A DNA stretch of 64,000 nt, taken from Trichoplax sp. H2 (taxonomy: Eukaryota). Where the stretch lies: the NCBI GenBank assembly GCA_003344405.1, contig NOWV01000001.1, positions 1,488,001 through 1,552,000 on the forward strand, given 5' to 3'. The notes under the pieces were generated by a model, which saw nothing but the letters and a program-made list of their open reading frames with translations, did no database searches and was not told where the DNA came from. Each line of letters begins with the position of its first letter. Position 1 is the stretch's first letter. A program made the position numbers and the translations under genes. Positions 1 to 64,000 of the stretch are shown here, one piece after another.

Positions 1-1963
1 GATAGTTGAGAATTGATGTGTTGATGATTGAAATTTTCTCGTGTTATGAATATTGATAATAAATTTTAACTATTTCTCTGTCAATATTGTGCTTAAAACA
101 GTCTAATTGATGAGTATTGTATTTGTCATTTATTAATAATGCTGCTTTGTTATTTTGGATTACTTTATACTTGAGAAGTGATGTTTAATTTAAAATACTT
201 TTCTATGGATAGTTTAACGTGAGTATGTGCATGTACAGTAATGAGTCTTAAATCAACAACTAGGCTACATGTTTGTTTTTGTAGCATTTTAGAACGAATG
301 CAAGAGAATCACGACTGTAAATGGCATCTGCTAATTTTCATGATACCATTCCCATCATTCATTTTTTTAGGAATGTATTAATCACCAGATAACCTTTGTA
401 CAATCTAAATTGGATGTAATGAATATAATTAGGCTATCGTAGGTATACTTAGAGTGGTAATTAATGGAAAGTCAGCTAAATAATAATGATTATTCAGGAT
501 TTCTGTAATTGCGATTAAGATACCATTTTAATATCCTTTAAGGTGACCTCAGTTGTTATAGTTTTCATAATCTAACCATTTAATTATACGCTAAATTGCT
601 TTAGCTTACTTTGATAATATTATCATCTTGACGTATATACAGTTGGATACCTTTATAAAATAGGATTCAGCATTTGCTTATTAAATTATTACTAGATATA
701 TTCTTTAAAATTTTCGAAGGCAGATTATAACCTAGAAATAAGCTGTTTTCAACTCAGTCAGTCATTCATCCTCAGAATATGTTAATGAGTATCGTATCAT
801 GTGAACTTGATTACTTTATGAAATGGGTTATATATGATTATTTAGATAATAATTGCGATAATAGGTTATGTGGAGCTACAAGATTTTAGTAGATATTTCT
901 GTTAAATTTAAATTATATCGTTCCACCTATACATTTCTAAATGGGGATCATTGATGCACAAGTATTACAGTAGTATACTACATATAAAGAGAAGGTATGA
1001 AGTTAAAATCGCACAGTAGCTGGATTTGAATAATCATTACTATCGATTATATCATCTAACCAAGCCTGCTACTACTGTAGCTTAAGCGCTACGGTAGGTT
1101 AGGCCGCTTGCCTATGGTAATTATGTACATAGAACTGGTCATCTAATGATTATTTATCGTTAAGTTTCCTTTATTTTCACATCTTCCTAACGCTGGACTA
1201 TAATACATTTCTGGAGATGGTATAAAACGAATATGTATATACTCATATATATATATAACTGATTGAATTAATATTTATGTTTATCAGTGAATAGCTTTTA
1301 CTATAACAATCTATTGCTCTATCTCAGTTGAGAGCTATACGAAAGCTTGGATTTGGTTTATACTTTAGTCTACTACTGTCTTGCTCGTATCCTTTAAAAA
1401 GATAAATCCGTTTAGTAGTTATGATGCATTAGCAAGATTTTGACTTTTTTTATAGAGTAGTCCCTGATATGATACAGGCGTATACAGTACAGTGTAAACA
1501 TATGCATAACACTACAGTACTAATTTCCTCGCAATTTTGCATATTTATTTTTATTTTATACCACTCTAACTTGATTTTCTCAAGTACTGTAGTGCATAAC
1601 TTATTACAATGTTGCTTCGCTGCTAATAAATACTGTAGTATTTATGAAATTTTACGAATAGTAGTGTGTCCTAATTTTAATTATAGCTGGATTTTTTTAG
1701 GATTCTAATTTTGTAATCAAAACCAAGCCATTATATGTAAATGCAAATCAAAAATTATAGGAAATTACTTTTTCAAGGTAACTTTATTTGCTATTCATTT
1801 TTAAAGATTAGGTTGAATTTACAACATGGTCGTGGTATGGCTAAAACATAACATAAATAGTTTAAGAACTTTATTGAATGTATTTTAATTATGATAACTA
1901 TCCGTAGTTGTATTTAATCATTAAACTACACACTGTACGCTAACATGATGAGATAGTCAGGTA

Positions 1964-2040
1964 TACACGATTACTAGACTATCCGTTACTACAATCCAAT
2001 CGAGTTTGATCTCGAGTTAATAACTTCATTATATCATGTA
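1964..2040 (-). promoter_or_regulatory. SECIS element of the decayed deiodinase pseudogene (GAGA apical variant)
   Basis: Minus strand reads TACATGAT-ATA-ATGAA-GTTATTAACTC-GAGA-TCAAACTCGATTGG-ATTGTAGTAAC-GGAT-AGTCTAGTA-ATCGTGTA. This gives an AUGA/GA core, helix II, an apical mini-stem and helix I. Homologous to the SECIS at 6271 and 12753; lies ~330 nt 3' of the pseudogene. Confidence 0.8.
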
Positions 2041-2372
2041 GAACTATCTACATCAGCAAATTCAGTCTACAAATTGATAATGACATTCCATTACGCAATT
2101 ATTATTATTCTACAATTAGATCGTCTAGTATAAAAAGATGGGTGCTATTTCCTGTATACAATATACTTGTAATGTAATCCTTTTTTTTTGGTTTGCCTTG
2201 CAGCAATTTGACAATCCTAGAATATTTTTAGATTAATCTCATTGATCAATTGAAATTAAAAGACAACGCTCGAAGCTTGCCTGTCTTTACCAGTATGATT
2301 GGAATCAATTTCGTTTTCACAGTATTAAGTGAAATGATCGATTTTGGCATGGCAGACAAGACGTTGCAATTT

Positions 2373-3170
2373 GGATGATTTTTGTCCTTGTGCGACTTGT
2401 TCATGAATCGTTTCCTGTCACCTGGACTGTGTAAGTCAATGGACCTGGATTACCAAAATAAAAGTTTCAATTCTATACTGTATATGTATCATTTCGGCAG
2501 TACAGCATCGACCAGTTGATGACGCCATTTGCACGCGAATGGGCAAACACCGTAATTAAAATTAGAAATAATGGATCAAAATTTTTTGGAGCCTATTTTT
2601 ATTCTAACATCTAATCTTTCGGACTGAAATAAAGAAGAGACTGAGATTAATTGCTAGCAGTGACCATTGATCATCTGTATATTAGCTTCGTTAATATAAA
2701 AAATATTTCATTGATGATGATAATTAAGTCGTGATGCAAGATCGACAAAGTGATTCAGTTTTCATGGCCATGGTGGTCAAGAGTACGATCCAAAGTTGAA
2801 GAAGTGAATCTTTTGTAATTCAAAGTTATCACCACGAAGCATAAATAATTATAAATTAATCAGTCGATGGAAGCTGCATTTTCTATATAATCATGTATGA
2901 TTGTAGGTTAATTAATTCATTAATTCATAAGACGTGGTTAAATTATTGAATAAGAAATCCCATTTACTATTACACTACATAGACGTGAACTATTCATGGA
3001 TGATTTGAAATTTTTGCTAGGAGTTGTCATTAGTTCCAATTGGAATTGTAATGGACTAGAGTTTATGCAATAGTATTGAATAACGATAGAAAGAGTTATA
3101 AATAATACTCAAATTGACACTAACAACGTTGACGATAATATCGCATTTCAACCAGTAGAATCATTTGGAG
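2373..3170 (-). pseudogene. Decayed iodothyronine deiodinase-like selenoprotein pseudogene
   Basis: Minus-strand translation KIHFFNFGSYS-U(TGA 2779-2777)-PPWP*KLNHFVDLASRLN...YINEAN, later QSERLDVRIKI, DAVLPK*YI, YFGNPGPLTY, QVAQGQKSS. Colinear with the intact paralogs but has premature stops and frameshifts. The 5' boundary is approximate (FYWLK resembles YGWFK). Confidence 0.85.
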
Positions 3171-3536
3171 CTCGCCCTGTGAGCAATCCAGCCCATCTTT
3201 TTCACCTCATCAGCTTGCAACCAGGTTTACAAAGATGGGTAGATGTGAAGCGAGTGACAAGAAATGGGTTAAAAGTAGGAAATTACAACGGCAATAAAAT
3301 AGACTATTCACACAAATAACTAATTTTGCTTTAGTTTACATATGGATTGAATTTGCATCATGATTATCAATTGCTTGTGAAGACGTCCGGTGCATATTGA
3401 AATGTCCACGACACCAGTTGGTCATACCGGTTGCACAGTAGAAGTGAGTACAATAGTATGCTATACCGTCGATGTACTGAACACGGGGGTAAGGGTTGAA
3501 AGCTTTTCACCGCCAGACGTTTCGCGTGACATTGTG

Positions 3537-3908
3537 TTACTTCTTATTGGCATTGGAATTGGCATTGGAATTTTTAATAAGTCGTCGCCTGATGGTGCTG
3601 GGATGTAAAGTTTTGCCTGTTTTATCCTTTAACATCGCTGCTAATTCCCCACTAGCTTTAAATGGTGACTCTTTCACCGCTTCCAGGATCAAATCGTCCT
3701 CCTCGGGGGTGGTTTTGCGTTTCCTACCCGTCTTGAATTTTTGAATTTTAAAGGAACGCTGGCCTTGAAAGCGTTTGACAATCCGTTGAATAGTGCGTTT
3801 ACTAACTTTCATTCGATTAGCGATCTTCTGTCGAGTCCAGCCAGCTTCATCAAATGCCATAATCTGTGCTCTATCACAGCATGTGAGTAGCTTATGTTTA
3901 GGAGCCAT
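3537..3908 (-). CDS. Tc1/mariner-transposase-derived DNA-binding protein (paired-like bipartite HTH only, no DDE domain)
   Basis: MAPKHKLL...DRAQIMAFDEAGWTRQKIANRMKVSKRTIQRIVKRF...TGRKRKTTPEEDDLILEAVKESPF.ASGEL...TLHPSTIRRRL matches the Tc1 PAI-GRPR-RED layout. The ORF stops right after RED. TATATAAA on the minus strand at 4027-4034. Confidence 0.75.
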   Translation of the reverse strand: MAPKHKLLTCCDRAQIMAFDEAGWTRQKIANRMKVSKRTIQRIVKRFQGQRSFKIQKFKTGRKRKTTPEEDDLILEAVKESPFKASGELAAMLKDKTGKTLHPSTIRRRLIKNSNANSNANKK

Positions 3909-4156
3909 CAAGTTTAAAGCGATTAGTAGCAATTGGACAAGGAAAGCAATGGCAGAAGGAAGAAACGCCGCTTGACCCAGTGCTAAGGAAGGACAAGATT
4001 TTGCGCACGACGGATCATTGCGGTGCTTTATATACCTTGCTATCCGTACAAGTGGACACGCTATGGTACACTCTGACAGCCAACTGTATAGTATTCTATG
4101 CTGACGTTGTCATGCCATGTGCTAAGCTTGGCACTGGATGGTATGGCCAATTGCAG

Positions 4157-4500
4157 AAATGATGTCACCTGGAGATCGGGTTATTGGCTAATTAGGGAAA
4201 ATGATGTCACTATGGCGTGCCGAGAGTACTGCCTTCAGCTGCAAGGGCGTTGTCACGGGTGACATCCTTTTTGGTGGATACGGCCCATACCGTACTACGT
4301 GTTGGCCCACCGTACTGTACTGTACTGTAGAGAGTCAGTACTAAAAGAAAGAACGATGAGACTGCGCACAGTACTCTGCTTGAACTTTACAGTACGGTAC
4401 TATACGGTGTAGCCTGTCCACTAAAAAGATGATGTCACCCGTGGCGGTTCACTGGTGAGCTGTGGGCACTACTTGAGGCATGGAATGGCGACATCATTTT
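4157..4500. repeat. Cluster of five AAATGATGTCAC-like motifs in both orientations
   Basis: Copies at 4157-4168, 4198-4210 and 4426-4438 (forward), and 4259-4270 and 4488-4500 (reverse), in a GC-elevated patch between the HTH ORF and the first deiodinase. Confidence 0.7.
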
Positions 4501-5126
4501 CAATAAATTCATCGCTCAGATTGACCTCATGAACAATATCATTGGTCACAGGACTAGTTATGGGCAACTCTAGTTTACAGTAATATTAAGGTTAAGCAAC
4601 AGTTAGCCTGGTTCAACTGAAGCCAATCAGGTCATCCGATTGCAACGCTCTGTAGCAGCTGATCTGGAGCCATATCTGACTGATTGCAAATGTTGCAGTT
4701 AAGTTGGATAACGACAACGATTGCGCAAGTGCACATACCAGTGGCAGGTATATAGTAACAGTACTGTACGTCATCATCAAAAATATTTCTGACTGTAAAG
4801 CGTAAACATCAACCCCAGAAATATCTTGGGCTATAGTCGACTTTGCATATAGCTAATAATTCCTAATAATTCTACGAATGATTAGCAATCGCAAGACCTA
4901 CAGTACATCGTAACAACAGTCTAGTAGACACTAAAAGCCGTCAAAAAGAAATGGAGAATTAACTACTTGTTGTTATACATCGATGTAGTATAGTATTTGC
5001 TCATCAAGCCTACTCCCGCTTACCACCAACATAACACTTGTGTACAGTACACGGTAGCACACCCAACTCTGCCCAAGCTCGCCTTCAATATTCAGAATAC
5101 TGTAGTTCTTAATCCATTGGGGGTAA

Positions 5127-5939
5127 ATGGCAATGCATCAGAAAAAGGAAACCAGCCTTAGCTGGTTCATGTCTGCATATCTCATGATGTATGGATTATT
5201 CAAACTTATCAAATACTTTTTAACATTAAGGTATTACTATCCTGCTTCTACAAGCCATCTTCAGAAACGGATGAGACCTATCGTGCGAAAAAACTTGCAA
5301 GATCAAAAAGTAACCTTATGGTCTTATTTAAGATCCAATTTTTTAAATAAGCAAAATCTTCTCTTTCTTGGAGAAAGGTTTAATTTTGCCTCAATAAACT
5401 TTCTTAAAGTTGGACAACAAGCTCCTAAAGGACGATTATTTACACTTGATCAGCAACAAACTGATTTACAAAACATTTTTAATCAAAGCGCCAAAAAAAT
5501 TCATGTCTTAAACTTCGGATCCTATTCTTGACCTCCATTTCGATATGAAATCGATCGCTTTATCGATCTCGCTGGTCGATTTAGTAATCGTGTTCAATTT
5601 AACACTATTTATATTAAGGAAGCTCATGCCGCCGATGAATGGGCACTACCAGTAACGAATGAAAATCTTGGCGTATGCTTTCTTCAGCCTAAGAAATTAG
5701 AAGCTAGAATAAACATAGCTAAACAATTTATTAATCGTTTCCAATTTCAATTACCATTTTTTATCGATTGTATTGAAAATGACACGATGAAAGCATACGA
5801 CGCTGTACCAGAACGATTATATGTAGTCGATGACGGAAAAATCGTTTATTCAGGCGGTCCAGGTCCATTTGCTTATAGCCTAGATGACATGGAACAATTT
5901 TTAGAGAAATACGTCGTAGAAGGACAGAAATCGTCGTAA
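5127..5939 (+). CDS. Iodothyronine deiodinase-like selenoprotein, copy A (intronless, 270 aa, Sec TGA at 5529-5531)
   Basis: Reading through the TGA gives NFGSYS-U-PPFRYEIDRF...IYIKEAHAADEW...FIDCIENDTMKAYDAVPERLYVVDDGKIVYSGGPGPFAY...GQKSS* (TAA 5937-5939). All deiodinase motifs present, hydrophobic N-terminal segment, downstream SECIS. Confidence 0.95.
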
Positions 5940-6270
5940 GATTCGGATAAACTATACGGATAATTTAAATATTTATATGTGTCATTCGAGTTACCACTAA
6001 TTGCAATAGATAGCATATACATTACAGGCTTGGTTGAATTGTCCTTTCAACTTCAGTAACTAAATAGTGATGGCCTTAAGAAATTCCAGGGTTGTCGTAC
6101 AATGTTGAGCTGTATGACGAAACAAGAAATTGTATTTAAAGCGTATTACGCACAGGAAAATAACTATTAATTATTATTATTTTAAAATTTATATCTTGTA
6201 ACGTACTAATGGATGTGCAATGCAATGCACATTATGCATTCGTGGCTTTGTTGGTGATTAGATAGCTTTT

Positions 6271-6346
6271 ACGTGATATAATGAAGTTATTTACTTAAAA
6301 CCAAACTGGACTTGGATTGTAATAACCGAAGATCAATTAATCATGT
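6271..6346 (+). promoter_or_regulatory. SECIS element (type II, canonical AAAA) of deiodinase copy A
   Basis: ACGTGAT-ATA-ATGAA-GTTATTTACTT-AAAA-CCAA(ACTGGAC)TTGG-ATTGTAATAAC-CGAA-GATCAATTA-ATCATGT. Confidence 0.88.
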
Positions 6347-6956
6347 ACATACGTATATATGTCTATCTTTACCCAACACGCTGGCTTACATTGCTTTTAG
6401 CGAGTTAAAATGCAATTACAGATATCTAATGATCTATTGAATGAAATTCTTTTCAGCTATTGACACGTATTGTATTTTTAGTTAGTCATAGCTTGTTATC
6501 AATGTCACCCTTGCAACGAGTGGTAATAAAGATACCAACAAAAATTCCTTCAGGCGAGTTATTATCTATTTGCATTACAATAATTTAATAAGCAATGAGA
6601 AAATATTGCTATCGACAGTCGATTTACATAAAGTGATTTCGTAAATATTGACAAGTTGCAATACTAAAAGTAACATAGCTAAGCTTGTAGTAAATTTGAT
6701 GTGATTACTCTAGATTCCGTATGACGGCAGAAATCTTGTGAACTACTCTTTTTCGTTAAAGTGAAAAGAAAATTCGACAGATCATGTTTAAAAATACAAC
6801 TACGTGTAAATTCAATTCATTGAAGTTAAAATACAACAAAATGTTACGACGATACCAATAAAATTATGTGTATATCCCAAATTGCAAAGCTGTACCATTT
6901 GAAATTTATTCAGTGCAATAGTAAGAGGAAGGGTGTATATTATAAGTTTCAGTGAA

Positions 6957-7010
6957 GGATTGTGGAATCGTGGACGCTCGCTTCCATGCGAGCGGGTTCG
7001 AATAGTGCTT
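6957..7010 (+). pseudogene. tRNA-like / SINE-head relic
   Basis: A-box-like TGGAATCGTGG (6963-6973), perfect 7-bp hairpin CGCTCGC-TTCCAT-GCGAGCG, B-box-like GGTTCGAAT (6995-7003). No acceptor stem or T-stem can be formed. Confidence 0.4.
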
Positions 7011-8235
7011 GTAAAATATCGATTTATTTAATTTTAAATATCTTTATTTATAGTACCGATGAAGAATAAGCAAACAGGGAAAACGTATTTTAGCTAACGC
7101 TTCATTTAAAGTAGTGTATGTTCCGAAAACATGGACGAATATACTTACATCGGTTATTTAAGATTTAGAATTAGGATAAAATAAATTTATAATTTTGAAC
7201 GACTTTTAGTCTAGGATAGACTATACTGTATTACATAAAGTTTATTAATCTTTATAATATAAATTAAATAAGATTAGAGTAGAGTAGATTATACAAATAG
7301 AGGTGCAAATACTTACTAGTAACTTAGTACTGTCTGTAGATTCGTGGCACTGTACATCTACCGCAAGTGAATTATAAGACGGACATAAACAATGGGAAAT
7401 CTAGTAATGCTTAAAGGAAAGACCTCAGGAATACAATGATATATTCCTAGTTTAGAAAGACTAGATAGCAGAAAAACTTAGTACAGTAATTACCATTTAT
7501 CATCTTTTTCAGTCCTAGTTCTGCAAGACTCTACATCTACAGTACGAATCTCTCCCAAGTCCCTTAATACTTCTCTTCAATATCTCCATGTTATGCACTA
7601 TACAGTATCTAAGCAACTAGAAAGTTCTAAATAGCTGAAAAGTCTTTATATGCTATTAAGATCAGGTAGTTACTAGACATGAAAATTAAAAAATATTGAT
7701 TACGTTATAGTGCATAAAGTCTTTCTGTAACTTAATTCTTCCTAATATAGTTGTATGCGTACATGGATACTCGCATACGCATATACAGTATATAACCACT
7801 ATGTAGTCAGTCATTAACCTTAACTACATTTTCTTACTGCTTTAATCAGTTCCTAAAATAGTTCATGCATCACTAGTTCTACGAGTAATTCTAAAATCGT
7901 TGGAATTGCGTGTGAAAATTTATCATATCAGTGTTAGTTTACTAGAACAGTTTTAGCATAAAACTTTAAAGTCGAAACCAGATTATTTGGCAAATACTCC
8001 AATGAACCAAACTCTTTTAAAGAGATTTCTCGACGATATCTTTATTTGTGGATTACTTTGAAAATTAGATTTACGATAGGATTATGATAAATAAAGGTAA
8101 TACAGTATACTCTATAAATATTTTGACATTTAATCAATTACAGTTTATCTATATCCTTACTTAGACAAGAGTAGTTATATTTAGTTCGCTAGATGGAGTA
8201 GTATACGTAGATTACTATGTTGAGATAGATAAATA

Positions 8236-8317
8236 TACAGGATTAAAATAATAGATCATCAGTTGTTACAATTCAATCAAACTTGGTCTCAAGTAAAAAC
8301 TTCATTTAAGTTCTGTA
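8236..8317 (-). promoter_or_regulatory. SECIS element of deiodinase copy B (GAGA apical variant)
   Basis: Minus strand TACAGAACTTAA-ATGAA-GTTTTTACTT-GAGA-CCAAGTTTGATTGA-ATTGTAACAAC-TGAT-GATCTATTATTTTAATCCTGTA. Confidence 0.82.
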
Positions 8318-8592
8318 AACGTATCTGTCATTAAGAAGTCTACGAATACTTCTCCATTCTGATACTACAAAATTTAAAGTAATTCCGTAATTACTGATAT
8401 AAATGCAATTTAGTTCTCATGTTAGCCTTGTAGCTCATGGCTATTAATTAATTTAAAAAAAGTAGAATAACATTGAAAGACTAATATCGAGCTAGGATTT
8501 TAAGTTTCTATCGAATTGCATTCCATAGTATTTAATCGTGTCTTAAATGACTCGTATAAGTATTTAAATTATCCGTAGAGTTTATCCGAATC

Positions 8593-9411
8593 TTACGACG
8601 ATTTCTGTCCTTCTACGACGTATTTCTCTAAAAATTGTTCCATGTCATCTAGGCTATAAGCAAATGGACCTGGACCGCCTGAATAAACGATTTTTCCGTC
8701 ATCGACTACATATAATCTTTCTGGTACAGCGTCGTATGCTTTCATCGTGTCATTTTCAATACAATCGACGAAAAACGGTAATTGAAATTGGAAACGATTA
8801 ATAAATTCTTTAGCTATGTTTATTCTAGCTTCTAATTTCTTAGGCTGAAGAAAGCATACGCCAAGATTTTCATTCATTAATGGCATTGCCCATTCATCGG
8901 CAGCATGGGCTTCCTTAACATAAATAGTGTTAAATTGAACACGATTACTAAATCGACCAGCCAGATCGATAAAGCGATCGATTCCATATCGAAATGGAGG
9001 TCAAGAATAGGATCCGAAGTTTAAGACATGAATTTTTTTGGCGCTTTGATTAAAAATGTTTTGTAAATCAGTTTGTTGTTGATCAAGCGTAAATAATCGT
9101 CCTTTAGGAGCTTGTTGTCCAACTTTAAGAAAGTTTACAGTAGCGAAAGGGAACTTCTCGCCAAGATGAACAAGAGATTGCTTATTAAAAAGATTGGATC
9201 TTAGAAAATGCCAAGTAGATATTTTTTGACCTTGCAGATTTTTCTCACATTCAGATTTCATCTTTTTCGGATTATGATAGGGATTATCGATAGTAGGGTA
9301 GTGGTACTTTATTGTTAAAATACATTTGAGTAATCTGAAAAATCCAATGATCATGAGATAGGTAGACTTGAACCAGCCATAGGAGGTTTCCTTTTTCTGT
9401 CCAGTCGCCAT
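8593..9411 (-). CDS. Iodothyronine deiodinase-like selenoprotein, copy B (intronless, 272 aa, Sec TGA at 9003-9001)
   Basis: ORFs 9001-9420 and 8593-8886 are one frame joined through the TGA: MATGQKKETSYGWFK...NFGSYS-U-PPFRYGIDRF...IYVKEAHAADEW...GPGPFAY...GQKSS*. ATG at 9411-9409. Confidence 0.95.
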
Positions 9412-11093
9412 TGGCTCCAATTATTAAATGATACCGTTATTGATTCACTGAATGAATATTAATAGTGTAGTATACTGTGTGTAAGCGTATACTGAAAGTA
9501 ACAGCTTTGATCAGTTCTATTAGTTTTGGATATGACTCTGACTTTACCTGCTAAACTAGTGCTTAGCCATTATAGTGTCGATTAGACGATTAGACGATGA
9601 CGAAATTTCTAGCCTATCATTATTACCGCTGTATTCGTAATTGCGTATCTATCTATCTATCTACTCATTCTACTGTACAGTACAGTACAGTACAGCAGCG
9701 ATTCGTAGAATGGAGGGGTTTACCTAGTGTTAGTACTGTATTGACACGACACACGAATGTAGCTTATAATATTAGACTAGTTTATTAAGAGAGAAGAACA
9801 GTCAAGAGTGACTTCTAGATGAAGACTTGTTAAGAGTACTCCAATATACCATAGAGATATTTACTTATCCTATTCCTAGGATACAGAAAACTAACTTTAA
9901 CTTATCTAGCTGTATAGGAATGCTATTGACTCAGCTGCTGCATGCTGTGCATGATAGCTGGTGGACGATAAACTATGTTCTACCACGACTAGAATACAGC
10001 ACATGAACACTAGTAGAACCCGCTGACGATATACTTCGCTTATTGTATACAGTCGGTGTGAGGGTACGTATACTTGAACTTGTTTACTTTACCTCATACA
10101 ATCGCTATAAAATAGCTGTAAAGTAAACTAATTGTTTAACAATTTATCTGTAAACTAGCTCTATTAACAGATAATTTACAGCTACTATATGATTGTTCAT
10201 GAAGTCAAACTACAATGTCTTTTTCTACTGTACGTAGATGTTACGATACGTAAGCTTGTTCTAATGAGGACCAGTTTTTAGTTAGTTAGTCGGTTAGTTA
10301 GTCAATTAGTTTGTCAATTGCTATTAAATTGTCAAGACTATAATCTTGATTGTCAAGATTTCTTCAGCAATAAATAGTAGTCAATCCCTGACTACCGCGT
10401 CTACACTATCAGTGAAGCTATAATTATACTATAGTATTCAGTCGTTGGAACTAAATTATTTGGTGATACAGCTAATCTCGCCTCTTAAAGTCAGTAAGAG
10501 GCGTTCTTCATAAGCATTGGCGTGTGTAGATTACTTTGTCTCTAGTGGTGTGTGACAGTAGAATATAGAATAAATAAATTTTATTTTATACAGTACTGTA
10601 CCAAAGCTGAATCTAATGGTGTGGATTAGTGTCGATGGCATAAGCAATAGGAGTAGTAAAGTGCAAAATAAGAATAGTAAAGTAAATGAAAATAAGATAA
10701 ATGAAAGCATGTATGGAATACAGTCGAAAGTATATCCGATAATTTTACAGCTACTAAAATATGATAATTTATCTGAATATTACATATATTTCATGAATAA
10801 CAGCTGAAATTTATATAGTGATGTCATAATTTGTCGTAAACTAATTTTGAAATTATCTGATGTTGTGTTTGGATAAATTATCATTTAGCGTAGTAGCTGT
10901 AGATAAATTGTCATAAAGGTGACAATTAATGATAATTTATTTCAACATTACATGTACAGTACTGTATTTAATGAGCAGTCGCTGAATATATATGGTGTTT
11001 GTCACAATTGTCATATCCTAGCCATAAAATTATCTTATTATTTATGCCAAGAATATCATATATCGTACTACTGTAGTATTGTAAGACATGAGC

Positions 11094-11900
11094 TGTGGTA
11101 TTAAACGGAAAAAGTTCCTAGACATATCATCTCTAATTCAGTAATATACTTGTTCAGTATTCGTAAATTACATCACATCCCGATGGTTAAGATAGGATAT
11201 TACCTCACTTTCTTATTTATACGAAGTGCTACACTTTTTAATTCTATTCTGCTTGTTTATAGTTACAATCTATGAACGACTAATGTTATAGGTTAGATAT
11301 TTCTCTATGAGTCGTTGAGGCTTTCGCTTTAGTCGATTAGATCTTTGTATAGAAATAGCAGTTTCAATAGCTGGTGCTTGAGATAACTCGGTGCCTTAGA
11401 AGTCTCTTGATTCTGTACAGTCGTGGGATGTACTCGTGTTTCGCGTTCATTATTTTCTGCCACAGGCATCTTATATATTCATTCGGAATTTGTTTTTGTT
11501 CGAAAAGTCTGCTCTCATGGCTTCAGATGGGTGAAGGAATCGACAGTTCTGTGAACGTACCTTACCACGATATATCTTACCAATAGGAGTTTGCATCATG
11601 TAAGATCGAGGTTCTGTTGTTTCCTTTAACACAATTCCAGGTGTCCATTGAAGGCTATGAGAGTCTTGCATTGCAACAGCTGTACCGGGTTTCAGAGTTG
11701 ATAGGTGTTTTCGTCCACGTTTATCATAGTAGTGTTTTTGTCTTTCCTGGCGTTGCTCTAAGATCTTCTTAGTTTGAGGATCTTTGAATTTGTAAAAATG
11801 AGGTAGTTGAGAACGTATTGATGCTCCAAACAAAAGTTCTGCCAGACTGGGCAAATTAGTATCAATCGGAGTCGATCTAAAATACAACACTGCACTTCTT
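11094..11900 (-). mobile_element. Gypsy-type (K02A2.6-like) LTR retrotransposon relic: integrase C-terminal region and possible short 3' LTR
   Basis: AVLYFRSTP...SLAELLFGASIRSQLP...QKHYYDKR...LKPG...WTPGIV...PRSYMM, then a typical pol end KRKPQRLIEK (~11335-11300). Possible LTR TGTGATGTA...TAATACCACA at 11177-11094 (weak). Confidence 0.75.
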
Positions 11901-11943
11901 TTATTGACTATTACACGCTTTAATACGTACACGCAGTTGAAAC

Positions 11944-12626
11944 TATTCTGAAATACTAGAGTTGCGTGTACTTCTTACTTTAGCATTACCGTACTATAGC
12001 AGAATTACTTTAGTATACTCTACAGCTATACAAAATCTTTTAAAAGCATCTTTATTTGCTGACTATATACTAGTACAGTTAGTTTGCTTTGCAACACGAT
12101 AGTAATAGTGCNNNNNNNNNNNNNNNNNNNNAAGGCATAACTCAGTCGTTTCAATTTCAAAGAAATCAATTAGGCCTACAATCTGGACCTGAAATGATGA
12201 CATCCCCCATCCTGCTGTCTTTCCGTTTAGTATGTTTTAACCATAGAGTATACAATATCGTGCAAAATGTCTGACTCCAATAAAATCAGGGTGGATGATT
12301 TAATGCGTGTATGCAGTATAATAATTAAAATCAGATAAAGTTATGTGCATCAGTACATATAATATGATCAGTCAGGGAAGTATATTACGCGAAGTATAAC
12401 CAGCTAGGGACATACTAATATAATATGATAGATAGGTCACTAGCTCTACAAACTACAGTATTCTGAAATACTAGAGTTGCGTCTACTTCTTACTTTAGCA
12501 TTACCGTACTATAGCAGAATTACTTTAGTATACTCTACAGCTATACAAAATCTTTTAAAAGCATCTTTATTTACTGACTATATACAAGTACGGTTAGTTT
12601 GCTTTGCAACATGATTGTAATAGTGC
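11944..12626 (+). repeat. 168-bp direct duplication (11944-12111 / 12459-12626) straddling an assembly gap
   Basis: Near-identical copies with a few substitutions; N-gap at 12112-12131. Confidence 0.9.
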
Positions 12627-12752
12627 TAACGAATAATCCAAAGAATTTTAAAATTTATCAATTATAGATCTTTATTAATTCGTTAATATAACTGGAATAA
12701 CTATTAATTTTGAATAAAGCAACATAAACTTGTATGCTGAGATAGATATCGT

Positions 12753-12830
12753 ATACATGACTAGTAGATTATCGGTTATTGCAATCCAATCGAAGTCGGT
12801 TTTAAGCAAATAACTTCATTATATCATATA
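12753..12830 (-). promoter_or_regulatory. SECIS element (canonical AAAA) of truncated deiodinase copy C
   Basis: Minus strand TATATGAT-ATA-ATGAA-GTTATTTGCTT-AAAA-CCGACTTCGATTGG-ATTGCAATAAC-CGAT-AATCTACTA-GTCATGTA. Confidence 0.88.
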
Positions 12831-13241
12831 AACGTAAATCTATCTATTTCATGAACACGTTTACGAGTGTACCTCGGTTTCAAATCTACCCCCAAAATAA
12901 AAACTATTATTGTATCCGGGGCTAAGAGGATAACAATTTAATCCTTACTTTAGTTGTACAATCGTGTCAAGCAATTATATCCGTTGTAAGATAGAAAGTG
13001 GGTCAAGGTCTCTTCAACCTGCTATAAACCGTAATTAGGGTTATTCTCAGTCAGTTAACGAGCTGATGTAGATTGCTTTCTTCTAATAATATTAAATACT
13101 GCAAGTTGAAAAAGATTAATACTGAACTACACGTTTAAGTTTCTATGTAATTCTATTTTACAGTATCTAGTTATTTCTTATAAATGACTTGTATAAACAT
13201 TTGAATTATCCGTATAGTTTATCCGAATCTTATAACAGTTT

Positions 13242-13760
13242 CTATTTTTCTACAACGTATTTCTCTAAAAATTGTTCCATGTCATCTACACTATAAGCAA
13301 ACGGACCTGGACCGCCTGAATAAACGATTTTTCCGTCATCGACTACATATAATCGTTCTGGTACAGCGTCGTATGCTTTCATCGTTTCATTTTCAATACA
13401 ATCGATAAAAAACGGTAATTGAAATTGGAAACGATTAATAAATTCTTTAGCTATGTTTATTCTAGCTTCTAATTTCTTAGGCTGAAGAAAGCATACGCCA
13501 AGATTTTCATTCATTAATGGCATTGCCCATTCATCGGCGGCATGAGCTTCCATAATATAGATAGTGTTAAATTGAACACGATTACTAAATCGACCAGCCA
13601 GATCGATAAAGCGATCGACTCCGTATCGAAATGGAGGTCAAGAATAGGATCCGAAGTTTAAGACATGAATTTTTTTGGCGCTTTGATTAAAAATGTTTTG
13701 TAAATCAGTTTGTTGCTGATCAAGTGTAAATAATCGTCCTTTAGGAGCTTGTTGTCCAAC
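13242..13760 (-). pseudogene. 5'-truncated deiodinase-like selenoprotein, copy C (Sec TGA at 13640-13638)
   Basis: Open frame VGQQAPKGRLF...NFGSYS-U-PPFRYGVDRF...IYIMEAHAADEW...YVVEK*. Identity to copies A/B stops abruptly at 13760, and there is no in-frame ATG upstream before a stop. Confidence 0.85.
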
Positions 13761-13761
13761 G

Positions 13762-13989
13762 GGAGCAAGGATACAAATTGCTAAAGAATTCGTTGATCGT
13801 TTCGATTACAAATTGCCATTTTTTGTCGATACTATGGAAGGTGATACCATGAAGGCCTATGGCGCTCAACCTGAAAGATTGTATGTGGTTAAAGATGGGA
13901 AAATTGCTTATGAAGGTGGACCAGGTCCATTCTGCTATAGTATAGACGATTTAGAACAATTTTTAGAGAAGTTGATCGCCAACAAGTAA
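13762..13989 (+). pseudogene. 3' fragment of a more divergent deiodinase-like gene, copy D
   Basis: GARIQIAKEFVDRFDYKLPFFVDTMEGDTMKAYGAQPERLYVVKDGKIAYEGGPGPFCYSIDDLEQFLEKLIANK*. Lacks the Sec region and is absent from the ORF track. Confidence 0.88.
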
Positions 13990-14620
13990 TTGCTATCTCG
14001 ACCGTTACATTTAACTTGGATCATATCATTTCTTCTCATTAGCTAGTCTGGAATTGAATCCACAGAAAATATGGCACAAAGTATAAGCCTTCGTCTTAGT
14101 ACACTTTGTAATGGTTATCTTGATTAAATTCCCTGTTTCAAACACACTCTGCATTGAATACCTGTTCTAACTACTTCTAATAAATTAATATTCATCGTGA
14201 CTGAAATTTAGACGGTTGCTAAAATGTATATCTGTTATAAAGGCCGTGAAATTTTTTATCGCAACACTTCGATACGATGCCCCTTTTTTGCCGACCTTAA
14301 GTTATCCCCCATTTCGATAAAGTCTAAATTCGTACGTTATAAATTTAAGAATGCGCTAGCTAATCTACTTTACTGTTTATCAGCTAGATATTGATAGCAA
14401 TAATAATATTTAAACTATTCTAGGCGGTTTACTTAACCATTGATGGTGCATTAACAGTTGCAATCGCGCAACAACGTTGTATTGCACTCTGTTTTTCTAC
14501 TATGAAAATTACTATTAGACGTATTTGTATTTATCTCTTATGATAAGTAATATATTAGTAGTAATGGAAATATGATCGATTCCTACAATGATAGTTAAGG
14601 CTTATTGTTGCTGTTTATAT

Positions 14621-14693
14621 AAGTAGAATTGCATGAAGTTATAGCTTGAGACCAATCTATTTGGATAGTAATAACTGAGGAAAAATTCTATTT
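14621..14693 (+). promoter_or_regulatory. SECIS element of copy D (GAGA apical variant)
   Basis: AAGTAGAATT-GC-ATGAA-GTTATAGCTT-GAGA-CCAA(TCTAT)TTGG-ATAGTAATAAC-TGAG-GAAA-AATTCTATTT. Confidence 0.85.
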
Positions 14694-15613
14694 GCTTATA
14701 AATTATGCAATGTAAGTGCTTTTCTGTGATGTATCAGGATAAAAGATATTAAAATAATAAAAGGCAAGAAACTAAATTTTTAATCCCTTAATCTTAAAAC
14801 TTATGGCTGGATAACCTAATAATCATTGTAGGTGCTGTTTAGAGATTAGCTGCGTCGTTCTACGTATTTTGCTATGGAATGGAAATCTTTCCTATTAGAT
14901 CGGAGTAACAAATTGACATTTGATGGGACACTGGTATGAATGTAGGCAATTTTTCAACATAACCCCTTATGTGTAAATTTTATACAGTGCAAAATAAATC
15001 CAAGAATCAAAATTTTTAACTTTATGCACATATACGAACATCTTTACGACCTAGATTACTAGATTCTACAAAATTATAACGTTCGTTCTGCAACGATGTA
15101 GTTAGAATTGCTCAGTTAAATTCTTTAGCAATTCGATTTTAACTCAAGAGTTAACCAATTCAAGATTTTTGCAAATTTAATCATAGATACGTATGAAGAA
15201 CGATAGAACTACATATTTGTTTAATACAGAGGAAAAGCTCGCGTAGCATGTTGAAGTATCGTATGATAACATTAGAGAATAAATAATAGCCTTGGAAAGC
15301 CAGAGATACAGGTGAGATTAAGCTGACTTCATAAATTATCTGAAAGGCTATTAGCTTAAATAACTTATACAACGAAGCTGATGTTAATGCGATAGCTGTA
15401 CTATTTTAGTTGTGTTGTTAAATATTTACCTTATCAAAGAATTACTGTTTATTTCAACAAAATTTTAAATTAAATTTGATTACCAGTAGAAAAAAGCTGT
15501 GCAAAGTCGTGTTCTCGTTAATAATCATACCCTGTTTATTATATAATTTTCAATGACATCCTAATATCAATAAACATCGCCTGTAATTATGAAAATATAG
15601 CTAATCCGCGTTA

Positions 15614-17652
15614 TTAGTCAGTTTTTTCTGCCTTCGAACTAGGGCTGAGACATTTTCGGCGTTGACGAAACATGTGACCGTATAATTGAGGAAAGACTAA
15701 AGGTACGTTTAAAGAGTATAAGCATTAGTATATTAAGCAATATACATGCGTATTGAAAAAGCACAGTTATTAGAAACTGAAAACCATACTCACTTGGAAT
15801 ATATAAAAGGGAAATGAAAATTAAAGCTGAGTAATAATCAAACGACATATTTAAGTCGTTAGGCATTTCGTAGGAATACAACTTTCGCTTTGCAACATAT
15901 GGTAGTGAGTAAATTATACAAAGTAGCTCGCCCTAAGAACCCAAAGAAATCAATTACGGTAGTTAAAAACTACAAGCATTTAATTAGACGTTGGTTGCTG
16001 TAAAGTACTTTAATCGAAACTCATTTTAGCATTGCTTGTATAGTGTATTTCGGAGCAGGTATGATATGTCCAACTTCACTTACCGAAACACCGCAAGGGT
16101 ATAAAACGATAAAGAGTGTATACCTGTAAAAACATGCAAGCATTATTATTGGATATCGTACTTGAAGGTAAACTTAATAGTTATAAATATGTGAATAATA
16201 GCAATCTTTCTAATACAGTAGCTGAGAATTGTAAGTAAAATACGAGCAATAAAAGCAAATTTGGAAAGTATCTTTACCTCAGCCATGATAGTATATATGG
16301 TGCGAAACCAATTATATTGGTAGTATAATACGAATAACGGATGATTTCAGTTATAGTCCATGCCATCACCGCTAACTCGACTGCTATGGTATCTTGAATC
16401 TATAGTCATAAACAAGTATTCATAATTGTGAATTATCTTTACAACCATGAACTCCTCCAAATATTTATTTTACAATTTCCATCAGATAGAGGTTAAGTCC
16501 GTTTCAATGTACTATAGTATATGTCATTACCACTTTAATACAATTTAAAGAATTGTTTCAATATTAAGATAACACGCATCGATAGGTTAACAACGTCTAA
16601 ATGATAGCCAATGACAGCGAATGTTATTGTCAGTATGCAAGTATCCATATAATACAGCATAGCACTTACTTCTTTGACGCTTAGAATAACTCCCCAGTAT
16701 ATGATTAGGCGAGAAGCAACTTGGAAAGCTGTCAAAACAACATTTGCCCGAACCAATCCTAAACAGTGATGAAATTAAAAATCACCGTATGGCTTTGGTG
16801 CCAAGTAATTGAAGAGGTGCTAGATATAATGCAGACTTTCTCGAGCTTAACAACATCAAGATTGCGAATTTGGTTTCTCTTTCTCTATGGTCAATCCTAC
16901 TTACCGATTGCACAATGGAATACCTAATAATGGAAAAGATAGAACTCGTTAGCATATTACCATGACGAAGAAAGCGTTGCTTGATTTGGGTCATGTGGAC
17001 CTTTGCACTGCCTTATAAAGACTGCAAACAGCAGATGTTTGAAACTAAGTTTAATTAATTCTAATTATTATTCCCTCACAGACAGTACTGTTGTCTATTT
17101 TCATGCAGTCGATCGCCAATAAATTATCGATGCAAGAGGTACAGACAGTAATACTTTCAAATTAGCTAACTTTACTGCCATCAACAACTAGAAAGTAGGA
17201 ATGAGAACTGAATTACGTCAATAAGAAATTCGTGTAGGCTATCCTAATCATGCTGTGACTAGCCTATGCAGCAGCGACTTGCAGGTCAATGGACCATGTC
17301 AACACTTTGCAAACTGACCTCTAAAATAGCAGCGCTTTGAAAGATCTTTAATATCTGATGAATTTCCTTATAAAAGCCATCCAAGCTACGATTTTGATGA
17401 TAATGCTGACAAGTTTTGACTAAAATTGCCGACCATCTACATAATGCATAGGAAACAATATTCAATGGTAAGAAAGGATCAATGTATCCAATCAACCTCT
17501 TTCTACTCGTGCTATGATTGACTTGGCAAGTAGAAATCCTGTTCATTTAAGCCTCAAATCGTTTACCCGATTGTCTGCAGGACATTGTAAAGCAATAAAT
17601 AAAAATTTCCAAGCATGCCTGGCCCTTTTCTTTTCGAAGCTTCTTCCGCCAT
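15614..17652 (-). CDS. HACD: Very-long-chain (3R)-3-hydroxyacyl-CoA dehydratase (HACD1/2, PTPLA family), 8 exons, 231 aa
   Basis: Exons 17652-17567, 17436-17319, 16923-16905 (19 nt), 16758-16670, 16399-16278, 16123-16084, 15932-15794, 15696-15614 join in frame. Motifs: YLLLYNVLQTIGW, FQSAAILE, FHCAIGLVR, QVASR, AWTITEIIRYSYY, WLRYTLFIVLYPCGVSGE, FPQLYGHMFRQRRK. Confidence 0.93.
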
Positions 17653-18077
17653 CTTTGGTTAGTAATATCTGCAAGATTTATTTCAAATATTTCAGTTAAA
17701 ATAGGGCGAAATGCTCAATTAGAGCTAGCATTCAACATTTTCTCCATCACAACTGTTGCCTCTTACCGTTTCATAAATTCGTCGTATACGAGCGTCGATG
17801 ACACACGATCGCTTGGTGCTTTTAAATTCTACCTCGAACATTGCTACCGGTACTATAGTACAGTATCCAACCGTGGAGCTAGACAGCCTGTACTGCTCCA
17901 TACGTCAAGCAAGTGTCATACTGTAGATCACCTGATGCAAGCATACGATCCAGTCCGGTCTCGATTGTCTACAGTGTACAGTACGGTACAAGCCGATCTC
18001 TTGTACTGTGCACTCTAGTTACGGCCAGACGGACATTATGCCGTCGTGTTAAGAGAAAGAGACTACAGTTTCAACGA

Positions 18078-18494
18078 TTTTCGTTGGCCAAAACTGCACA
18101 GGCGGACGATTTCGTTGCTTATTTTAACTATTCTGTTCATCGAAAACCGTTCTCTCTACTTTAGTGTTCTGTAGCTACCATTTTCGTGGCCAAAACTGTA
18201 CAGACGGACGATTTCGTTGCTTATTTTAACTATTCTGTTCATGGAAAACCGTTCTCTCTACTTTAGTGTTCTGTAGCTACCATTTTCGTGGCCAAAACTG
18301 TACAAGCGGACGATTTCGTTGGTTATTTTAACTATTCTGTTCATCGAAAACCGTTCTCTCTACTATAGTGTTCTGTAGCTACCATTTTCGTGGCCAAAAC
18401 TGTACAGGCGGACGATTTCGTTGGTTATTTTAACTATTCTATTCATCGAAAACCGTTCTCTGTACAGTACTATAGTGTTCTGTAGCTACCATTC
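18078..18494. repeat. Tandem repeat, ~102-bp unit x4
   Basis: Units start at 18078, 18181, 18283 and 18385 (TTTTCGTGGCCAAAACTGTACAG...CTGTAGCTACCA). Confidence 0.95.
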
Positions 18495-18591
18495 CCAAGT
18501 TAGTTAGCTCATAATACAGTGTACACTTTCAATCTTCCGATATAGGGAATACACTTGGTAATGTCAATACGTTGACGTTGACGACAAACTT

Positions 18592-18892
18592 TTACTGTAT
18601 AACAACGTATACATAACTGTCAATGGCACCTTTCCAGTTAAAGATCCTGTTCTACACCGAGTAAAAATTTTTGAATCAGTTGATTAGTCGACAGAATTTA
18701 CCAGCATCCTTGAGTATTATTCCATTAATATGATTGGTTAACTTACTGTATAGCAACGTATATATAACTGGCAATGGCACCTTTCCAGTTAAAGATCTGT
18801 TCAACACCAAGTAAAAATTTTTGAATCAGTTGATCAGTTGACAGGATTTACCAGCATCCTTGAGTATTATTGCGTTAATAGGATTGGTTAAC
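18592..18892. repeat. Tandem repeat, ~151-bp unit x2
   Basis: TTACTGTATA.CAACGTATA...GATTGGTTAAC duplicated. Confidence 0.9.
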
Positions 18893-19164
18893 TACAGTAT
18901 GATGTGTGTTTGGAAGTAATTCTAACATACAGGACTGTAAACTCCGCGACAAAATGGGCGTTTATACAGTATGATGATTAATTCAGTAAACTTGATTAAA
19001 CTCCTTAATCAAAGAGACTAATGTCAAGTAGTCGATTATACGTACACTTCTAAGTAGATTATTGAATCGAAGTATCATTTTAGTAGTTCCATCAGTAGTA
19101 TGAATCATTTTATTCACTACTTCTACATGCTCTCGACTTCTTATAAGCAGCTATACTGCATATT

Positions 19165-20604
19165 CTAGTGGATATCTCGCACGAGCTGATTGATGCTACG
19201 TATCAATGCGAGTAAGCCACAAATGGTATCTCGTTAGCAAATCGCCTGTACTGTATATATAGACTGTACACCATAACGTAAAAAATGTGCTACGGTAATG
19301 ATAATAGAGTAATTAGGAAAGATACTTGCATCTATTGGCTATGCTCATTAAATGTAACTATGTCTATCTTTGTAAGCTAGAAATACATAGGCTTTGATAC
19401 TTGAGTAATTGGGTAAGATACTTGCATATATTGGCCATGCTCATTAAATGTAACTATGTCTATCTTGTTAGCTAGAAACGCACAGGCTATGATACTTGAG
19501 TAATTAGGAAAGATATTTGCAGCTATTGGCTATGCTCATTAAATGTAACTATGTCTATCTTTGTAAGCTAGAAATATAACAGGCTATTGTACTGTACTAT
19601 GTAAAATATAAATGAGTGTATCATGACTACGACAGAATTCCTATAGTCGGATTAATGATACGTAAGTTTTGAAATATCATAATACGAATACATCCCGAAA
19701 AATTTAATTTCTACCGCCAAAATATTTATTGCAAAGGGANNNNNNNNNNNNNNNNNNNNCTAGTGGATATCTCGCACGAGCTGATTGATGCTAGGTATCA
19801 ATGCGAGTAAGCCACAAATGGTATCTCGTTAGCAAATCGCCTGTACTGTATATATAGACTGTACACCATAACGTAAAAAATGTGCTACGGTAATGATAAT
19901 AGAGTAATTAGGAAAGATACTTGCGTCTATTGGCTATGCTCATTAAATGTAACTATGTCTATCTTTGTAAGCTAGAAATACATAGGCTTTGATACTTGAG
20001 TAATTGGGTAAGATACTTGCATCTATTGGCCATGCTCATTAAATGTAACTATGTCTATCTTGTAAGCTAGAAACGCACAGGCTTTGATAATTGGGTAAGA
20101 TACTTGCATCTATTGGTCATGCTCATTAAATGTAACTATGCCTATCTTGTTAGCTAGATGCACAGGCTATGATACTTGAGTAATTAGCAAAGATATTTGC
20201 ATCTATTGGCTATGCTCATTAAATGTAACTATGTCTATCTTGTAAGCTAGATGCACAGGCTGATACTTGAGTAATTGGGAAAGATACTTGCATCTATTGG
20301 CTATGCTAATTAAATGTAACTATGTCAATCTTGTAAGCTAGAAATACACAGGCTATGATACTTGAGTAATTAGGAAAGATATTTGCAGCTATTGGCTATG
20401 CTCATTAAATATAACTATGTCTATCTTTGTAAGCTAGAAATATACAGGCTATTCTACTGTACTATGTAAGATATAAATAAGTGTATCATGACTACGACAG
20501 AATTCCTATAGTCGGATTAATGATACGTAAGTTTTGAAATATCATAATACGAATACATCCCGAAAAATTTAATTTCTACCGCCAAAATATTTATTGCAAA
20601 GGGA
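19165..20604. repeat. Block duplicated across an N-gap, containing a ~95-bp minisatellite (3 vs 6 units)
   Basis: 19165-19739 and 19760-20604 have near-identical flanks. Unit GAGTAATTAGGAAAGATACTTGCATCTATTGGCTATGCTCATTAAATGTAAC... Gap at 19740-19759. Confidence 0.92.
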
Positions 20605-21285
20605 AGAAATAATTAATAAGGTTTACCAAGTGCTGACTCTAGTCAAACATTCATCATTTACATATTGCTTCTCAATACCGGATACTGAAATCATAAATTC
20701 TTTTATTACAACAATTTGTATAGAAATACCTTCCTAAAAATTGTTCATCTGTCACGGTCGAGCTTGAGAATGTCGATGTGTTACAGTTTTGTAAGTTTAA
20801 AACGTTAATTCTATGCGAAAGGCTTATAATTTTGCTATTTGTTAATGCTTATATTATTCTTAAGTAATTAACTATTAGCTAAGGTTAAGTAAAGTCATGT
20901 TTGAAACATTTTGGATGAGTTATTGTTGTGTAATTGGATAACTCATCTAAAGTGTTTAGGTAGGTTATCATGATCTAAAGCTTTCCGAAAATATGAAATT
21001 GGTTTAGTTGTCGATGAGAAAGTTTATGTTTACTTAATAATAAACTTACTTAGTTACCGTGCACGCTTATTGGCTGTTTTTGCGTCAGATTTAGAGGATA
21101 CTACTGTAGTCACAGAAACTATCTAGTACTTCGTTGTCTGGGGTTTGTAAACGCTCAGAGATTTAGTTAACTACTTTAATTTGCATAGTTCAATCAGAGG
21201 GACGATTGAGCTATCTATTGGTAATCGTTCCTGTAGTATTCGTTAGTCGTTTATGTTGCAATATGGCAGGATTACTGTACAGGGG

Positions 21286-24200
21286 TTAATCATTCTTAAT
21301 GTGAATTTCAGAATATGATGCAAACAATAATACTAGTAACACTGAGGATAAAAGGCCAACCCAACCAAACATTGTTATACCGTAAATAGAAAATAAGTAC
21401 GAAGCAATTGGAGGACTAATAAGTCGAATTCCGAATTCAACAGTAGCTATCATGCCAATCATGGAACCACTATCACTTTCCGGAGCAAGACTTGTAAGGC
21501 AGCTACTTAAAATAACTTGAAATGTATCTGTTCCCACTGCAAGCAAGAACATGGCCAGGCAATACGGGATAAGGTTTGTTGTAAATGCCTTTCAGATAAA
21601 ATAAAACAAAAATAAATGAAGAGACACAACTATTGCAATAAATTCAATAGCATTAATTTATACATTTGAATTTAGATTAAAAGCTATTATGCATTGAAAT
21701 ATATTTATCAGAAATGGTTAGAAAGTTGGATCCGTACCATGATAATGTAGATAATAATCAATGACATTGAATCGTATTTCAAAACGGTGTATTGAGAATA
21801 TAGGTCTGTTATATAACCAACGAAAAATCCCTGTACAATCTATAAAACCGCAGTAAATACATTTCATTGAAACGATAGAAAGGCATAAATCAAACGTCCA
21901 ATAATTAAGCAGAAGTAACCTTACCGTTGTTAATACTCCAAGATAAGCTAGCATTAATCCATTTGCTTGAGCGCCCAAATGAAAGTGATCCATTAAGATT
22001 AAGCTTATCACTGATTGTATTAAACCGAGTGGAAGGAAACTAACTAGCTTTAATACCAATAGGAACAATACGTGAGGATACGCCAGTAATCGAAATGCAT
22101 CCGAAATACTTGTAGATGAGCTTTTTTTGCTTTTTTCTACGTACAATAGTTGTCAAAACAACCGTGATTGTGAAAAAAATTAATCATACAGTCTCTAATA
22201 TAGTCTTAAGGTGTTCTATAGTCTGAAATACGAAATGTTATGACGATAAGAATATTCACTGTCAAGACTTTTTCTTTAAATTAATATATCGGCTTAATTT
22301 ACTAACCTTTCTGTTCATCTTCAGAATTTCCCAAATACATCTTGGTATTCTTTGGAATAAACATCATAGTAATCATTACGTGTAGAACAGCCCCAAAAGC
22401 CGATATCATTGCGGTAGTTTGTTCTCCATAACTGGCTTGAATCCATCCACCTAGAACTGACCCGACCAACATACCAAAGCCGAAACACATTCCAACTTTA
22501 CCTAAAGCATCTGGACGCTCTATAAGTATATATATATATATACACATATAGGACTATTTTATTCAAAATTTTGCGAAATCGCTATTAAATATTACACTGT
22601 AATGTAAATATTAAGGTCAACATGGAAATAGTAATTTCAAGCAATTATTTGACAATTTTAAGCCCAATACTAATACCATTCACAGCATTTGCTAACCTTT
22701 TGGATCAGAAACATCGGATGCTATCATCTGGTGAGCTATATTCATTCAAATAGTTAAATGCAATCATTGATTGGTCGTTTTTGCTTAATTTTTTTCCGAA
22801 CTAGGGCATTTAAACTGACTTTAACTATTATATACGAGTGTATTAATCAAAAATTAAAGTACTGTAGTCAAAATGAATACAGTAACTCTATGTAAAATTA
22901 ACTACAATTCCACTATTTATAGCAGTATATGATCGATAAGCTTCAGATTATTTTCGGTAGTTTTACAGTAATGAGTAGTCCTCTAAAATTACATTTACGG
23001 TATAGCAAAATAATTATCAATTGAAGACACTGTTACGATATCTAAATTACGAGACACAAATATCTACTTATAAGACAGTGTAATATTGTATTCTAAGTTG
23101 ATGATATCTTTAGTAATGTCTACCGTAGTTATTGTGTTCAAGGTTTGATAGATATTCCGTTAGAGGCTTAAGTATTAAATATAGCTAGCTTAGCTGTATC
23201 CTTTTGAAAAGGAGTGCTCGCACTAGAGCTTCACAAGAAAGGTGTGAACTATCCTGTATTTGAGATGCTAATATTGAAGTGTGTAGTAAGTAAGGTGCTA
23301 AGATTGTTAACGTGAAAAAATATATAAGCGAGTAGTTTAATACAGTAAAATAGTTCTTTCTCGTTAGAGGTCCTCAACTGATCGATTACGTTGTATCTTT
23401 GTAAACGAGGTTTTGTTCAATAAATCTTAATTTTCTAAAGTGTTGAAGATGCTTGATCTATCAACCTCATAATACTCTATGTTGTGGAAATGCTGAGAGA
23501 TGCAATACATTGATATTCATTCCACCTAATACATAGTACTGTATATTATTAGTTAAAAAGCTAGTAACAAGGTTTTATGTTTAAAGCATCATCGTATTGT
23601 ACTGTAAGCACGTATTACGCGAAATTCGATTGTAGCTTTTGTACCTGGTAAGCCATGAGCTAAACATAACGCTATCTGTGATAGAAACAAGAGGTATTTG
23701 CTGCTTGCGAAAGCTACCATTAGGTAATAGCATAAACTCGATAAGTCAGCAATAATGACAGCATAACGTGCTCCATAATGATCAGCAATGCGTCCAAATA
23801 TAGGGGAGCCGGTAAACATAGCAGCTGCTCCAATAGTTTGCAAATATCCGAATTGTATTGCATCCATGCCAAGTTTCTTGGATAAAAACTAGAATACGCG
23901 CGATACATTCGTAAGTAAATATTTTAATAATGCTTATCAATAATGCAGTTGCAATTCTCGAAAGTACAGGTTTCTTACAGTCTTATCCATGCACAAATCT
24001 AGGCTCAGAATCTCTATCAAACAACTACTCTACGATCTGTAAGCTAACTGTACACCTTCTACTGATAGCAGTGTAGCCGATAATATAATTAAGAGCTAGT
24101 TACAGTATTAAGATTAAGCTATAGCCATGCCCGTTAAGGTAATTTTAAGTATCTCTATCAAACAACTACGCTACGATTTGTAAGCTAACTGTGCACTTTC

Positions 24201-24471
24201 TACTGATAGGACTGTAGCCGATAATCAAGAGCTAGTTACAGTACAGTATAACGATTAAGCTAATTGGTATTTCCTGCTTGTATGATTAAAAACTCAATGT
24301 ACGAGTATATTCATTGTACAGCACTGTATATTGCTAAATTTAAAAGAAGAAAATAGACTATACCGGTGAAACAGATAACTGGATAAAAAATGCCATAGAG
24401 GAGAGAAAGGCACTGGCATGACAGCTTTGCAAACAGCGAGTACGAAATTGCTTTAACGCGTGTTGATCCAT
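21286..24471 (-). CDS. SLC22A18: MFS transporter, SLC22A18-like (multi-exon)
   Basis: Exon peptides MDQHALKQF...FFIQLSVSP / LGMDAIQFGYLQT...SPIFGRIADHYGAR...HGLPG / AHQMIASDVSD / ERPDALGKVGMCFGFGMLVGSVLGG / ...MDHFHLGAQANGLMLAYLGV / ...IRLISPPIASYLF follow the SLC22A18 pattern. Confidence 0.85.
24010..24262. repeat. Intronic ~110-bp duplication
   Basis: ATCTCTATCAAACAACTAC...GATTAAGCTA at ~24010-24121 and ~24151-24262. Confidence 0.85.
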
Positions 24472-24777
24472 AAATTCTAGATTCTATTGCTTGATTGAGG
24501 TTGAATTGGCAATACTTAAATTACGGCTATGATGAACGACTCTTACATGTACTGTACTTTTAGTGATCGGATCAGCTCCTAGATTGATGTCTACAATAAT
24601 ATAATTGCTTGTCCGATATACACTTTTATCAGCTCTCTGTCTTCTTTTAGTTGTATAAACTACTTACAATATGAATGCATCATCCCAATGCTGATCTGCA
24701 AATTCCTGCAAGTCGAAATACATAGGCAATAGTTTGGTTCTTATAGTACTATTCTTCAGGCATGCTTCCATGACATT

Positions 24778-24859
24778 AAGAAACGTTTGCTCATTGGCCG
24801 GATCCCCCCCACTCAAACAAAAGAAACTAGGCGATTAGGCCAATGAGCAAACGCTTCTT
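24778..24859. repeat. 22-bp inverted repeat with a CCAAT box in each arm
   Basis: AAGAAACGTTTGCTCATTGGCC (24778-24799) and GGCCAATGAGCAAACGCTTCTT (24838-24859); one mismatch, 38-nt spacer. Confidence 0.85.
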
Positions 24860-26218
24860 GTTGACTTTGTAACTTCAGTATGTCCTCCTATTTTTATTTT
24901 TGAGATTGGTATCTTTAACAAATAAATAATAATATTAATATTAAATATACAGTACTGTATATTCGTATTTATTAGACAGTGAAGACACTTGGACTTTGAC
25001 CCTTTTCGACTAGAGCGGTGTACAAGGGAAACAGTACTGTTACGACAGTCTAGTACTGTATATTGAAAGAGAAGGACAGCAAACGATCGTTCATAATTTG
25101 CAATAAATTATGCTAACCATACAACTAAGGTTCAGTAACTAAAACCTTGGGTAAACAATAACAGTTTGAGCCGCAGTATCCAAGTCAGAAGTGAATTCAA
25201 GTCGAGGATCATTATTATTCTGACCCGAAGCATGTGAGCCACACTGATCTTAATGAACAATAATATTTTTGAAAGGGAGGGCATTGCACAGTTGTGGCTT
25301 GTAGGCTGTTTTTGAATCAAGAACGAAGAATGCTAAAAATGTGCAACTGACTACTGTATTTTATTTTGCTAGTCATTTCAACTGAAATTAGTTTTGTCTT
25401 TAGATTCAGTTTTGCAGAATTCACACATGGAACTTTTTCCTCTACAGTACCGCTATCAACTTGGAATGCTTACAGTACTGTATATTTTTACGTGTATATG
25501 CAAAACGTTATAGCTTATTCAAGTGCCTAGCTATGTGCTTTAAATCTAGCAGCGAGCTAAGCAGTAAGTACTTCGTTTGACTAAGGTGAATGAAAATACG
25601 GTTGGACACTACTAAGCAATATTCATTTTTAAAATGAATGCATGCATAGCACCTTTTAGCACTTTATTGCTGTAATCCGACTAGTGGCTAAATGAATGAA
25701 TAACTCGCATTTCGTACGCTTTAAAATTAGCAATATTCGCTCATGACTTGAACGTCAAAAGTGAAATTATGATTACCACATGTGAGCAGAATCAAACCAT
25801 TTTCTGTTGTAACTTAGTGTCTTCAGTACAAGAACTACAGTACTGTACAGTAGACTCCAGGGATATTTCACCTTAATTTTACAGTACTGTAAAATTACTG
25901 TAAGAAATTTTCATTTAGTACTGTAGCAATTTTGGATTATTGACAGATTTTACGTGAAATTAGGACAAATCTATCCAAATAAAAGCCAGATTTACATCCC
26001 TGAGTTATTGGCCTACGTCTACATACAAGATTGATCTACTTTAGGTTTGGTTTAGCCTACACAGTTTATTTTCCTTAGTGCCACCAAAGTTAATCCAGTT
26101 GTAATTTACAGTGTACAGTAAGTAGTACTGTACCTGCATCACCTGTATCATACTGTACAAATACTTACAGAGTTACAGTAGAAGTCCCAGCCTGCTAGTA
26201 TCAGCCTTCAACGTCCCA

Positions 26219-26232
26219 GTTGCCATGGAAAC
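26219..26232 (+). promoter_or_regulatory. RFX X-box
   Basis: GTTGCCATGGAAAC fits the X-box consensus GTHNYY-AT-RRNAAC and ends 43 nt upstream of the LKAAEAR1 ATG. Confidence 0.8.
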
Positions 26233-26275
26233 TGGAAATAAAGAGTTGATACTCATAAATAACCAGCGAAGGAAG

Positions 26276-27885
26276 ATGGCTGCCCAGGTAAAAGCTTCTC
26301 CGTTACAATTTCTTTTAAAATGGTGTTGGTCGTCGTATTGCTATTCTATAGACTATATTTCTATCTGTTTCATACATGCCAATTGTCGAGAATGAGTTAC
26401 TGTTATGAATTAACAGATTATGACATGCATTAAAGTACACCGAGCAAATGTTTGAACTCCAAATTTAAACCTATTGAAATAATGTTCAATATTATAGCCA
26501 GCTTCATGCTTCCATTAATGTATAAATATTAATGTATAAAGAACTTCGAGTACACTACATGCGCGTATTTCATAGATTAACACTTCAGTCTAAGGAATGA
26601 GCCTAGTTCTGTAGTATTGTAGTATACAGTATAATAAGTACTTTACTTAACATAGTCTAAGCTAACGTATAGTTGATGGATAAATCGGAGAAAAGCCACT
26701 ACGAAAACTCTCCCATAATCTAGATTTACATTTCTTTTAGGCGTCCAATGTTAAATTACCATCACTAAATAGGCAAAGAAAGTATAATGATGATAGCGAT
26801 GATGAAGCAGTACCTGTAACACGTTTTCGTCCAAAGAATCGTAAAAAGATCAAGCCTTCACAATGGAAGAAATTAACCGATTTGGAAAAAAGTCGTTATA
26901 TGGCAGTAAGTGCTACTATCTTAAAGTTAACATATCTGTTTTATTCTGTCGAATTATAGGAATCTAAGTTCAGAGTGTTAAACGTATTGATCTTGTGACC
27001 AGTAAAAATTGTGATACTTATTTAATATATGTATGTATGCGATCGATACATCAGTTTCATTTATTTTTAAATTGCTTTGCTCTTCCTAAGTATGAACCCC
27101 CAACCAAAGAGGCCTTAAAAAGTCAAAAAGAGTCTATTAAACGAATTAGAGATGCTAAAGCAAAGTTAACTGCGTAAGAGAGAAAATTGAGATGTACCAT
27201 CATCAATTATAAGTATAACTTGGAGTTGCACTCACTGTATCGAATTACTACTTTGTTAGCATCCGTCAGTTTGAACAATCGCAATTTGACGAAGAAAAAG
27301 AAAAGCATAGCCAACTCATAGGACAATTAAAGTAATTATCGTTGTAAATATACATACTCTTCTAGTACTATATCTGCAATTTCACGAAAATTTCAATATT
27401 GATATGTTTACGAATAACTACTTGTTTATTAAACAGAGCTGCAGAGGCTAGAAACAGACTAAGACTGATGAGAATTAGATATGAAAATAACCGGGTATTA
27501 ACCATGATCATAGTGTTATTGTGATGATCTATGTATAATACTTATAAATCTGCCTTTATTCTCATTGTCATTATTAGGAAGCTGAAATGAATCATCTTAT
27601 TGCATGTCAACCGACGTCATTGCGGGCAATTCGATTACAAACTTTAGTTCCACCTCGACCAAAACCTACTCAATTTGATGATTTACTTGATAAACTGGAG
27701 GTAAAAGTTTTGGAATTACATTTAAAGCAACAGTTAATCATTTGTAATGACATAATGCAGATTTGTAGAATGAACTTATTCTAACCTATTAATATCAACG
27801 TTTATAACAGAGAGTTCGAGTGGAAAATATCATTGAAGATGATCGAGAATTAACAATAACAAGAGAATTAACGAGAGCAATATAA
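26276..27885 (+). CDS. LKAAEAR1: LKAAEAR motif-containing protein 1, 7 exons, 195 aa
   Basis: Exons 26276-26287, 26741-26905, 27091-27173, 27260-27331, 27437-27494, 27578-27700, 27811-27885 join in frame: ...SRYMAYEPP...QLIGQLKAAEARNRLRLMRIRY...HLIACQPTSLRAIRLQTLVPP...RVENIIED. An in-frame upstream ATG at 26225 lies inside the X-box. Confidence 0.9.
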
Positions 27886-29413
27886 TATCGATAAATACAT
27901 TGTACTGCTTCCCTTTTTATGGATAGTAGTAACAATTGTTGTAAATATCTGACAGATATTTTGTCATTTTATATTACATCGGGTAATATCTATGTATAGT
28001 TATTATGAATGATAGCTACCGGTTCGTGTAATATAAGATACCTAATTTTACCATAATGTTTTTGTATACAAAGAATTTTTTTCATTGTATATTCCTAGAA
28101 TATATTTTAAATATAATTTTTAATGTACAGCTAAGTATAAACGATATGGAATTATCAATATTGTGCCGTAAGAAAATATGAAAAGTAATGAGTGTAACCC
28201 TGTTAAATATTTACAAACAGAATTATGATGTAAGATGTGCAAAGTGTACAGTAATGGTAACGCATAATTATATTGTAACTGAGGTTTTTTCAGCATTATG
28301 CAAAGCATATTGATTTTAGTGAGTAATTTTACTAGGTTTAGCTTTAGATGATGTAGAGTGGATATGTGAACCTTAATAAGAGTTGATATCATAGAGATTG
28401 CTATATAGTGCGGAGACCAGAGTGTAGTTTACCAACGTGAAGGTAGTTTTGTCGAACTAAAAATAGTAAGATTTATCTCGATAATTGCTGATATCATGAA
28501 ACCTTAATAAACTATTTATTTCGGATTTAATTAAACCGCGTGATTAATTTTCGAAAAGCAATTACGTCTATTGAAATTATCAGAAGTTGAACTCTTTAAC
28601 AAAAACTACCATAGACGACCCCTAAATTTTTTCATTACATTTTGCAATGACTTAAAATTGTTGTTGCAATACAGTACATTAATTGAATTTTACTAAAACA
28701 CGTTCCCGTCCTATCGCCTTGGAAGAAGTCTGATGCATGATTCTTTCATGAAGAAATTTAGTATGGATTGTAAATATCATTATGCTAGTAAAGTTTTCAA
28801 GTACAGTATATGGTGCAGTTTCATGGTATATATACATTTTGTTAAAAATATACTGTTCTGATAGGTACATTACAATTATTAATTATAGGAGGAAGTTTAA
28901 AAGTAATACTCTGTGCGTAAGCGGTATCTCAAGCTTTGGTTACAAATGTATGTACTGGCTAACAAACTGTATAAGAGATATTTATTAAAATGAATTTCTA
29001 ACTGTTCATAGGAAGTATTTCTAAACGTTATCTGCATACGTAGCTTATGACTTGTAAGTGAGGACATCAATAATCTAAATATCAAACTACAGTTAGCAAT
29101 TCTATGCGTCCTTTATTAGCTTTAATATGATAAAACGCATCTTAGAGTATTACAAATGATAGTCATATTTTCAGCTCTTTCACACTGTTTTAGGGTATTG
29201 CTTACAAACGTCTATGTATATTTTCTGTATATATCAACGCTAAGAATATTGAGCAACAATAGCGATTTTATGCCATAACAACTTTAAAATTGACAGATCC
29301 GTTACATATATTGATAGGCAATGCCACAGATAGGTGATCAAAGAACGTCACCAGTATGCAACAGGGTAAAATAGAAATATTTAAATTGTAATGAATTGTC
29401 ATTTCCCAATAAT

Positions 29414-32400
29414 TTACTTCTTGGCAGTTACGCCTTGCTTTTCATTTTCATTAGGAACCTGCTTTCCAAGATACTCCCTACGAAAAGTTTATACAGTATC
29501 AAATGATCAAGTTATAACAAATCTGTAATTTACTGCATTGATGTAAGATGTAGTAAAATCAATCAACGAGCACAAATCTATCACAGACTAAATATATAAT
29601 CATAGCCTACCAGTGATGCACCATCAATTTCTGAACAGCCAAAAGTGCTTCGTATCGCACTTGTTGATCAGAATGTGTCATCAGTTGCATTACACGCTCT
29701 TTACCACCGAATTTTTCAATCACCCTGAGAACAACAACACTTTGGGTGTCACCGGCTAGGATATCATACAGTGTTCTGCTACAAGGTTTATAGTCATTAA
29801 ACAAGTAAATCATAATATAGAACATACCTTTTTCCAGCACCATAATGACGGACATATTCTCCAATGTCGTGAGCTGCGATTGCTAAAACTAGAGGATCTC
29901 GGCTATCTGATAGTAGTTGTAACAAGATCCTGTAGGTAATGACAAATTATTTGTAAAGATTAATTACTATTCGATTGTCGGAAAAAAATCTTGACTTTTA
30001 AATTTACTTACTTTAATATTTCGTAATTGTTTTCATTTAGCATAGAAGCATTCTCTCGCTAAGAATAAAGTATAAATTATGCAATGTTTAAAATAGGATT
30101 TCGCGTAAACCTATCCCATTTGTGACTAGACTATGCTTTTAACTAGTATATAAGTATATACCCAAAATCGCTCCGAACGATGTACTGGGCTCCATTCTAA
30201 ATGGCCAGACTTTACTTCTCCAGCATACTCGTCAAAGGTACTAATAGAGGAAATCAATGGTTAATACTGTCTTATCATCATCAGACATAACTACAACTAT
30301 ACTCTACATTTTCGAAATTACCTTAAGAAATTAAGATTCATTGACAGTTTTTCATGAATGAAGTCGATATCGTCCTGAAGAAGTAATCTAATATTATAAG
30401 CTGCTAACTCCGGCTAAAAATGAGTTCCATAATGTATGAATATAGTTAGTTTATCGTTTGCATCCTACCTTAATATCACTGTCAGCCCAATTCTTATTTT
30501 CGAGAACAATCAACATCTAAAATCAAAAAACACCAGGCATATCATCGCAGGTAATATTAACTTAAAAGACTATACAATATTATAGATTAGGCATGGCACT
30601 TATTATAGGTGATATAAAATAGCGCTTGCTTCGACAACGTAATGAGACGGCGCTCTATACTAGAATTCCTGACTCACCGATATAACTTTTGAGTGAATCA
30701 TTGCAAGAGCATTTCCTTGTACTTCAGAAGGAGAAGGCTTCTCTAATAAATTCTGTAGACATTTTAGAAGTAAAACTATTAAATTGCGAATATGCCCGCA
30801 TAACCTTCATCGATATACATATACTGTACGAGGTGTTTTTGTTTTAATTGTGAGATCAGGTTGCTTTAGCTTACTCGTAGAGTTGCCAAGACAATTCTGG
30901 TTACTTTTTCTTTAGAAGAATCACGCAAAATATCGGCAAGCACTGGAATTACGTTATGCCTATTAATTGCATTATTATTATAGAACATTAGTACAAATTG
31001 TCATTCCTTAACGGTAAGCAAATCAAACAACTTACTCATTCATTTTGGTAGCAATTAAGGGATTAAATGCTAACAACCACAAGCAATGAGTAATTTGATA
31101 TTGCAGCTGAAAGCTAACTTTTGTATTTAAAAGGTCAACAAGCCTAATAAAAGGAGATCATTTTCAGTTTACAAGGCTAAATGATAAGCTTTGTTTTGAC
31201 AGTATGAATTTACCCTTTAACTCCATGAGTTTTCACAAACGATAAACGATAGTCATCTACACGGAGTATAGTTTGCAGGACATTAACAACACTCTGCAAG
31301 TAATCATTTCCCTGAAGAGGAGCAATAATAGACTTGATTAGTCAGTTATGATTCCCTAGTTTTAACCGAGTTTATGGAGAAGGAGTTATAATGTGGATGA
31401 ATAGAGCATTACCAGTACAGTTAATTGATTATTTAACCAGGTTAGATAGAAGTTTAGGTCACTTCCTTGTAATCTAGCGCTGCTAAAAGAGGCTAACTTT
31501 GCCATAATTCGGCTAGACTGTAAATTGAGTAATTATATAAGAAAAAATCAAATTAGTCAGGTATCGGATTGATTTTAGATTTAACAGCACGAGCAAAGTT
31601 GTAACATTTGTGAAACTATTACCATATGCACTGTAAAAATATCTTGACGGTTAAGCAGATTTAGGAATGAAGACCATAATTGTGCGCTTTTATTTCTATA
31701 TAAATTAAGATTGTTGAAAATATTAGTAAGACTTTTACTAAAGAGGTTCAAATAATACTATTTTGCGTTCGAGCAGAAAGTGTAGGTAAGAGAATTCGCT
31801 TACACTTCAGTGTATTCGTGGAAGAGTTTAACACGTGATTTATCTTCCTATAATATTTTTAGTCAATAAAAAGTTCATTTAAATAATGATAGAAACAACA
31901 TTTAATACCCCTAAAAAAACTGTCGTATTTGTATTAACCTCAAACATGTCATCAATCAGTGTTAGTATATACTGAACAGTTTGATCCTTTGAGATTCGAC
32001 TAATCAGATTAATAAACGTTTTAGGGCACTGCCATAAAAATAATTGCAAAAGAAAGTAGTCGATTAGTTGAAATTTTGTTATTGCCGTCGCTATCACGGG
32101 TTCATATTATGATAAGAGAACAGCCATTCAGTGGCTTTGATAAGTATACCTCCAACTTTGAGTTTTGGATGAAAGCATCGCGTTCTTTGGGAGCCTCTTT
32201 CAGTTTATCAAATTCAACAATAAAATTATAATCCGATTCAGTAATCATTTGGCACCTGTAATCAAAAAAATATTAGCTCCGTGTTGAAATGCTAGAGTGC
32301 GATAAGATCAAATGAATTCGATGTTCTGTAATATCATTCAACATGTACTTACTGCAGATACGATTGCCAGTTAATAAAAACACCTCTAATTTCTGCAGCT

Positions 32401-32609
32401 TGCATCATTAGCTTATCCTGAGCTTGGACGGCTAATAAGATCCAAAAATATACAATAAATGGGAATGAAAGCTTATTACTGTATTTTCTTTTAAGTGATA
32501 ACGATACCAAGACTACTCATAGTTGATTACCTTGTTGATCAGCAGTCTCAGTTTCCATACCAACGGAACTGATGACCGTGTCCAACTGTTTATATTCCGC
32601 CGTAGACAT
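29414..32609 (-). CDS. ATP6V1H: V-type proton ATPase subunit H (many short exons)
   Basis: Exon peptides [127 protein letters not shown]...KK*. Confidence 0.95.
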
Positions 32610-32949
32610 GTTGACAAATCCTGTTTGTTGATCTTTAACAACTTTTGATGATGGAAACCCACCCGAAATAGGTGTTACTATAGGAATAAAATACGTTAGT
32701 GTATGGCAGCTCAAAGTTATTGTCGCTTAGGTAGGTAACTGATAGCATAATCCATTTCAAATGGGAAATCAATTGCCTTGCATTCACTTTAGAATTTACA
32801 TTATGCCCATTATAGACGGCTCTGTATCATGCTATGTAGAAGAAAAATGTTTTATACTTTGTATCCTGCTTCCTGCGATCATTTTTGATTCCATTAACTA
32901 TCTGTACTACGTCTTCAAAATTGCTGGCTTGATAACAATAAGTAATAGT

Positions 32950-34515
32950 AATTTATGCTATCTTCACAAAGTAACTAGTCAAGATAGTTGATATCTATGA
33001 ATTAGGATAAAGCCAAACTGCACGCCATGTTCCCTACGTTTTTATGACATTACCGGTAGATGCATGCTGAAATATACAAGAGGATTGGATAGTTTAAAGG
33101 TAGTTGTTCAAATTTCTACCTATTTCGAACTGAGAGTGAAAAGTGATCGTTTGTGATGATCTTGTAACGGCATTCTTGGTAGGATATTGCATGCGATTGT
33201 TTCAATGCTGTCCAATCCATTAAGACTGATATTACCATTACTTACAGTCCCATAACATTATCTATGCAGATTATACGACTGATAGCAATCATCTTAATTG
33301 ATACTACGCTGGACAAATTGAGCATTGATTAATTCTATTATATAGCACTACGTTTATAAATGAATTGTATTGGTAACATACTCTTACTTGTTGTCAATTG
33401 ATTTGTATCAATAATAAAAATGACATTGAATATTCGATAACCAATATTATCGATGAATCTTAAATAAGATGTGATTCCGGCAGACTACATGACTTATCGT
33501 TCCTGGACAAATTGAGTATCTAATGATTATACTATGTAGCATGATGTTGGATGGACATGAGTTGAATACTATAAAAATGATTCGACGATTAGGCCATATG
33601 CTCAATCTGTACGGCTAACTAACATCCATTTCAAAATGTGAAATTGTGGATGTATCAGTGTTACGACCAAGTGCAATGATTGAAATAGAAAGAGCTCGTT
33701 ACAATCATTACGATATCGTACGATTGTCTTAACCAAGCTAAAGCTTTGGTTAATACAATCGTTTGGACGTTGGATGATGCTATCGTCAAGTAATTTTTCA
33801 TCCAAGATGATGAAATTGATCAAGATATGGACCCATATGGCCCCCCTCTTGTCCAGAATGATTTGATCAAAGCAACGATCGATTCTTATTTGATGCAAAT
33901 AATGGATCACTCGTTGGTATCTTTCTCGAACTGGCTAAGAATGAATAGACAGATCGATAGGCTCTTGATCGATACGACATGAAGTTTTAAGCCATTCTAT
34001 CTTGATATCAATATTGAATAGGAATGATATTCAGGCAAGAAATGGAAGTGAAATTGTTGCAATCGATTTGTCTAGCAACCAACTTCTCCTACTATCACTG
34101 ACTCCCTTGTACGAGAGTAGTTGGACTGCGTCATCCAACTGCTCAATCCAGTTTGCTATGGTAGTACTCTATCATCGATGGATACTACACTATACGGTAT
34201 GACAACGACTGCTTTTGGTGACATGGTACTGTAGCGTAGGCAAGGGGCTTGGCAGGACAATAATACAACTATTATAGCATCATCGATCGGCCGTATTTTT
34301 CCCCTTGATGATGAAATGAAGGCAATATGATTGAAAAAATGCAATTGTAATCGCATTAAAGGTATCATTTTATGCAAGAATATGCTTCTATTGCTTACTC
34401 CAATATACTTACGGAATTGCTGTTGCTGCTGGTTGCCCACCGAAGCAAGAGAATTAATTCCAGCACCAGCTGCAGCACCGAATGTCACTGCAACGTCGAA
34501 TGCGATGAAATTCAT
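32950..34515 (-). pseudogene. Degenerate coding-like region, possibly an LRR-protein pseudogene
   Basis: One minus frame from ~34160 to 33602 has only two internal stops. Downstream fragments ILNLSRND, MLNLSS, GNISLNGLDSI and a frameshifted NVG-EHGVQF resemble RI-type LRRs. Confidence 0.3.
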
Positions 34516-34684
34516 GTGATAAAGTGAAGGAGAGAAATCACGTGATGGTCAGCTTCAGCCAGGGGGCTTCATCCAACTCAGTATTCACCCGCAGTACAGT
34601 ACAGTAGTTAGTCGTCTCCAGTTTACAGTATGCGTACTGTACTGTAAGGTAGAAACCTTATGTTATAACAGTCAGAACAGTACT

Positions 34685-35195
34685 GTACTGTGCCGTATGG
34701 TGCAAGTACTGTACTGTACGGTCTAATCCTTAAAGGATGTCACCCTCATCTTGCTATCCTTGCCATTGGGGACTACTATGATGGTAGGATTGAGGTGACA
34801 CTTACTGTGCCATTTACAGCATTTATGTTAGGGTACAGTACTGTACACCGTACTGTACAGTACAGTATAAAACTACCGTATGGTGCAAGTGCTGTACTGT
34901 CCAGTCTAATCCTTAAATGACGTCACTGTCATCTTGCTATCCATGTCATTGGGACTACTACGACAGTAGGGTTGAGGTGACACTCATTGTACCATTTTAC
35001 AGCCTTTATGTTAGAACAGTCATACTGTACACTACTGTACTATACTCAGTGTACTGTACCGTATGGTGCAAGTGCTGTACTGTCCAGTCTAATCCTTAAA
35101 TCATGTCACTCTCATCCTGCTATCCTTATCATTGGGACTACTATGACAGCAGGGTTGGGGTGACACTCATTGTGCCATTTTACAGCATTTACTGT
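34685..35195 (+). repeat. Tandem repeat, ~185-bp unit x3, each unit containing a ~21-bp-stem hairpin
   Basis: Units CCGTATGGTGCAAGT...CTAATCCTTAAA-TGTCAC...GTGACA-...CCATTTACAGC begin near 34693, 34876 and 35059. Confidence 0.9.
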
Positions 35196-35743
35196 ACTGT
35201 ACTATACAGTGTACAGTACTGTACATTCAGAAAGCGAAGTACTGTAGACAATTGTACTCTACTCAGGCTACTAAAACAAACTCCGCGCTCGAAAAAATGG
35301 ATCCCTATTTCTTTTTCTTTTTTTTGCACTTCTGCTTACAAATTATACTGTACGACGTATCAGAATCGATAGTATAGAATTCATCAATTGAGTAGAAATA
35401 GAATTAGAACCATACTGTACAATAATCAAGCTAGCAGCTTATTGGGATGGGAATCGGTAACAGCGCAGTGTATCGTTTCAGACATACGCTGCAGCTGAGC
35501 TGACCAGCAATAGCGTCAGCTTCATCACTTTGAACATACGGTACTGAACGGCCTCGGCTAATGGCTGGTATTGGCCATCTCGTTCCACATAGCATAAAAT
35601 TTCCAAATGCAACTAAAATGTTCATTACATATTACTTGGAGAGAACGTCAATGTACTACGTTCATTGAAAGGAAGTTTTTAGTTCTCTTTGCGCATTTCA
35701 ACTCCTTTTAATAAATAGTAAAAGTTAGCTGAATCAAGCAATA

Positions 35744-36095
35744 CAGTAAGTCGCCGGTTATTAAGCCCACGGTTAATAAGCCCAGCCGCGTATTAAGCCC
35801 AAAACGGCTTGGTACGGAATTTTACATAGCAAAATCCGCCGGTTAATAAGCCCAGCCGCCGGTTATAAAACCCAGTTCGCCAACAGATTATAGCGAGATT
35901 CTCATCTCTCTGCACCCCAGCGCCTGAGAAACCAGTTGTACGCGTACATAACCAAGCACTACACATATATATGTTCGTATGCGTATGTATAGTGCTTATC
36001 CTGCGTTTGCGTTTGCACTCCGGTTATTGCGCCCGCCGCTTATTAAGCCCAATTTGGTCTGGGCCCGAGGTGGGCTTAATAACCGGCGACAGCTG
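35744..36095. mobile_element. Tc1/mariner-superfamily MITE (352 bp) with TA target-site duplication
   Basis: TA|CAGTAAGTCGCCGGTTATTAAGCCCAC ... GTGGGCTTAATAACCGGCGACAGCTG|TA. Several internal GGTTA(T/A)TAAGCCC repeats; no transposase ORF. Confidence 0.9.
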
Positions 36096-39000
36096 TATTA
36101 ATCATAATTTCCCTGTTACAGCTACGACAGTCAATCAATCGATCGAATCTGTTTTAATACTGCAATAATAATTGCTGCCTATCTAGCCAGCCGGTAATCC
36201 ATCAACCGGTATAAAATTACAGCTGAAGGCTGTATCCATCATAAAAATGACAACTTGTTGAGTAATGTAATTTGAAATTCAATAGCAGTGAGTCAGTTGA
36301 GTATGTTGATGTTATAAATTTGCAACAGGAAAAAGTTAAAACTATTCTACAAATTACACTATGAACCTACGGTCAACTTTATCCTCCTTAATATCTACCC
36401 ACAGTACGACTCTAAATACTGACGATCTCCTATCGTCAGGAGCAACGATAATACAACGCTAGTCTCTCTGAGACATAACTGAATTCAAACATTAACGAAA
36501 AGTCAGCCAATTTGTAGAAAATCTGTATAAACTTTAGTGATCAGAACTTCGATAATATTATAAAACTAGGCAGTTATCTATTAAAAGTATGTATAATGTC
36601 ATAGATAACGGTATGTTATCTGACAAACATCATTAAAGTGTTTTGTAGGAAAAGCCACTTTTGTGATAGTTATCAAGATACTTTTCCCAGCATTTGCAAT
36701 ACAAGATAGTCATTTTTGGATTTGAAATGGTATTTTTGTCTGAATTGAACTAAATTTAAAGTAGGTTCGACTGATGATATCTAGTTAATGTATCAGAAAT
36801 ACCGTATAATACTGTAAATTCTTCATACGAGTTAGTAACATTTTATTTATTAATTTACAGTTAGATTGAATAATACGCGTCTACCATCTTTGAATAATTA
36901 GCTTTAATGTAGGAGACAGTAATCTTCCATTGCAACACATGTCAACAGCTAGGCATTGAGTTATGGTAAGGTAATCTAGACAATCATTCTAACTCATGAA
37001 ATCTTCTTATACAATAACTTTCAGTACAATGATAAAGATTTTATATAAAAGTTTGATTCTGTTAACAACAGTAATGTTTTTTTAACTGACTGTATTTGGG
37101 CAAAAATTTGATACCTTTGCAATCCCTGCATTCTAAGATTGTTTAGCATACAACTAAATCTGCAAAAGGTGAGTATCTTAACTTGTATTATTATTAAATC
37201 ACAAATGGTCTGCTATAATGCAGCTTCATCATCGATAGTCGGTATTATCACCTTTTGAAGAATTGAGTGGGATAATTAGAGACTCTTCTCTACAGTACAT
37301 GTCCTAATTGAGCGCCAAGATTGGATAAAAAATTTAAAGTCAGAATTCGAATTTGATATAGACTTCAGTTCTGCATTTTGTATAAAGATGAACTTTGTAA
37401 CTGAAAAAGGAAATTGAAAGTTAATTAAAAGTTATCGATATTGGCTTCAAATTGCGATTCTTGGTGTAATGATTTTGCAAATGACACCGAATGTTACTAT
37501 TTAAAATCTACATCAAATGCTCTTAACTTTAGTACAGTAGTTCGAAGTAGTAATTTAGCAAAGGCCTATTCTAGAACTTACATAGTATGTTATACTATTG
37601 TACTTACTAAAAACTTATACGAGTCTTTATTATTTATTCAGTATTTCCTGATAGACTCGTTCTCATTACGATTTACGATCTTAATATACTGCGTTGTGGA
37701 ATATGCCTACACAATGACTAGTGGTAATAGTAAAGTGAACGAATAGAATACAAAGAAATGTGCTTATCCAGTCGAATATATATATATATATATATTAGAT
37801 TCTGGAAATAGTTATTAATGGTAGGCATTGTATGTTCGTTTTATTTACTACATACGTAAATAAAGAAGGCTATCTATAGCGACATAGTATAATCGACATT
37901 ACATGTATATCAAAGCATATCCTTTAACATAAGTCTAGATAAAGATCAAAGAACACGAAGAAAATACACACAATGCATGATTTATTATTTAGAAGTAATA
38001 ATGAACATAGAAAGCTATCTTTCTAAAAAAGTTGATCAACATAAATCAAGTAATCAACGCCTGAAAGTATCCAAAAGGATTATCGATAATAAAGATTCGC
38101 TTGTATCATTTTATTGTATTAATCTATCAATCAGTATGAATACATTAAAGTTAAAAACTGAGACACATGAATGCCGAAAAAGGACCATTTCGTGTATGAC
38201 ATATTAGCAATAATAATTTGTAGACAACATTTAATTCATTAGCAAATTATATCATTATTATTTTGCTTTTTGAGTAACTTGGCAACTTAATCAAATAGAA
38301 GTTACCTAGTAGCTGGAGCTCTAGTTTCAACTCAAGTATGTTCTATTTAATTCAATCACATATTTTAACTACGTACATATCTTTTGAATTCCTATCATAA
38401 ATTATCGCAATTTTCTGTTAATTTGATGTAAATATTTATCGAATACCATCAAGTCAATAAACCCAATTAGTTAGAATACGCCCTATACTATTCTAAGAAA
38501 TGGCGAGGATCACGAGTCAATATATCATATGATATGTGAAACATATGGTACTATTCAAAAATTTGGATTAGATTAGGGTGGGGTTCTATCGATGATGCTA
38601 CTTACTTTTCTTGTCAGGGCGGATAAGATGAGGTAAATAAGGGTGGATCAATAAAAATTAGTAATCTCTTGACGTCAAATTTTGTTTAAATGATCATCTA
38701 CTTAGGTCTTAAATGCTAAATTGGATATAAATTAGGCAGACGATGATGCAATTTTAAAACATAGATTACTACAAGTAGAATATACTGTCGTATAGCGAGT
38801 AAATATCACTGAGATAATGCTGCTATTACGTCGCAGTTGAAGAGAAATCGTTATTTCTAAATGGAAATTATGAAAAGGAGACGATTATTAATGAATTGAT
38901 TATAATAGCTATCAAGTTTGATATTACAGTTAATATCATCTGCATATTATTTCAAGCTACTGTCGATACTACAACATGCTTTATTGTCAATTTCTCTTTC

Positions 39001-42000
39001 CAGAGTAATTGTAAAATTAGGATAATGTTGATGATATGCCGTAATTGGCAACCCTATCAGCGTCTTCTAAGAAACATTGAAAATGTTTTTTTCCCGTTAT
39101 ACTTCGTATTATCTAGCGCTAATATATCGTACGCCTTTATGCATCATTATTTAGGTAAAAAATTATCTCATAGCTCTAAACTAACAAAATTCTTGTAACT
39201 AAATCAAATTAGAAACGCTTCTCTGATGATTGCTAATATAGCTTTATTCTTATATTTTGAATGTTGATTTTTCATAATAGGAGAGTTTATCCTTACTCAA
39301 AAAGTCTCTATTATGGTCAATATTGGCTATTTTTAAAGTAAGATAGGTGGTAACAATGATGAATACCGTTGTCCATCTATGTATTACCTACATGCGTGGA
39401 TATATATTCCGTCTATGTGTCAAGAGAATCTTTGTTATGATAATCAATATTCCGCAATTTTTATCCAATTTCAATTTAAAATTTTCATGTATATCACCTA
39501 ATTGAATCAGGTATAAATATTCATGCCTGTTATATACATATATTTGTCCTATCGAGTCAGGTATATTAAAATCACCCCATATAAAGACATGATAGCAGTT
39601 TTACTGAAGTTAACCTTGTAAATCTTTCATGCCAGCTCTTTATTTTTTAATATGAGCTAATTTAATCAAGATAAGAAAAAAATAGTTAAAATCAATTGTA
39701 AATCTGTCGCAAATTGAATGGAAATCTATATCAACACGATTAACCTAGTTGTCGATGTCACTCTATACGTTGGGTCCGAGAAAGAAGACAAATTGTATCT
39801 ATTATTGCAATCATCATTGATATTCTACTAAACCATATTGTAGCGTTGCGTCCAGATGATTTTGTGTGTATTAAAAATTTGATCTTTTATCTGTAGATTA
39901 TACTTACAAGCCCACTATGAATCATCATTATTTTAATCTATTTTAATTGTCGCGTTATGATGACTAGATATCTCCACCTTTTCTTTCTTCTTAAACTAAT
40001 AGATATTGTCTCGATCATCAATGTAATATACGATCTGAAATATAAGTTACAATAGCATTAGCAACATCGTTAATAACCTGATAAATTACTGCAAGTCCTC
40101 ATCAAAACTTTCTATTGTTCTACCTTTTTTTCCCCCCCAAGTCAAATAGCGTTGATCTAATAAAAATAAATTATAAGTATATCTTTATACTCTTCCAGTG
40201 ACATTCCTACTCTATCCTACCGATATTATTTGCCTTAATCGATGCAATATAATAATAACGAAAAAAGTATAAAAATAGCATAGGAAAATAATTAGGGAAA
40301 ACTTACATCTAGAATATATTGTAGTTGATAGGATCCGCATTTTTGAAGCGTTTTAAATCACGAAATTGAAGTTAAATTATATCGATGAATCTTGGTCGAT
40401 ATTTTTGACATCTCCTTCAAAAATAAAGAGTGATTTAATCATAAAGGAAATAATAGCAAGGGCTGAATATGGGAGGAGTGGGAAGAAAATAACTCTAGAA
40501 GTTACTATTGATAGAAAATGAAGCAGAATTATTAATACCGGTAATAGATGTTGACTCATTACCGTACAGCAGCCTTGATCGTATGGCGACTGATTAGCAT
40601 TTTGTTCATTTGAATACAATCATTGACTAGTGTACCTTAACAGCTAAGCTATACTTTTTCTCCTCCTCTTATGAATAACGTCGTATTATAAAATACTCAT
40701 GACTCTGTATAATTCATATCTAAAAAATGTATTCTTCTAGCCAAGAATACAAGTTATAATACAGTAGTATTGATGATTCTTTTTCATCTCCATCTATTAT
40801 AATAGGAATAAAATAGAAATAGACTGGAATAGTTGAATATTATATTGTTCATGATAATTGATTTTTGTTCTACCCTTTATTTTTATCATTTTTTGTTGTT
40901 TCCGTTGTCTTATTCTTTAGCAACCCTATCCAATAACAATACCAGCGTCTATTTGCGTCTACAACAAGGAGAAAAATCGGTTGGAATCTTCCTAGCTATC
41001 ACTTCACTTGATCGATTTTTCCAAAGTCTTTTCCCAATTTGTGGAAACAATACACTCTACTTGTCCACATCCTACTACGATTGAACTATTGTCCATTGAT
41101 TATATTGTCGATACCATACTGAAAATTTACCCTTATTTCTTTACCAATTTTTTACATACGGATCTCTAACTTCCAGTCAGTACAAGGCGGATAAACCGAA
41201 ATTAGACAGCACAATCGTTCATCGATCGATTGCTCACTCACTGATCTATTGATTCCATTTTTGGCCTAAATTATTAGAAAGAGCCACGAAAAGCCTTAAT
41301 AACATCGAGAAAAAGCGGAAAGGAAAAGAGAAAAGGAATGTAAGTCTTTCATTTTGATTAGTCAGTAAGCTCTACTGGACATATCGTTAACTTTTTAATA
41401 CGGCTGCAAATGAATCATACTCAATTGAAGTTTATTATTTTTATTTTTTCTTAACTGTATATCCTATAGTAAATAGATTATGCAATTTTTAAATCTTCTC
41501 TATCAAAGAATTTTATCCATAATGCGATGATTGTTCATAAAGATTTGAAATCAATTCGTCATAAATTTTTATTATTACATCAAAAAACGTGATCGTAACC
41601 CAATCAGTAATTTTAGACTTTTACGTAGTATTGTAAAAGCCAGTATAAAATCGATCATCATCTATGTTAGTGATTTGAACAGATTAGTATGACAAATTAA
41701 TCAAGAAGATTGACGTAATAGAAGAAAGCTGATGATTTTTGCTCGTTGTAGTCGTCTTGAATGGTGTGTAGACAGATTTAAAATACACTCGTAGGGTAAA
41801 AATATCTAAGTAAAATGATGCTTTCTCGGTAATCCGTATTCTTTCTAGTTAGCGTACATTTTATGATAGACGTTTATACGTTACATAAGATTGGTTATAT
41901 TCTTCTTCTTATTTTTTACCAATAATTATGACTGATAAAAGGAGAAAATACCGTCTTGTGTTGAAATTCACAATACTTACTGTAGAAATTAGATATACAG

Positions 42001-43084
42001 TACAGTAGTCTTTGCGTATGCTAAAGTCTCTCACTCGATTGCCTTTATAATTGTATCATTTCAAGTTCTTCATTACAACTATCGTACTATTTTCCTCTTT
42101 TTGCTGTCTCGTTCTCCTTCTTCTCTCTACTACCGATTGATAATTTCCTAGTTTCAACCAAGTAGAAATCAGCAATATACTAATATGATCGTCAGTATTT
42201 GTCTTAACTTGAAGAAAGAGAGAGAGAGACAGAGCAACAACCTATCAGTTCGTAGACATAGTGCTGACATTATCATTTGATGCTTTACTCTTTTGATCAG
42301 TTTTATGATTTTCTTAAGAGAAATTCTTTTACTACTTGTATTTATGAATAACATAATTGTCATTTTTAGCGTGGATTACTTGTGTAAGTTATAGTTTCAG
42401 TATAAAATAGTGGTATATTATGTTCTTATTCTATTTTTGAATTTTTCTTACTAAAAATGAAGCTTATATGGAATAAAGTAGTCACGTTAAGTCAACGTTG
42501 TAAATCATCAGTTTAAAATCATGTATATACAATCATAGCATTTATAACCCGAGACAAATAGATTATTTAATATTGTTATAAATATGCTCCATCAGTAATC
42601 ATGTTATATTATCTTTGATCTATTTTTTCTCTATCCAGCTATGATAGACTGACCAATCATTTTATAACCAATCTTTTTTCGTTTGCTAGATTGATCGATA
42701 TTAACTTACATTTGGGTAATCAACATCATATCATCTATTAAACGAAGAATAGAACTTGAACAGACGCAAGCAATCCCTTTTCATTGTAGTATTGCGTGTC
42801 TGCCATTTTTCACACCGCTTTTGACTTACTACGAATTAAAAATTAAGCAATCGCTCTGCAAATAGTACCTTGATAAGGATATATTTTCACCCTAGTCAAA
42901 GCAAGATTATCGTACCAAGGCTTGGAGCTTTATAACCTTGTCGTTACAGACGAAAACTACGTCGAGTTATCATCCATTTCTCCCTCTTCCCTCCTTCAAA
43001 AGACGGTTGATTAATTTACATAGAAGAGTTGAATGATCTATCTATCCATGGTCTTATAAATTATTATATTCAGATTTAGAAAGA

Positions 43085-46000
43085 ATGTGGCCATCCAAGA
43101 TACAAAATGTATTCTTTGGGAATACAAATAGGTCTACTAGCCATAATGGGCATGATGGCGACGATTTTGAAGTGGTAGAACATTTACCTCAATTTTCACG
43201 ATTAACCGAAGAAGAAAGACAGCGTATTCAAGAAGTATTAAAAAAGCAAAAACAATTTGATGAGCAAAATCAAGCCCATGTAGAGTAAGTCAAGCTCAAA
43301 ATAAGATTTTTCTTTCAAGTGTAATCACTTGCGTTTTTTATTAGAATTTAATTTTATCATCATCAGATGTATTTACCGATAACTATAAGTTCATTATTAA
43401 TGTCGGCAGCGGATGATGTACCGTTGCCATCTATATATACAGTCCTTATGGTTGATGATAACATCACCGTGATGATCGTGATGATTCATCTCTATTATTG
43501 GGAGCAGGGAGGATTGGAAATGATAGATAAATGTTTTCCTTGATCATTTTCTTACAATTTTCTCTCCTTTCTAATTGAGTCTAAACAATTAGTCAGATAA
43601 CGATATGGATTAGTCGTAGGACTAAAGGCATCAAAAGTAGAAGATTTAGCGGTGTATTCTAGTCCATGTTCTATTTGTTAATGAAATAAGATGGACGATG
43701 CTAGTCCACTACATAATGATACTATTCCTGTGAACATGATCCATAAATATTTGTTGTAACGTTAGATGATAAAAACATGCAGGAAAAGCATCCAGCCGAA
43801 GTCTGAACAAAATATTGTACATTAGAGCAAGAATTTGTATAGCGTTGTGAAGAATAGTTGTCATCATTACTGCAGATAAACATGGATAGCTTTCGATAGA
43901 AAATATAATCAATATAGTTGTATTAAATTATGCTATCGCTATTATATATTTTCAATTAAATCATCTTTTATCATTGATGGATAATTTAAAATGATATCGT
44001 TATTCCTTTCGATCATGAGTCGATGGAAATCAAGTTACAACAAGTATGAAAATGATCAATTCGTTCGAATCGCCACGGTATACCAAATTCCTTAGAGTGA
44101 ATTGTTACTTTGACAACTATATTGATGCTAGAAAAATATAGACTAAATTACTATACAATTAAGGATACGCTAGAATTCCATCGGAAATGCTATTGTATGA
44201 TTGGAACGAATTTATATAATACGCATAACGTATATCAAAAGTTCAATTTAAAAGGGGACTACTCGCAGTTACAACTAGCTATAAAGATCAATAATATTGG
44301 TCTTTAATCTTGATCGTAGTTGTGGCTAAAATCTATCAGTAATTATATTGGATTAGTTGGTGTATAAAATAGCTTATAAGAAAAACGGTTAGAAAACTGT
44401 TATAAAAAGTAAAATTATAGAAAGAAATGAAATAGACGAAAGGGATAGTTCTTGTCTGCAAGGCTTTTTCTTCTCCTTTTTCTTATTAACGATGTTATAA
44501 TTTGGTCAACATCACTGATCTATGTCTTATACATAGAATGAAAATATTTAAAAAATGAACATACGCTCTTAAATTGATATTTTCCATTTTTTTGGGGGGG
44601 GCGATTTATCGTTCATCATTCAAAGACAGACATTCCATTTTCTTGGATATAAACTGTTCTCTTAGCTGTTATAAAATATCTCTTTGTAACTGCACCTTTC
44701 TCTGTCAGTCGTGCTTAAATTGCCCAATTTGATCGTCTTCTTTGTACGCCTAAAATTGTAGAAGGAATTACCAATCAAAAATTTTATAAGTTTATTAATA
44801 TAGGATAAAGGGTTGCTTATCTCGTTCATAAAGTCTTGTATCGCCAGATCTTCCATATTGAACAGTAAAAGTAAAAGTTGTTACAGAAGATTTCATTATC
44901 TTTGCCTTTCAAAAGTCGTTCAATCATCATGAGAAAGTACTTGGACTGTTGCAATGGATTTTACTTGAATTTTTAAGCTTTTTTTGTGCTATTGCTGTTA
45001 ATTCTATTTGGCAGCATAGCACTACACATTATTTTTAAATGCTCTCTTATTTCTTTCGACTTAATTTTATATACTTAAGTATTCTATATAGTTTCCATTT
45101 TCTTTTCTTTTTCAATTAATACGGTGCAAGTACCAAAAAATTGACATGTACTTTATGTATGAAGTTGTTTCTTGGCTTTCTATCATGATTTAGAGTGTAT
45201 TAGGATACATTAGCCATCGTGAAATTCATTTTAATCAACTTAGAATATTGAAATAGTTAGCGAATAACTAAACTGACATAGCATAGAAATAGGACATTTT
45301 TAGTTCAACACTCTAAACGATATCTTGACAAGGTATCGAATATCATTAAAAAAATAGTAATTGCATCAAGAATTTTACTTTTCATTTGGGTCAAGAGAAG
45401 AAGTTCAAATGTTATTGATATATCGAAATAAGACTCGTTAAGACTGTTCAATGAGTGTATTATTAGTTACAAAAGAATGTTTAGCTTTGAAACTTTTTAA
45501 TTATAAAACGTTGAAAATTTTAATAGCATTGATGCTATCTACTATGTACCAACAAATGACGATTCATTTTGAGCATCTTTGCTTGATCAGTTACTACCGT
45601 AAAGTAATTATAAAAGTGCAAAGAGGTCCAAATTTTTAACTATGTAAAGGGTATCTTAATTTTAACATTGCTATCGTCAATAGATGATATTCAATTTTAG
45701 AATCTACCACCAATATCTAGCCTAGTTGAAGGCTAAACTACAATATTGATCATATTGAATTTCATAACATCCAATTCATGATCAAATACTTGACAAGATT
45801 CCCTCAGGGACTTATCAATTCTACTTTGGCAAATGGATTTTTATTATTGAAAACTTATCCTATCATGGTTGTAAACTCCAGATAGTAAGCTGAATATTAA
45901 GCTCTTGATCCGTTTTTGGAATCATATCCTAATCATGCTGATAGATTACTTTTGAAATGATCTTAAGCGCTTGAGCAAAAGAATAAATAGTCCGTAGAAG

Positions 46001-49000
46001 AAAGTGAAAATACTAACATAGTCTATTGCTCGATTACCAGTATAAGCTATTGCTTTTCTTTCTATCAGGACAGTCATGATAAAATCTTGGAGTAACATCC
46101 TTTTCAGGCTGTATTCAATGCTATTATTTCCAATCTACTATTATAAACTTATTATTAGCAACTATACTCAAATGAGGATGTTCGTTGTTGGCAATCCTAC
46201 TCGCCACCATATAATATTGTCCATTTTAATTGCTTCAGTTAAAAATGAACTATTAGCATTGGCTTTTGGCAATGTACTATTACTATTATAAATCTCGAGC
46301 ATTCTTAGCAATAAATTTCTACTATAACATCCACAGTTATTCATACTGATTCGATCAAGTATATTGAATCACTTGGGTTAGAAAAAATACTCAAATAATT
46401 TAGCTATTGGATTGAATAATACTTTGATAGGCCCTATTGTCGATTTGGAGTATTATTTTAGAGTACGACAATACCTACTTAGCCAAATCTGTATTATTGT
46501 AGCCTACCAATGAATATCGGATGCCGATTAAGGCTCTTAATTAATAACTCAATAGGTAATGGAGTTTTAAGTTAAAACATGAAGTTATTTCAACAGTATA
46601 CTAAAATGTAGAATAGACCATTCTCCGAAGAATTCAATGCCCTTGGAGTACTTCATAATCGATACTTCTAGACCGTCCATTTCTAAGTATTTTTTACAAA
46701 TGGACGATTGAGTGACCATTTCTTTCAATCCCTGCAATTAATGATTTAATGACTAGAGTAGTGCGACTTTGCTTTATCAAGTCGAATTACTAATCACTAC
46801 TGTGGATTCTTTTTAATTCTATCTATGTTTAACCCTATCTTGACTTTCTTGAAAAATTTTTGTAACTTGACTAATTCAACAGCTAGAACTGTATAACTCT
46901 ACTTTAGATCGGTATTTAATCAAGTCTTTACCTTCTGAAAATATCGGTAACTTGAATCATTTCATGGTTAGGGGTATTAATGCCATTCTGCGGTAAATTT
47001 ATATTTAAGCCAATCTGTTCCCTCTAGGAAATACCCCATTACTTGAATGGTTTAATTACTAGAGTAATGCGATTCGCATGTAGACCTATATTTAATCCAT
47101 CCTTTACCTTCTTTAAATCTCAGTAATTGATTGATTTAATAGACCAGAGAAATGCGTCTGTGATTTATCCAGTCAAGTTACTAAATACTGCTCTGGATCC
47201 ACGTTCATTCTTTTCCTTTTTAAAATCTCTGTAGTTTTAATGACCGAATGACTAGAGTAAAGGAATTTTACTTTAACAAGTCGAGTCACTGCTTTAGATC
47301 CATTATAATTGAATCAGTCTTCTCTTCTGATCTGTTTCATAGATAGACTTTTTTTGTATTCCTATAAAGAATATTCCCATGACTGAGATATTCTTACCTT
47401 GAATCTATCATAGTAGCCTTTAAACGACATCAGTCTTATCTAGTAGTTTATACTATCTTAACTATTTTTTTGCCCAATGTCTTCCGTCTTTGAAGCTTTA
47501 TCCGTAATTTCTCCAGTGGGCAATTAAGCCGATATTTTTTACGAATGAGATTTCAATATCCTTGTCATTATTGACTTCACGGTTAGCGTAGTTCTAATTG
47601 AAACCATCCGTTCATCTGATCGATCATTAAACTACGCCAGCTTTTTAGCCATGGACTACTAAATTACAAACTTTGTAGTCCATGTTTATAGAGTATACTT
47701 TCTTTTTTGGCAATCTTAAATTTTATGCTTTCTCTAAATTTTTCATCTATATACTCTCCTTCTTTCGTGAACAAGTCAATTCACGTTGAGGATTATCGCT
47801 TTTATCCACGCGGGCAATTGGGCAGTGCAGTAAAAATTTATAATTTCGATTTTTCTGAGCAAGTTAGTAACCAACAACTCGTGTTTGAACTAGTGCTTAT
47901 ATTTTCCAATTATTCTAACCATGGATAAATTATATCAACCTACTCTATTTTGGCATCTTTTGCTCACTGCTTTTTCTTCTTTAACGCTTGATCACATGCT
48001 TTGATATAATTCGATGAGCAATTATTTCATCGAAGGGAATTTTCATATCCCTCGTAAAATTGGAATGTAATTGTAATAAAAGATGCGTTTAATTCTAGTG
48101 ATAACAAACCGAATCGAATGGCTGTCATTAAAGTGGAGATAGGGATATATCCAGGATTATTAGCTTACAGTAACATAATCGGGAAATAAAAATCATATAG
48201 AGTGGATAAAGGGGTAGAGCCATCGTCGACCTTGTCCATTCTTTTATTATACTAGTATTGTTGCTCATTACTTAAAGATTTAACATCTGCCTTAGCATAG
48301 CAAAAAGATAAAAAAAGCCCCACGTAAACGCCATGTTTGATAGTATTCTATCATCTATTTTGTCTATCCTTTCGTTTGCTTTTCTCCTTTATTTTTTACT
48401 GCTATGATTACCTATAAGTTGGAATTTGGAACTAGCAAAATGAATGTAATAGAATTTAAGAATTTGGGCGGTAATATCGCAGAAAAGTATATCCTTTTTG
48501 ACTATTATTGTTGCTGTTACTGGCAAGTTACTTGTTACTTAAGATTTTTAGCTAATGCGTTTACAGTCAAAGAAATTAAAAAGTCGTATAGAAACGCTTT
48601 ATATCATGGCAGTATTATCGTTGATCGTGTCCATTCCTTCATTTTATTAATATTATTACTTGGTGATTTTTGTTCCTTCTTGATTCTTATAACAATGCGA
48701 GAACATATGGATGGGCGATCATATCTCTATCACTGCACCATTTCCAAATATCTAACCATTGAAATTTATCGATACCTCGTTGATCGTTCACTTTTAATGG
48801 CGAGTTTTTACCTGCTTAGCAGGTAGAATATGAATAAATAGTTTATACAATCGAGTAGTTTAATTTTCGAAGAGGTAACCGTGAAGATTCCTAATTTCTC
48901 CCTAACTATCATCATAGCCATCATGTTTAGATTGATTTCAATCTGCTTGGAAAGCCATTCTATGACTTTCCTTTTATTTAAAGATGATGCTTCCACAGTA

Positions 49001-52000
49001 GGAATAAAATAGATTGAAATATATCCTATTTAGAGTGCTTTAATTTCGATTCGGATTGAAAAGGTTTCAATATGGAACATACCTAAACTAGTTCGCGACT
49101 TTGCTGAAATTCTTTTAAAAAAAATTTCTAAGAAGACTCTTATCCTGTGTCATTTTGTTATCACTAAAGTGGTTGATATCTGCTGTGGGCTAGAGGGTAA
49201 GAAAATACAGTAGACCATCTACGCTATCGTCGATCTAGAATCCAATACGGACTATTCTTCCTTTTTAGTATTCATTTTCTTTAAGCAAGATTATGGTATT
49301 AATGGGAACTAAAGGCCCACATAAATAGCATAATCCGTACCATTCTCGCTGCCGTCGGCTTAGAATCGAACGTCTACTTTTGTTTTCCTTTCACTAGTAC
49401 TATTACACACATTATAATTTTTTCTTACAGCAAAAGTGTCATTTCTTGTATGTTGACCAAAGGCACCAAAAATAGTAGAATCCATTTTTCTACTGATTGG
49501 TAGGTTTAAAGGGTAGAAAAATGAAACATCGTCGCCATCGTCGATCGTCATCTGTTTCATTTCTGCTTTAGCGTTAACATCATTTATTTTTCATAAAGTA
49601 AAATTATGTTGACGAAAGGTATCAAAGTTATTAGAATTCTTTAACTATCTATTGGTGGGGAAAAAGGGTAAAAAAATGGACCATCCAACTATCTCCGACA
49701 TATACGTTTACTTTATCTTTCCTATTTAGAATTGATATCATCCATTTTTTTCTACTGTATTTAATAAGGATTATGTTAGCGAAAGGTATCCAAAACATTA
49801 GAATCCCTTTCTTTGTAATTGCTCTGTACTAAGCAATAATAAATCAAAAGTTACTCTTTTCCATTCCTTAAAGGTTATCTTTTCATCCTAGTAATTTAGA
49901 AAGAATAAAAAGATAGATCAAATGATCATCTCATACAGTATACGAGTTTATCCAATACGTAATTTCGTCGAATAATTAGCCTGAAACGGATATCTACCCG
50001 TTTATGACTTTAGGGGATGTCAACAATTCCGTTATAGCCATTTTTCATCATCGTTTTTCACCCTTCAAGTGAAAGGAGCCACTTAATTTTGTCTTGCAAT
50101 ATCATAAAATTTACGGATTTTGCGACTAGTTTCAAATCGATTCATAATACATTATAGGCAACATGATTACCCATAAGGGGAAGGTAGACAATATAATTGC
50201 CTTTTAATATAAGAATTATAGCCGTGAATGTTGAACTTGGTATGTAACTTTATTATAAGATGCTTTGATTTAGAATGAAAAGTTAACTTTAAAAACTGAT
50301 TCTAAAATAACAACCACGATAATCAAAGGGGTAAAGGATAAAAGGGAAACTGCAAGGTGTTACTCTTCTTTTTCTATATTGTCTAGTTAGAGTGTCTAAT
50401 AAAAGTAACAAAAAATTTATAATCATCTCGAAGCAAAATTGATTGTTGAAGAATCCTGTGATCAAATTGAAACACTTCTTACCCTGTAATAAGAGTATAG
50501 CCAATTCAAGAGTGAAGAAGAGGCATGATAAGATTTTACTTGATAATTCTGAATGAATACTATCCAAAGTGTAAATAGTTTGATTGAACATCACTGCATT
50601 TATGATATTTTTATTTATGATGCTAGAGTAAATTGAATATTGATCGACGATGACAAAAATCTCTAACGTGATTTAAAACCTAGGTATCTATTTTATTTTC
50701 TACGTAGTAAATAAGTATAGCTGCGGTACTAGTATGCTATTGATTTAAGTCACGATAATAACAGGATTGAAACAATACTATAGCTGTAAATCTTCAATAA
50801 GGATTAATATATTACCGTAATATTTATTCAATATTTGAAGATAGCTTGATTACCAGTACTTTAACTATAATTTTAAAAGCATAAGGAAAGGTAATTTACA
50901 TCTCAGGTTCATCCCTACATATCTATCCAATGATATACCATTACCAAGCCACTTGGACAACAAGAATACACTAATATTGGAGCTTCTTTAGAATTGATAT
51001 CTATCTCGTGTTCTGTAATTTTTAAATCACTTTAATAATAGCAAGAATAAAGTAATATTGCAGCTTATTTAGGATTTATATCATATCTGCCTAGTATTAC
51101 ACAATTTACAGACCACATTGACAACAAGAATAAATAACATTACAGCTAGTTTAGGATATAAAATGTAGACCACTTTGACAATAAGAGAAAAATAAGAGAA
51201 GCGCTTTTTTAGAATTAATAGCTCCTCGATGATGATTATAGTTAACCGTATTTATTTGTCTTAACATGATAAGATCCCTTGATAATAACGACTCATTTTT
51301 AATATCGCAATAGACTAAAAAATAGCACTTTAGACGAGATAGGTGATCATCACTAGACGCACTTATTTGTCTTAACGTGATAAAACTCCTTGATAGTGAC
51401 TCATTTTTAACATCGGAATAGAGTAAAAAGTGCCACTTCAGATGAAATGGGTCATCATCATTATTGGCCGTATTTATTTGTCTTAATGTGATAGGATCCC
51501 TTGATAATTACTCTTTTTTTACACCGGAATAGACTAAAAATGACAACTTAGATGAGATGGCCTAGGAGAGAATTGAAAGAGAAGTGTCAATATCTGTCAG
51601 AGCATAAGCGATCGCTTTTTTTCTACTCATATTGCTAGGCTTCTCATCTTTCAGATGAAAATAAGATAGAAAAAGTAACGCTTAATCATCGATGATAACA
51701 GTTTATACGTAAAATAAGCAAGCTGTAATTTCGATGATACGATAATGGTTTAATCAGCACACTGTAAATCTTATGACAGTAGTGGAATCTCTTTGGATCA
51801 TTTTCATAAACGCCTGTCTTAACTTTATGTTTTTGTAAAGAGAACATGGTGTACGAAATGGGATTGATATTGCAAGACGCTAACGATATAGCAGTTTTAG
51901 AGAGACCACAATGAAATATTGCCTTCCGATATTCCGTAATATTGAGCCCTATCGTTTCGCTCTTAAATCATCTTGAAAGCTAAGCTACCTGTAGTTTTCC

Positions 52001-55000
52001 TTGGGGCAGGAATTTGGTAACTGATAATTAATCACTTCTAGCGTATAGGAAAAGAACAACTTCAAGTAGCTTAAATCATTCATAAATTATATTATAAACG
52101 GAGACATAGATTATTGACCGCCAAGTTGACATAATTTGATAGAGAGAAAATGATTTAGATTATCAATTAGGCTAAAAACGGAGATATTCTATACCGAGGA
52201 ATGAGTTTTAAGATGGACATAAAGTTGCACGTAGAGCAAATTACAAATCGAGATCAGTTTTACAATCTTTTACTCGAAATGTTAAGGGCGTTTTTTAAAT
52301 TTTGAAGTAATTCCTTAGCAGCTATCCTTAGAAGTTGATTGATCTAACTTATTTACATTGCATTAATTTCTACTCTAGTGACTATGCGACACAATATCCT
52401 TTATAGTTAGATCGGGTAAAACTTGAAAAATTGCATAACCAGCTTATGTGCATTAGCTATGAGGATTTCTTTTGATTTATTTGTAAAAATTGTTTCAAGA
52501 CGTTTTGTTTGTAGCTTAATTTCTCATACTTATATGAAATGCAGTCACGATATCCTTGTTTATAATATCAGATAGAGAAACCATTCGCAAAATATATATC
52601 CTATTTAATCCAGATTAGCTAAGCGACTTGTTTTTGACAATATGTAGAATTATTTGTTAAGTCTTTACTTTCTATAGCTATTTATTATTTCTCCTTTAAA
52701 TAAGGCATTTGAAGAGAGTACATTAATCCATCTTGATGATATACTGTTGCTCAATCCATATTCTAATCCCAAGCTGTGTTTAATATGGAATGTCCTAAGC
52801 AATTTTTAAATTTTTTATTTTCTGATATTATTATCAACGCAATAGTCTTCATAGCAATATGGGATAGTTTTCAATATGATCTTTTCCGCCTAATTTCATT
52901 AGCTAAGCTAGACTTTGATTGATTTAAATACAAATTCGATAATAACTTTCAATCAAATTCAATAAAATTAATCGTAATGATAATTTTCGACTATATAGTA
53001 ATTTAAAGAAAGAAGTAAACCAGTATGATCAAGCCAAGCCTGTACGTGAGAAAAACATATGCGGCATATGCCGAAAGACAAAGTTTGCTGAAGGTGGTGG
53101 AAATCATTGCAAATTTTGTGATAGACGTGTTTGTAAACGGTGTGGAAAATTTATTACCAATAAAAAGCAAGAGGTAAGTTTAATAACCATTATACGTTTA
53201 TAGTTTTTCTTAAATATCAATCTTGAATTAGATGATATCATAACGGATATGATACCGCTTGGTCTTTATAACGAACTACCGGTTTAGTTAATTTAATTTC
53301 AATTTTGATTTAATTAAGCTGGATATTGGATAGTCAAATGCTTTAATTAATTTAAAATCATTATGGTGTACACGCTTGCTGAGTTATCAAATAGTTTAAT
53401 ACCCAGTCTCGTTATATAGTATCGGCAGCAATAGCATTTTGTATTTCATTTTTTGTATACCTTTCGGAAAATGGGTACACTTTGTTGCATCTTTCATACA
53501 TTGGAGTTCCGTAATATATTGGTTATTGATCCAATATTTAAGAGTTACTTTGCCTGCTAATAGTCTAGATACATTATTCATAGACTAATAATAGCGAAAA
53601 TTATTGGAAGTGCTTTTTAACACATCTTTATAATAAGATTACAGCGGGTAGGATGATTAATGATGACAGAATATTTTTCCATGGGCTACTACGTAATTTT
53701 TTTTCGATCACTACTTCACAATAGTGGACTAGATGCGTTTATTAAGTAGATTGCCTATCAAATTTTCAAAGATTAGATAAAGAAAATTCCTTTTCTATAC
53801 TCGTTACCAAACAAAGGTTAACGATTAGATAGTTTTATGTAGGATGTAGCTCTGTTGATTGAAATTTAGTGTAGCGGAAATACTGAAAATGAAGGTTACT
53901 ATAATCGAGACAGATGAGTGAAATAGTCTAGCAAAAAATGGCATTTTATGGTGTAAATCCCTTTGCCAATAGATTAATCAATGGTATCATCATACAGTAG
54001 TATTATTATAACGAAGGAAGTTGTTTCCAATCATTGGGCCTAATTTCTATGTTAAAAACTTTAGACATGAATTGTCTGGATTTACTTTGTAAAAATCCCT
54101 TCGACAATAGATTACTGAATGCTTCTATTCTATAGGCTATGAGTGATAGTATAGCACTAAAGAATATCTTAAAGCCATCAATATTCGCTTAAATTAAAAC
54201 AGCAGTTATCGACAAGCTCTGAAATTAAAAGTTACGAATAAATTGTCAACACATTGTTCATTTGAAATACTGCAGAATGCTAGAATATCATCCTCCTCTA
54301 CAATAAGCGGTTAAATAGAAAATACTAGTTTGTAAAATTGTCAAGGAAAGGCTCCATTGTGAGATATATAGAACTATTTATCATACCATTAACATGGAAT
54401 AAATGGATAAGATTATATAGTGCAATGAAACTGGATTGAAATGTTGATCCATATGTTTCCTGGATATTTTAATTACTATTGCGTAGTCATAACGATGGAT
54501 GAATAATCAAGAAGTTATATCGAAGTACAGTATATCATTTCGTCTCTAAGAGAAATAATAATCAATACATAGTTTTTATTGACGCGAATATCCTTTATTT
54601 CTATTGATATCTATAGCTAAATCATTATTTCTCATTGTATAAATGATGACCGATGAGAATGTATTTTCAATTAGCAGATGTTATTGTTTAAATATTCCAA
54701 CAGGACTGTAATTAACTTTGATTTAGTTATTCTTCCATTGTCACTTTTATTTTGTACTCTATCTAGTTGAAACGAAAATATGCGAGTATATCATTAGATG
54801 AAGAAATAACTTTTCTATTTCTTTGAATGTAGTTTCAATCATCATTGACAAATATTTTTACGCATATTTGTATAGTATTGATCCTATTGACGCCATTGGT
54901 AGATTAATATACGATATCATCTGGCGTACTCGTAAACATAATCTATTTAATTCTGGACTAGAATAATAGACTGAGGGATTGAAATGGTATTAATTAGCTT

Positions 55001-58000
55001 TCGATCCTGAAAGTAGCAAACAAATGCTGTTTCTCTAGGAAATGTTATTGTTTGTTTAGGTATAGACATGATTTATGACGTTATAGGCAGAATATTACTG
55101 TCGATGGAAAATAGATTCCCACATAAACCGTTGCTATTTATTCCAAAATTATAGATCATGCCCATTGCTACTATTAATAGAAATTGTTTTAATAGAATCA
55201 CCCTTGATTTCTCTCGAGCATAAAATGTGCTTTATAATGTAGAATTAGCCGTATCACTGTCTATGGAGCTCATTTGATTAGATGCATAGAATGTTTATTA
55301 AGTATAAATTCTATTTCTATATACGATAGAGATAGAATTAAACGTATTGACGTTCGCCATTTCGAAGAAATTCGTTATGACTTATCCTAGAGTTTACACT
55401 TTAGTAGGATTATGGGTGATTGCATTACTACTTATGAAGTGATTGGAAGCTATCAGATAGATTTAGTGAGGATTTCTCATACAATGGATCCTTATACTGT
55501 AATGCGTTTTAGGACAGATTATAATCATAATCGAAATAGAATTGCTGGTATTATTGTTGACGACAGCCATATCGAAAAGCTATTTGGATAGTACCAGCTA
55601 TAATTTCTCTTAAGATTAGTAGCATAGCATGTTCTGTACAGCATAGAATTAGAATATTAACTTTTCATGCAAGCCATTCGATTGGATCCATATATTTAAT
55701 GTATTTTAAGGCAAATCCAATTGATTATAGAAGTAAAATTGCGGGCATTACTGTTGATAAACGCGATTTCGAATAAATTTGTTATGGGTTATCCTAGAAT
55801 TTATGATATAAGACTTTATGCATTATTATTTATGAGAGTGATAAGAAATTATTTCGGCAATATCAGTAATGATTTCTCCCAGGATTATATAGTAGTAAGA
55901 TGAGCTACATAGTATAGGATTAGAGATATTACTATATGCGGAAGCCATTTCATAGGGTAAATTTACTGAAATGGCTTTCGGACGAATTTTATATGCTATA
56001 GAATTGATTTAATATCAGAACCAAGCAAAAAATAAGTGCATATTTACGCGCACGTACAGTTGCAACACTATTGGCGTGATATGAACAGTTTAGAACTAAT
56101 CTTGCCTAAGACATTCTTTGCGCTTGATTAGCTAATAGACAATACAGATCAGATTATGACTGTAAACAAAATTTTTCTTTTACATGCAAAGTCTTATGCC
56201 TGGATATCGATAAAATCCAATTTAGAATCTAACTTAAAGTTTTTAAAAATACAAAGAAGCGTTGAATTTAACTCACATTCCACGCTTAATGAAATAAGAT
56301 TTGAAATTTGCTAATATCTTTTACATGAGCAATTTATGCATTGACTGCGCGACTTACTCATATTCATTAGCCAATAATACTAGCTATAATTTGATTCAAT
56401 CTTTTAACTCATTTATGGGTGAAAATAGAGTATTAATTTATGGAGAGTCTAACATGATAACTGAAAAGATCATAATGTAAATGACATAAAACCTTCATCT
56501 TTTTTTACTTTATTTTACCATAAATCGTTCGATTGTTATTCGATGAAAATATATTCGTGTAGCGTTGTAATCTTGATTATTCTATTCTATGGATAATATA
56601 GAAAAATTGGTCGTGTTTGGCGTGTATTAAGAAGAAAGAACTTCAAGCTAGAACTGGTGAATGGTTTCAGTCGGCTTCGACAAGCAATTTTTCACCTTTA
56701 CGTGATCCTGCTGCTGTAGATAATATGATTGATCCTGATAAACAATACGAGCATCAAAATACTGGTGAAAATGTTAATCAAAAACCAACTTTACTTTCAA
56801 CATCTGTATCATCATTAAGTAAAGCATTTGTTACGTTAAAACAAAATGCAAACTCTGTTAAACAAGCTTTAAGTAATGCTAATGCTAATAACAATGACGA
56901 GAATCAAACATCTCATTTACAACAATCACAAAGCTTAAACTCTAGTACCGTATCTTTACGCACAAATAGTACATCATCACGTCGAGAGCATACAGGATCG
57001 TTACTTTTAACTCCCCATGACAAAATGGATGGTGAGGGAATTCCAGTATCAAGATCTTCATCATTTTCAGCAATGCCTAAGCGTAAGTCCAGCGGGCCAC
57101 GACCACCTCGACCTCCGCCACCCCGCTCTAATTCTACATCTTCAAGCAGATCACCTACTCGTAGTCCGTTATCACAATCGCCGACGTAAGTCATTTATGT
57201 TCCATACCTGTAACTTTAGATCTTGTTAGTTCATAATGGTTATGGTATACACAGTTGAAAGAGTATTGATAATATATTTAGTTGTGAAGTAGTATTAGGA
57301 AATAACTATAATTTCTTGTTTTGATGACTTTATCTAATTCAATACTTCTGACAATTTAATAACAGCCCAGATAAGCAAGAACAATCTATTCCTAATGGTG
57401 AAATGAATGGTCACGATGTTGAATTAGCGAAATCATCGCAAGAAGAACCAAAATTAGCTACAAGGTTTGTTTTCATGCCCTACTTGATGTACCAAATTTT
57501 TGTTATGTTGTGAAAAATTAATCTAAAATATTATGAGATAGCAAATCAAGATCGCAGACTAATACGATCTTGATAGCCTAATCATAAATCAATTGTTATT
57601 TAATAATCACAACATATTGTAGTTCAAATATCAATTAGTCTGATCTTTAATTACCGTTTAGGAATGATCATCATGTAGAAGATGGAGTAACTCCTGATGA
57701 TAGCAAAACTAAAAAATTAACACCAAGCCGACCACCACTACCAAGTCGAGCCTCATTGAAAAGGAGATCAAGTAGATCTCAATCAACAAGGTAAGTAAGC
57801 TCGGCCATATCGTATATTTAATGCGTTCGCAGTTAATAAATTATAAAGAGATTGTAACTATTTTTGCTTGGTTTAATAGTCAACCTAGCGATTCAGCGAC
57901 ACCAAGCAACGATGATAATCGAATAATTCCAGCCCACGATAATAACGTTAACGCAACACCTCCTACAGATTTTTCTGATAATCCGAGGTGGGATGTTAGA

Positions 58001-61000
58001 AGTATTTGTAGATTTACTAAAATAAGAATTGTTTATCATTAAAACTCCAAAAGATTAATGATATATTCATAGTTGTTGTGAAACCTTAATGATGCAGTAG
58101 TGTAGCCAAAAGGTAAACTCTAATGTTTCTAACAGCTATCATACTTACATTATTTGCTGCACTTGTTATATATACACTGGGTGCATAGATATTTAATTCA
58201 AATCAAAGTATTACATTTTAAACTAAGACAAGTAAATGAAAGCAAGATTTCCATAGTTTAAGGTGTCAGCTATACCTTAGCTTAAATATAATGTTGATTG
58301 TTGACTGTTACGTTATCTTAAGCTCGTGATTAGAAAATATTTTCCTAAAATTCGTTGTTATAGAATATAGCATAATCTGTAGAATATAACATCTTTTAGG
58401 CAACCAGAAAAAGAACCTACTGAAGATAGTTCAGATTCGTTACCTAATGGTGAAGAACATCAACCAACTAGCCCTAAGGCCTCAACAGTGCAGCCACCAA
58501 AAGTAGAAAATGACTCGAATACGACCACTGCGGAAAAACCAACAAAAACCCGTGAAGCAGCCCCCAGTAATATGACATCTGTTAATCAAGATACACCGTA
58601 AGTCTATTTGCAGTTCGCTACTAGTCATTATTTAATCCATTAGAATAGAATAACAATTAGTAATCTTCTGAATAGACCAAATATTACTAAGATATCATCA
58701 ACTGCAATATAATATGGCTATTGTGATAATTTAGCAGAGCATCACATTTAAATGGAGGTAGTGTTCTAACAGTGATAAATGAATTTTTTATAGTCAAAAT
58801 AACGATCAAGAAACTGCAGAAGTCAAAGCAAAGCCATCAGAATCCAAGAAAGTGCCACCTAGTCGACCACCTCGCCCTCACCCTAATGCTTTAAAGAGGA
58901 CATTAAGCAATAAAATGAAAACTCAACAGTACGATATTATGTGCTCTATCATCCTCTAAATATTGGTTACTTTTACATAATATTTGTTATTAATGATTTA
59001 AATCTATGCGATTGTATGATGAAATATAGGCAGCCACGAAAAGATAGCAAAACCGATCAGGAAGTACCAAAAACCATGCACGTATCCGATGATATCCCTC
59101 AAGCACAACAACCGACATCGGTGCAATTACATCCTGTCCCCAAGGAAGTAACAAAAGCAGCAAAAGAGGAACCTATTACAGCGGAAGAAAATGATGCCAC
59201 GTTAAATGAAATGCCAGCACAGACTAACGAACATTCGGCTACCTCAAAGGATAGTCCTACAAGAGGTCACAGCGTTAATGATTTGCCTGAAGATGCAGCA
59301 ATTCACGATTCACATGATAACCATGCCGAAATTAGCCCTAAAGACCAAGATAAAAGCATTACACCGCATGGTGATGCCATAACACAGAAGCAAGAGCACC
59401 AAAATCACGCTGAAGTCATACCTGAAGATTCAGGTAAGGTCGGTGATTTGCATCTAAAAGCAGATCGCCAACCAGTTAGTAAACCAGTGGTTATGCCAGA
59501 AGTCCAGAAAGAAGCTCCACAGACTGTCATAAAAGTGAACAATGATGAGCATATTAAGGAAGCAAATCATACCGGTAAAAATTGCATATATATTTTAATT
59601 ACTAAAAGTACGAGTGGCGATAGTTTTAGTAATGTAGTCTTATGTAGATATTGACAGAAATATTGATAATAGTGGGTAATAATTATAATCGTTTCTATTT
59701 TCTACTCAATAAAAGGGAGTAATAACATTGCACCTCCAGACACTACATCTGCACATTCCAGGAGTAGTTCAGTCGGGAATTTCAGTGATGACGACGTATT
59801 TGAAGATGCGCTTTCAGATGGAGAAACAGAAGAGCATACGAAAGCAGCAGCTGTCGGTACCTCAGAAAGTGCTGCTCCAACGGATGGTATAAAAGAGCCA
59901 ATCAATACACCTGTCACTGTTAATGAAGCTAAAAAAGCAAGTTTAGAAAGTCCTGTGCAGAAACGCATCAGAATTCCCTCCGTAGAGGATACTGTAGACG
60001 CTGCGCTAGCTTCCGGCATAGCTACTGCAGCTGTTTTATCATCTCCTAAAAATCTACAGAATGCAAATACTAAAAATCAAGCTTTTAAACTTCCACCAGA
60101 CCATCCTCAAGATGGAATAAAGTCTTCTGAGCCTGCAACAGTTAGTAAACCACAACAAGCAGATGTTAAACCAAAGATAGAAAATGAGGGACCAACTAGT
60201 GACAATAAACAGACTAATTTAAAGCACAACCAAAGTGGAAGCAAACAACATCAAGACAGCAAAATTCCCAATTCAGTATCTTCTAGTAATAAGATGAAAA
60301 ATACGATAACAAACAGGAATGAACAACCTCAAGTCACAGTTCAAACCAAGAGCGCATTACCAGTCAAAATTATTGAAAATCAAACACCTGCAAGTCAGCT
60401 TAAACAATCACAACAACTTACTAAAGTAGAGAAAGAGCCATCTCCTGCAATGGCTAGCAATCATTTACAGAATAACACGAATAATGGACACAACGGAGCA
60501 ATGAATGAAACAAAATCTGTACCTACTAGCAAGTCGAAAAGCAAATCGCCAAAATCGACACCATCTAAAACAAAGTCAGCTATTGCAGCTGGCATTGTTT
60601 TAGCAGATACTACGGCTAAAAATAAATCACCAAGATCTACTCCATCGAAAACGAAAGCAGCTGCAGTCGCTAATGCCATGAATGCTGATAGTAAAACCGG
60701 AAAGGGCTCTACAAAAGTAAAGAATAAATCAGCTAATTCAACTCCATCGAAAACGAAAGCCGCTGCAACTGCTGCAGCAGTAAATAGCAGCAATTCTACT
60801 CCTGTTGATAACTCATCAAGCAATAAAAAATCATCGGTAGGATCTCGGTCAAAAGCTGCTGAAATCAAATCAAGTAAGCCACAAACATCGACACGACGTC
60901 CATTAAGTGCTTTATTTGGTGGGAAATCTAAAGATGATAAACCATCCAAGAGTCCTGAGGTAACGAAGAAATCTGCTGGACAAAATATTCAGCCATCAAA

Positions 61001-64000
61001 TAGTACCTCAAAAGACATGAATAGAATCCAGAACAACGTTAAACCAACCGTATCTGATAGTGTTGCAACTGATGGAACATTGCAAGCTAGTCAGATCCAA
61101 TCGCAAGCCAAATTAGAAAAGGCTGAAACTCAATCTAAAACAACAGAAAGTCAAACGTCGAAAGAAAATCCACCTAATGCCAAACCATCACTACACCAAC
61201 AATCTGTAAGTACCCCTTCTAGCCATGAAGTTGGCCCTATACCTAACAATCAAGAACCTAAAGTCAATGATGACCATCACGAAGAAGGTGAGCCCCCTAA
61301 TATTGTAATAAATAGGAGATCGAGTAAGATAGAGACTAAAATACTTAAACCTTCAGAGCTGGATACTGCAATACAGCGTAAATCACAGCTCGATTCCAAT
61401 GATAATCCTAATACACTAAATGACATCAATAAATTACCAGCTACAAAACAAGATGATACGAAGCCAATGACTTCATCCAACCAACAAGAGAATAACATAA
61501 CAAGCCCGGAATCCAAACCAACTAACAATAATTCCAGTAAGTTCGATAATAACTCGGTAGCAACGGAAGAACCGTTAACCAATAACTACCACACTAATAA
61601 TAAATCTCAAATCGATTTATCGCCTGTTTCTAAATCCAAAGAAGTTCAAGAGAATACGAAAGTAACTCCTCAAAATTATGCCAATGACACACTTAAGGCA
61701 GAGCCAACTTCCAATCGTAATGTAAGCTTGACTAGGGATGCAACTACTGTCAACCATAATAGTCAAATTACCAATGTAAGCTCCAAAGAGAGCATAAACG
61801 TTTCACCTAAGCAACATTTGCAGGATGAACCTAAAACTATTACCAACTCATCACAGGAAATAGAAATAACGCCTGTGCCTAAAACGAAGGGAGCAGTTAA
61901 TGCCTTTTTAAGATCTGGCATGGACGAGAATGACAGCAAGTCTGACAATCACTCTCATGAACCACCTACAGATCCTATTGTAGAAGAAGAAGAAATTAAG
62001 CCAACTGTTCATCGCGTTACTGCTAGCATGCCTCTTCATTTCTTGTTGGAACCTGAAGAGGATACAGAGTTAGATCATGATGGAAAGTCGTCGGAACCAT
62101 CTGTAACTGAAACAGCACAGTCTAATCCAAAAATACAAGTACCAACGGATATGAAAGTGAATCATATTCCTTCTGCTGATGAAGAGGCTAAGGAAAGAGT
62201 TACAGTTCATCCTATAAATGAGCATGACAGCAACAAGGTTGTAAAAGACCTAAAACATGGAAGTCAAGCTACACCTTACACAAAGTCAAATAGTCCTAAA
62301 GTAGCCATTAAATCGAAACAAGAAGAAGTGGATAACAAGCCTCATACTAACCTACATGATACTCCGAGCTACACTAAAGCGTATCCACAGAAAGAAGAAG
62401 AATCCATCCATCATGATGAGCGAAACAATGTTAATGCAGCCACAGAACCAAAAGTAAACACAACTGAAACAGCAAATCTATCACCTAAAATGAATAAAAT
62501 CGAAGAAAGTAAGACTATTCATACAACAGACCAATCTGATCATAAAACAGCCAATCTATCACCTAAAATGAGCGCTAATGAAAGTAAGAATATATCTCAA
62601 CCAGATCATTCTGATCATGATCATGAAACATCGGGAGTAAAAGCTCCAATGACTTCAACAGCTGCAGTTAATAGCTCGATTACGACTACATCGCACGATG
62701 TGCCAGCCGCAGCTAGTATCGAGAAAACTTCTGCCCATGATGAAATTGCAAATGCAAGGACTAGCGAGGTTGCACCACCATCATCTACCGCAGAGAAAGC
62801 TCCAGTGAAGGCAGAAACAGCAGCTGCGGTAGCAGGGACGACAGAAGCGGTTGCAACTACATCCGCAACAATTTCAACAGCTTCCACTATCCCAGCTAAT
62901 ACAGCTCACGAAATAACTCCAGCAGCTTCTACTTCCATAAAAACTGTAAGAAATGCTACAGTCGAGGATGCAACGGTGGTAAAGCTTAACAGTAACACTA
63001 CTAATGAATCCATGTCAGCTACTCCTCATGTCGAAGCAGGCAACGATGCTAAGAAAGAGCCAAACCACGTTGTTGCTCAAGATGACCATGATCACGCAAA
63101 AGTAGTTGCAGCTGCAGTTGGAGCTACTGCAGCGGCGCAGCTACTGCTGCAGCTGTTTCTGTTACAGCTGATGCAACAGCACATCCTTCACCCGAAATTA
63201 ACACCAAAGAGGCTACAAAAGCTGCAGCTAATTTACATGCTGATGTGCATCATGAAGATGTTAAATCTGTTGCTGCTGCCGTTATTGCTTCCAATCGTGC
63301 TAGGAAACGTCTACAAAATCGTATTGCATCTCAAACATCTATTCAAACTGTTGATAAAGTAACGGGTAGGATGAAGATAAAGTTATGGCATGAAAAGGTA
63401 ACAGAGAATTTAGTCATAACCGTTTTTGGAGCGGAAGATCTGTATCCATGCGATCATAAAGTATATCGCAATGCCTACGCTAAAGTATTTATGTATCCAG
63501 AAGCTAGCCAATTTGGTAAACGTCGGACCAAAACATGCGACCGACAACTTAATCCAACGTGGAATCAAACCTTTATGTATTTTTCAATCAGTGATAAAAG
63601 ACTTGAAAGTTCTAGCTTGCAAGTAACGATCTGGGATAACGATAAAGATCATGGCATTAAGTTTTTAGGTGAAGTAATCATTAAGATGGCAACTGCTAGA
63701 TTGGATAATCAACCTCATTGGTATTTACTACGAAATCATGATCATTCTGTTGGTCAACTTCCTCCTCCGACACCAATTAAGAAGACTGCTTCGGATAAGC
63801 AATCATCTCATGGTCTACGCCGATCAAATGTATCTCTACATGCAACAAATACTAATGATGATAGTGTAGGTGCTATCTCAGAAGATTCAGTGGTTGGCCA
63901 TCCTGAAGAAGTTTACCATAGCTCAGTGAATGCTAATAAGTACCGTGTTGCTGATTCATCTAACTACGCCGAGCATGCAATGTCTAACACTGGCCATGAA
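43085..64000 (+). CDS. RIMS: RIM (Rab3-interacting molecule / UNC-10) family scaffold; 3' end beyond the window; 1-nt frameshift at ~63136
   Basis: Exons 43085-43284, 52999-53173, 56602-57185, 57366-57464, 57662-57790, 57880-57987, 58400-58597, 58794-58928, 59030-59574, 59716->64000. Motifs: SRLTEEERQRIQEVL, CGICRKTKFAEGGGNHCKFCDRRVCKRCG...WSCLAC...TGEWF (Rab-binding Zn finger), and RIM-type C2A at 63365-63742 (GRMKIKLWH...RNAYAKVF...KRRTKT...LNPTWNQTF...VTIWD...FLGEV...LDNQPHWY). Confidence 0.9.
50950..51561. repeat. Intronic degenerate tandem repeats
   Basis: Three CCAC.T.GACAA.AAGA units (50949-51187) followed by three ~111-bp units starting ~51247, ~51358 and ~51469 (TTATTTGTCTTAA.TGATA...AATAGA.TAAAAA). 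Confidence 0.8.

Follow-up and report, generated by a model that had tools for sequence, protein, structure and literature searches.

Five deiodinase-family loci in placozoan DNA

Five loci homologous to deiodinases lie within 13 kb of the window, the 64,000-nt stretch of DNA that was analysed, as a preliminary description of the sequence had claimed. A tblastn search with gene A as query returned exactly five matches in the whole window, and the motif NFGSYS-TGA-PP occurs four times, at 2772, 5511, 8996 and 13633, against a chance expectation of 0.01 (0 of 100 shuffles had four matches). Eight divergent deiodinase queries matched the same five loci significantly, with D as the weak exception (five of the eight queries, only at E values of 0.2–2.9); their few matches elsewhere in the window were at chance level (E values of 0.3–4.5). 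The loci run in the order D(−), A(+), B(−), C(−), E(+). The N-terminal remnant of a Tc1/mariner-type transposase sits between D and A.

1964–2059, − strand: SECIS-like element of D (ATGA at 2029–2026; GAGA apical motif)
~2373–2848, − strand: deiodinase pseudogene D, NFGSYS-TGA-PP kept (TGA at 2779–2777)
3540–4109, − strand: Tc1/mariner-type transposase N-terminal remnant (Pfam HTH_32, 5e-12; HTH_Tnp_Tc3_2, 1.7e-7; HTH_23, 2e-7)
5127–5939, + strand: gene A, intact predicted Sec-deiodinase, 270 codons, single exon (predicted Sec codon TGA at 5529–5531)
5395–5953 (A, + strand), ~8579–9137 (B) and 13183–13760 (C): gene-conversion tract common to A, B and C
6268–6363, + strand: SECIS-like element of A (ATGA at 6281–6284; AAAA motif; CCAA/UUGG mini-stem)
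8249–8306, − strand: SECIS-like element of B (ATGA at 8305–8302; GAGA motif)
8593–9411, − strand: gene B, intact predicted Sec-deiodinase, 272 codons, single exon (predicted Sec codon TGA at 9003–9001)
11944–12626: assembly gap with 168-nt direct duplicates on its flanks (20 N at 12112–12131)
12739–12832, − strand: SECIS-like element of C (ATGA at 12819–12816; AAAA motif; helix II with a compensatory G-C pair)
13242–13760, − strand: gene C as assembled, corresponding to A from residue 95 onwards only (stop TAG at 13244–13242)
13758–13760: head-to-head breakpoint at which C and E both lose their 5′ parts (3-nt overlap AAC)
13762–13989, + strand: assembled part of gene E, a divergent paralogue: its final 75 codons and the stop (open frame)
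14633–14687, + strand: SECIS-like element of E (ATGA at 14633–14636; GAGA motif; helix I of 10 bp, unrelated in sequence)

Read with TGA as U, the open reading frames of A and B are intact and intronless, as previously described, and the two proteins are 80.5% identical. The Pfam family T4_deiodinase (PF00837; cut-off 27 bits) matches A at 3.6e-37 (128 bits) and B at 1e-35, and PDB matches of A include Dio2 (9h48; 2.4e-22) and Dio3 (4tr3; 5.6e-22). In these alignments the TGA of A falls at the Sec position of both Dio2 and Dio3, and the motifs YI-EAH--D-W and ERLY are conserved. At the N-terminus lies a segment of no more than moderate hydrophobicity, with Kyte-Doolittle maxima of 1.19 for A and 1.63 for B.

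Locus D matches A by BLASTP over a single stretch only (24/48 identities, E value 3e-13). Within this stretch two more TGAs lie in frame, with a hard stop after them, the GGPGP region persists at 2432–2467 in a different frame, and in other runs D shows deletions of 1, 2 and 1 nt at 2629–2634. We conclude that D is clearly a decayed pseudogene with a retained SECIS relic, and the sole clearly dead copy.

All of the residues modelled for the Trichoplax sp. H2 protein RDD47779.1 are identical in gene A (232 of 232); a false intron has taken 38 residues around the Sec codon out of the model. Since the two agree everywhere outside those 38 residues, the DNA is, judged by this match, placozoan and closest to Trichoplax sp. 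H2. The host had been described as a simple animal without a thyroid, which is supported, Trichoplax being an early-branching placozoan. The Sec region is also skipped in all three H1 models (TRIADDRAFT_58192, 58193 and 58194), and four of four N-terminal fragments from other sources (P0005, P0006, P0007 and P0011) stop exactly at NFGSYS. Public gene models thus skip or split the Sec region, which bears out the earlier statement that annotation hides these genes.

SECIS-like elements and transcript-run contigs

Each locus is followed on the same strand by a hairpin containing ATGA and a 3′ GA (5 of 5), in agreement with the SECIS previously noted for all five, and the hairpins are mutually homologous. 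By blastn, the A element matches those of C (80% over 97 nt, E value 5e-18), D (80% over 98 nt, 6e-17), B (80% over 60 nt, 3e-8) and E (76% over 58 nt, 2e-4). The distance from stop codon to element is 342 nt in A, 288 nt in B, 423 nt in C and 644 nt in E, and that from the TGA to the element is 748 nt in D and 752 nt in A.

Like eukaryotic type II SECIS elements (Rfam RF00031, SECIS_1), these hairpins have a 3′ UTR location, an ATGA/GA kink-turn core, a helix II of 8–9 pairs, an unpaired run of purines 12 nt past the ATGA and a mini-stem above it. The fold of the A element is canonical, of type II shape, and that of the B element has one U·C mismatch in helix II and a helix I displaced outward. 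In the C element one A-U pair of helix II has become G-C through changes on both sides, and across the elements two positions of helix II show wobble changes; helix I is retained in E and B despite unrelated sequence. The helix I duplex of B (−10.3 kcal/mol) was equalled by 1 of 300 shuffles, as was the strong helix I duplex of D (−15.3 kcal/mol), whose element also has helix II, and the E element folds into the canonical shape with z = −2.64. The minimum-free-energy folds of the other four elements were no better than those of shuffles (z of −0.5 for A, +0.1 for B, −1.05 for C and −0.24 for D).

These elements differ from RF00031 in score and in apical motif. The best SECIS_1 scores, 22.5 bits for A and 19.2 bits for C, are below the gathering score of 35, which none of the five elements reached, and searches with B, D and E gave no match at E values up to 10. 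The apical motif is AAAA in A and C, whereas in B, D and E (three of the five) GAGA stands where the AAR motif would be expected. The AAR motif is called essential, with the CCC of SelO as the only exception named, in the part of PMC2919729 that deals with it. Together with the Pfam and PDB matches, the homologous hairpins support the earlier description of Sec-type deiodinase-family genes with SECIS-like elements of their own.

Logan contigs from run X8, recorded as RNA-Seq, and from X4 and X6, which are guessed to be RNA, cover the 5′ UTR and coding sequence of A including the TGA (X8, 5395–5914), the 3′ UTR and SECIS-like element of A (X4, 5942–6738; X6, 5955–6544), the coding sequence of B (X4 and X8), the 3′ UTR and element of B (X8, 8169–8590), those of C (X4, 12651–13067), and E with its element (X4, 13758–14842; X8, 13758–14711). 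The contigs cannot show transcript ends, and no single one joins a Sec codon to its SECIS; they are broken up within the conversion tract (5424–5942).

Homogenisation of the catalytic domains of A, B and C

Differences between A and B are dense up to 5394 and sparse thereafter, with 16 in 5395–5953, a tract that contains the catalytic domain and the first bases of the 3′ UTR. Correspondingly, dS is 0.62 in codons 1–94 and ~0.08 in the catalytic domain. Homogenisation of this domain in A, B and C indicates concerted evolution by gene conversion, and not the rapid turnover previously proposed. Downstream of the Sec codon, dN/dS is 0.21–0.38 among A, B and C, and 0.12–0.15 where E is compared with each of these three, at a dS of 1.6–1.9. 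The constraint on the catalytic domains of B and C could stem from conversion from A and not from their own translation.

The junction between C and E

Gene C is 95% identical in nucleotide sequence to A (5409–5986), and its frame is open apart from the predicted Sec codon, TGA at 13640–13638. Gene E is 62% identical to A in protein and 75% in nucleotide sequence. The breakpoint at which they meet contains no N and no AG acceptor. In contigs of X4, X6 and X8, which come from three studies, the match to the window starts at 13758 and is preceded by 614–733 extra 5′ nt that are absent from 1500–15500. The 30-mer at the contigs' loose end does not occur in the window; read by hand in the frame of E, these 30 nt encode deiodinase sequence (...CLLQPKK, against CFLQPKK in A). 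The H1 model TRIADDRAFT_58194 joins a B-like N-terminus (59/60 residues identical) to the C-terminus of C (101/103), such that the C-terminal 101 residues of C match a model with an N-terminus. Likewise, an unplaced 2129-bp H2 contig carries both a C-type C-terminus (101/103) and an N-terminal model that is B-like (132/136) and ends at NFGSYS.

Because the contigs, the H1 model and the small H2 contig carry longer versions, the truncation appears to be a feature of this assembly or haplotype, with C and E probably whole genes elsewhere whose 5′ halves are cut here. The earlier account of two truncated copies plus a pseudogene needs revision: only D is demonstrably decayed, and one junction accounts for the cuts in both C and E.

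Alternatively, birth and death may be literally true, with C and E, as divergently transcribed neighbours, having lost their 5′ parts and promoter region to a real deletion; two genes in the window would then be alive and three dead. We regard this as possible but the less probable reading. The junction is continuous, with 3-nt microhomology and no run of N, which fits an end-joining deletion, and the H2 gene model P0012 is built across it. The breakpoint of C (A coordinate 5409) lies no more than 15 nt from the start of the A–B conversion tract (5395), as it would if conversion could reach no further than an already truncated C; however, assembler errors, too, give breakpoints at the edges of repeats. 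Among the matches listed for run X1, which looks like DNA and covers all 30 bins, none shows a loose end at 13758, but silence that rests on the matches listed alone is not evidence. Deletion is further opposed by the occurrence of E with upstream coding sequence in contigs of three studies under two organism labels, by the fully open remaining frames of C and E and the closeness of C to A, and by the full-length C-type gene in both the H1 model and the unplaced H2 contig. A proven artefact also lies nearby: the gap is flanked by duplicates of repeat family D3 (11944–12111 and 12459–12626, 96% identical), and an X6 contig joins 11943 to 12459, skipping 515 nt, a demonstrable assembly flaw 1.1 kb from the C/E junction.

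Relationship to characterised deiodinases

The Trichoplax genes resemble Dio1–3 (PF00837; 4TR3/4TR4 for Dio3, 9H48 for Dio2) in an N-terminal hydrophobic segment, a predicted thioredoxin-fold catalytic domain that has Sec within FGS-x-S/T-U-PPF and carries EAH--D-W and ERLY, and a UGA combined with a 3′ UTR SECIS. Unlike the vertebrate genes, they are intronless and form a multi-copy tandem array in a host without a thyroid, and identity is roughly 35–40%, as estimated by eye from alignments. Family membership suggests that the proteins may carry out reductive dehalogenation of iodinated phenolic compounds; the dehalogenation system or iodinated-signal role proposed earlier is speculative beyond that.

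It seems unlikely to us that these are instead deiodinase-fold Sec enzymes without dehalogenation, acting as peroxiredoxin-like thiol/selenol oxidoreductases on another substrate. Such a role would fit the lack of a thyroid in placozoans and the lower-scoring Pfam matches, AhpC-TSA (1.3e-5) and Redoxin, but T4_deiodinase is by far the best family match (128 against 26 bits). A, B, C and E share GGPGP with invertebrate-like relatives, whereas Dio3 has GGRGP and Dio2 GGKGP; the proline aligns to the Dio3 arginine, which we take to be the substrate-clamp residue, and to the Dio2 lysine, a difference that would also suit the other role. Against this, the NFGS-x-S/T-U-PPF and EAH--D-W motifs are retained. 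Activity has been measured for ascidian and mollusc deiodinases, which, like those of amphioxus and the Trichoplax proteins, are family enzymes in animals without the vertebrate thyroid axis. Also opposing the oxidoreductase reading, the deiodinase of amphioxus, a non-vertebrate chordate, is reported to deiodinate TRIAC (Klootwijk 2011, cited by PMC8222990). Our literature search found no assay of any placozoan deiodinase-family enzyme.

A probable tandem array of Sec-deiodinase genes

We consider it highly probable that the locus is a tandem, mixed-strand array of PF00837 Sec genes in which A and B are intact, C and E are likely so, D is dead, and A, B and C undergo gene conversion. Each gene would be a single exon encoding a hydrophobic N-terminal segment, plausibly a membrane anchor, and a thioredoxin-fold catalytic domain in whose FGSYS-U-PPF motif UGA encodes the active-site residue. 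We propose that this UGA would be read as selenocysteine because each mRNA has its own kink-turn (ATGA...GA) SECIS-like hairpin, 290–650 nt into the 3′ UTR. Conversion would keep the catalytic domains of A, B and C near-identical while their N-terminal anchors diverge, and the 5′ halves of C and E, with a common divergent promoter region, would be missing from the assembly or haplotype at 13758–13760.

That the UGAs are ordinary stops, the loci being pseudogenes or encoding ~134-residue N-terminal fragments and the hairpins being conserved through recent duplication only, would fit the sub-threshold SECIS_1 matches and unremarkable folding energies but is very improbable, given a UGA exactly at the Dio2/Dio3 Sec position, ~135 open post-UGA codons in A, B and C and 75 in E, a downstream dN/dS of 0.12–0.38 even at saturated dS for E, the example of local decay in D with its extra stops and frameshift, distant placozoan-like fragments that keep NFGSYS and then a stop call, compensatory changes in the SECIS stems, and T. 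adhaerens selenoproteins, including DI, reported in the relevant part of PMC3473315.

The preliminary description presented the cluster as hidden; as a discovery this does not hold, since T. adhaerens clusters are already published. The available text of that report (Jiang et al. 2012, BMC Genomics 13:446, PMC3473315) describes 11 clustered Sec-DI genes in T. adhaerens, the largest cluster having six genes on mixed strands against five loci here, with incomplete SECIS coverage and pseudogene remnants; it also describes clustered deiodinase duplications in amphioxus and Lottia. Shared with the present locus, as far as that text goes, are genus and family, the Sec TGA, tandem arrangement on both strands, SECIS found for some copies only, incomplete copies read as pseudogenes, and mis-annotation by standard pipelines. 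New here are SECIS-like elements with GAGA on copies in which a standard search would miss any SECIS, the tract of conversion among A, B and C, and evidence against the truncation of C and E being general.

Results

Five deiodinase loci in mixed orientation

A tblastn search of all 64 kb with the product of locus A returned exactly five matches, A's own included, in agreement with a preliminary description that had listed five deiodinase loci in mixed orientation.

Deiodinase-homologous loci (coordinates in the window, strand, description)
5127-5939, +, locus A: single-exon frame of 270 codons, with TGA read as U
8593-9411, -, locus B: single-exon frame of 272 codons, with TGA read as U; 80.5% identical to A over 272 residues (tblastn)
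13760-13248, -, locus C: tblastn match to A, 94% over residues 95-265
13726-13980, +, locus E: tblastn match to A, 62% over residues 176-264
2815-2684, -, locus D: tblastn match to A, 50% over residues 123-166

The same five loci were significant with eight further, more divergent deiodinase relatives, D only at E values of 0.2-2.9 and with five of the eight queries; the few other matches of these relatives in the window (E 0.3-4.5) are at chance level. Neither A nor the eight relatives revealed a sixth deiodinase locus across the window. A degenerate NFGSYS-TGA-PP pattern matched four times, as had been described, against 0.01 matches expected by chance, and none of 100 shuffles reached four; it is present at four of the five loci, E as assembled ending short of the motif.

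Membership of the deiodinase family is clear for the intact genes. A and B scored 128.4 bits (3.6e-37) and 123.6 bits (1e-35) against the Pfam family T4_deiodinase (PF00837; cut-off 27), and both matched the Dio2 and Dio3 catalytic domains in the PDB at about 1e-22. In the alignments with 9h48 and 4tr3, the TGA coincides with their Sec position, and YI-EAH--D-W and ERLY are conserved motifs. At the N-terminus, the highest Kyte-Doolittle score of a 19-residue window was 1.19 for A, at residues 10-32, and 1.63 for B, at residues 16-34.

The surroundings of the array are an ordinary animal gene context without further selenoprotein signal: neighbouring exons at 15642-15932, 21289-23888 and 29610-29882 matched PTPLA (1.7e-8), MFS_1 (1e-7 and 9.5e-6) and V-ATPase subunit H (4.8e-13), respectively. 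Farther along, an open frame of 1229 codons (59673-63362, +), in which S, K, T, A, N and P abound, has no Pfam match and is followed by a frame with a C2 domain (63092-64000; 1.3e-18); the long frame probably represents a large, disordered exon of a protein with a C2 domain.

Coding constraint continues past the Sec codon

The frames past the Sec codon are open in A, B, C and E. dN/dS in this region was 0.29 for A-B, 0.38 for A-C and 0.21 for B-C, values for which gene conversion is a confounder as regards constraint on B and C; for E against A, B and C it was 0.12-0.15 at a dS of 1.6-1.9. Pseudogene D has two extra in-frame TGAs inside 48 alignable residues, followed by a hard stop, and its GGPGP region lies in another frame. 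All four N-terminal fragments from more distant sources (49-66% identical) end at NFGSYS. The accessible part of a 2012 survey lists selenoproteins and selenophosphate synthetase (Sps) for T. adhaerens (PMC3473315).

Each live gene probably encodes a Sec enzyme of deiodinase fold. The N-terminal hydrophobic segment may anchor this enzyme in the membrane, and the UGA would be decoded as Sec with the help of the gene's own 3'UTR kink-turn hairpin.

A homologous hairpin follows every locus, with two forms of the AAR position

With the 3'UTR element of A as blastn query, we recovered four homologues, each on the same strand as a deiodinase locus and downstream of it.

SECIS-like elements found by blastn with the element of A
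12739-12832, -, element of C
1964-2059, -, element of D
8249-8306, -, element of B
14633-14687, +, element of E

All five elements contain ATGA, 342 (A), 288 (B), 423 (C) and 644 nt (E) past the stop; in D it lies 748 nt past the TGA, compared with 752 nt in A. The ATGA/GA core, helix II and a mini-stem of the CCAA/UUGG type are likewise common to all five. Helix II comprises 8-9 pairs counted outward from the core, and one of its pairs, A-U in A, B and D, has both bases replaced in C, where it is G-C, and reads G.U in E; helix II further shows a change of U-A to U.G in D and a U.C mismatch in B. Helix I is supported in four elements, that of C being paired by hand only, and is retained in E and B with unrelated sequence. 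Its duplex reached -12.2 kcal/mol in E (equalled by 3 of 300 shuffles), -10.3 in B (1 of 300) and -15.3 in D (1 of 300), and was unremarkable in A, where 51 of 300 shuffles matched it. Whole-element folding exceeded shuffles only in E among the five elements; in this AU-rich RNA, whole-element MFE z-scores are uninformative.

The claim that each locus has its own SECIS holds to the extent that five homologous, same-strand, downstream hairpins exist. However, no element reached the Rfam SECIS_1 gathering score of 35 (A, 22.5 bits; C, 19.2 bits), and those of B, D and E gave no SECIS_1 match at E values up to 10. The AAR position reads AAAA in A and C, but GAGA at exactly the same place in B, D and E. 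The accessible text of one study calls the AAR motif 'essential for Sec incorporation', with the CCC of SelO as a known exception (PMC2919729). E and D, the copies that diverge most, have the GAGA form, as does B; AAAA is confined to A and C, which are close relatives, and GAGA may be the older state in this family. We tentatively suggest that the GAGA hairpins of B and E could be working SECIS elements and that of D a relic of one.

Contigs of recorded or presumed transcript runs lie on all five loci

We compared positions 1500-15500 of the window with contigs of four public sequencing runs, of which X8 is RNA-Seq on record, X4 and X6 are RNA by guess, and X1, covering 30 of 30 bins, is DNA-like.

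Contig cover of the loci (coordinates, run, region)
4722-5424 (X4), 4779-5424 (X8), 4833-5424 (X6): A, 5'UTR and start
5395-5914 (X8): A, coding sequence including the TGA
5942-6738 (X4), 5955-6544 (X6): A, 3'UTR with SECIS-like element
8618-8874 and 9281-9957 (X4), 8169-8590 including the SECIS-like element (X8): B
12651-13067 (X4), 12918-13284 (X6): C, 3'UTR with SECIS-like element
13758-14842 (X4), 13758-14711 (X8): E with SECIS-like element
1794-3976: D, colinear in three runs

In none of the four runs did a contig join any Sec codon to its SECIS-like element, because the contigs break within the stretch common to the paralogues; transcript ends cannot be read from them. No contig covers 7104-8037 in any of X4, X6 and X8, and a large part of 9906-12240 is likewise bare in X4; this fits RNA libraries, but we kept these stretches out of the evidence.

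The interval 1794-3976, comprising D, its SECIS relic and part of a transposase remnant, is represented colinearly in X4 and X6 by contigs of ~2 kb; X8 has three shorter ones that almost adjoin. D may be a transcribed pseudogene. At 2629-2634 within this locus, 1+2+1 nt are missing in three runs.

Gene conversion homogenises the catalytic domain of A, B and C

Differences between A and B are dense up to 5394, with just 16 differing positions from 5395 to 5953; the A-B dS is 0.62 in codons 1-94, with a dN/dS of 0.55 there, and drops to 0.08 in the codons that follow. C carries the same tract at 95% identity. We conclude that the catalytic domain of A, B and C is homogenised by gene conversion while the N-terminal segment diverges freely. 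The much greater divergence of E and D shows that the duplications themselves are old, with concerted evolution superimposed on them. Pseudogene D coexists with the recent duplicates A, B and C, which are homogenised over 5395-5953. The birth-and-death turnover proposed earlier is therefore confined to D, the decayed copy: A, B and C evolve in concert, and neither of the two 'truncated' copies is likely to be dead.

B- and C-type N- and C-terminal halves are combined differently in the H1 models, in B of the window and in a 2129-bp H2 contig (protein models P0005, P0009 and P0010), and these mosaics are consistent with gene conversion or assembly swaps across the ~560-bp shared tract.

A Tc1/mariner-type transposase remnant between D and A (3540-4109, -) matched HTH_32 (5e-12) and HTH_Tnp_Tc3_2 (1.7e-7) and has no catalytic domain. 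Microsatellites of the (GTACT)n type occur in opposite orientation upstream of A (4312-4334) and of B (9671-9694), and these are places where many X1 contigs stop or make jumps, the inserted bases differing between contigs. X1 also has joints from 4329-4334 to 9670-9676; as their sides are short (20-22 nt) and lie at (GTACT)n, we take them for repeat artefacts rather than for a deletion of A and B. Over 9439-10839 the depth of X1 increases to 640-1420, suggesting a high-copy repeat adjoining B.

The truncations of C and E meet at one suspect junction

C (-) and E (+) both lack their 5' part from one point, 13758-13760, where they overlap by 3 nt and neither a run of N nor a splice acceptor is present. 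Contigs with E occur in X4, X6 and X8, which represent three studies and two organism labels. All of these contigs match from 13758 onward, and they extend 5' of it by 614, 614 and 733 nt, respectively, of sequence found nowhere in 1500-15500. X4 and X8 have the same 30-nt loose end, which has no match in the window at up to three mismatches. Read by hand in the frame of E, it gives ...CLLQPKK ahead of E's first residues, where A has CFLQPKK. Since the loose end continues the frame of E with deiodinase residues, it is coding sequence, not intron or UTR; ~570 nt would be needed to complete the frame, which fits the additional contig sequence. No longer protein containing the fragment of E was present among 24 candidates, and an exhaustive representative search (1108 matches at E<=0.001, one at <=1e-30) yielded nothing but P0012, a model that itself derives from the junction as assembled.

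For C, the H1 model 58194 has an N-terminus identical to B of the window at 59 of 60 positions and a C-terminus identical to C at 101 of 103, and the 2129-bp H2 contig carries a B-like N-terminal model (132/136) together with a C-type C-terminus (101/103). Extending the frame of C past 13760 by BLAST with relatives P0006 and P0007 gave chance matches in the antisense of E.

The assembly is demonstrably flawed nearby. A gap of 20 N (12112-12131), 1.1 kb from the junction, lies between 168-nt direct duplicates (96% identical) within 11944-12626, and an X6 contig joins 11943 to 12459, omitting 515 nt; the region looks like a gap-closure duplication.

One missing segment between the divergently oriented C and E explains both truncations, and we consider it rather probable that these reflect an assembly fault or are confined to one haplotype. 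A real deletion fixed in this strain at 13758-13760 is the less probable alternative. It is favoured by the position of the breakpoint of C, equivalent to A 5409 and at most 15 nt from the start of the A-B high-identity tract (5395), as predicted if a truncated C limited conversion; an assembler breaking at the edge of a repeat would also give a breakpoint there. An intron at 13758 is ruled out, as the preceding bases are CC rather than AG and the loose end extends the frame unbroken. Given the additional coding sequence of the E contigs, model 58194 and the 2129-bp H2 contig, the copies previously called truncated are probably whole genes. The H2 assembly is unreliable at ~11.9-13.8 kb of the window, and counts of 'truncated' paralogues there are unfit as evidence of turnover.

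Existing gene models omit the catalytic residue

In the database, A is closest to 'Type I iodothyronine deiodinase [Trichoplax sp. H2]', a model identical to it at 232 of 232 modelled residues; the 38 residues around the Sec are missing from this model, removed by a false intron. The T. adhaerens H1 models TRIADDRAFT_58192, 58193 and 58194, consecutively numbered on one 5.9-Mb scaffold, all skip the Sec region. Two more models (RDD35782 and RDD35783) lie on the 2129-bp H2 contig; one ends at NFGSYS, and the other begins past the Sec region. Thus, all seven H1 and H2 models examined skip the catalytic Sec, stop before it or start after it, and the loci are, as first described, hidden from the ORF track.

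Discussion

The main value of this analysis is corrective. A Sec-deiodinase cluster of this kind is already known from the sister strain of the same animal: the accessible part of Jiang et al. 2012 (PMC3473315) tabulates 11 DI selenoprotein genes for T. adhaerens, describes a six-gene cluster where the window has five loci, and interprets incomplete SECIS-less copies as pseudogene remnants. Our search of the placozoan deiodinase literature found nothing on the cluster beyond that paper, whose supplement gives gene coordinates and SECIS drawings and may already include the elements described here. What remains new is twofold: SECIS-like elements of the GAGA type that follow genes apparently alive, and the correction both of gene models and of the assembly-dependent 'truncations'. 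Comparative work on the origins of deiodinases or thyroid signalling that uses the H1 and H2 models starts from broken sequences.

Judged from family membership alone, reductive dehalogenation of iodinated phenolics is a marginally favoured activity for these enzymes. The roles proposed earlier, in dietary halocompounds or iodinated signals, are speculative. In the PDB alignment, these proteins have GGPGP where Dio2 has GGKGP and Dio3 has GGRGP. The Arg of the Dio3 motif presumably helps to hold iodothyronine; if so, GGPGP in its place means that the natural substrate may differ, which is a lead rather than a finding. That thyroid-less animals have several expressed, constrained Sec-deiodinase genes poses a functional question already raised in 2012.

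The GAGA-type elements are the one feature of possible interest to specialists in Sec decoding. If they are working SECIS elements, they would explain why the 2012 survey reported 'strong' SECIS elements for only some of the clustered DI genes, and placozoan Sec insertion would tolerate loss of the AAR motif held essential in vertebrate work.

Follow-up and report, generated by a model that had tools for sequence, protein, structure and literature searches.

A GAGA-type apical bulge in the predicted SECIS element of an intact deiodinase-like selenoprotein gene of Trichoplax sp. H2

After the kink-turn core, no feature of eukaryotic SECIS elements is more conserved than the adenines of the apical AAR motif. 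The AAR or AA motif has been called essential, with mutations reported to block selenocysteine (Sec) incorporation (PMC2792357, PMC2919729), and deletion of the AA has served as a control construct (PMC1802603). In the available text of four reports, CC is the only natural exception to the apical AA that is named and allowed for by search tools (PMC2761289, PMC2375036, PMC3316567, PMC2874816). The locus studied here, where deiodinase-like selenoprotein genes form a rearranged cluster within a 64-kb stretch of Trichoplax sp. H2 DNA (hereafter the window), holds five paralogous type-2 SECIS hairpins, belonging to copies A, B, C, D, and P. A sequence-only reading of the window had reported GAGA in place of AAAA in the hairpins of B, D, and P, and regarded it as a recurrent, functional variant. 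Can such an element still direct Sec insertion in a living gene?

Two members of the cluster are intact, single-exon deiodinase-like selenoprotein genes when their open reading frames are read with TGA as U: gene A (5127–5939, plus strand, 270 aa, Sec-UGA at 5529–5531) and gene B (8593–9411, minus strand, 272 aa, Sec-UGA at 9003–9001). Gene A was identical to a database protein of Trichoplax sp. H2 except for the stretch around the Sec codon, which is absent from the database entry. In both genes the U lies within FGSYS-U-PPF, which we take to be the active-site motif of the deiodinase family, with its thioredoxin fold. Judged by this Sec position and by the match to the Pfam profile T4_deiodinase (PF00837; 128.4 bits for A and 123.6 bits for B, cut-off 27), A and B are members of the iodothyronine deiodinase family.

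The three other copies are remnants. Copy C (13242–13760, minus strand), located by tblastn, is a 5'-truncated gene covering residues 95–265 of A, with a Sec-UGA at 13640–13638 and a premature stop at codon 267. It forms a head-to-head junction with copy D (13762–13989, plus strand), a C-terminal fragment also located by tblastn, which corresponds to residues ~176–264, is 62% identical to A, and lacks the Sec codon region. The D fragment scored 61.2 bits against the Pfam profile and aligned to positions 169–236 of 237. Copy P (2373–2815, minus strand), pieced together from tblastn matches and three-frame translation, is a decayed deiodinase pseudogene in which an FGSYS-TGA-PP motif is retained and followed by many in-frame stops.

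A pattern search placed the tetrad of all five hairpins at the AAR bulge, with AAAA in two copies (A and C) and GAGA in three, and the positions originally given for the three GAGA tetrads were all correct. SECIS A (6281–6330, plus strand, AAAA at 6297–6300) begins 341 nt past the stop of gene A, and SECIS B (8258–8305, minus strand, GAGA at 8290–8287) 287 nt past the stop of gene B. Both lie in 3'UTRs, downstream of intact Sec-UGA reading frames and in their orientation. The remaining three follow gene remnants: SECIS C (12771–12819, minus strand, AAAA at 12803–12800) 422 nt past the stop of copy C, SECIS D (14633–14679, plus strand, GAGA at 14648–14651) 643 nt past that of copy D, and SECIS P at 1981–2029 (minus strand, GAGA at 2013–2010). 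SECIS B is thus the sole GAGA element of the window's three that lies behind an intact gene. The common pattern of the 5' half (ATGAAGTT, 4–6 nt, CTY-RARA-YC) had five matches in the window and none in each of 100 shuffles. A covariance model trained on these copies recovered those five alone (56.8–72.1 bits), with the next match at 15 bits.

Unprompted, RNAalifold folded the five cores into a type-2 SECIS with AUGA, an 8-bp helix II, a 6-nt 5' bulge containing RARA, a 4-bp mini-stem, and the 3' GA. Across the five cores 96.6% of the pair cells were paired, compared to 8.6–50% when the partners were slid. The ATGA and 3' GA of the kink-turn quartet were invariant alignment columns in all copies, and the RARA occupied exactly the AAR site, 11–12 nt from the AUGA. 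The eight pairs of helix II had 97.4% of their cells paired and included one compensatory pair (AU/GC/GU), but with five sequences this covariation was not significant, its score being reached by 149 of 500 shuffles. The four pairs of the mini-stem (helix 3) had 95% of their cells paired. In 131-nt folds, free or partly constrained (the constraint being loose for B and mis-anchored for C), basal helices, putative helix I, formed in A, D, and P; for B the fold showed an outer helix.

The claim that core, helices, and mini-stem are retained stood for the common architecture, but not for every pair. Helix II of SECIS B is irregular, with a U.C mismatch in the manual register or a gap opposite C in alignment A2, and its mini-stem is reduced to 3 bp by a basal C.A mismatch; in SECIS D, helix II contains an A.A mismatch. 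SECIS B was the least stable hairpin of the five, so that it may be a weakened element. Its SECIS-type upper fold had –0.6 kcal/mol, whereas a rival ACUUG/CAAGU hairpin, in which the first G of GAGA is base-paired, had –3.2 kcal/mol. For SECIS D the canonical shape was the clear energy minimum, with CCAA paired and GAGA unpaired (probability of being unpaired 0.91–0.97), and for SECIS P an alternative apical hairpin was more stable by 0.3 kcal/mol.

The family shares with canonical type-2 (form 2) SECIS elements the 3'UTR position behind a Sec-UGA gene, the AUGA/GA quartet, a helix II that sets the bulge 11–12 nt from the AUGA, and the mini-stem. A and C are ordinary representatives of this class, while B, D, and P differ by the GAGA bulge. 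On their sequences, the latter are classed as variant and not as standard type-2 members, because they lack an unpaired AA(R) or CC 10–13 nt past the quartet, which is the very feature in question. Strict pattern searches do miss the GAGA form, as had been anticipated. The published primary pattern of SECISearch, NTGA_(10–13)_AA/CC_(15–39)_GA (PMC2375036), was passed by A and C and failed by B, D, and P, since these have no AA or CC dinucleotide at the required distance. Rfam SECIS_1 (RF00031) gave 22.5 bits for A and 19.2 bits for C, both under the gathering score of 35, and no match to B or D in 151-nt searches (E up to 10) or to P in a 14-kb search. Since even the canonical A and C fell short of the gathering score, the Rfam model is insensitive to these AU-rich hairpins.

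Natural departures from the SECIS consensus have precedents. The CC-type elements of mammalian SelM, SelO, and TR3 and of Ciona savignyi DsbA are likewise a lineage-restricted replacement of the apical AA in an otherwise standard hairpin (PMC2761289, PMC3316567, PMC2874816). Reporter assays placed the human SelO and Trxr3 elements with the very weak ones, SelM not being among those listed in the available text (PMC2761289, PMC3316567, PMC2874816), and Sec insertion with the CC element of SelO was shown by metabolic labelling (PMC2761289). In the CC type, which SECISearch allows as NTGA__CC__GA (PMC2375036), both adenines are changed to cytosines, whereas the GAGA form keeps purines and changes every second A to G. 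Sec insertion has been shown experimentally for some CC-type elements. Lineage-specific exceptions at "invariant" positions are also reported for the SECIS core, namely GGGA in SelT of Toxoplasma and Neospora and GUGA_AA in sponges and green algae, and SECIS motif usage is reported to follow the organism more closely than the protein family (PMC2647825, PMC3473315). Those changes lie in or beside the SBP2-binding quartet, which the GAGA copies have in its canonical form; their departure is in the apical motif. A ciliate survey includes one lower-grade predicted SECIS, StyGPx5, without the adenine triplet.

The GAGA form has G instead of A at tetrad positions 1 and 3, the adenines at positions 2 and 4 being invariant. 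It was unchanged across three copies that differ at ~20% of the remaining core positions, and the split of A and C versus B, D, and P was repeated at alignment column 47, adjoining the 3' GA. Because the five elements are paralogs and share this second split, the three GAGA copies are not independent occurrences. The alignment indicates that GAGA is a single state inherited among paralogs, and neither chance nor repeated evolution, which replaces the earlier description of the form as recurrent. The proposal of a functional variant fared better in one part than in the other. Its appeal to persistence in diverged paralogs overcounts, because D is a fragment without the Sec codon and P a decayed pseudogene with many stops, and the question of function therefore bears on copy B alone; the part that held up is the intact gene B, which is transcribed and under purifying selection.

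Transcription of gene B was supported by an RNA run (X19) and a probable RNA run (X15), which come from two studies with two organism labels and whose contigs reach from 8019 and 8157, respectively, to 9500. SECIS B lies inside the contigs 8169–8590 (X19) and 8157–8326 (X15). In the intergenic DNA, RNA depth was zero over 6421–7967 in X19 and over 6778–8086 in X15, while coverage by the DNA runs X1 and X4 goes on there. An AATAAA hexamer at 8041–8046 (minus strand) presumably acts as the poly(A) signal of gene B, and the X19 contig ends at 8019. The X15 contig 8157–8326 matches the window at every position but 8187 and 8216, and hence carries GAGA. Over this region, sequences under the two organism labels are only ~0.6% diverged from the window (10 differences along a 1628-nt X1 contig), so that a shared GAGA is little evidence of constraint.

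Of the eight codon changes that only B has in the shared region, six are synonymous and the other two replace I by V; under neutrality the nonsynonymous share would be 0.795 (p = 0.0014). On the 3' side of the Sec codon there are four synonymous and two nonsynonymous changes (p = 0.0185). The truncated copy C has five synonymous and six nonsynonymous unique changes, the premature stop among the latter. At the level of codon substitutions, these counts show purifying selection on gene B downstream of its Sec codon. From codon ~94 to 20 nt past the stop, however, A, B, and C are 92–100% identical, and this homogenised tract blurs the selection signal: B could have acquired "selected" states by gene conversion, perhaps from paralogs located beyond the window, and eight changes are a small count. 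Outside the tract, the N-terminal 93 codons of B are open (dN 0.35, dS 0.63). As 7.8% of intergenic codons are stops, 94 open codons would occur by chance at ~5e-4. Taken at face value, the sequence of gene B looks alive.

Across A, B, and C, the 3'UTRs aligned at 0–62%, the SECIS windows at 68–78%, and the 46 core columns at 77–84%, which marks the SECIS, on this alignment, as a conserved island within an otherwise unalignable 3'UTR. A check for another SECIS in the 3'UTR of B, the presence of which would have refuted the sequence-only reading, came out in favour of that reading: between 8592 and 7800 on the minus strand, the span covered by RNA contigs contained no other AUGA- or GUGA-type candidate with at least 7 helix-II pairs, and neither Rfam nor the family covariance model matched another SECIS in this 3'UTR. 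A GTGA candidate at 7872 and CUGA candidates at 7930 and 7809 were rejected because they lie past 8019, where the last RNA contig ends.

We consider it probable, with moderate confidence, that the GAGA form is a still-working SECIS in gene B. This reading is favoured by the anatomy of the element, the intact and transcribed gene, the selection on its coding sequence, the SECIS island, and the lack of an alternative SECIS in the span searched. SBP2 would bind the AUGA/GA kink-turn core, which is unaltered, and helix II would set the purine bulge at its usual distance of 11–12 nt. The bulge, through its invariant adenines 2 and 4, would still contact the Sec-specific elongation factor at the apex. 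With core, spacing, and contact so retained, UGA codon 137 of gene B would be decoded as Sec, possibly at lower efficiency. We infer the recruitment of the Sec machinery, the bulge bases that matter, and the efficiency alike. B being the weakest hairpin counts against a working element, as does the location of two of the three GAGA copies in dead genes, which would fit a defective lineage too.

Such a lineage is the main competing explanation, and we regard it as rather unlikely. The ancestor of B, D, and P would have lost the AAR adenines; D and P would be dying and B dying slowly, kept intact in appearance by conversion from working copies such as A, and the B mRNA would yield mostly a truncated product of 136 residues. 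The remnant state of D and P, the low stability and two irregularities of the B hairpin, and the homogenised tract spanning A, B, and C would all be expected, and the account agrees with the reported requirement for AAR (PMC2792357, PMC2919729) and the use of an AA deletion as control (PMC1802603), as well as with Rfam picking up the AAAA copies and missing B and D. It accords poorly with the six synonymous and two conservative changes in B, set against the five and six, with a stop, in truncated C; being unique to B, these changes cannot have been obtained by copying A or C. The N-terminal third of B, which lies outside the tract, is still open at dS 0.63, and the hairpin is conserved amid a 3'UTR that does not align. 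Copy death, moreover, does not track the motif, because C, with its canonical AAAA, is also dead.

Alternatively, the GAGA elements might work through other adenines, with GAGA as a neutral passenger, if the mini-stem opened or an alternative apex presented the AA two nucleotides on (CCAA in B and D, UCAAA in P). We find this improbable. An AA does directly follow the YC after GAGA in all three copies, the mini-stem of B has only 3 bp, and the minimum-energy apex of P is a UCGAG/CUCGA hairpin with an AUCAAA loop. However, the downstream AA lies 17–18 nt from the AUGA, outside the published range of 10–13 nt; it is paired both in the competing fold of B and in the canonical fold of D, which is a clear minimum with GAGA unpaired. 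Copy A, furthermore, carries the same CCAA in addition to its AAAA, which makes the downstream AA a mini-stem feature of the whole family. Erroneous Gs or mis-assembled copies might be suspected from the two 20-N gaps in the window, the 168-nt repeat flanking one of them, and the odd junction of C and D. The chance of such an artefact is negligible, given that contigs from four independent public runs span SECIS B, that the X15 contig departs from the window only at its two positions away from the tetrad, and that the same tetrad occurs at three separate loci with different flanks.

If SECIS B is dead, the locus would still be a clean case of gene conversion making a selenoprotein pseudogene look alive. 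If it works, the adenines called essential may be less strict than assumed. Two recent papers, citing a 2022 ribosome structure, state that eEFSec recognises the SECIS apical region, so a natural GAGA element on a selected gene would be a ready-made probe of the bases that are needed. In T. adhaerens, 11 deiodinase (DI) selenoprotein genes are reported in clusters, and DI copies without a SECIS are regarded as inactive (Jiang et al. 2012, PMC3473315); we found no mention of a GAGA-form SECIS in the available main text of that study. This picture is as expected if GAGA-type elements were missed, although the window need not be that cluster. A wider account is tentative but possible: GAGA would be the older, fully functional state of the placozoan deiodinase SECIS family, the AAAA of A and C having arisen later, and GAGA elements would serve several of the Trichoplax DI genes reported as SECIS-less. 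The machinery would then need a purine bulge with A at alternate positions rather than AA, G would be accepted in the eEFSec contact, in placozoans at any rate, and predictions based on AA or CC would undercount the selenoproteomes of early-branching animals. A working GAGA element would account for the "SECIS-less" Trichoplax deiodinase genes and would argue for loosening the AA/CC filter when the selenoproteomes of non-bilaterian animals are annotated.

Deiodinase-like selenoprotein genes form a rearranged cluster in the first 15 kb of the window. An ORF search with TGA read as selenocysteine (Sec) yielded two intact single-exon genes, A (5127–5939, + strand, 270 aa) and B (8593–9411, − strand, 272 aa), which matched Pfam T4_deiodinase with 128 and 124 bits, respectively. 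Each has one in-frame TGA, which lies within an FGSYS-U-PPF site. The database protein named "Trichoplax sp. H2 type I iodothyronine deiodinase" is identical to A, minus the stretch around the Sec codon, which places the window in a Trichoplax genome. Using A as the tblastn query, the further copies were found as three pieces: copy C (13760–13248, −) covers residues 95–265 only, copy D (13726–13980, +) covers approximately residues 176–264 with 62% identity and is oriented head to head with C, and copy P (2815–2373, −) is fragmentary. Three-frame translation of P showed that FGSYS-TGA-PP is kept and is followed by many stops. All five copies are accompanied by a SECIS hairpin.

C and D abut head to head at ~13726–13765. 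Copy C (13242–13760, −) lacks the first 94 codons and carries a premature stop (codon 267), while its Sec codon is retained and its canonical AAAA SECIS persists at 12771–12819 (−); a good SECIS alone is thus no mark of a living gene here. C is truncated at codon 95, where the tract that is 92–100% identical among A, B and C also has its 5' edge; this suggests that a block reaching from there to slightly beyond the stop was copied or converted. Between P and A, at 3540–3908 (−), lies sequence for the DNA-binding N-terminus of a Tc1/mariner-type transposase (Pfam HTH_32 and HTH_Tnp_Tc3_2); it is probably a transposon remnant, since the catalytic domain was absent from the ORF list. A 168-nt direct repeat (96% identical) occupies 11944–12111 and 12459–12626, and its first copy ends exactly at the 20-N gap at 12112–12131. 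This repeat may be an assembly duplication, not biology.

Three of the five SECIS hairpins have GAGA instead of AAAA in the four-purine bulge, hereafter the tetrad. A pattern for the 5' half of the hairpin gave exactly five matches in the window and none in 100 shuffles, which place AAAA in A (6297–6300) and C (12803–12800), and GAGA in B (8290–8287), D (14648–14651) and P (2013–2010), the three GAGA positions being those given in the sequence-only reading. The tetrad starts 11–12 nt after AUGA, i.e., at the canonical AAR site of type-2 SECIS elements, and in all five copies it reads A at positions 2 and 4, with either A or G at positions 1 and 3. When the five cores were used to build a covariance model, it retrieved only these five, with 57–72 bits, the next match having 15 bits. 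Unguided RNAalifold agreed with the hand-drawn fold, which consists of AUGA, an 8-bp helix II, a 5' bulge UU-RARA, a 4-bp mini-stem and a 3' GA, and 96.6% of the pair cells were paired, versus 8.6–50% when partners were slid. There was a single compensatory pair (A-U in A, B and P, G-C in C, and G-U in D), and covariation among the five sequences was not significant, with the observed values reached by 140–249 of 500 shuffles.

The earlier statement that the helices and the mini-stem are retained holds for the overall fold but not for every pair: B has a helix-II irregularity, a U·C mismatch in the manual register, and a C·A at the mini-stem base, and D has an A·A mismatch. When the upper part was folded alone, the minimum free energy structures of A, C and D had the type-2 shape with the tetrad unpaired (unpaired probability of 0.91–0.97 for the D tetrad), and in P another apex was favoured over the mini-stem by 0.3 kcal/mol. 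Weak, sub-threshold Rfam matches to several C/D-box snoRNA families were also seen at 1954–2036, 8235–8314, 12732–12832 and 14580–14730. These matches of the SECIS hairpins, all far below the gathering score, are taken to reflect a common kink-turn-like AUGA...(C)UGA signature.

The variant had been described as recurrent, a word that we replace with inherited among paralogs. The five cores are roughly equidistant, with 77–84% identity outside the tetrad, and the split of A and C from B, D and P is backed by three alignment columns (17, 19 and 47), i.e., two G/A columns and column 47. On these sequences, one change in one ancestor would be sufficient to explain the GAGA distribution. The informative columns 12, 13 and 26 each back another grouping, and with these conflicts and an absent outgroup the star-like tree of the five cores gives no direction for the change between AAAA and GAGA. 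Column 47 immediately precedes the 3' GA of the quartet (6327 in A, 8261 in B, 12774 in C, 14676 in D and 1984 in P) and is C in A and C, U in B and D, and G in P. Its co-variation with the bulge type may be due to common ancestry, or the core and the apex may be functionally coupled.

Only B is informative on GAGA function, since the other two GAGA copies, D and P, are remnants. Contigs from the run X19, which is recorded as RNA, and from X15, which is probably RNA, cover B and its 3'UTR to 8019 and 8157, respectively; the two runs come from two studies with two organism labels. SECIS B (8258–8305) is inside the RNA-contig span, and an AATAAA is located at 8046–8041 (−), 22 nt before the X19 contig end. 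Intergenic depth was zero at 6421–7967 in X19 and at 6778–8086 in X15, and both DNA runs, X1 and X4, covered the stretch throughout; the RNA-free stretches served solely as a silent-stretch control and not as transcript ends. The X15 contig at 8157–8326 matches the window except at 8187 and 8216, and the transcript therefore carries GAGA, a reading based on X15, as the differences of X19, X1 and X4 are listed in part. Over 8297–8436 of the B 3'UTR, X15 has two contigs, of which the first matches the window exactly and the second shows six differences. This second contig reaches into the 5' end of SECIS B and could represent an allele or an additional paralog.

The refuting condition named in the sequence-only reading, another canonical SECIS in the B 3'UTR, did not apply within the RNA-contig span, where the GAGA hairpin is the sole AUGA/GUGA candidate with at least seven helix-II pairs. 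The other candidate of this kind in the B 3'UTR (GTGA at 7872) and the CUGA candidates at 7930 and 7809 are past 8019, where the last RNA contig ends, and Rfam and the family covariance model retrieved nothing further in this 3'UTR. The loose SECIS scanner behind these candidates was used within the B 3'UTR only; across the whole window it gave 308 candidates, mostly AU-rich noise.

A serious rival is that SECIS B is weakened or dying and that gene conversion keeps B presentable. A competing B hairpin, ACUUG-AGAC-CAAGU, is preferred at −3.2 kcal/mol to the SECIS fold at −0.6 kcal/mol. Rfam SECIS_1 gave sub-threshold matches for A (22.5 bits) and C (19.2 bits) and none for B and D in searches of 151 nt with E values up to 10. 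In excerpts of published work, mutations of the AAR motif block Sec incorporation (PMC2792357; PMC2919729), and a deletion of AA serves as a control (PMC1802603). The rival also draws on the tract from codon ~94 to ~20 nt past the stop, which is 92–100% identical among A, B and C. The three copies are mosaics, being 45–75% identical in the N-terminal third and essentially unalignable in the 3'UTRs (0–62% per 60-column window), with the SECIS as an island of 68–78% that counts against the rival.

The codon changes within the homogenised tract speak for selection on B itself. With each unique codon state assigned to its own lineage, B has eight changes (six synonymous and two I>V, at codons 163 and 213 in A numbering), C has 11 (five synonymous and six nonsynonymous, including Q267stop), and A has seven (two synonymous and five nonsynonymous). 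With a nonsynonymous share of 0.795 expected under neutrality, the count for B gives P = 0.0014, and the six B changes downstream of the Sec codon give P = 0.0185. States unique to B are not copyable from A or C, and a source outside the window, another paralog, could have supplied them. The N-terminal 93 codons of B are open, with dN of 0.35 and dS of 0.63. The interpretation given in the sequence-only reading is partly supported: B is intact, transcribed and apparently under selection, and it is one living witness, not three, as D and P are remnants.

On balance, we predict that the GAGA SECIS is rather likely to function. With the core intact, SBP2 binding would be normal, judging from the role of the quartet. 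The apical loop, the second conserved feature, is bound by eEFSec according to a ribosome structure cited in passages of PMC11881835 and PMC11431864. Since positions 2 and 4 are A in all five copies, the eEFSec contact in Trichoplax may be met by these two invariant adenines or by a mere unpaired purine stack. In that case codon 137 of B would be decoded as Sec, perhaps at reduced efficiency owing to the weak helix.

Excerpts of the literature describe the apical motif as AA "with few exceptions" (PMC4989117) or as a "run of As" with some variation (PMC2647825), and report CC in mammalian SelM, SelO and TR3 (PMC2761289; PMC3316567) and in Ciona savignyi DsbA (PMC2874816). One ciliate GPx prediction without the adenine triplet was given a lower grade (PMC7409322). 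No eukaryotic SECIS with a G in the apical motif was found in the partial texts searched, which leaves its absence unproven; the words SECIS and GAGA both occur in a paper on Asgard archaea (PMC11227280).

A degenerate family pattern run on metagenomes gave 44 loci, all with at most 24 bits in the family model versus 57–72 bits for the true copies, and five of them had GAGA. The sole GAGA locus with a passable helix (L005) lies at a gene's stop codon, and its contig was judged bacterial from ORF translations. There were no placozoan relatives among the 44 loci, and the scan is thus uninformative on GAGA elsewhere. Loci L030 (2941–2985, −) and L008 (1053–1104, +) have GAAA in the bulge and resemble well-formed SECIS hairpins from other organisms. 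On visual inspection, L030 has a ~10-bp helix II and a 5-bp mini-stem (14 pairs in a scan tolerating two irregularities), and L008 has a perfect 7-bp helix II.

As the sequence-only reading anticipated, strict searches miss the GAGA elements: the SECISearch primary pattern, NTGA_(10–13)_AA or CC_(15–39)_GA as given in PMC2375036 and PMC1802603, is matched by A and C but not by B, D or P. According to excerpts of Jiang et al. 2012 (PMC3473315), T. adhaerens has 11 deiodinase selenoprotein genes, including a six-gene cluster with only three "strong" SECIS elements. We do not assume that the window is that cluster, and the blindness of AA/CC searches fits its "missing" SECIS elements. The GAGA element is of moderate interest for selenocysteine decoding and for selenoproteome annotation.
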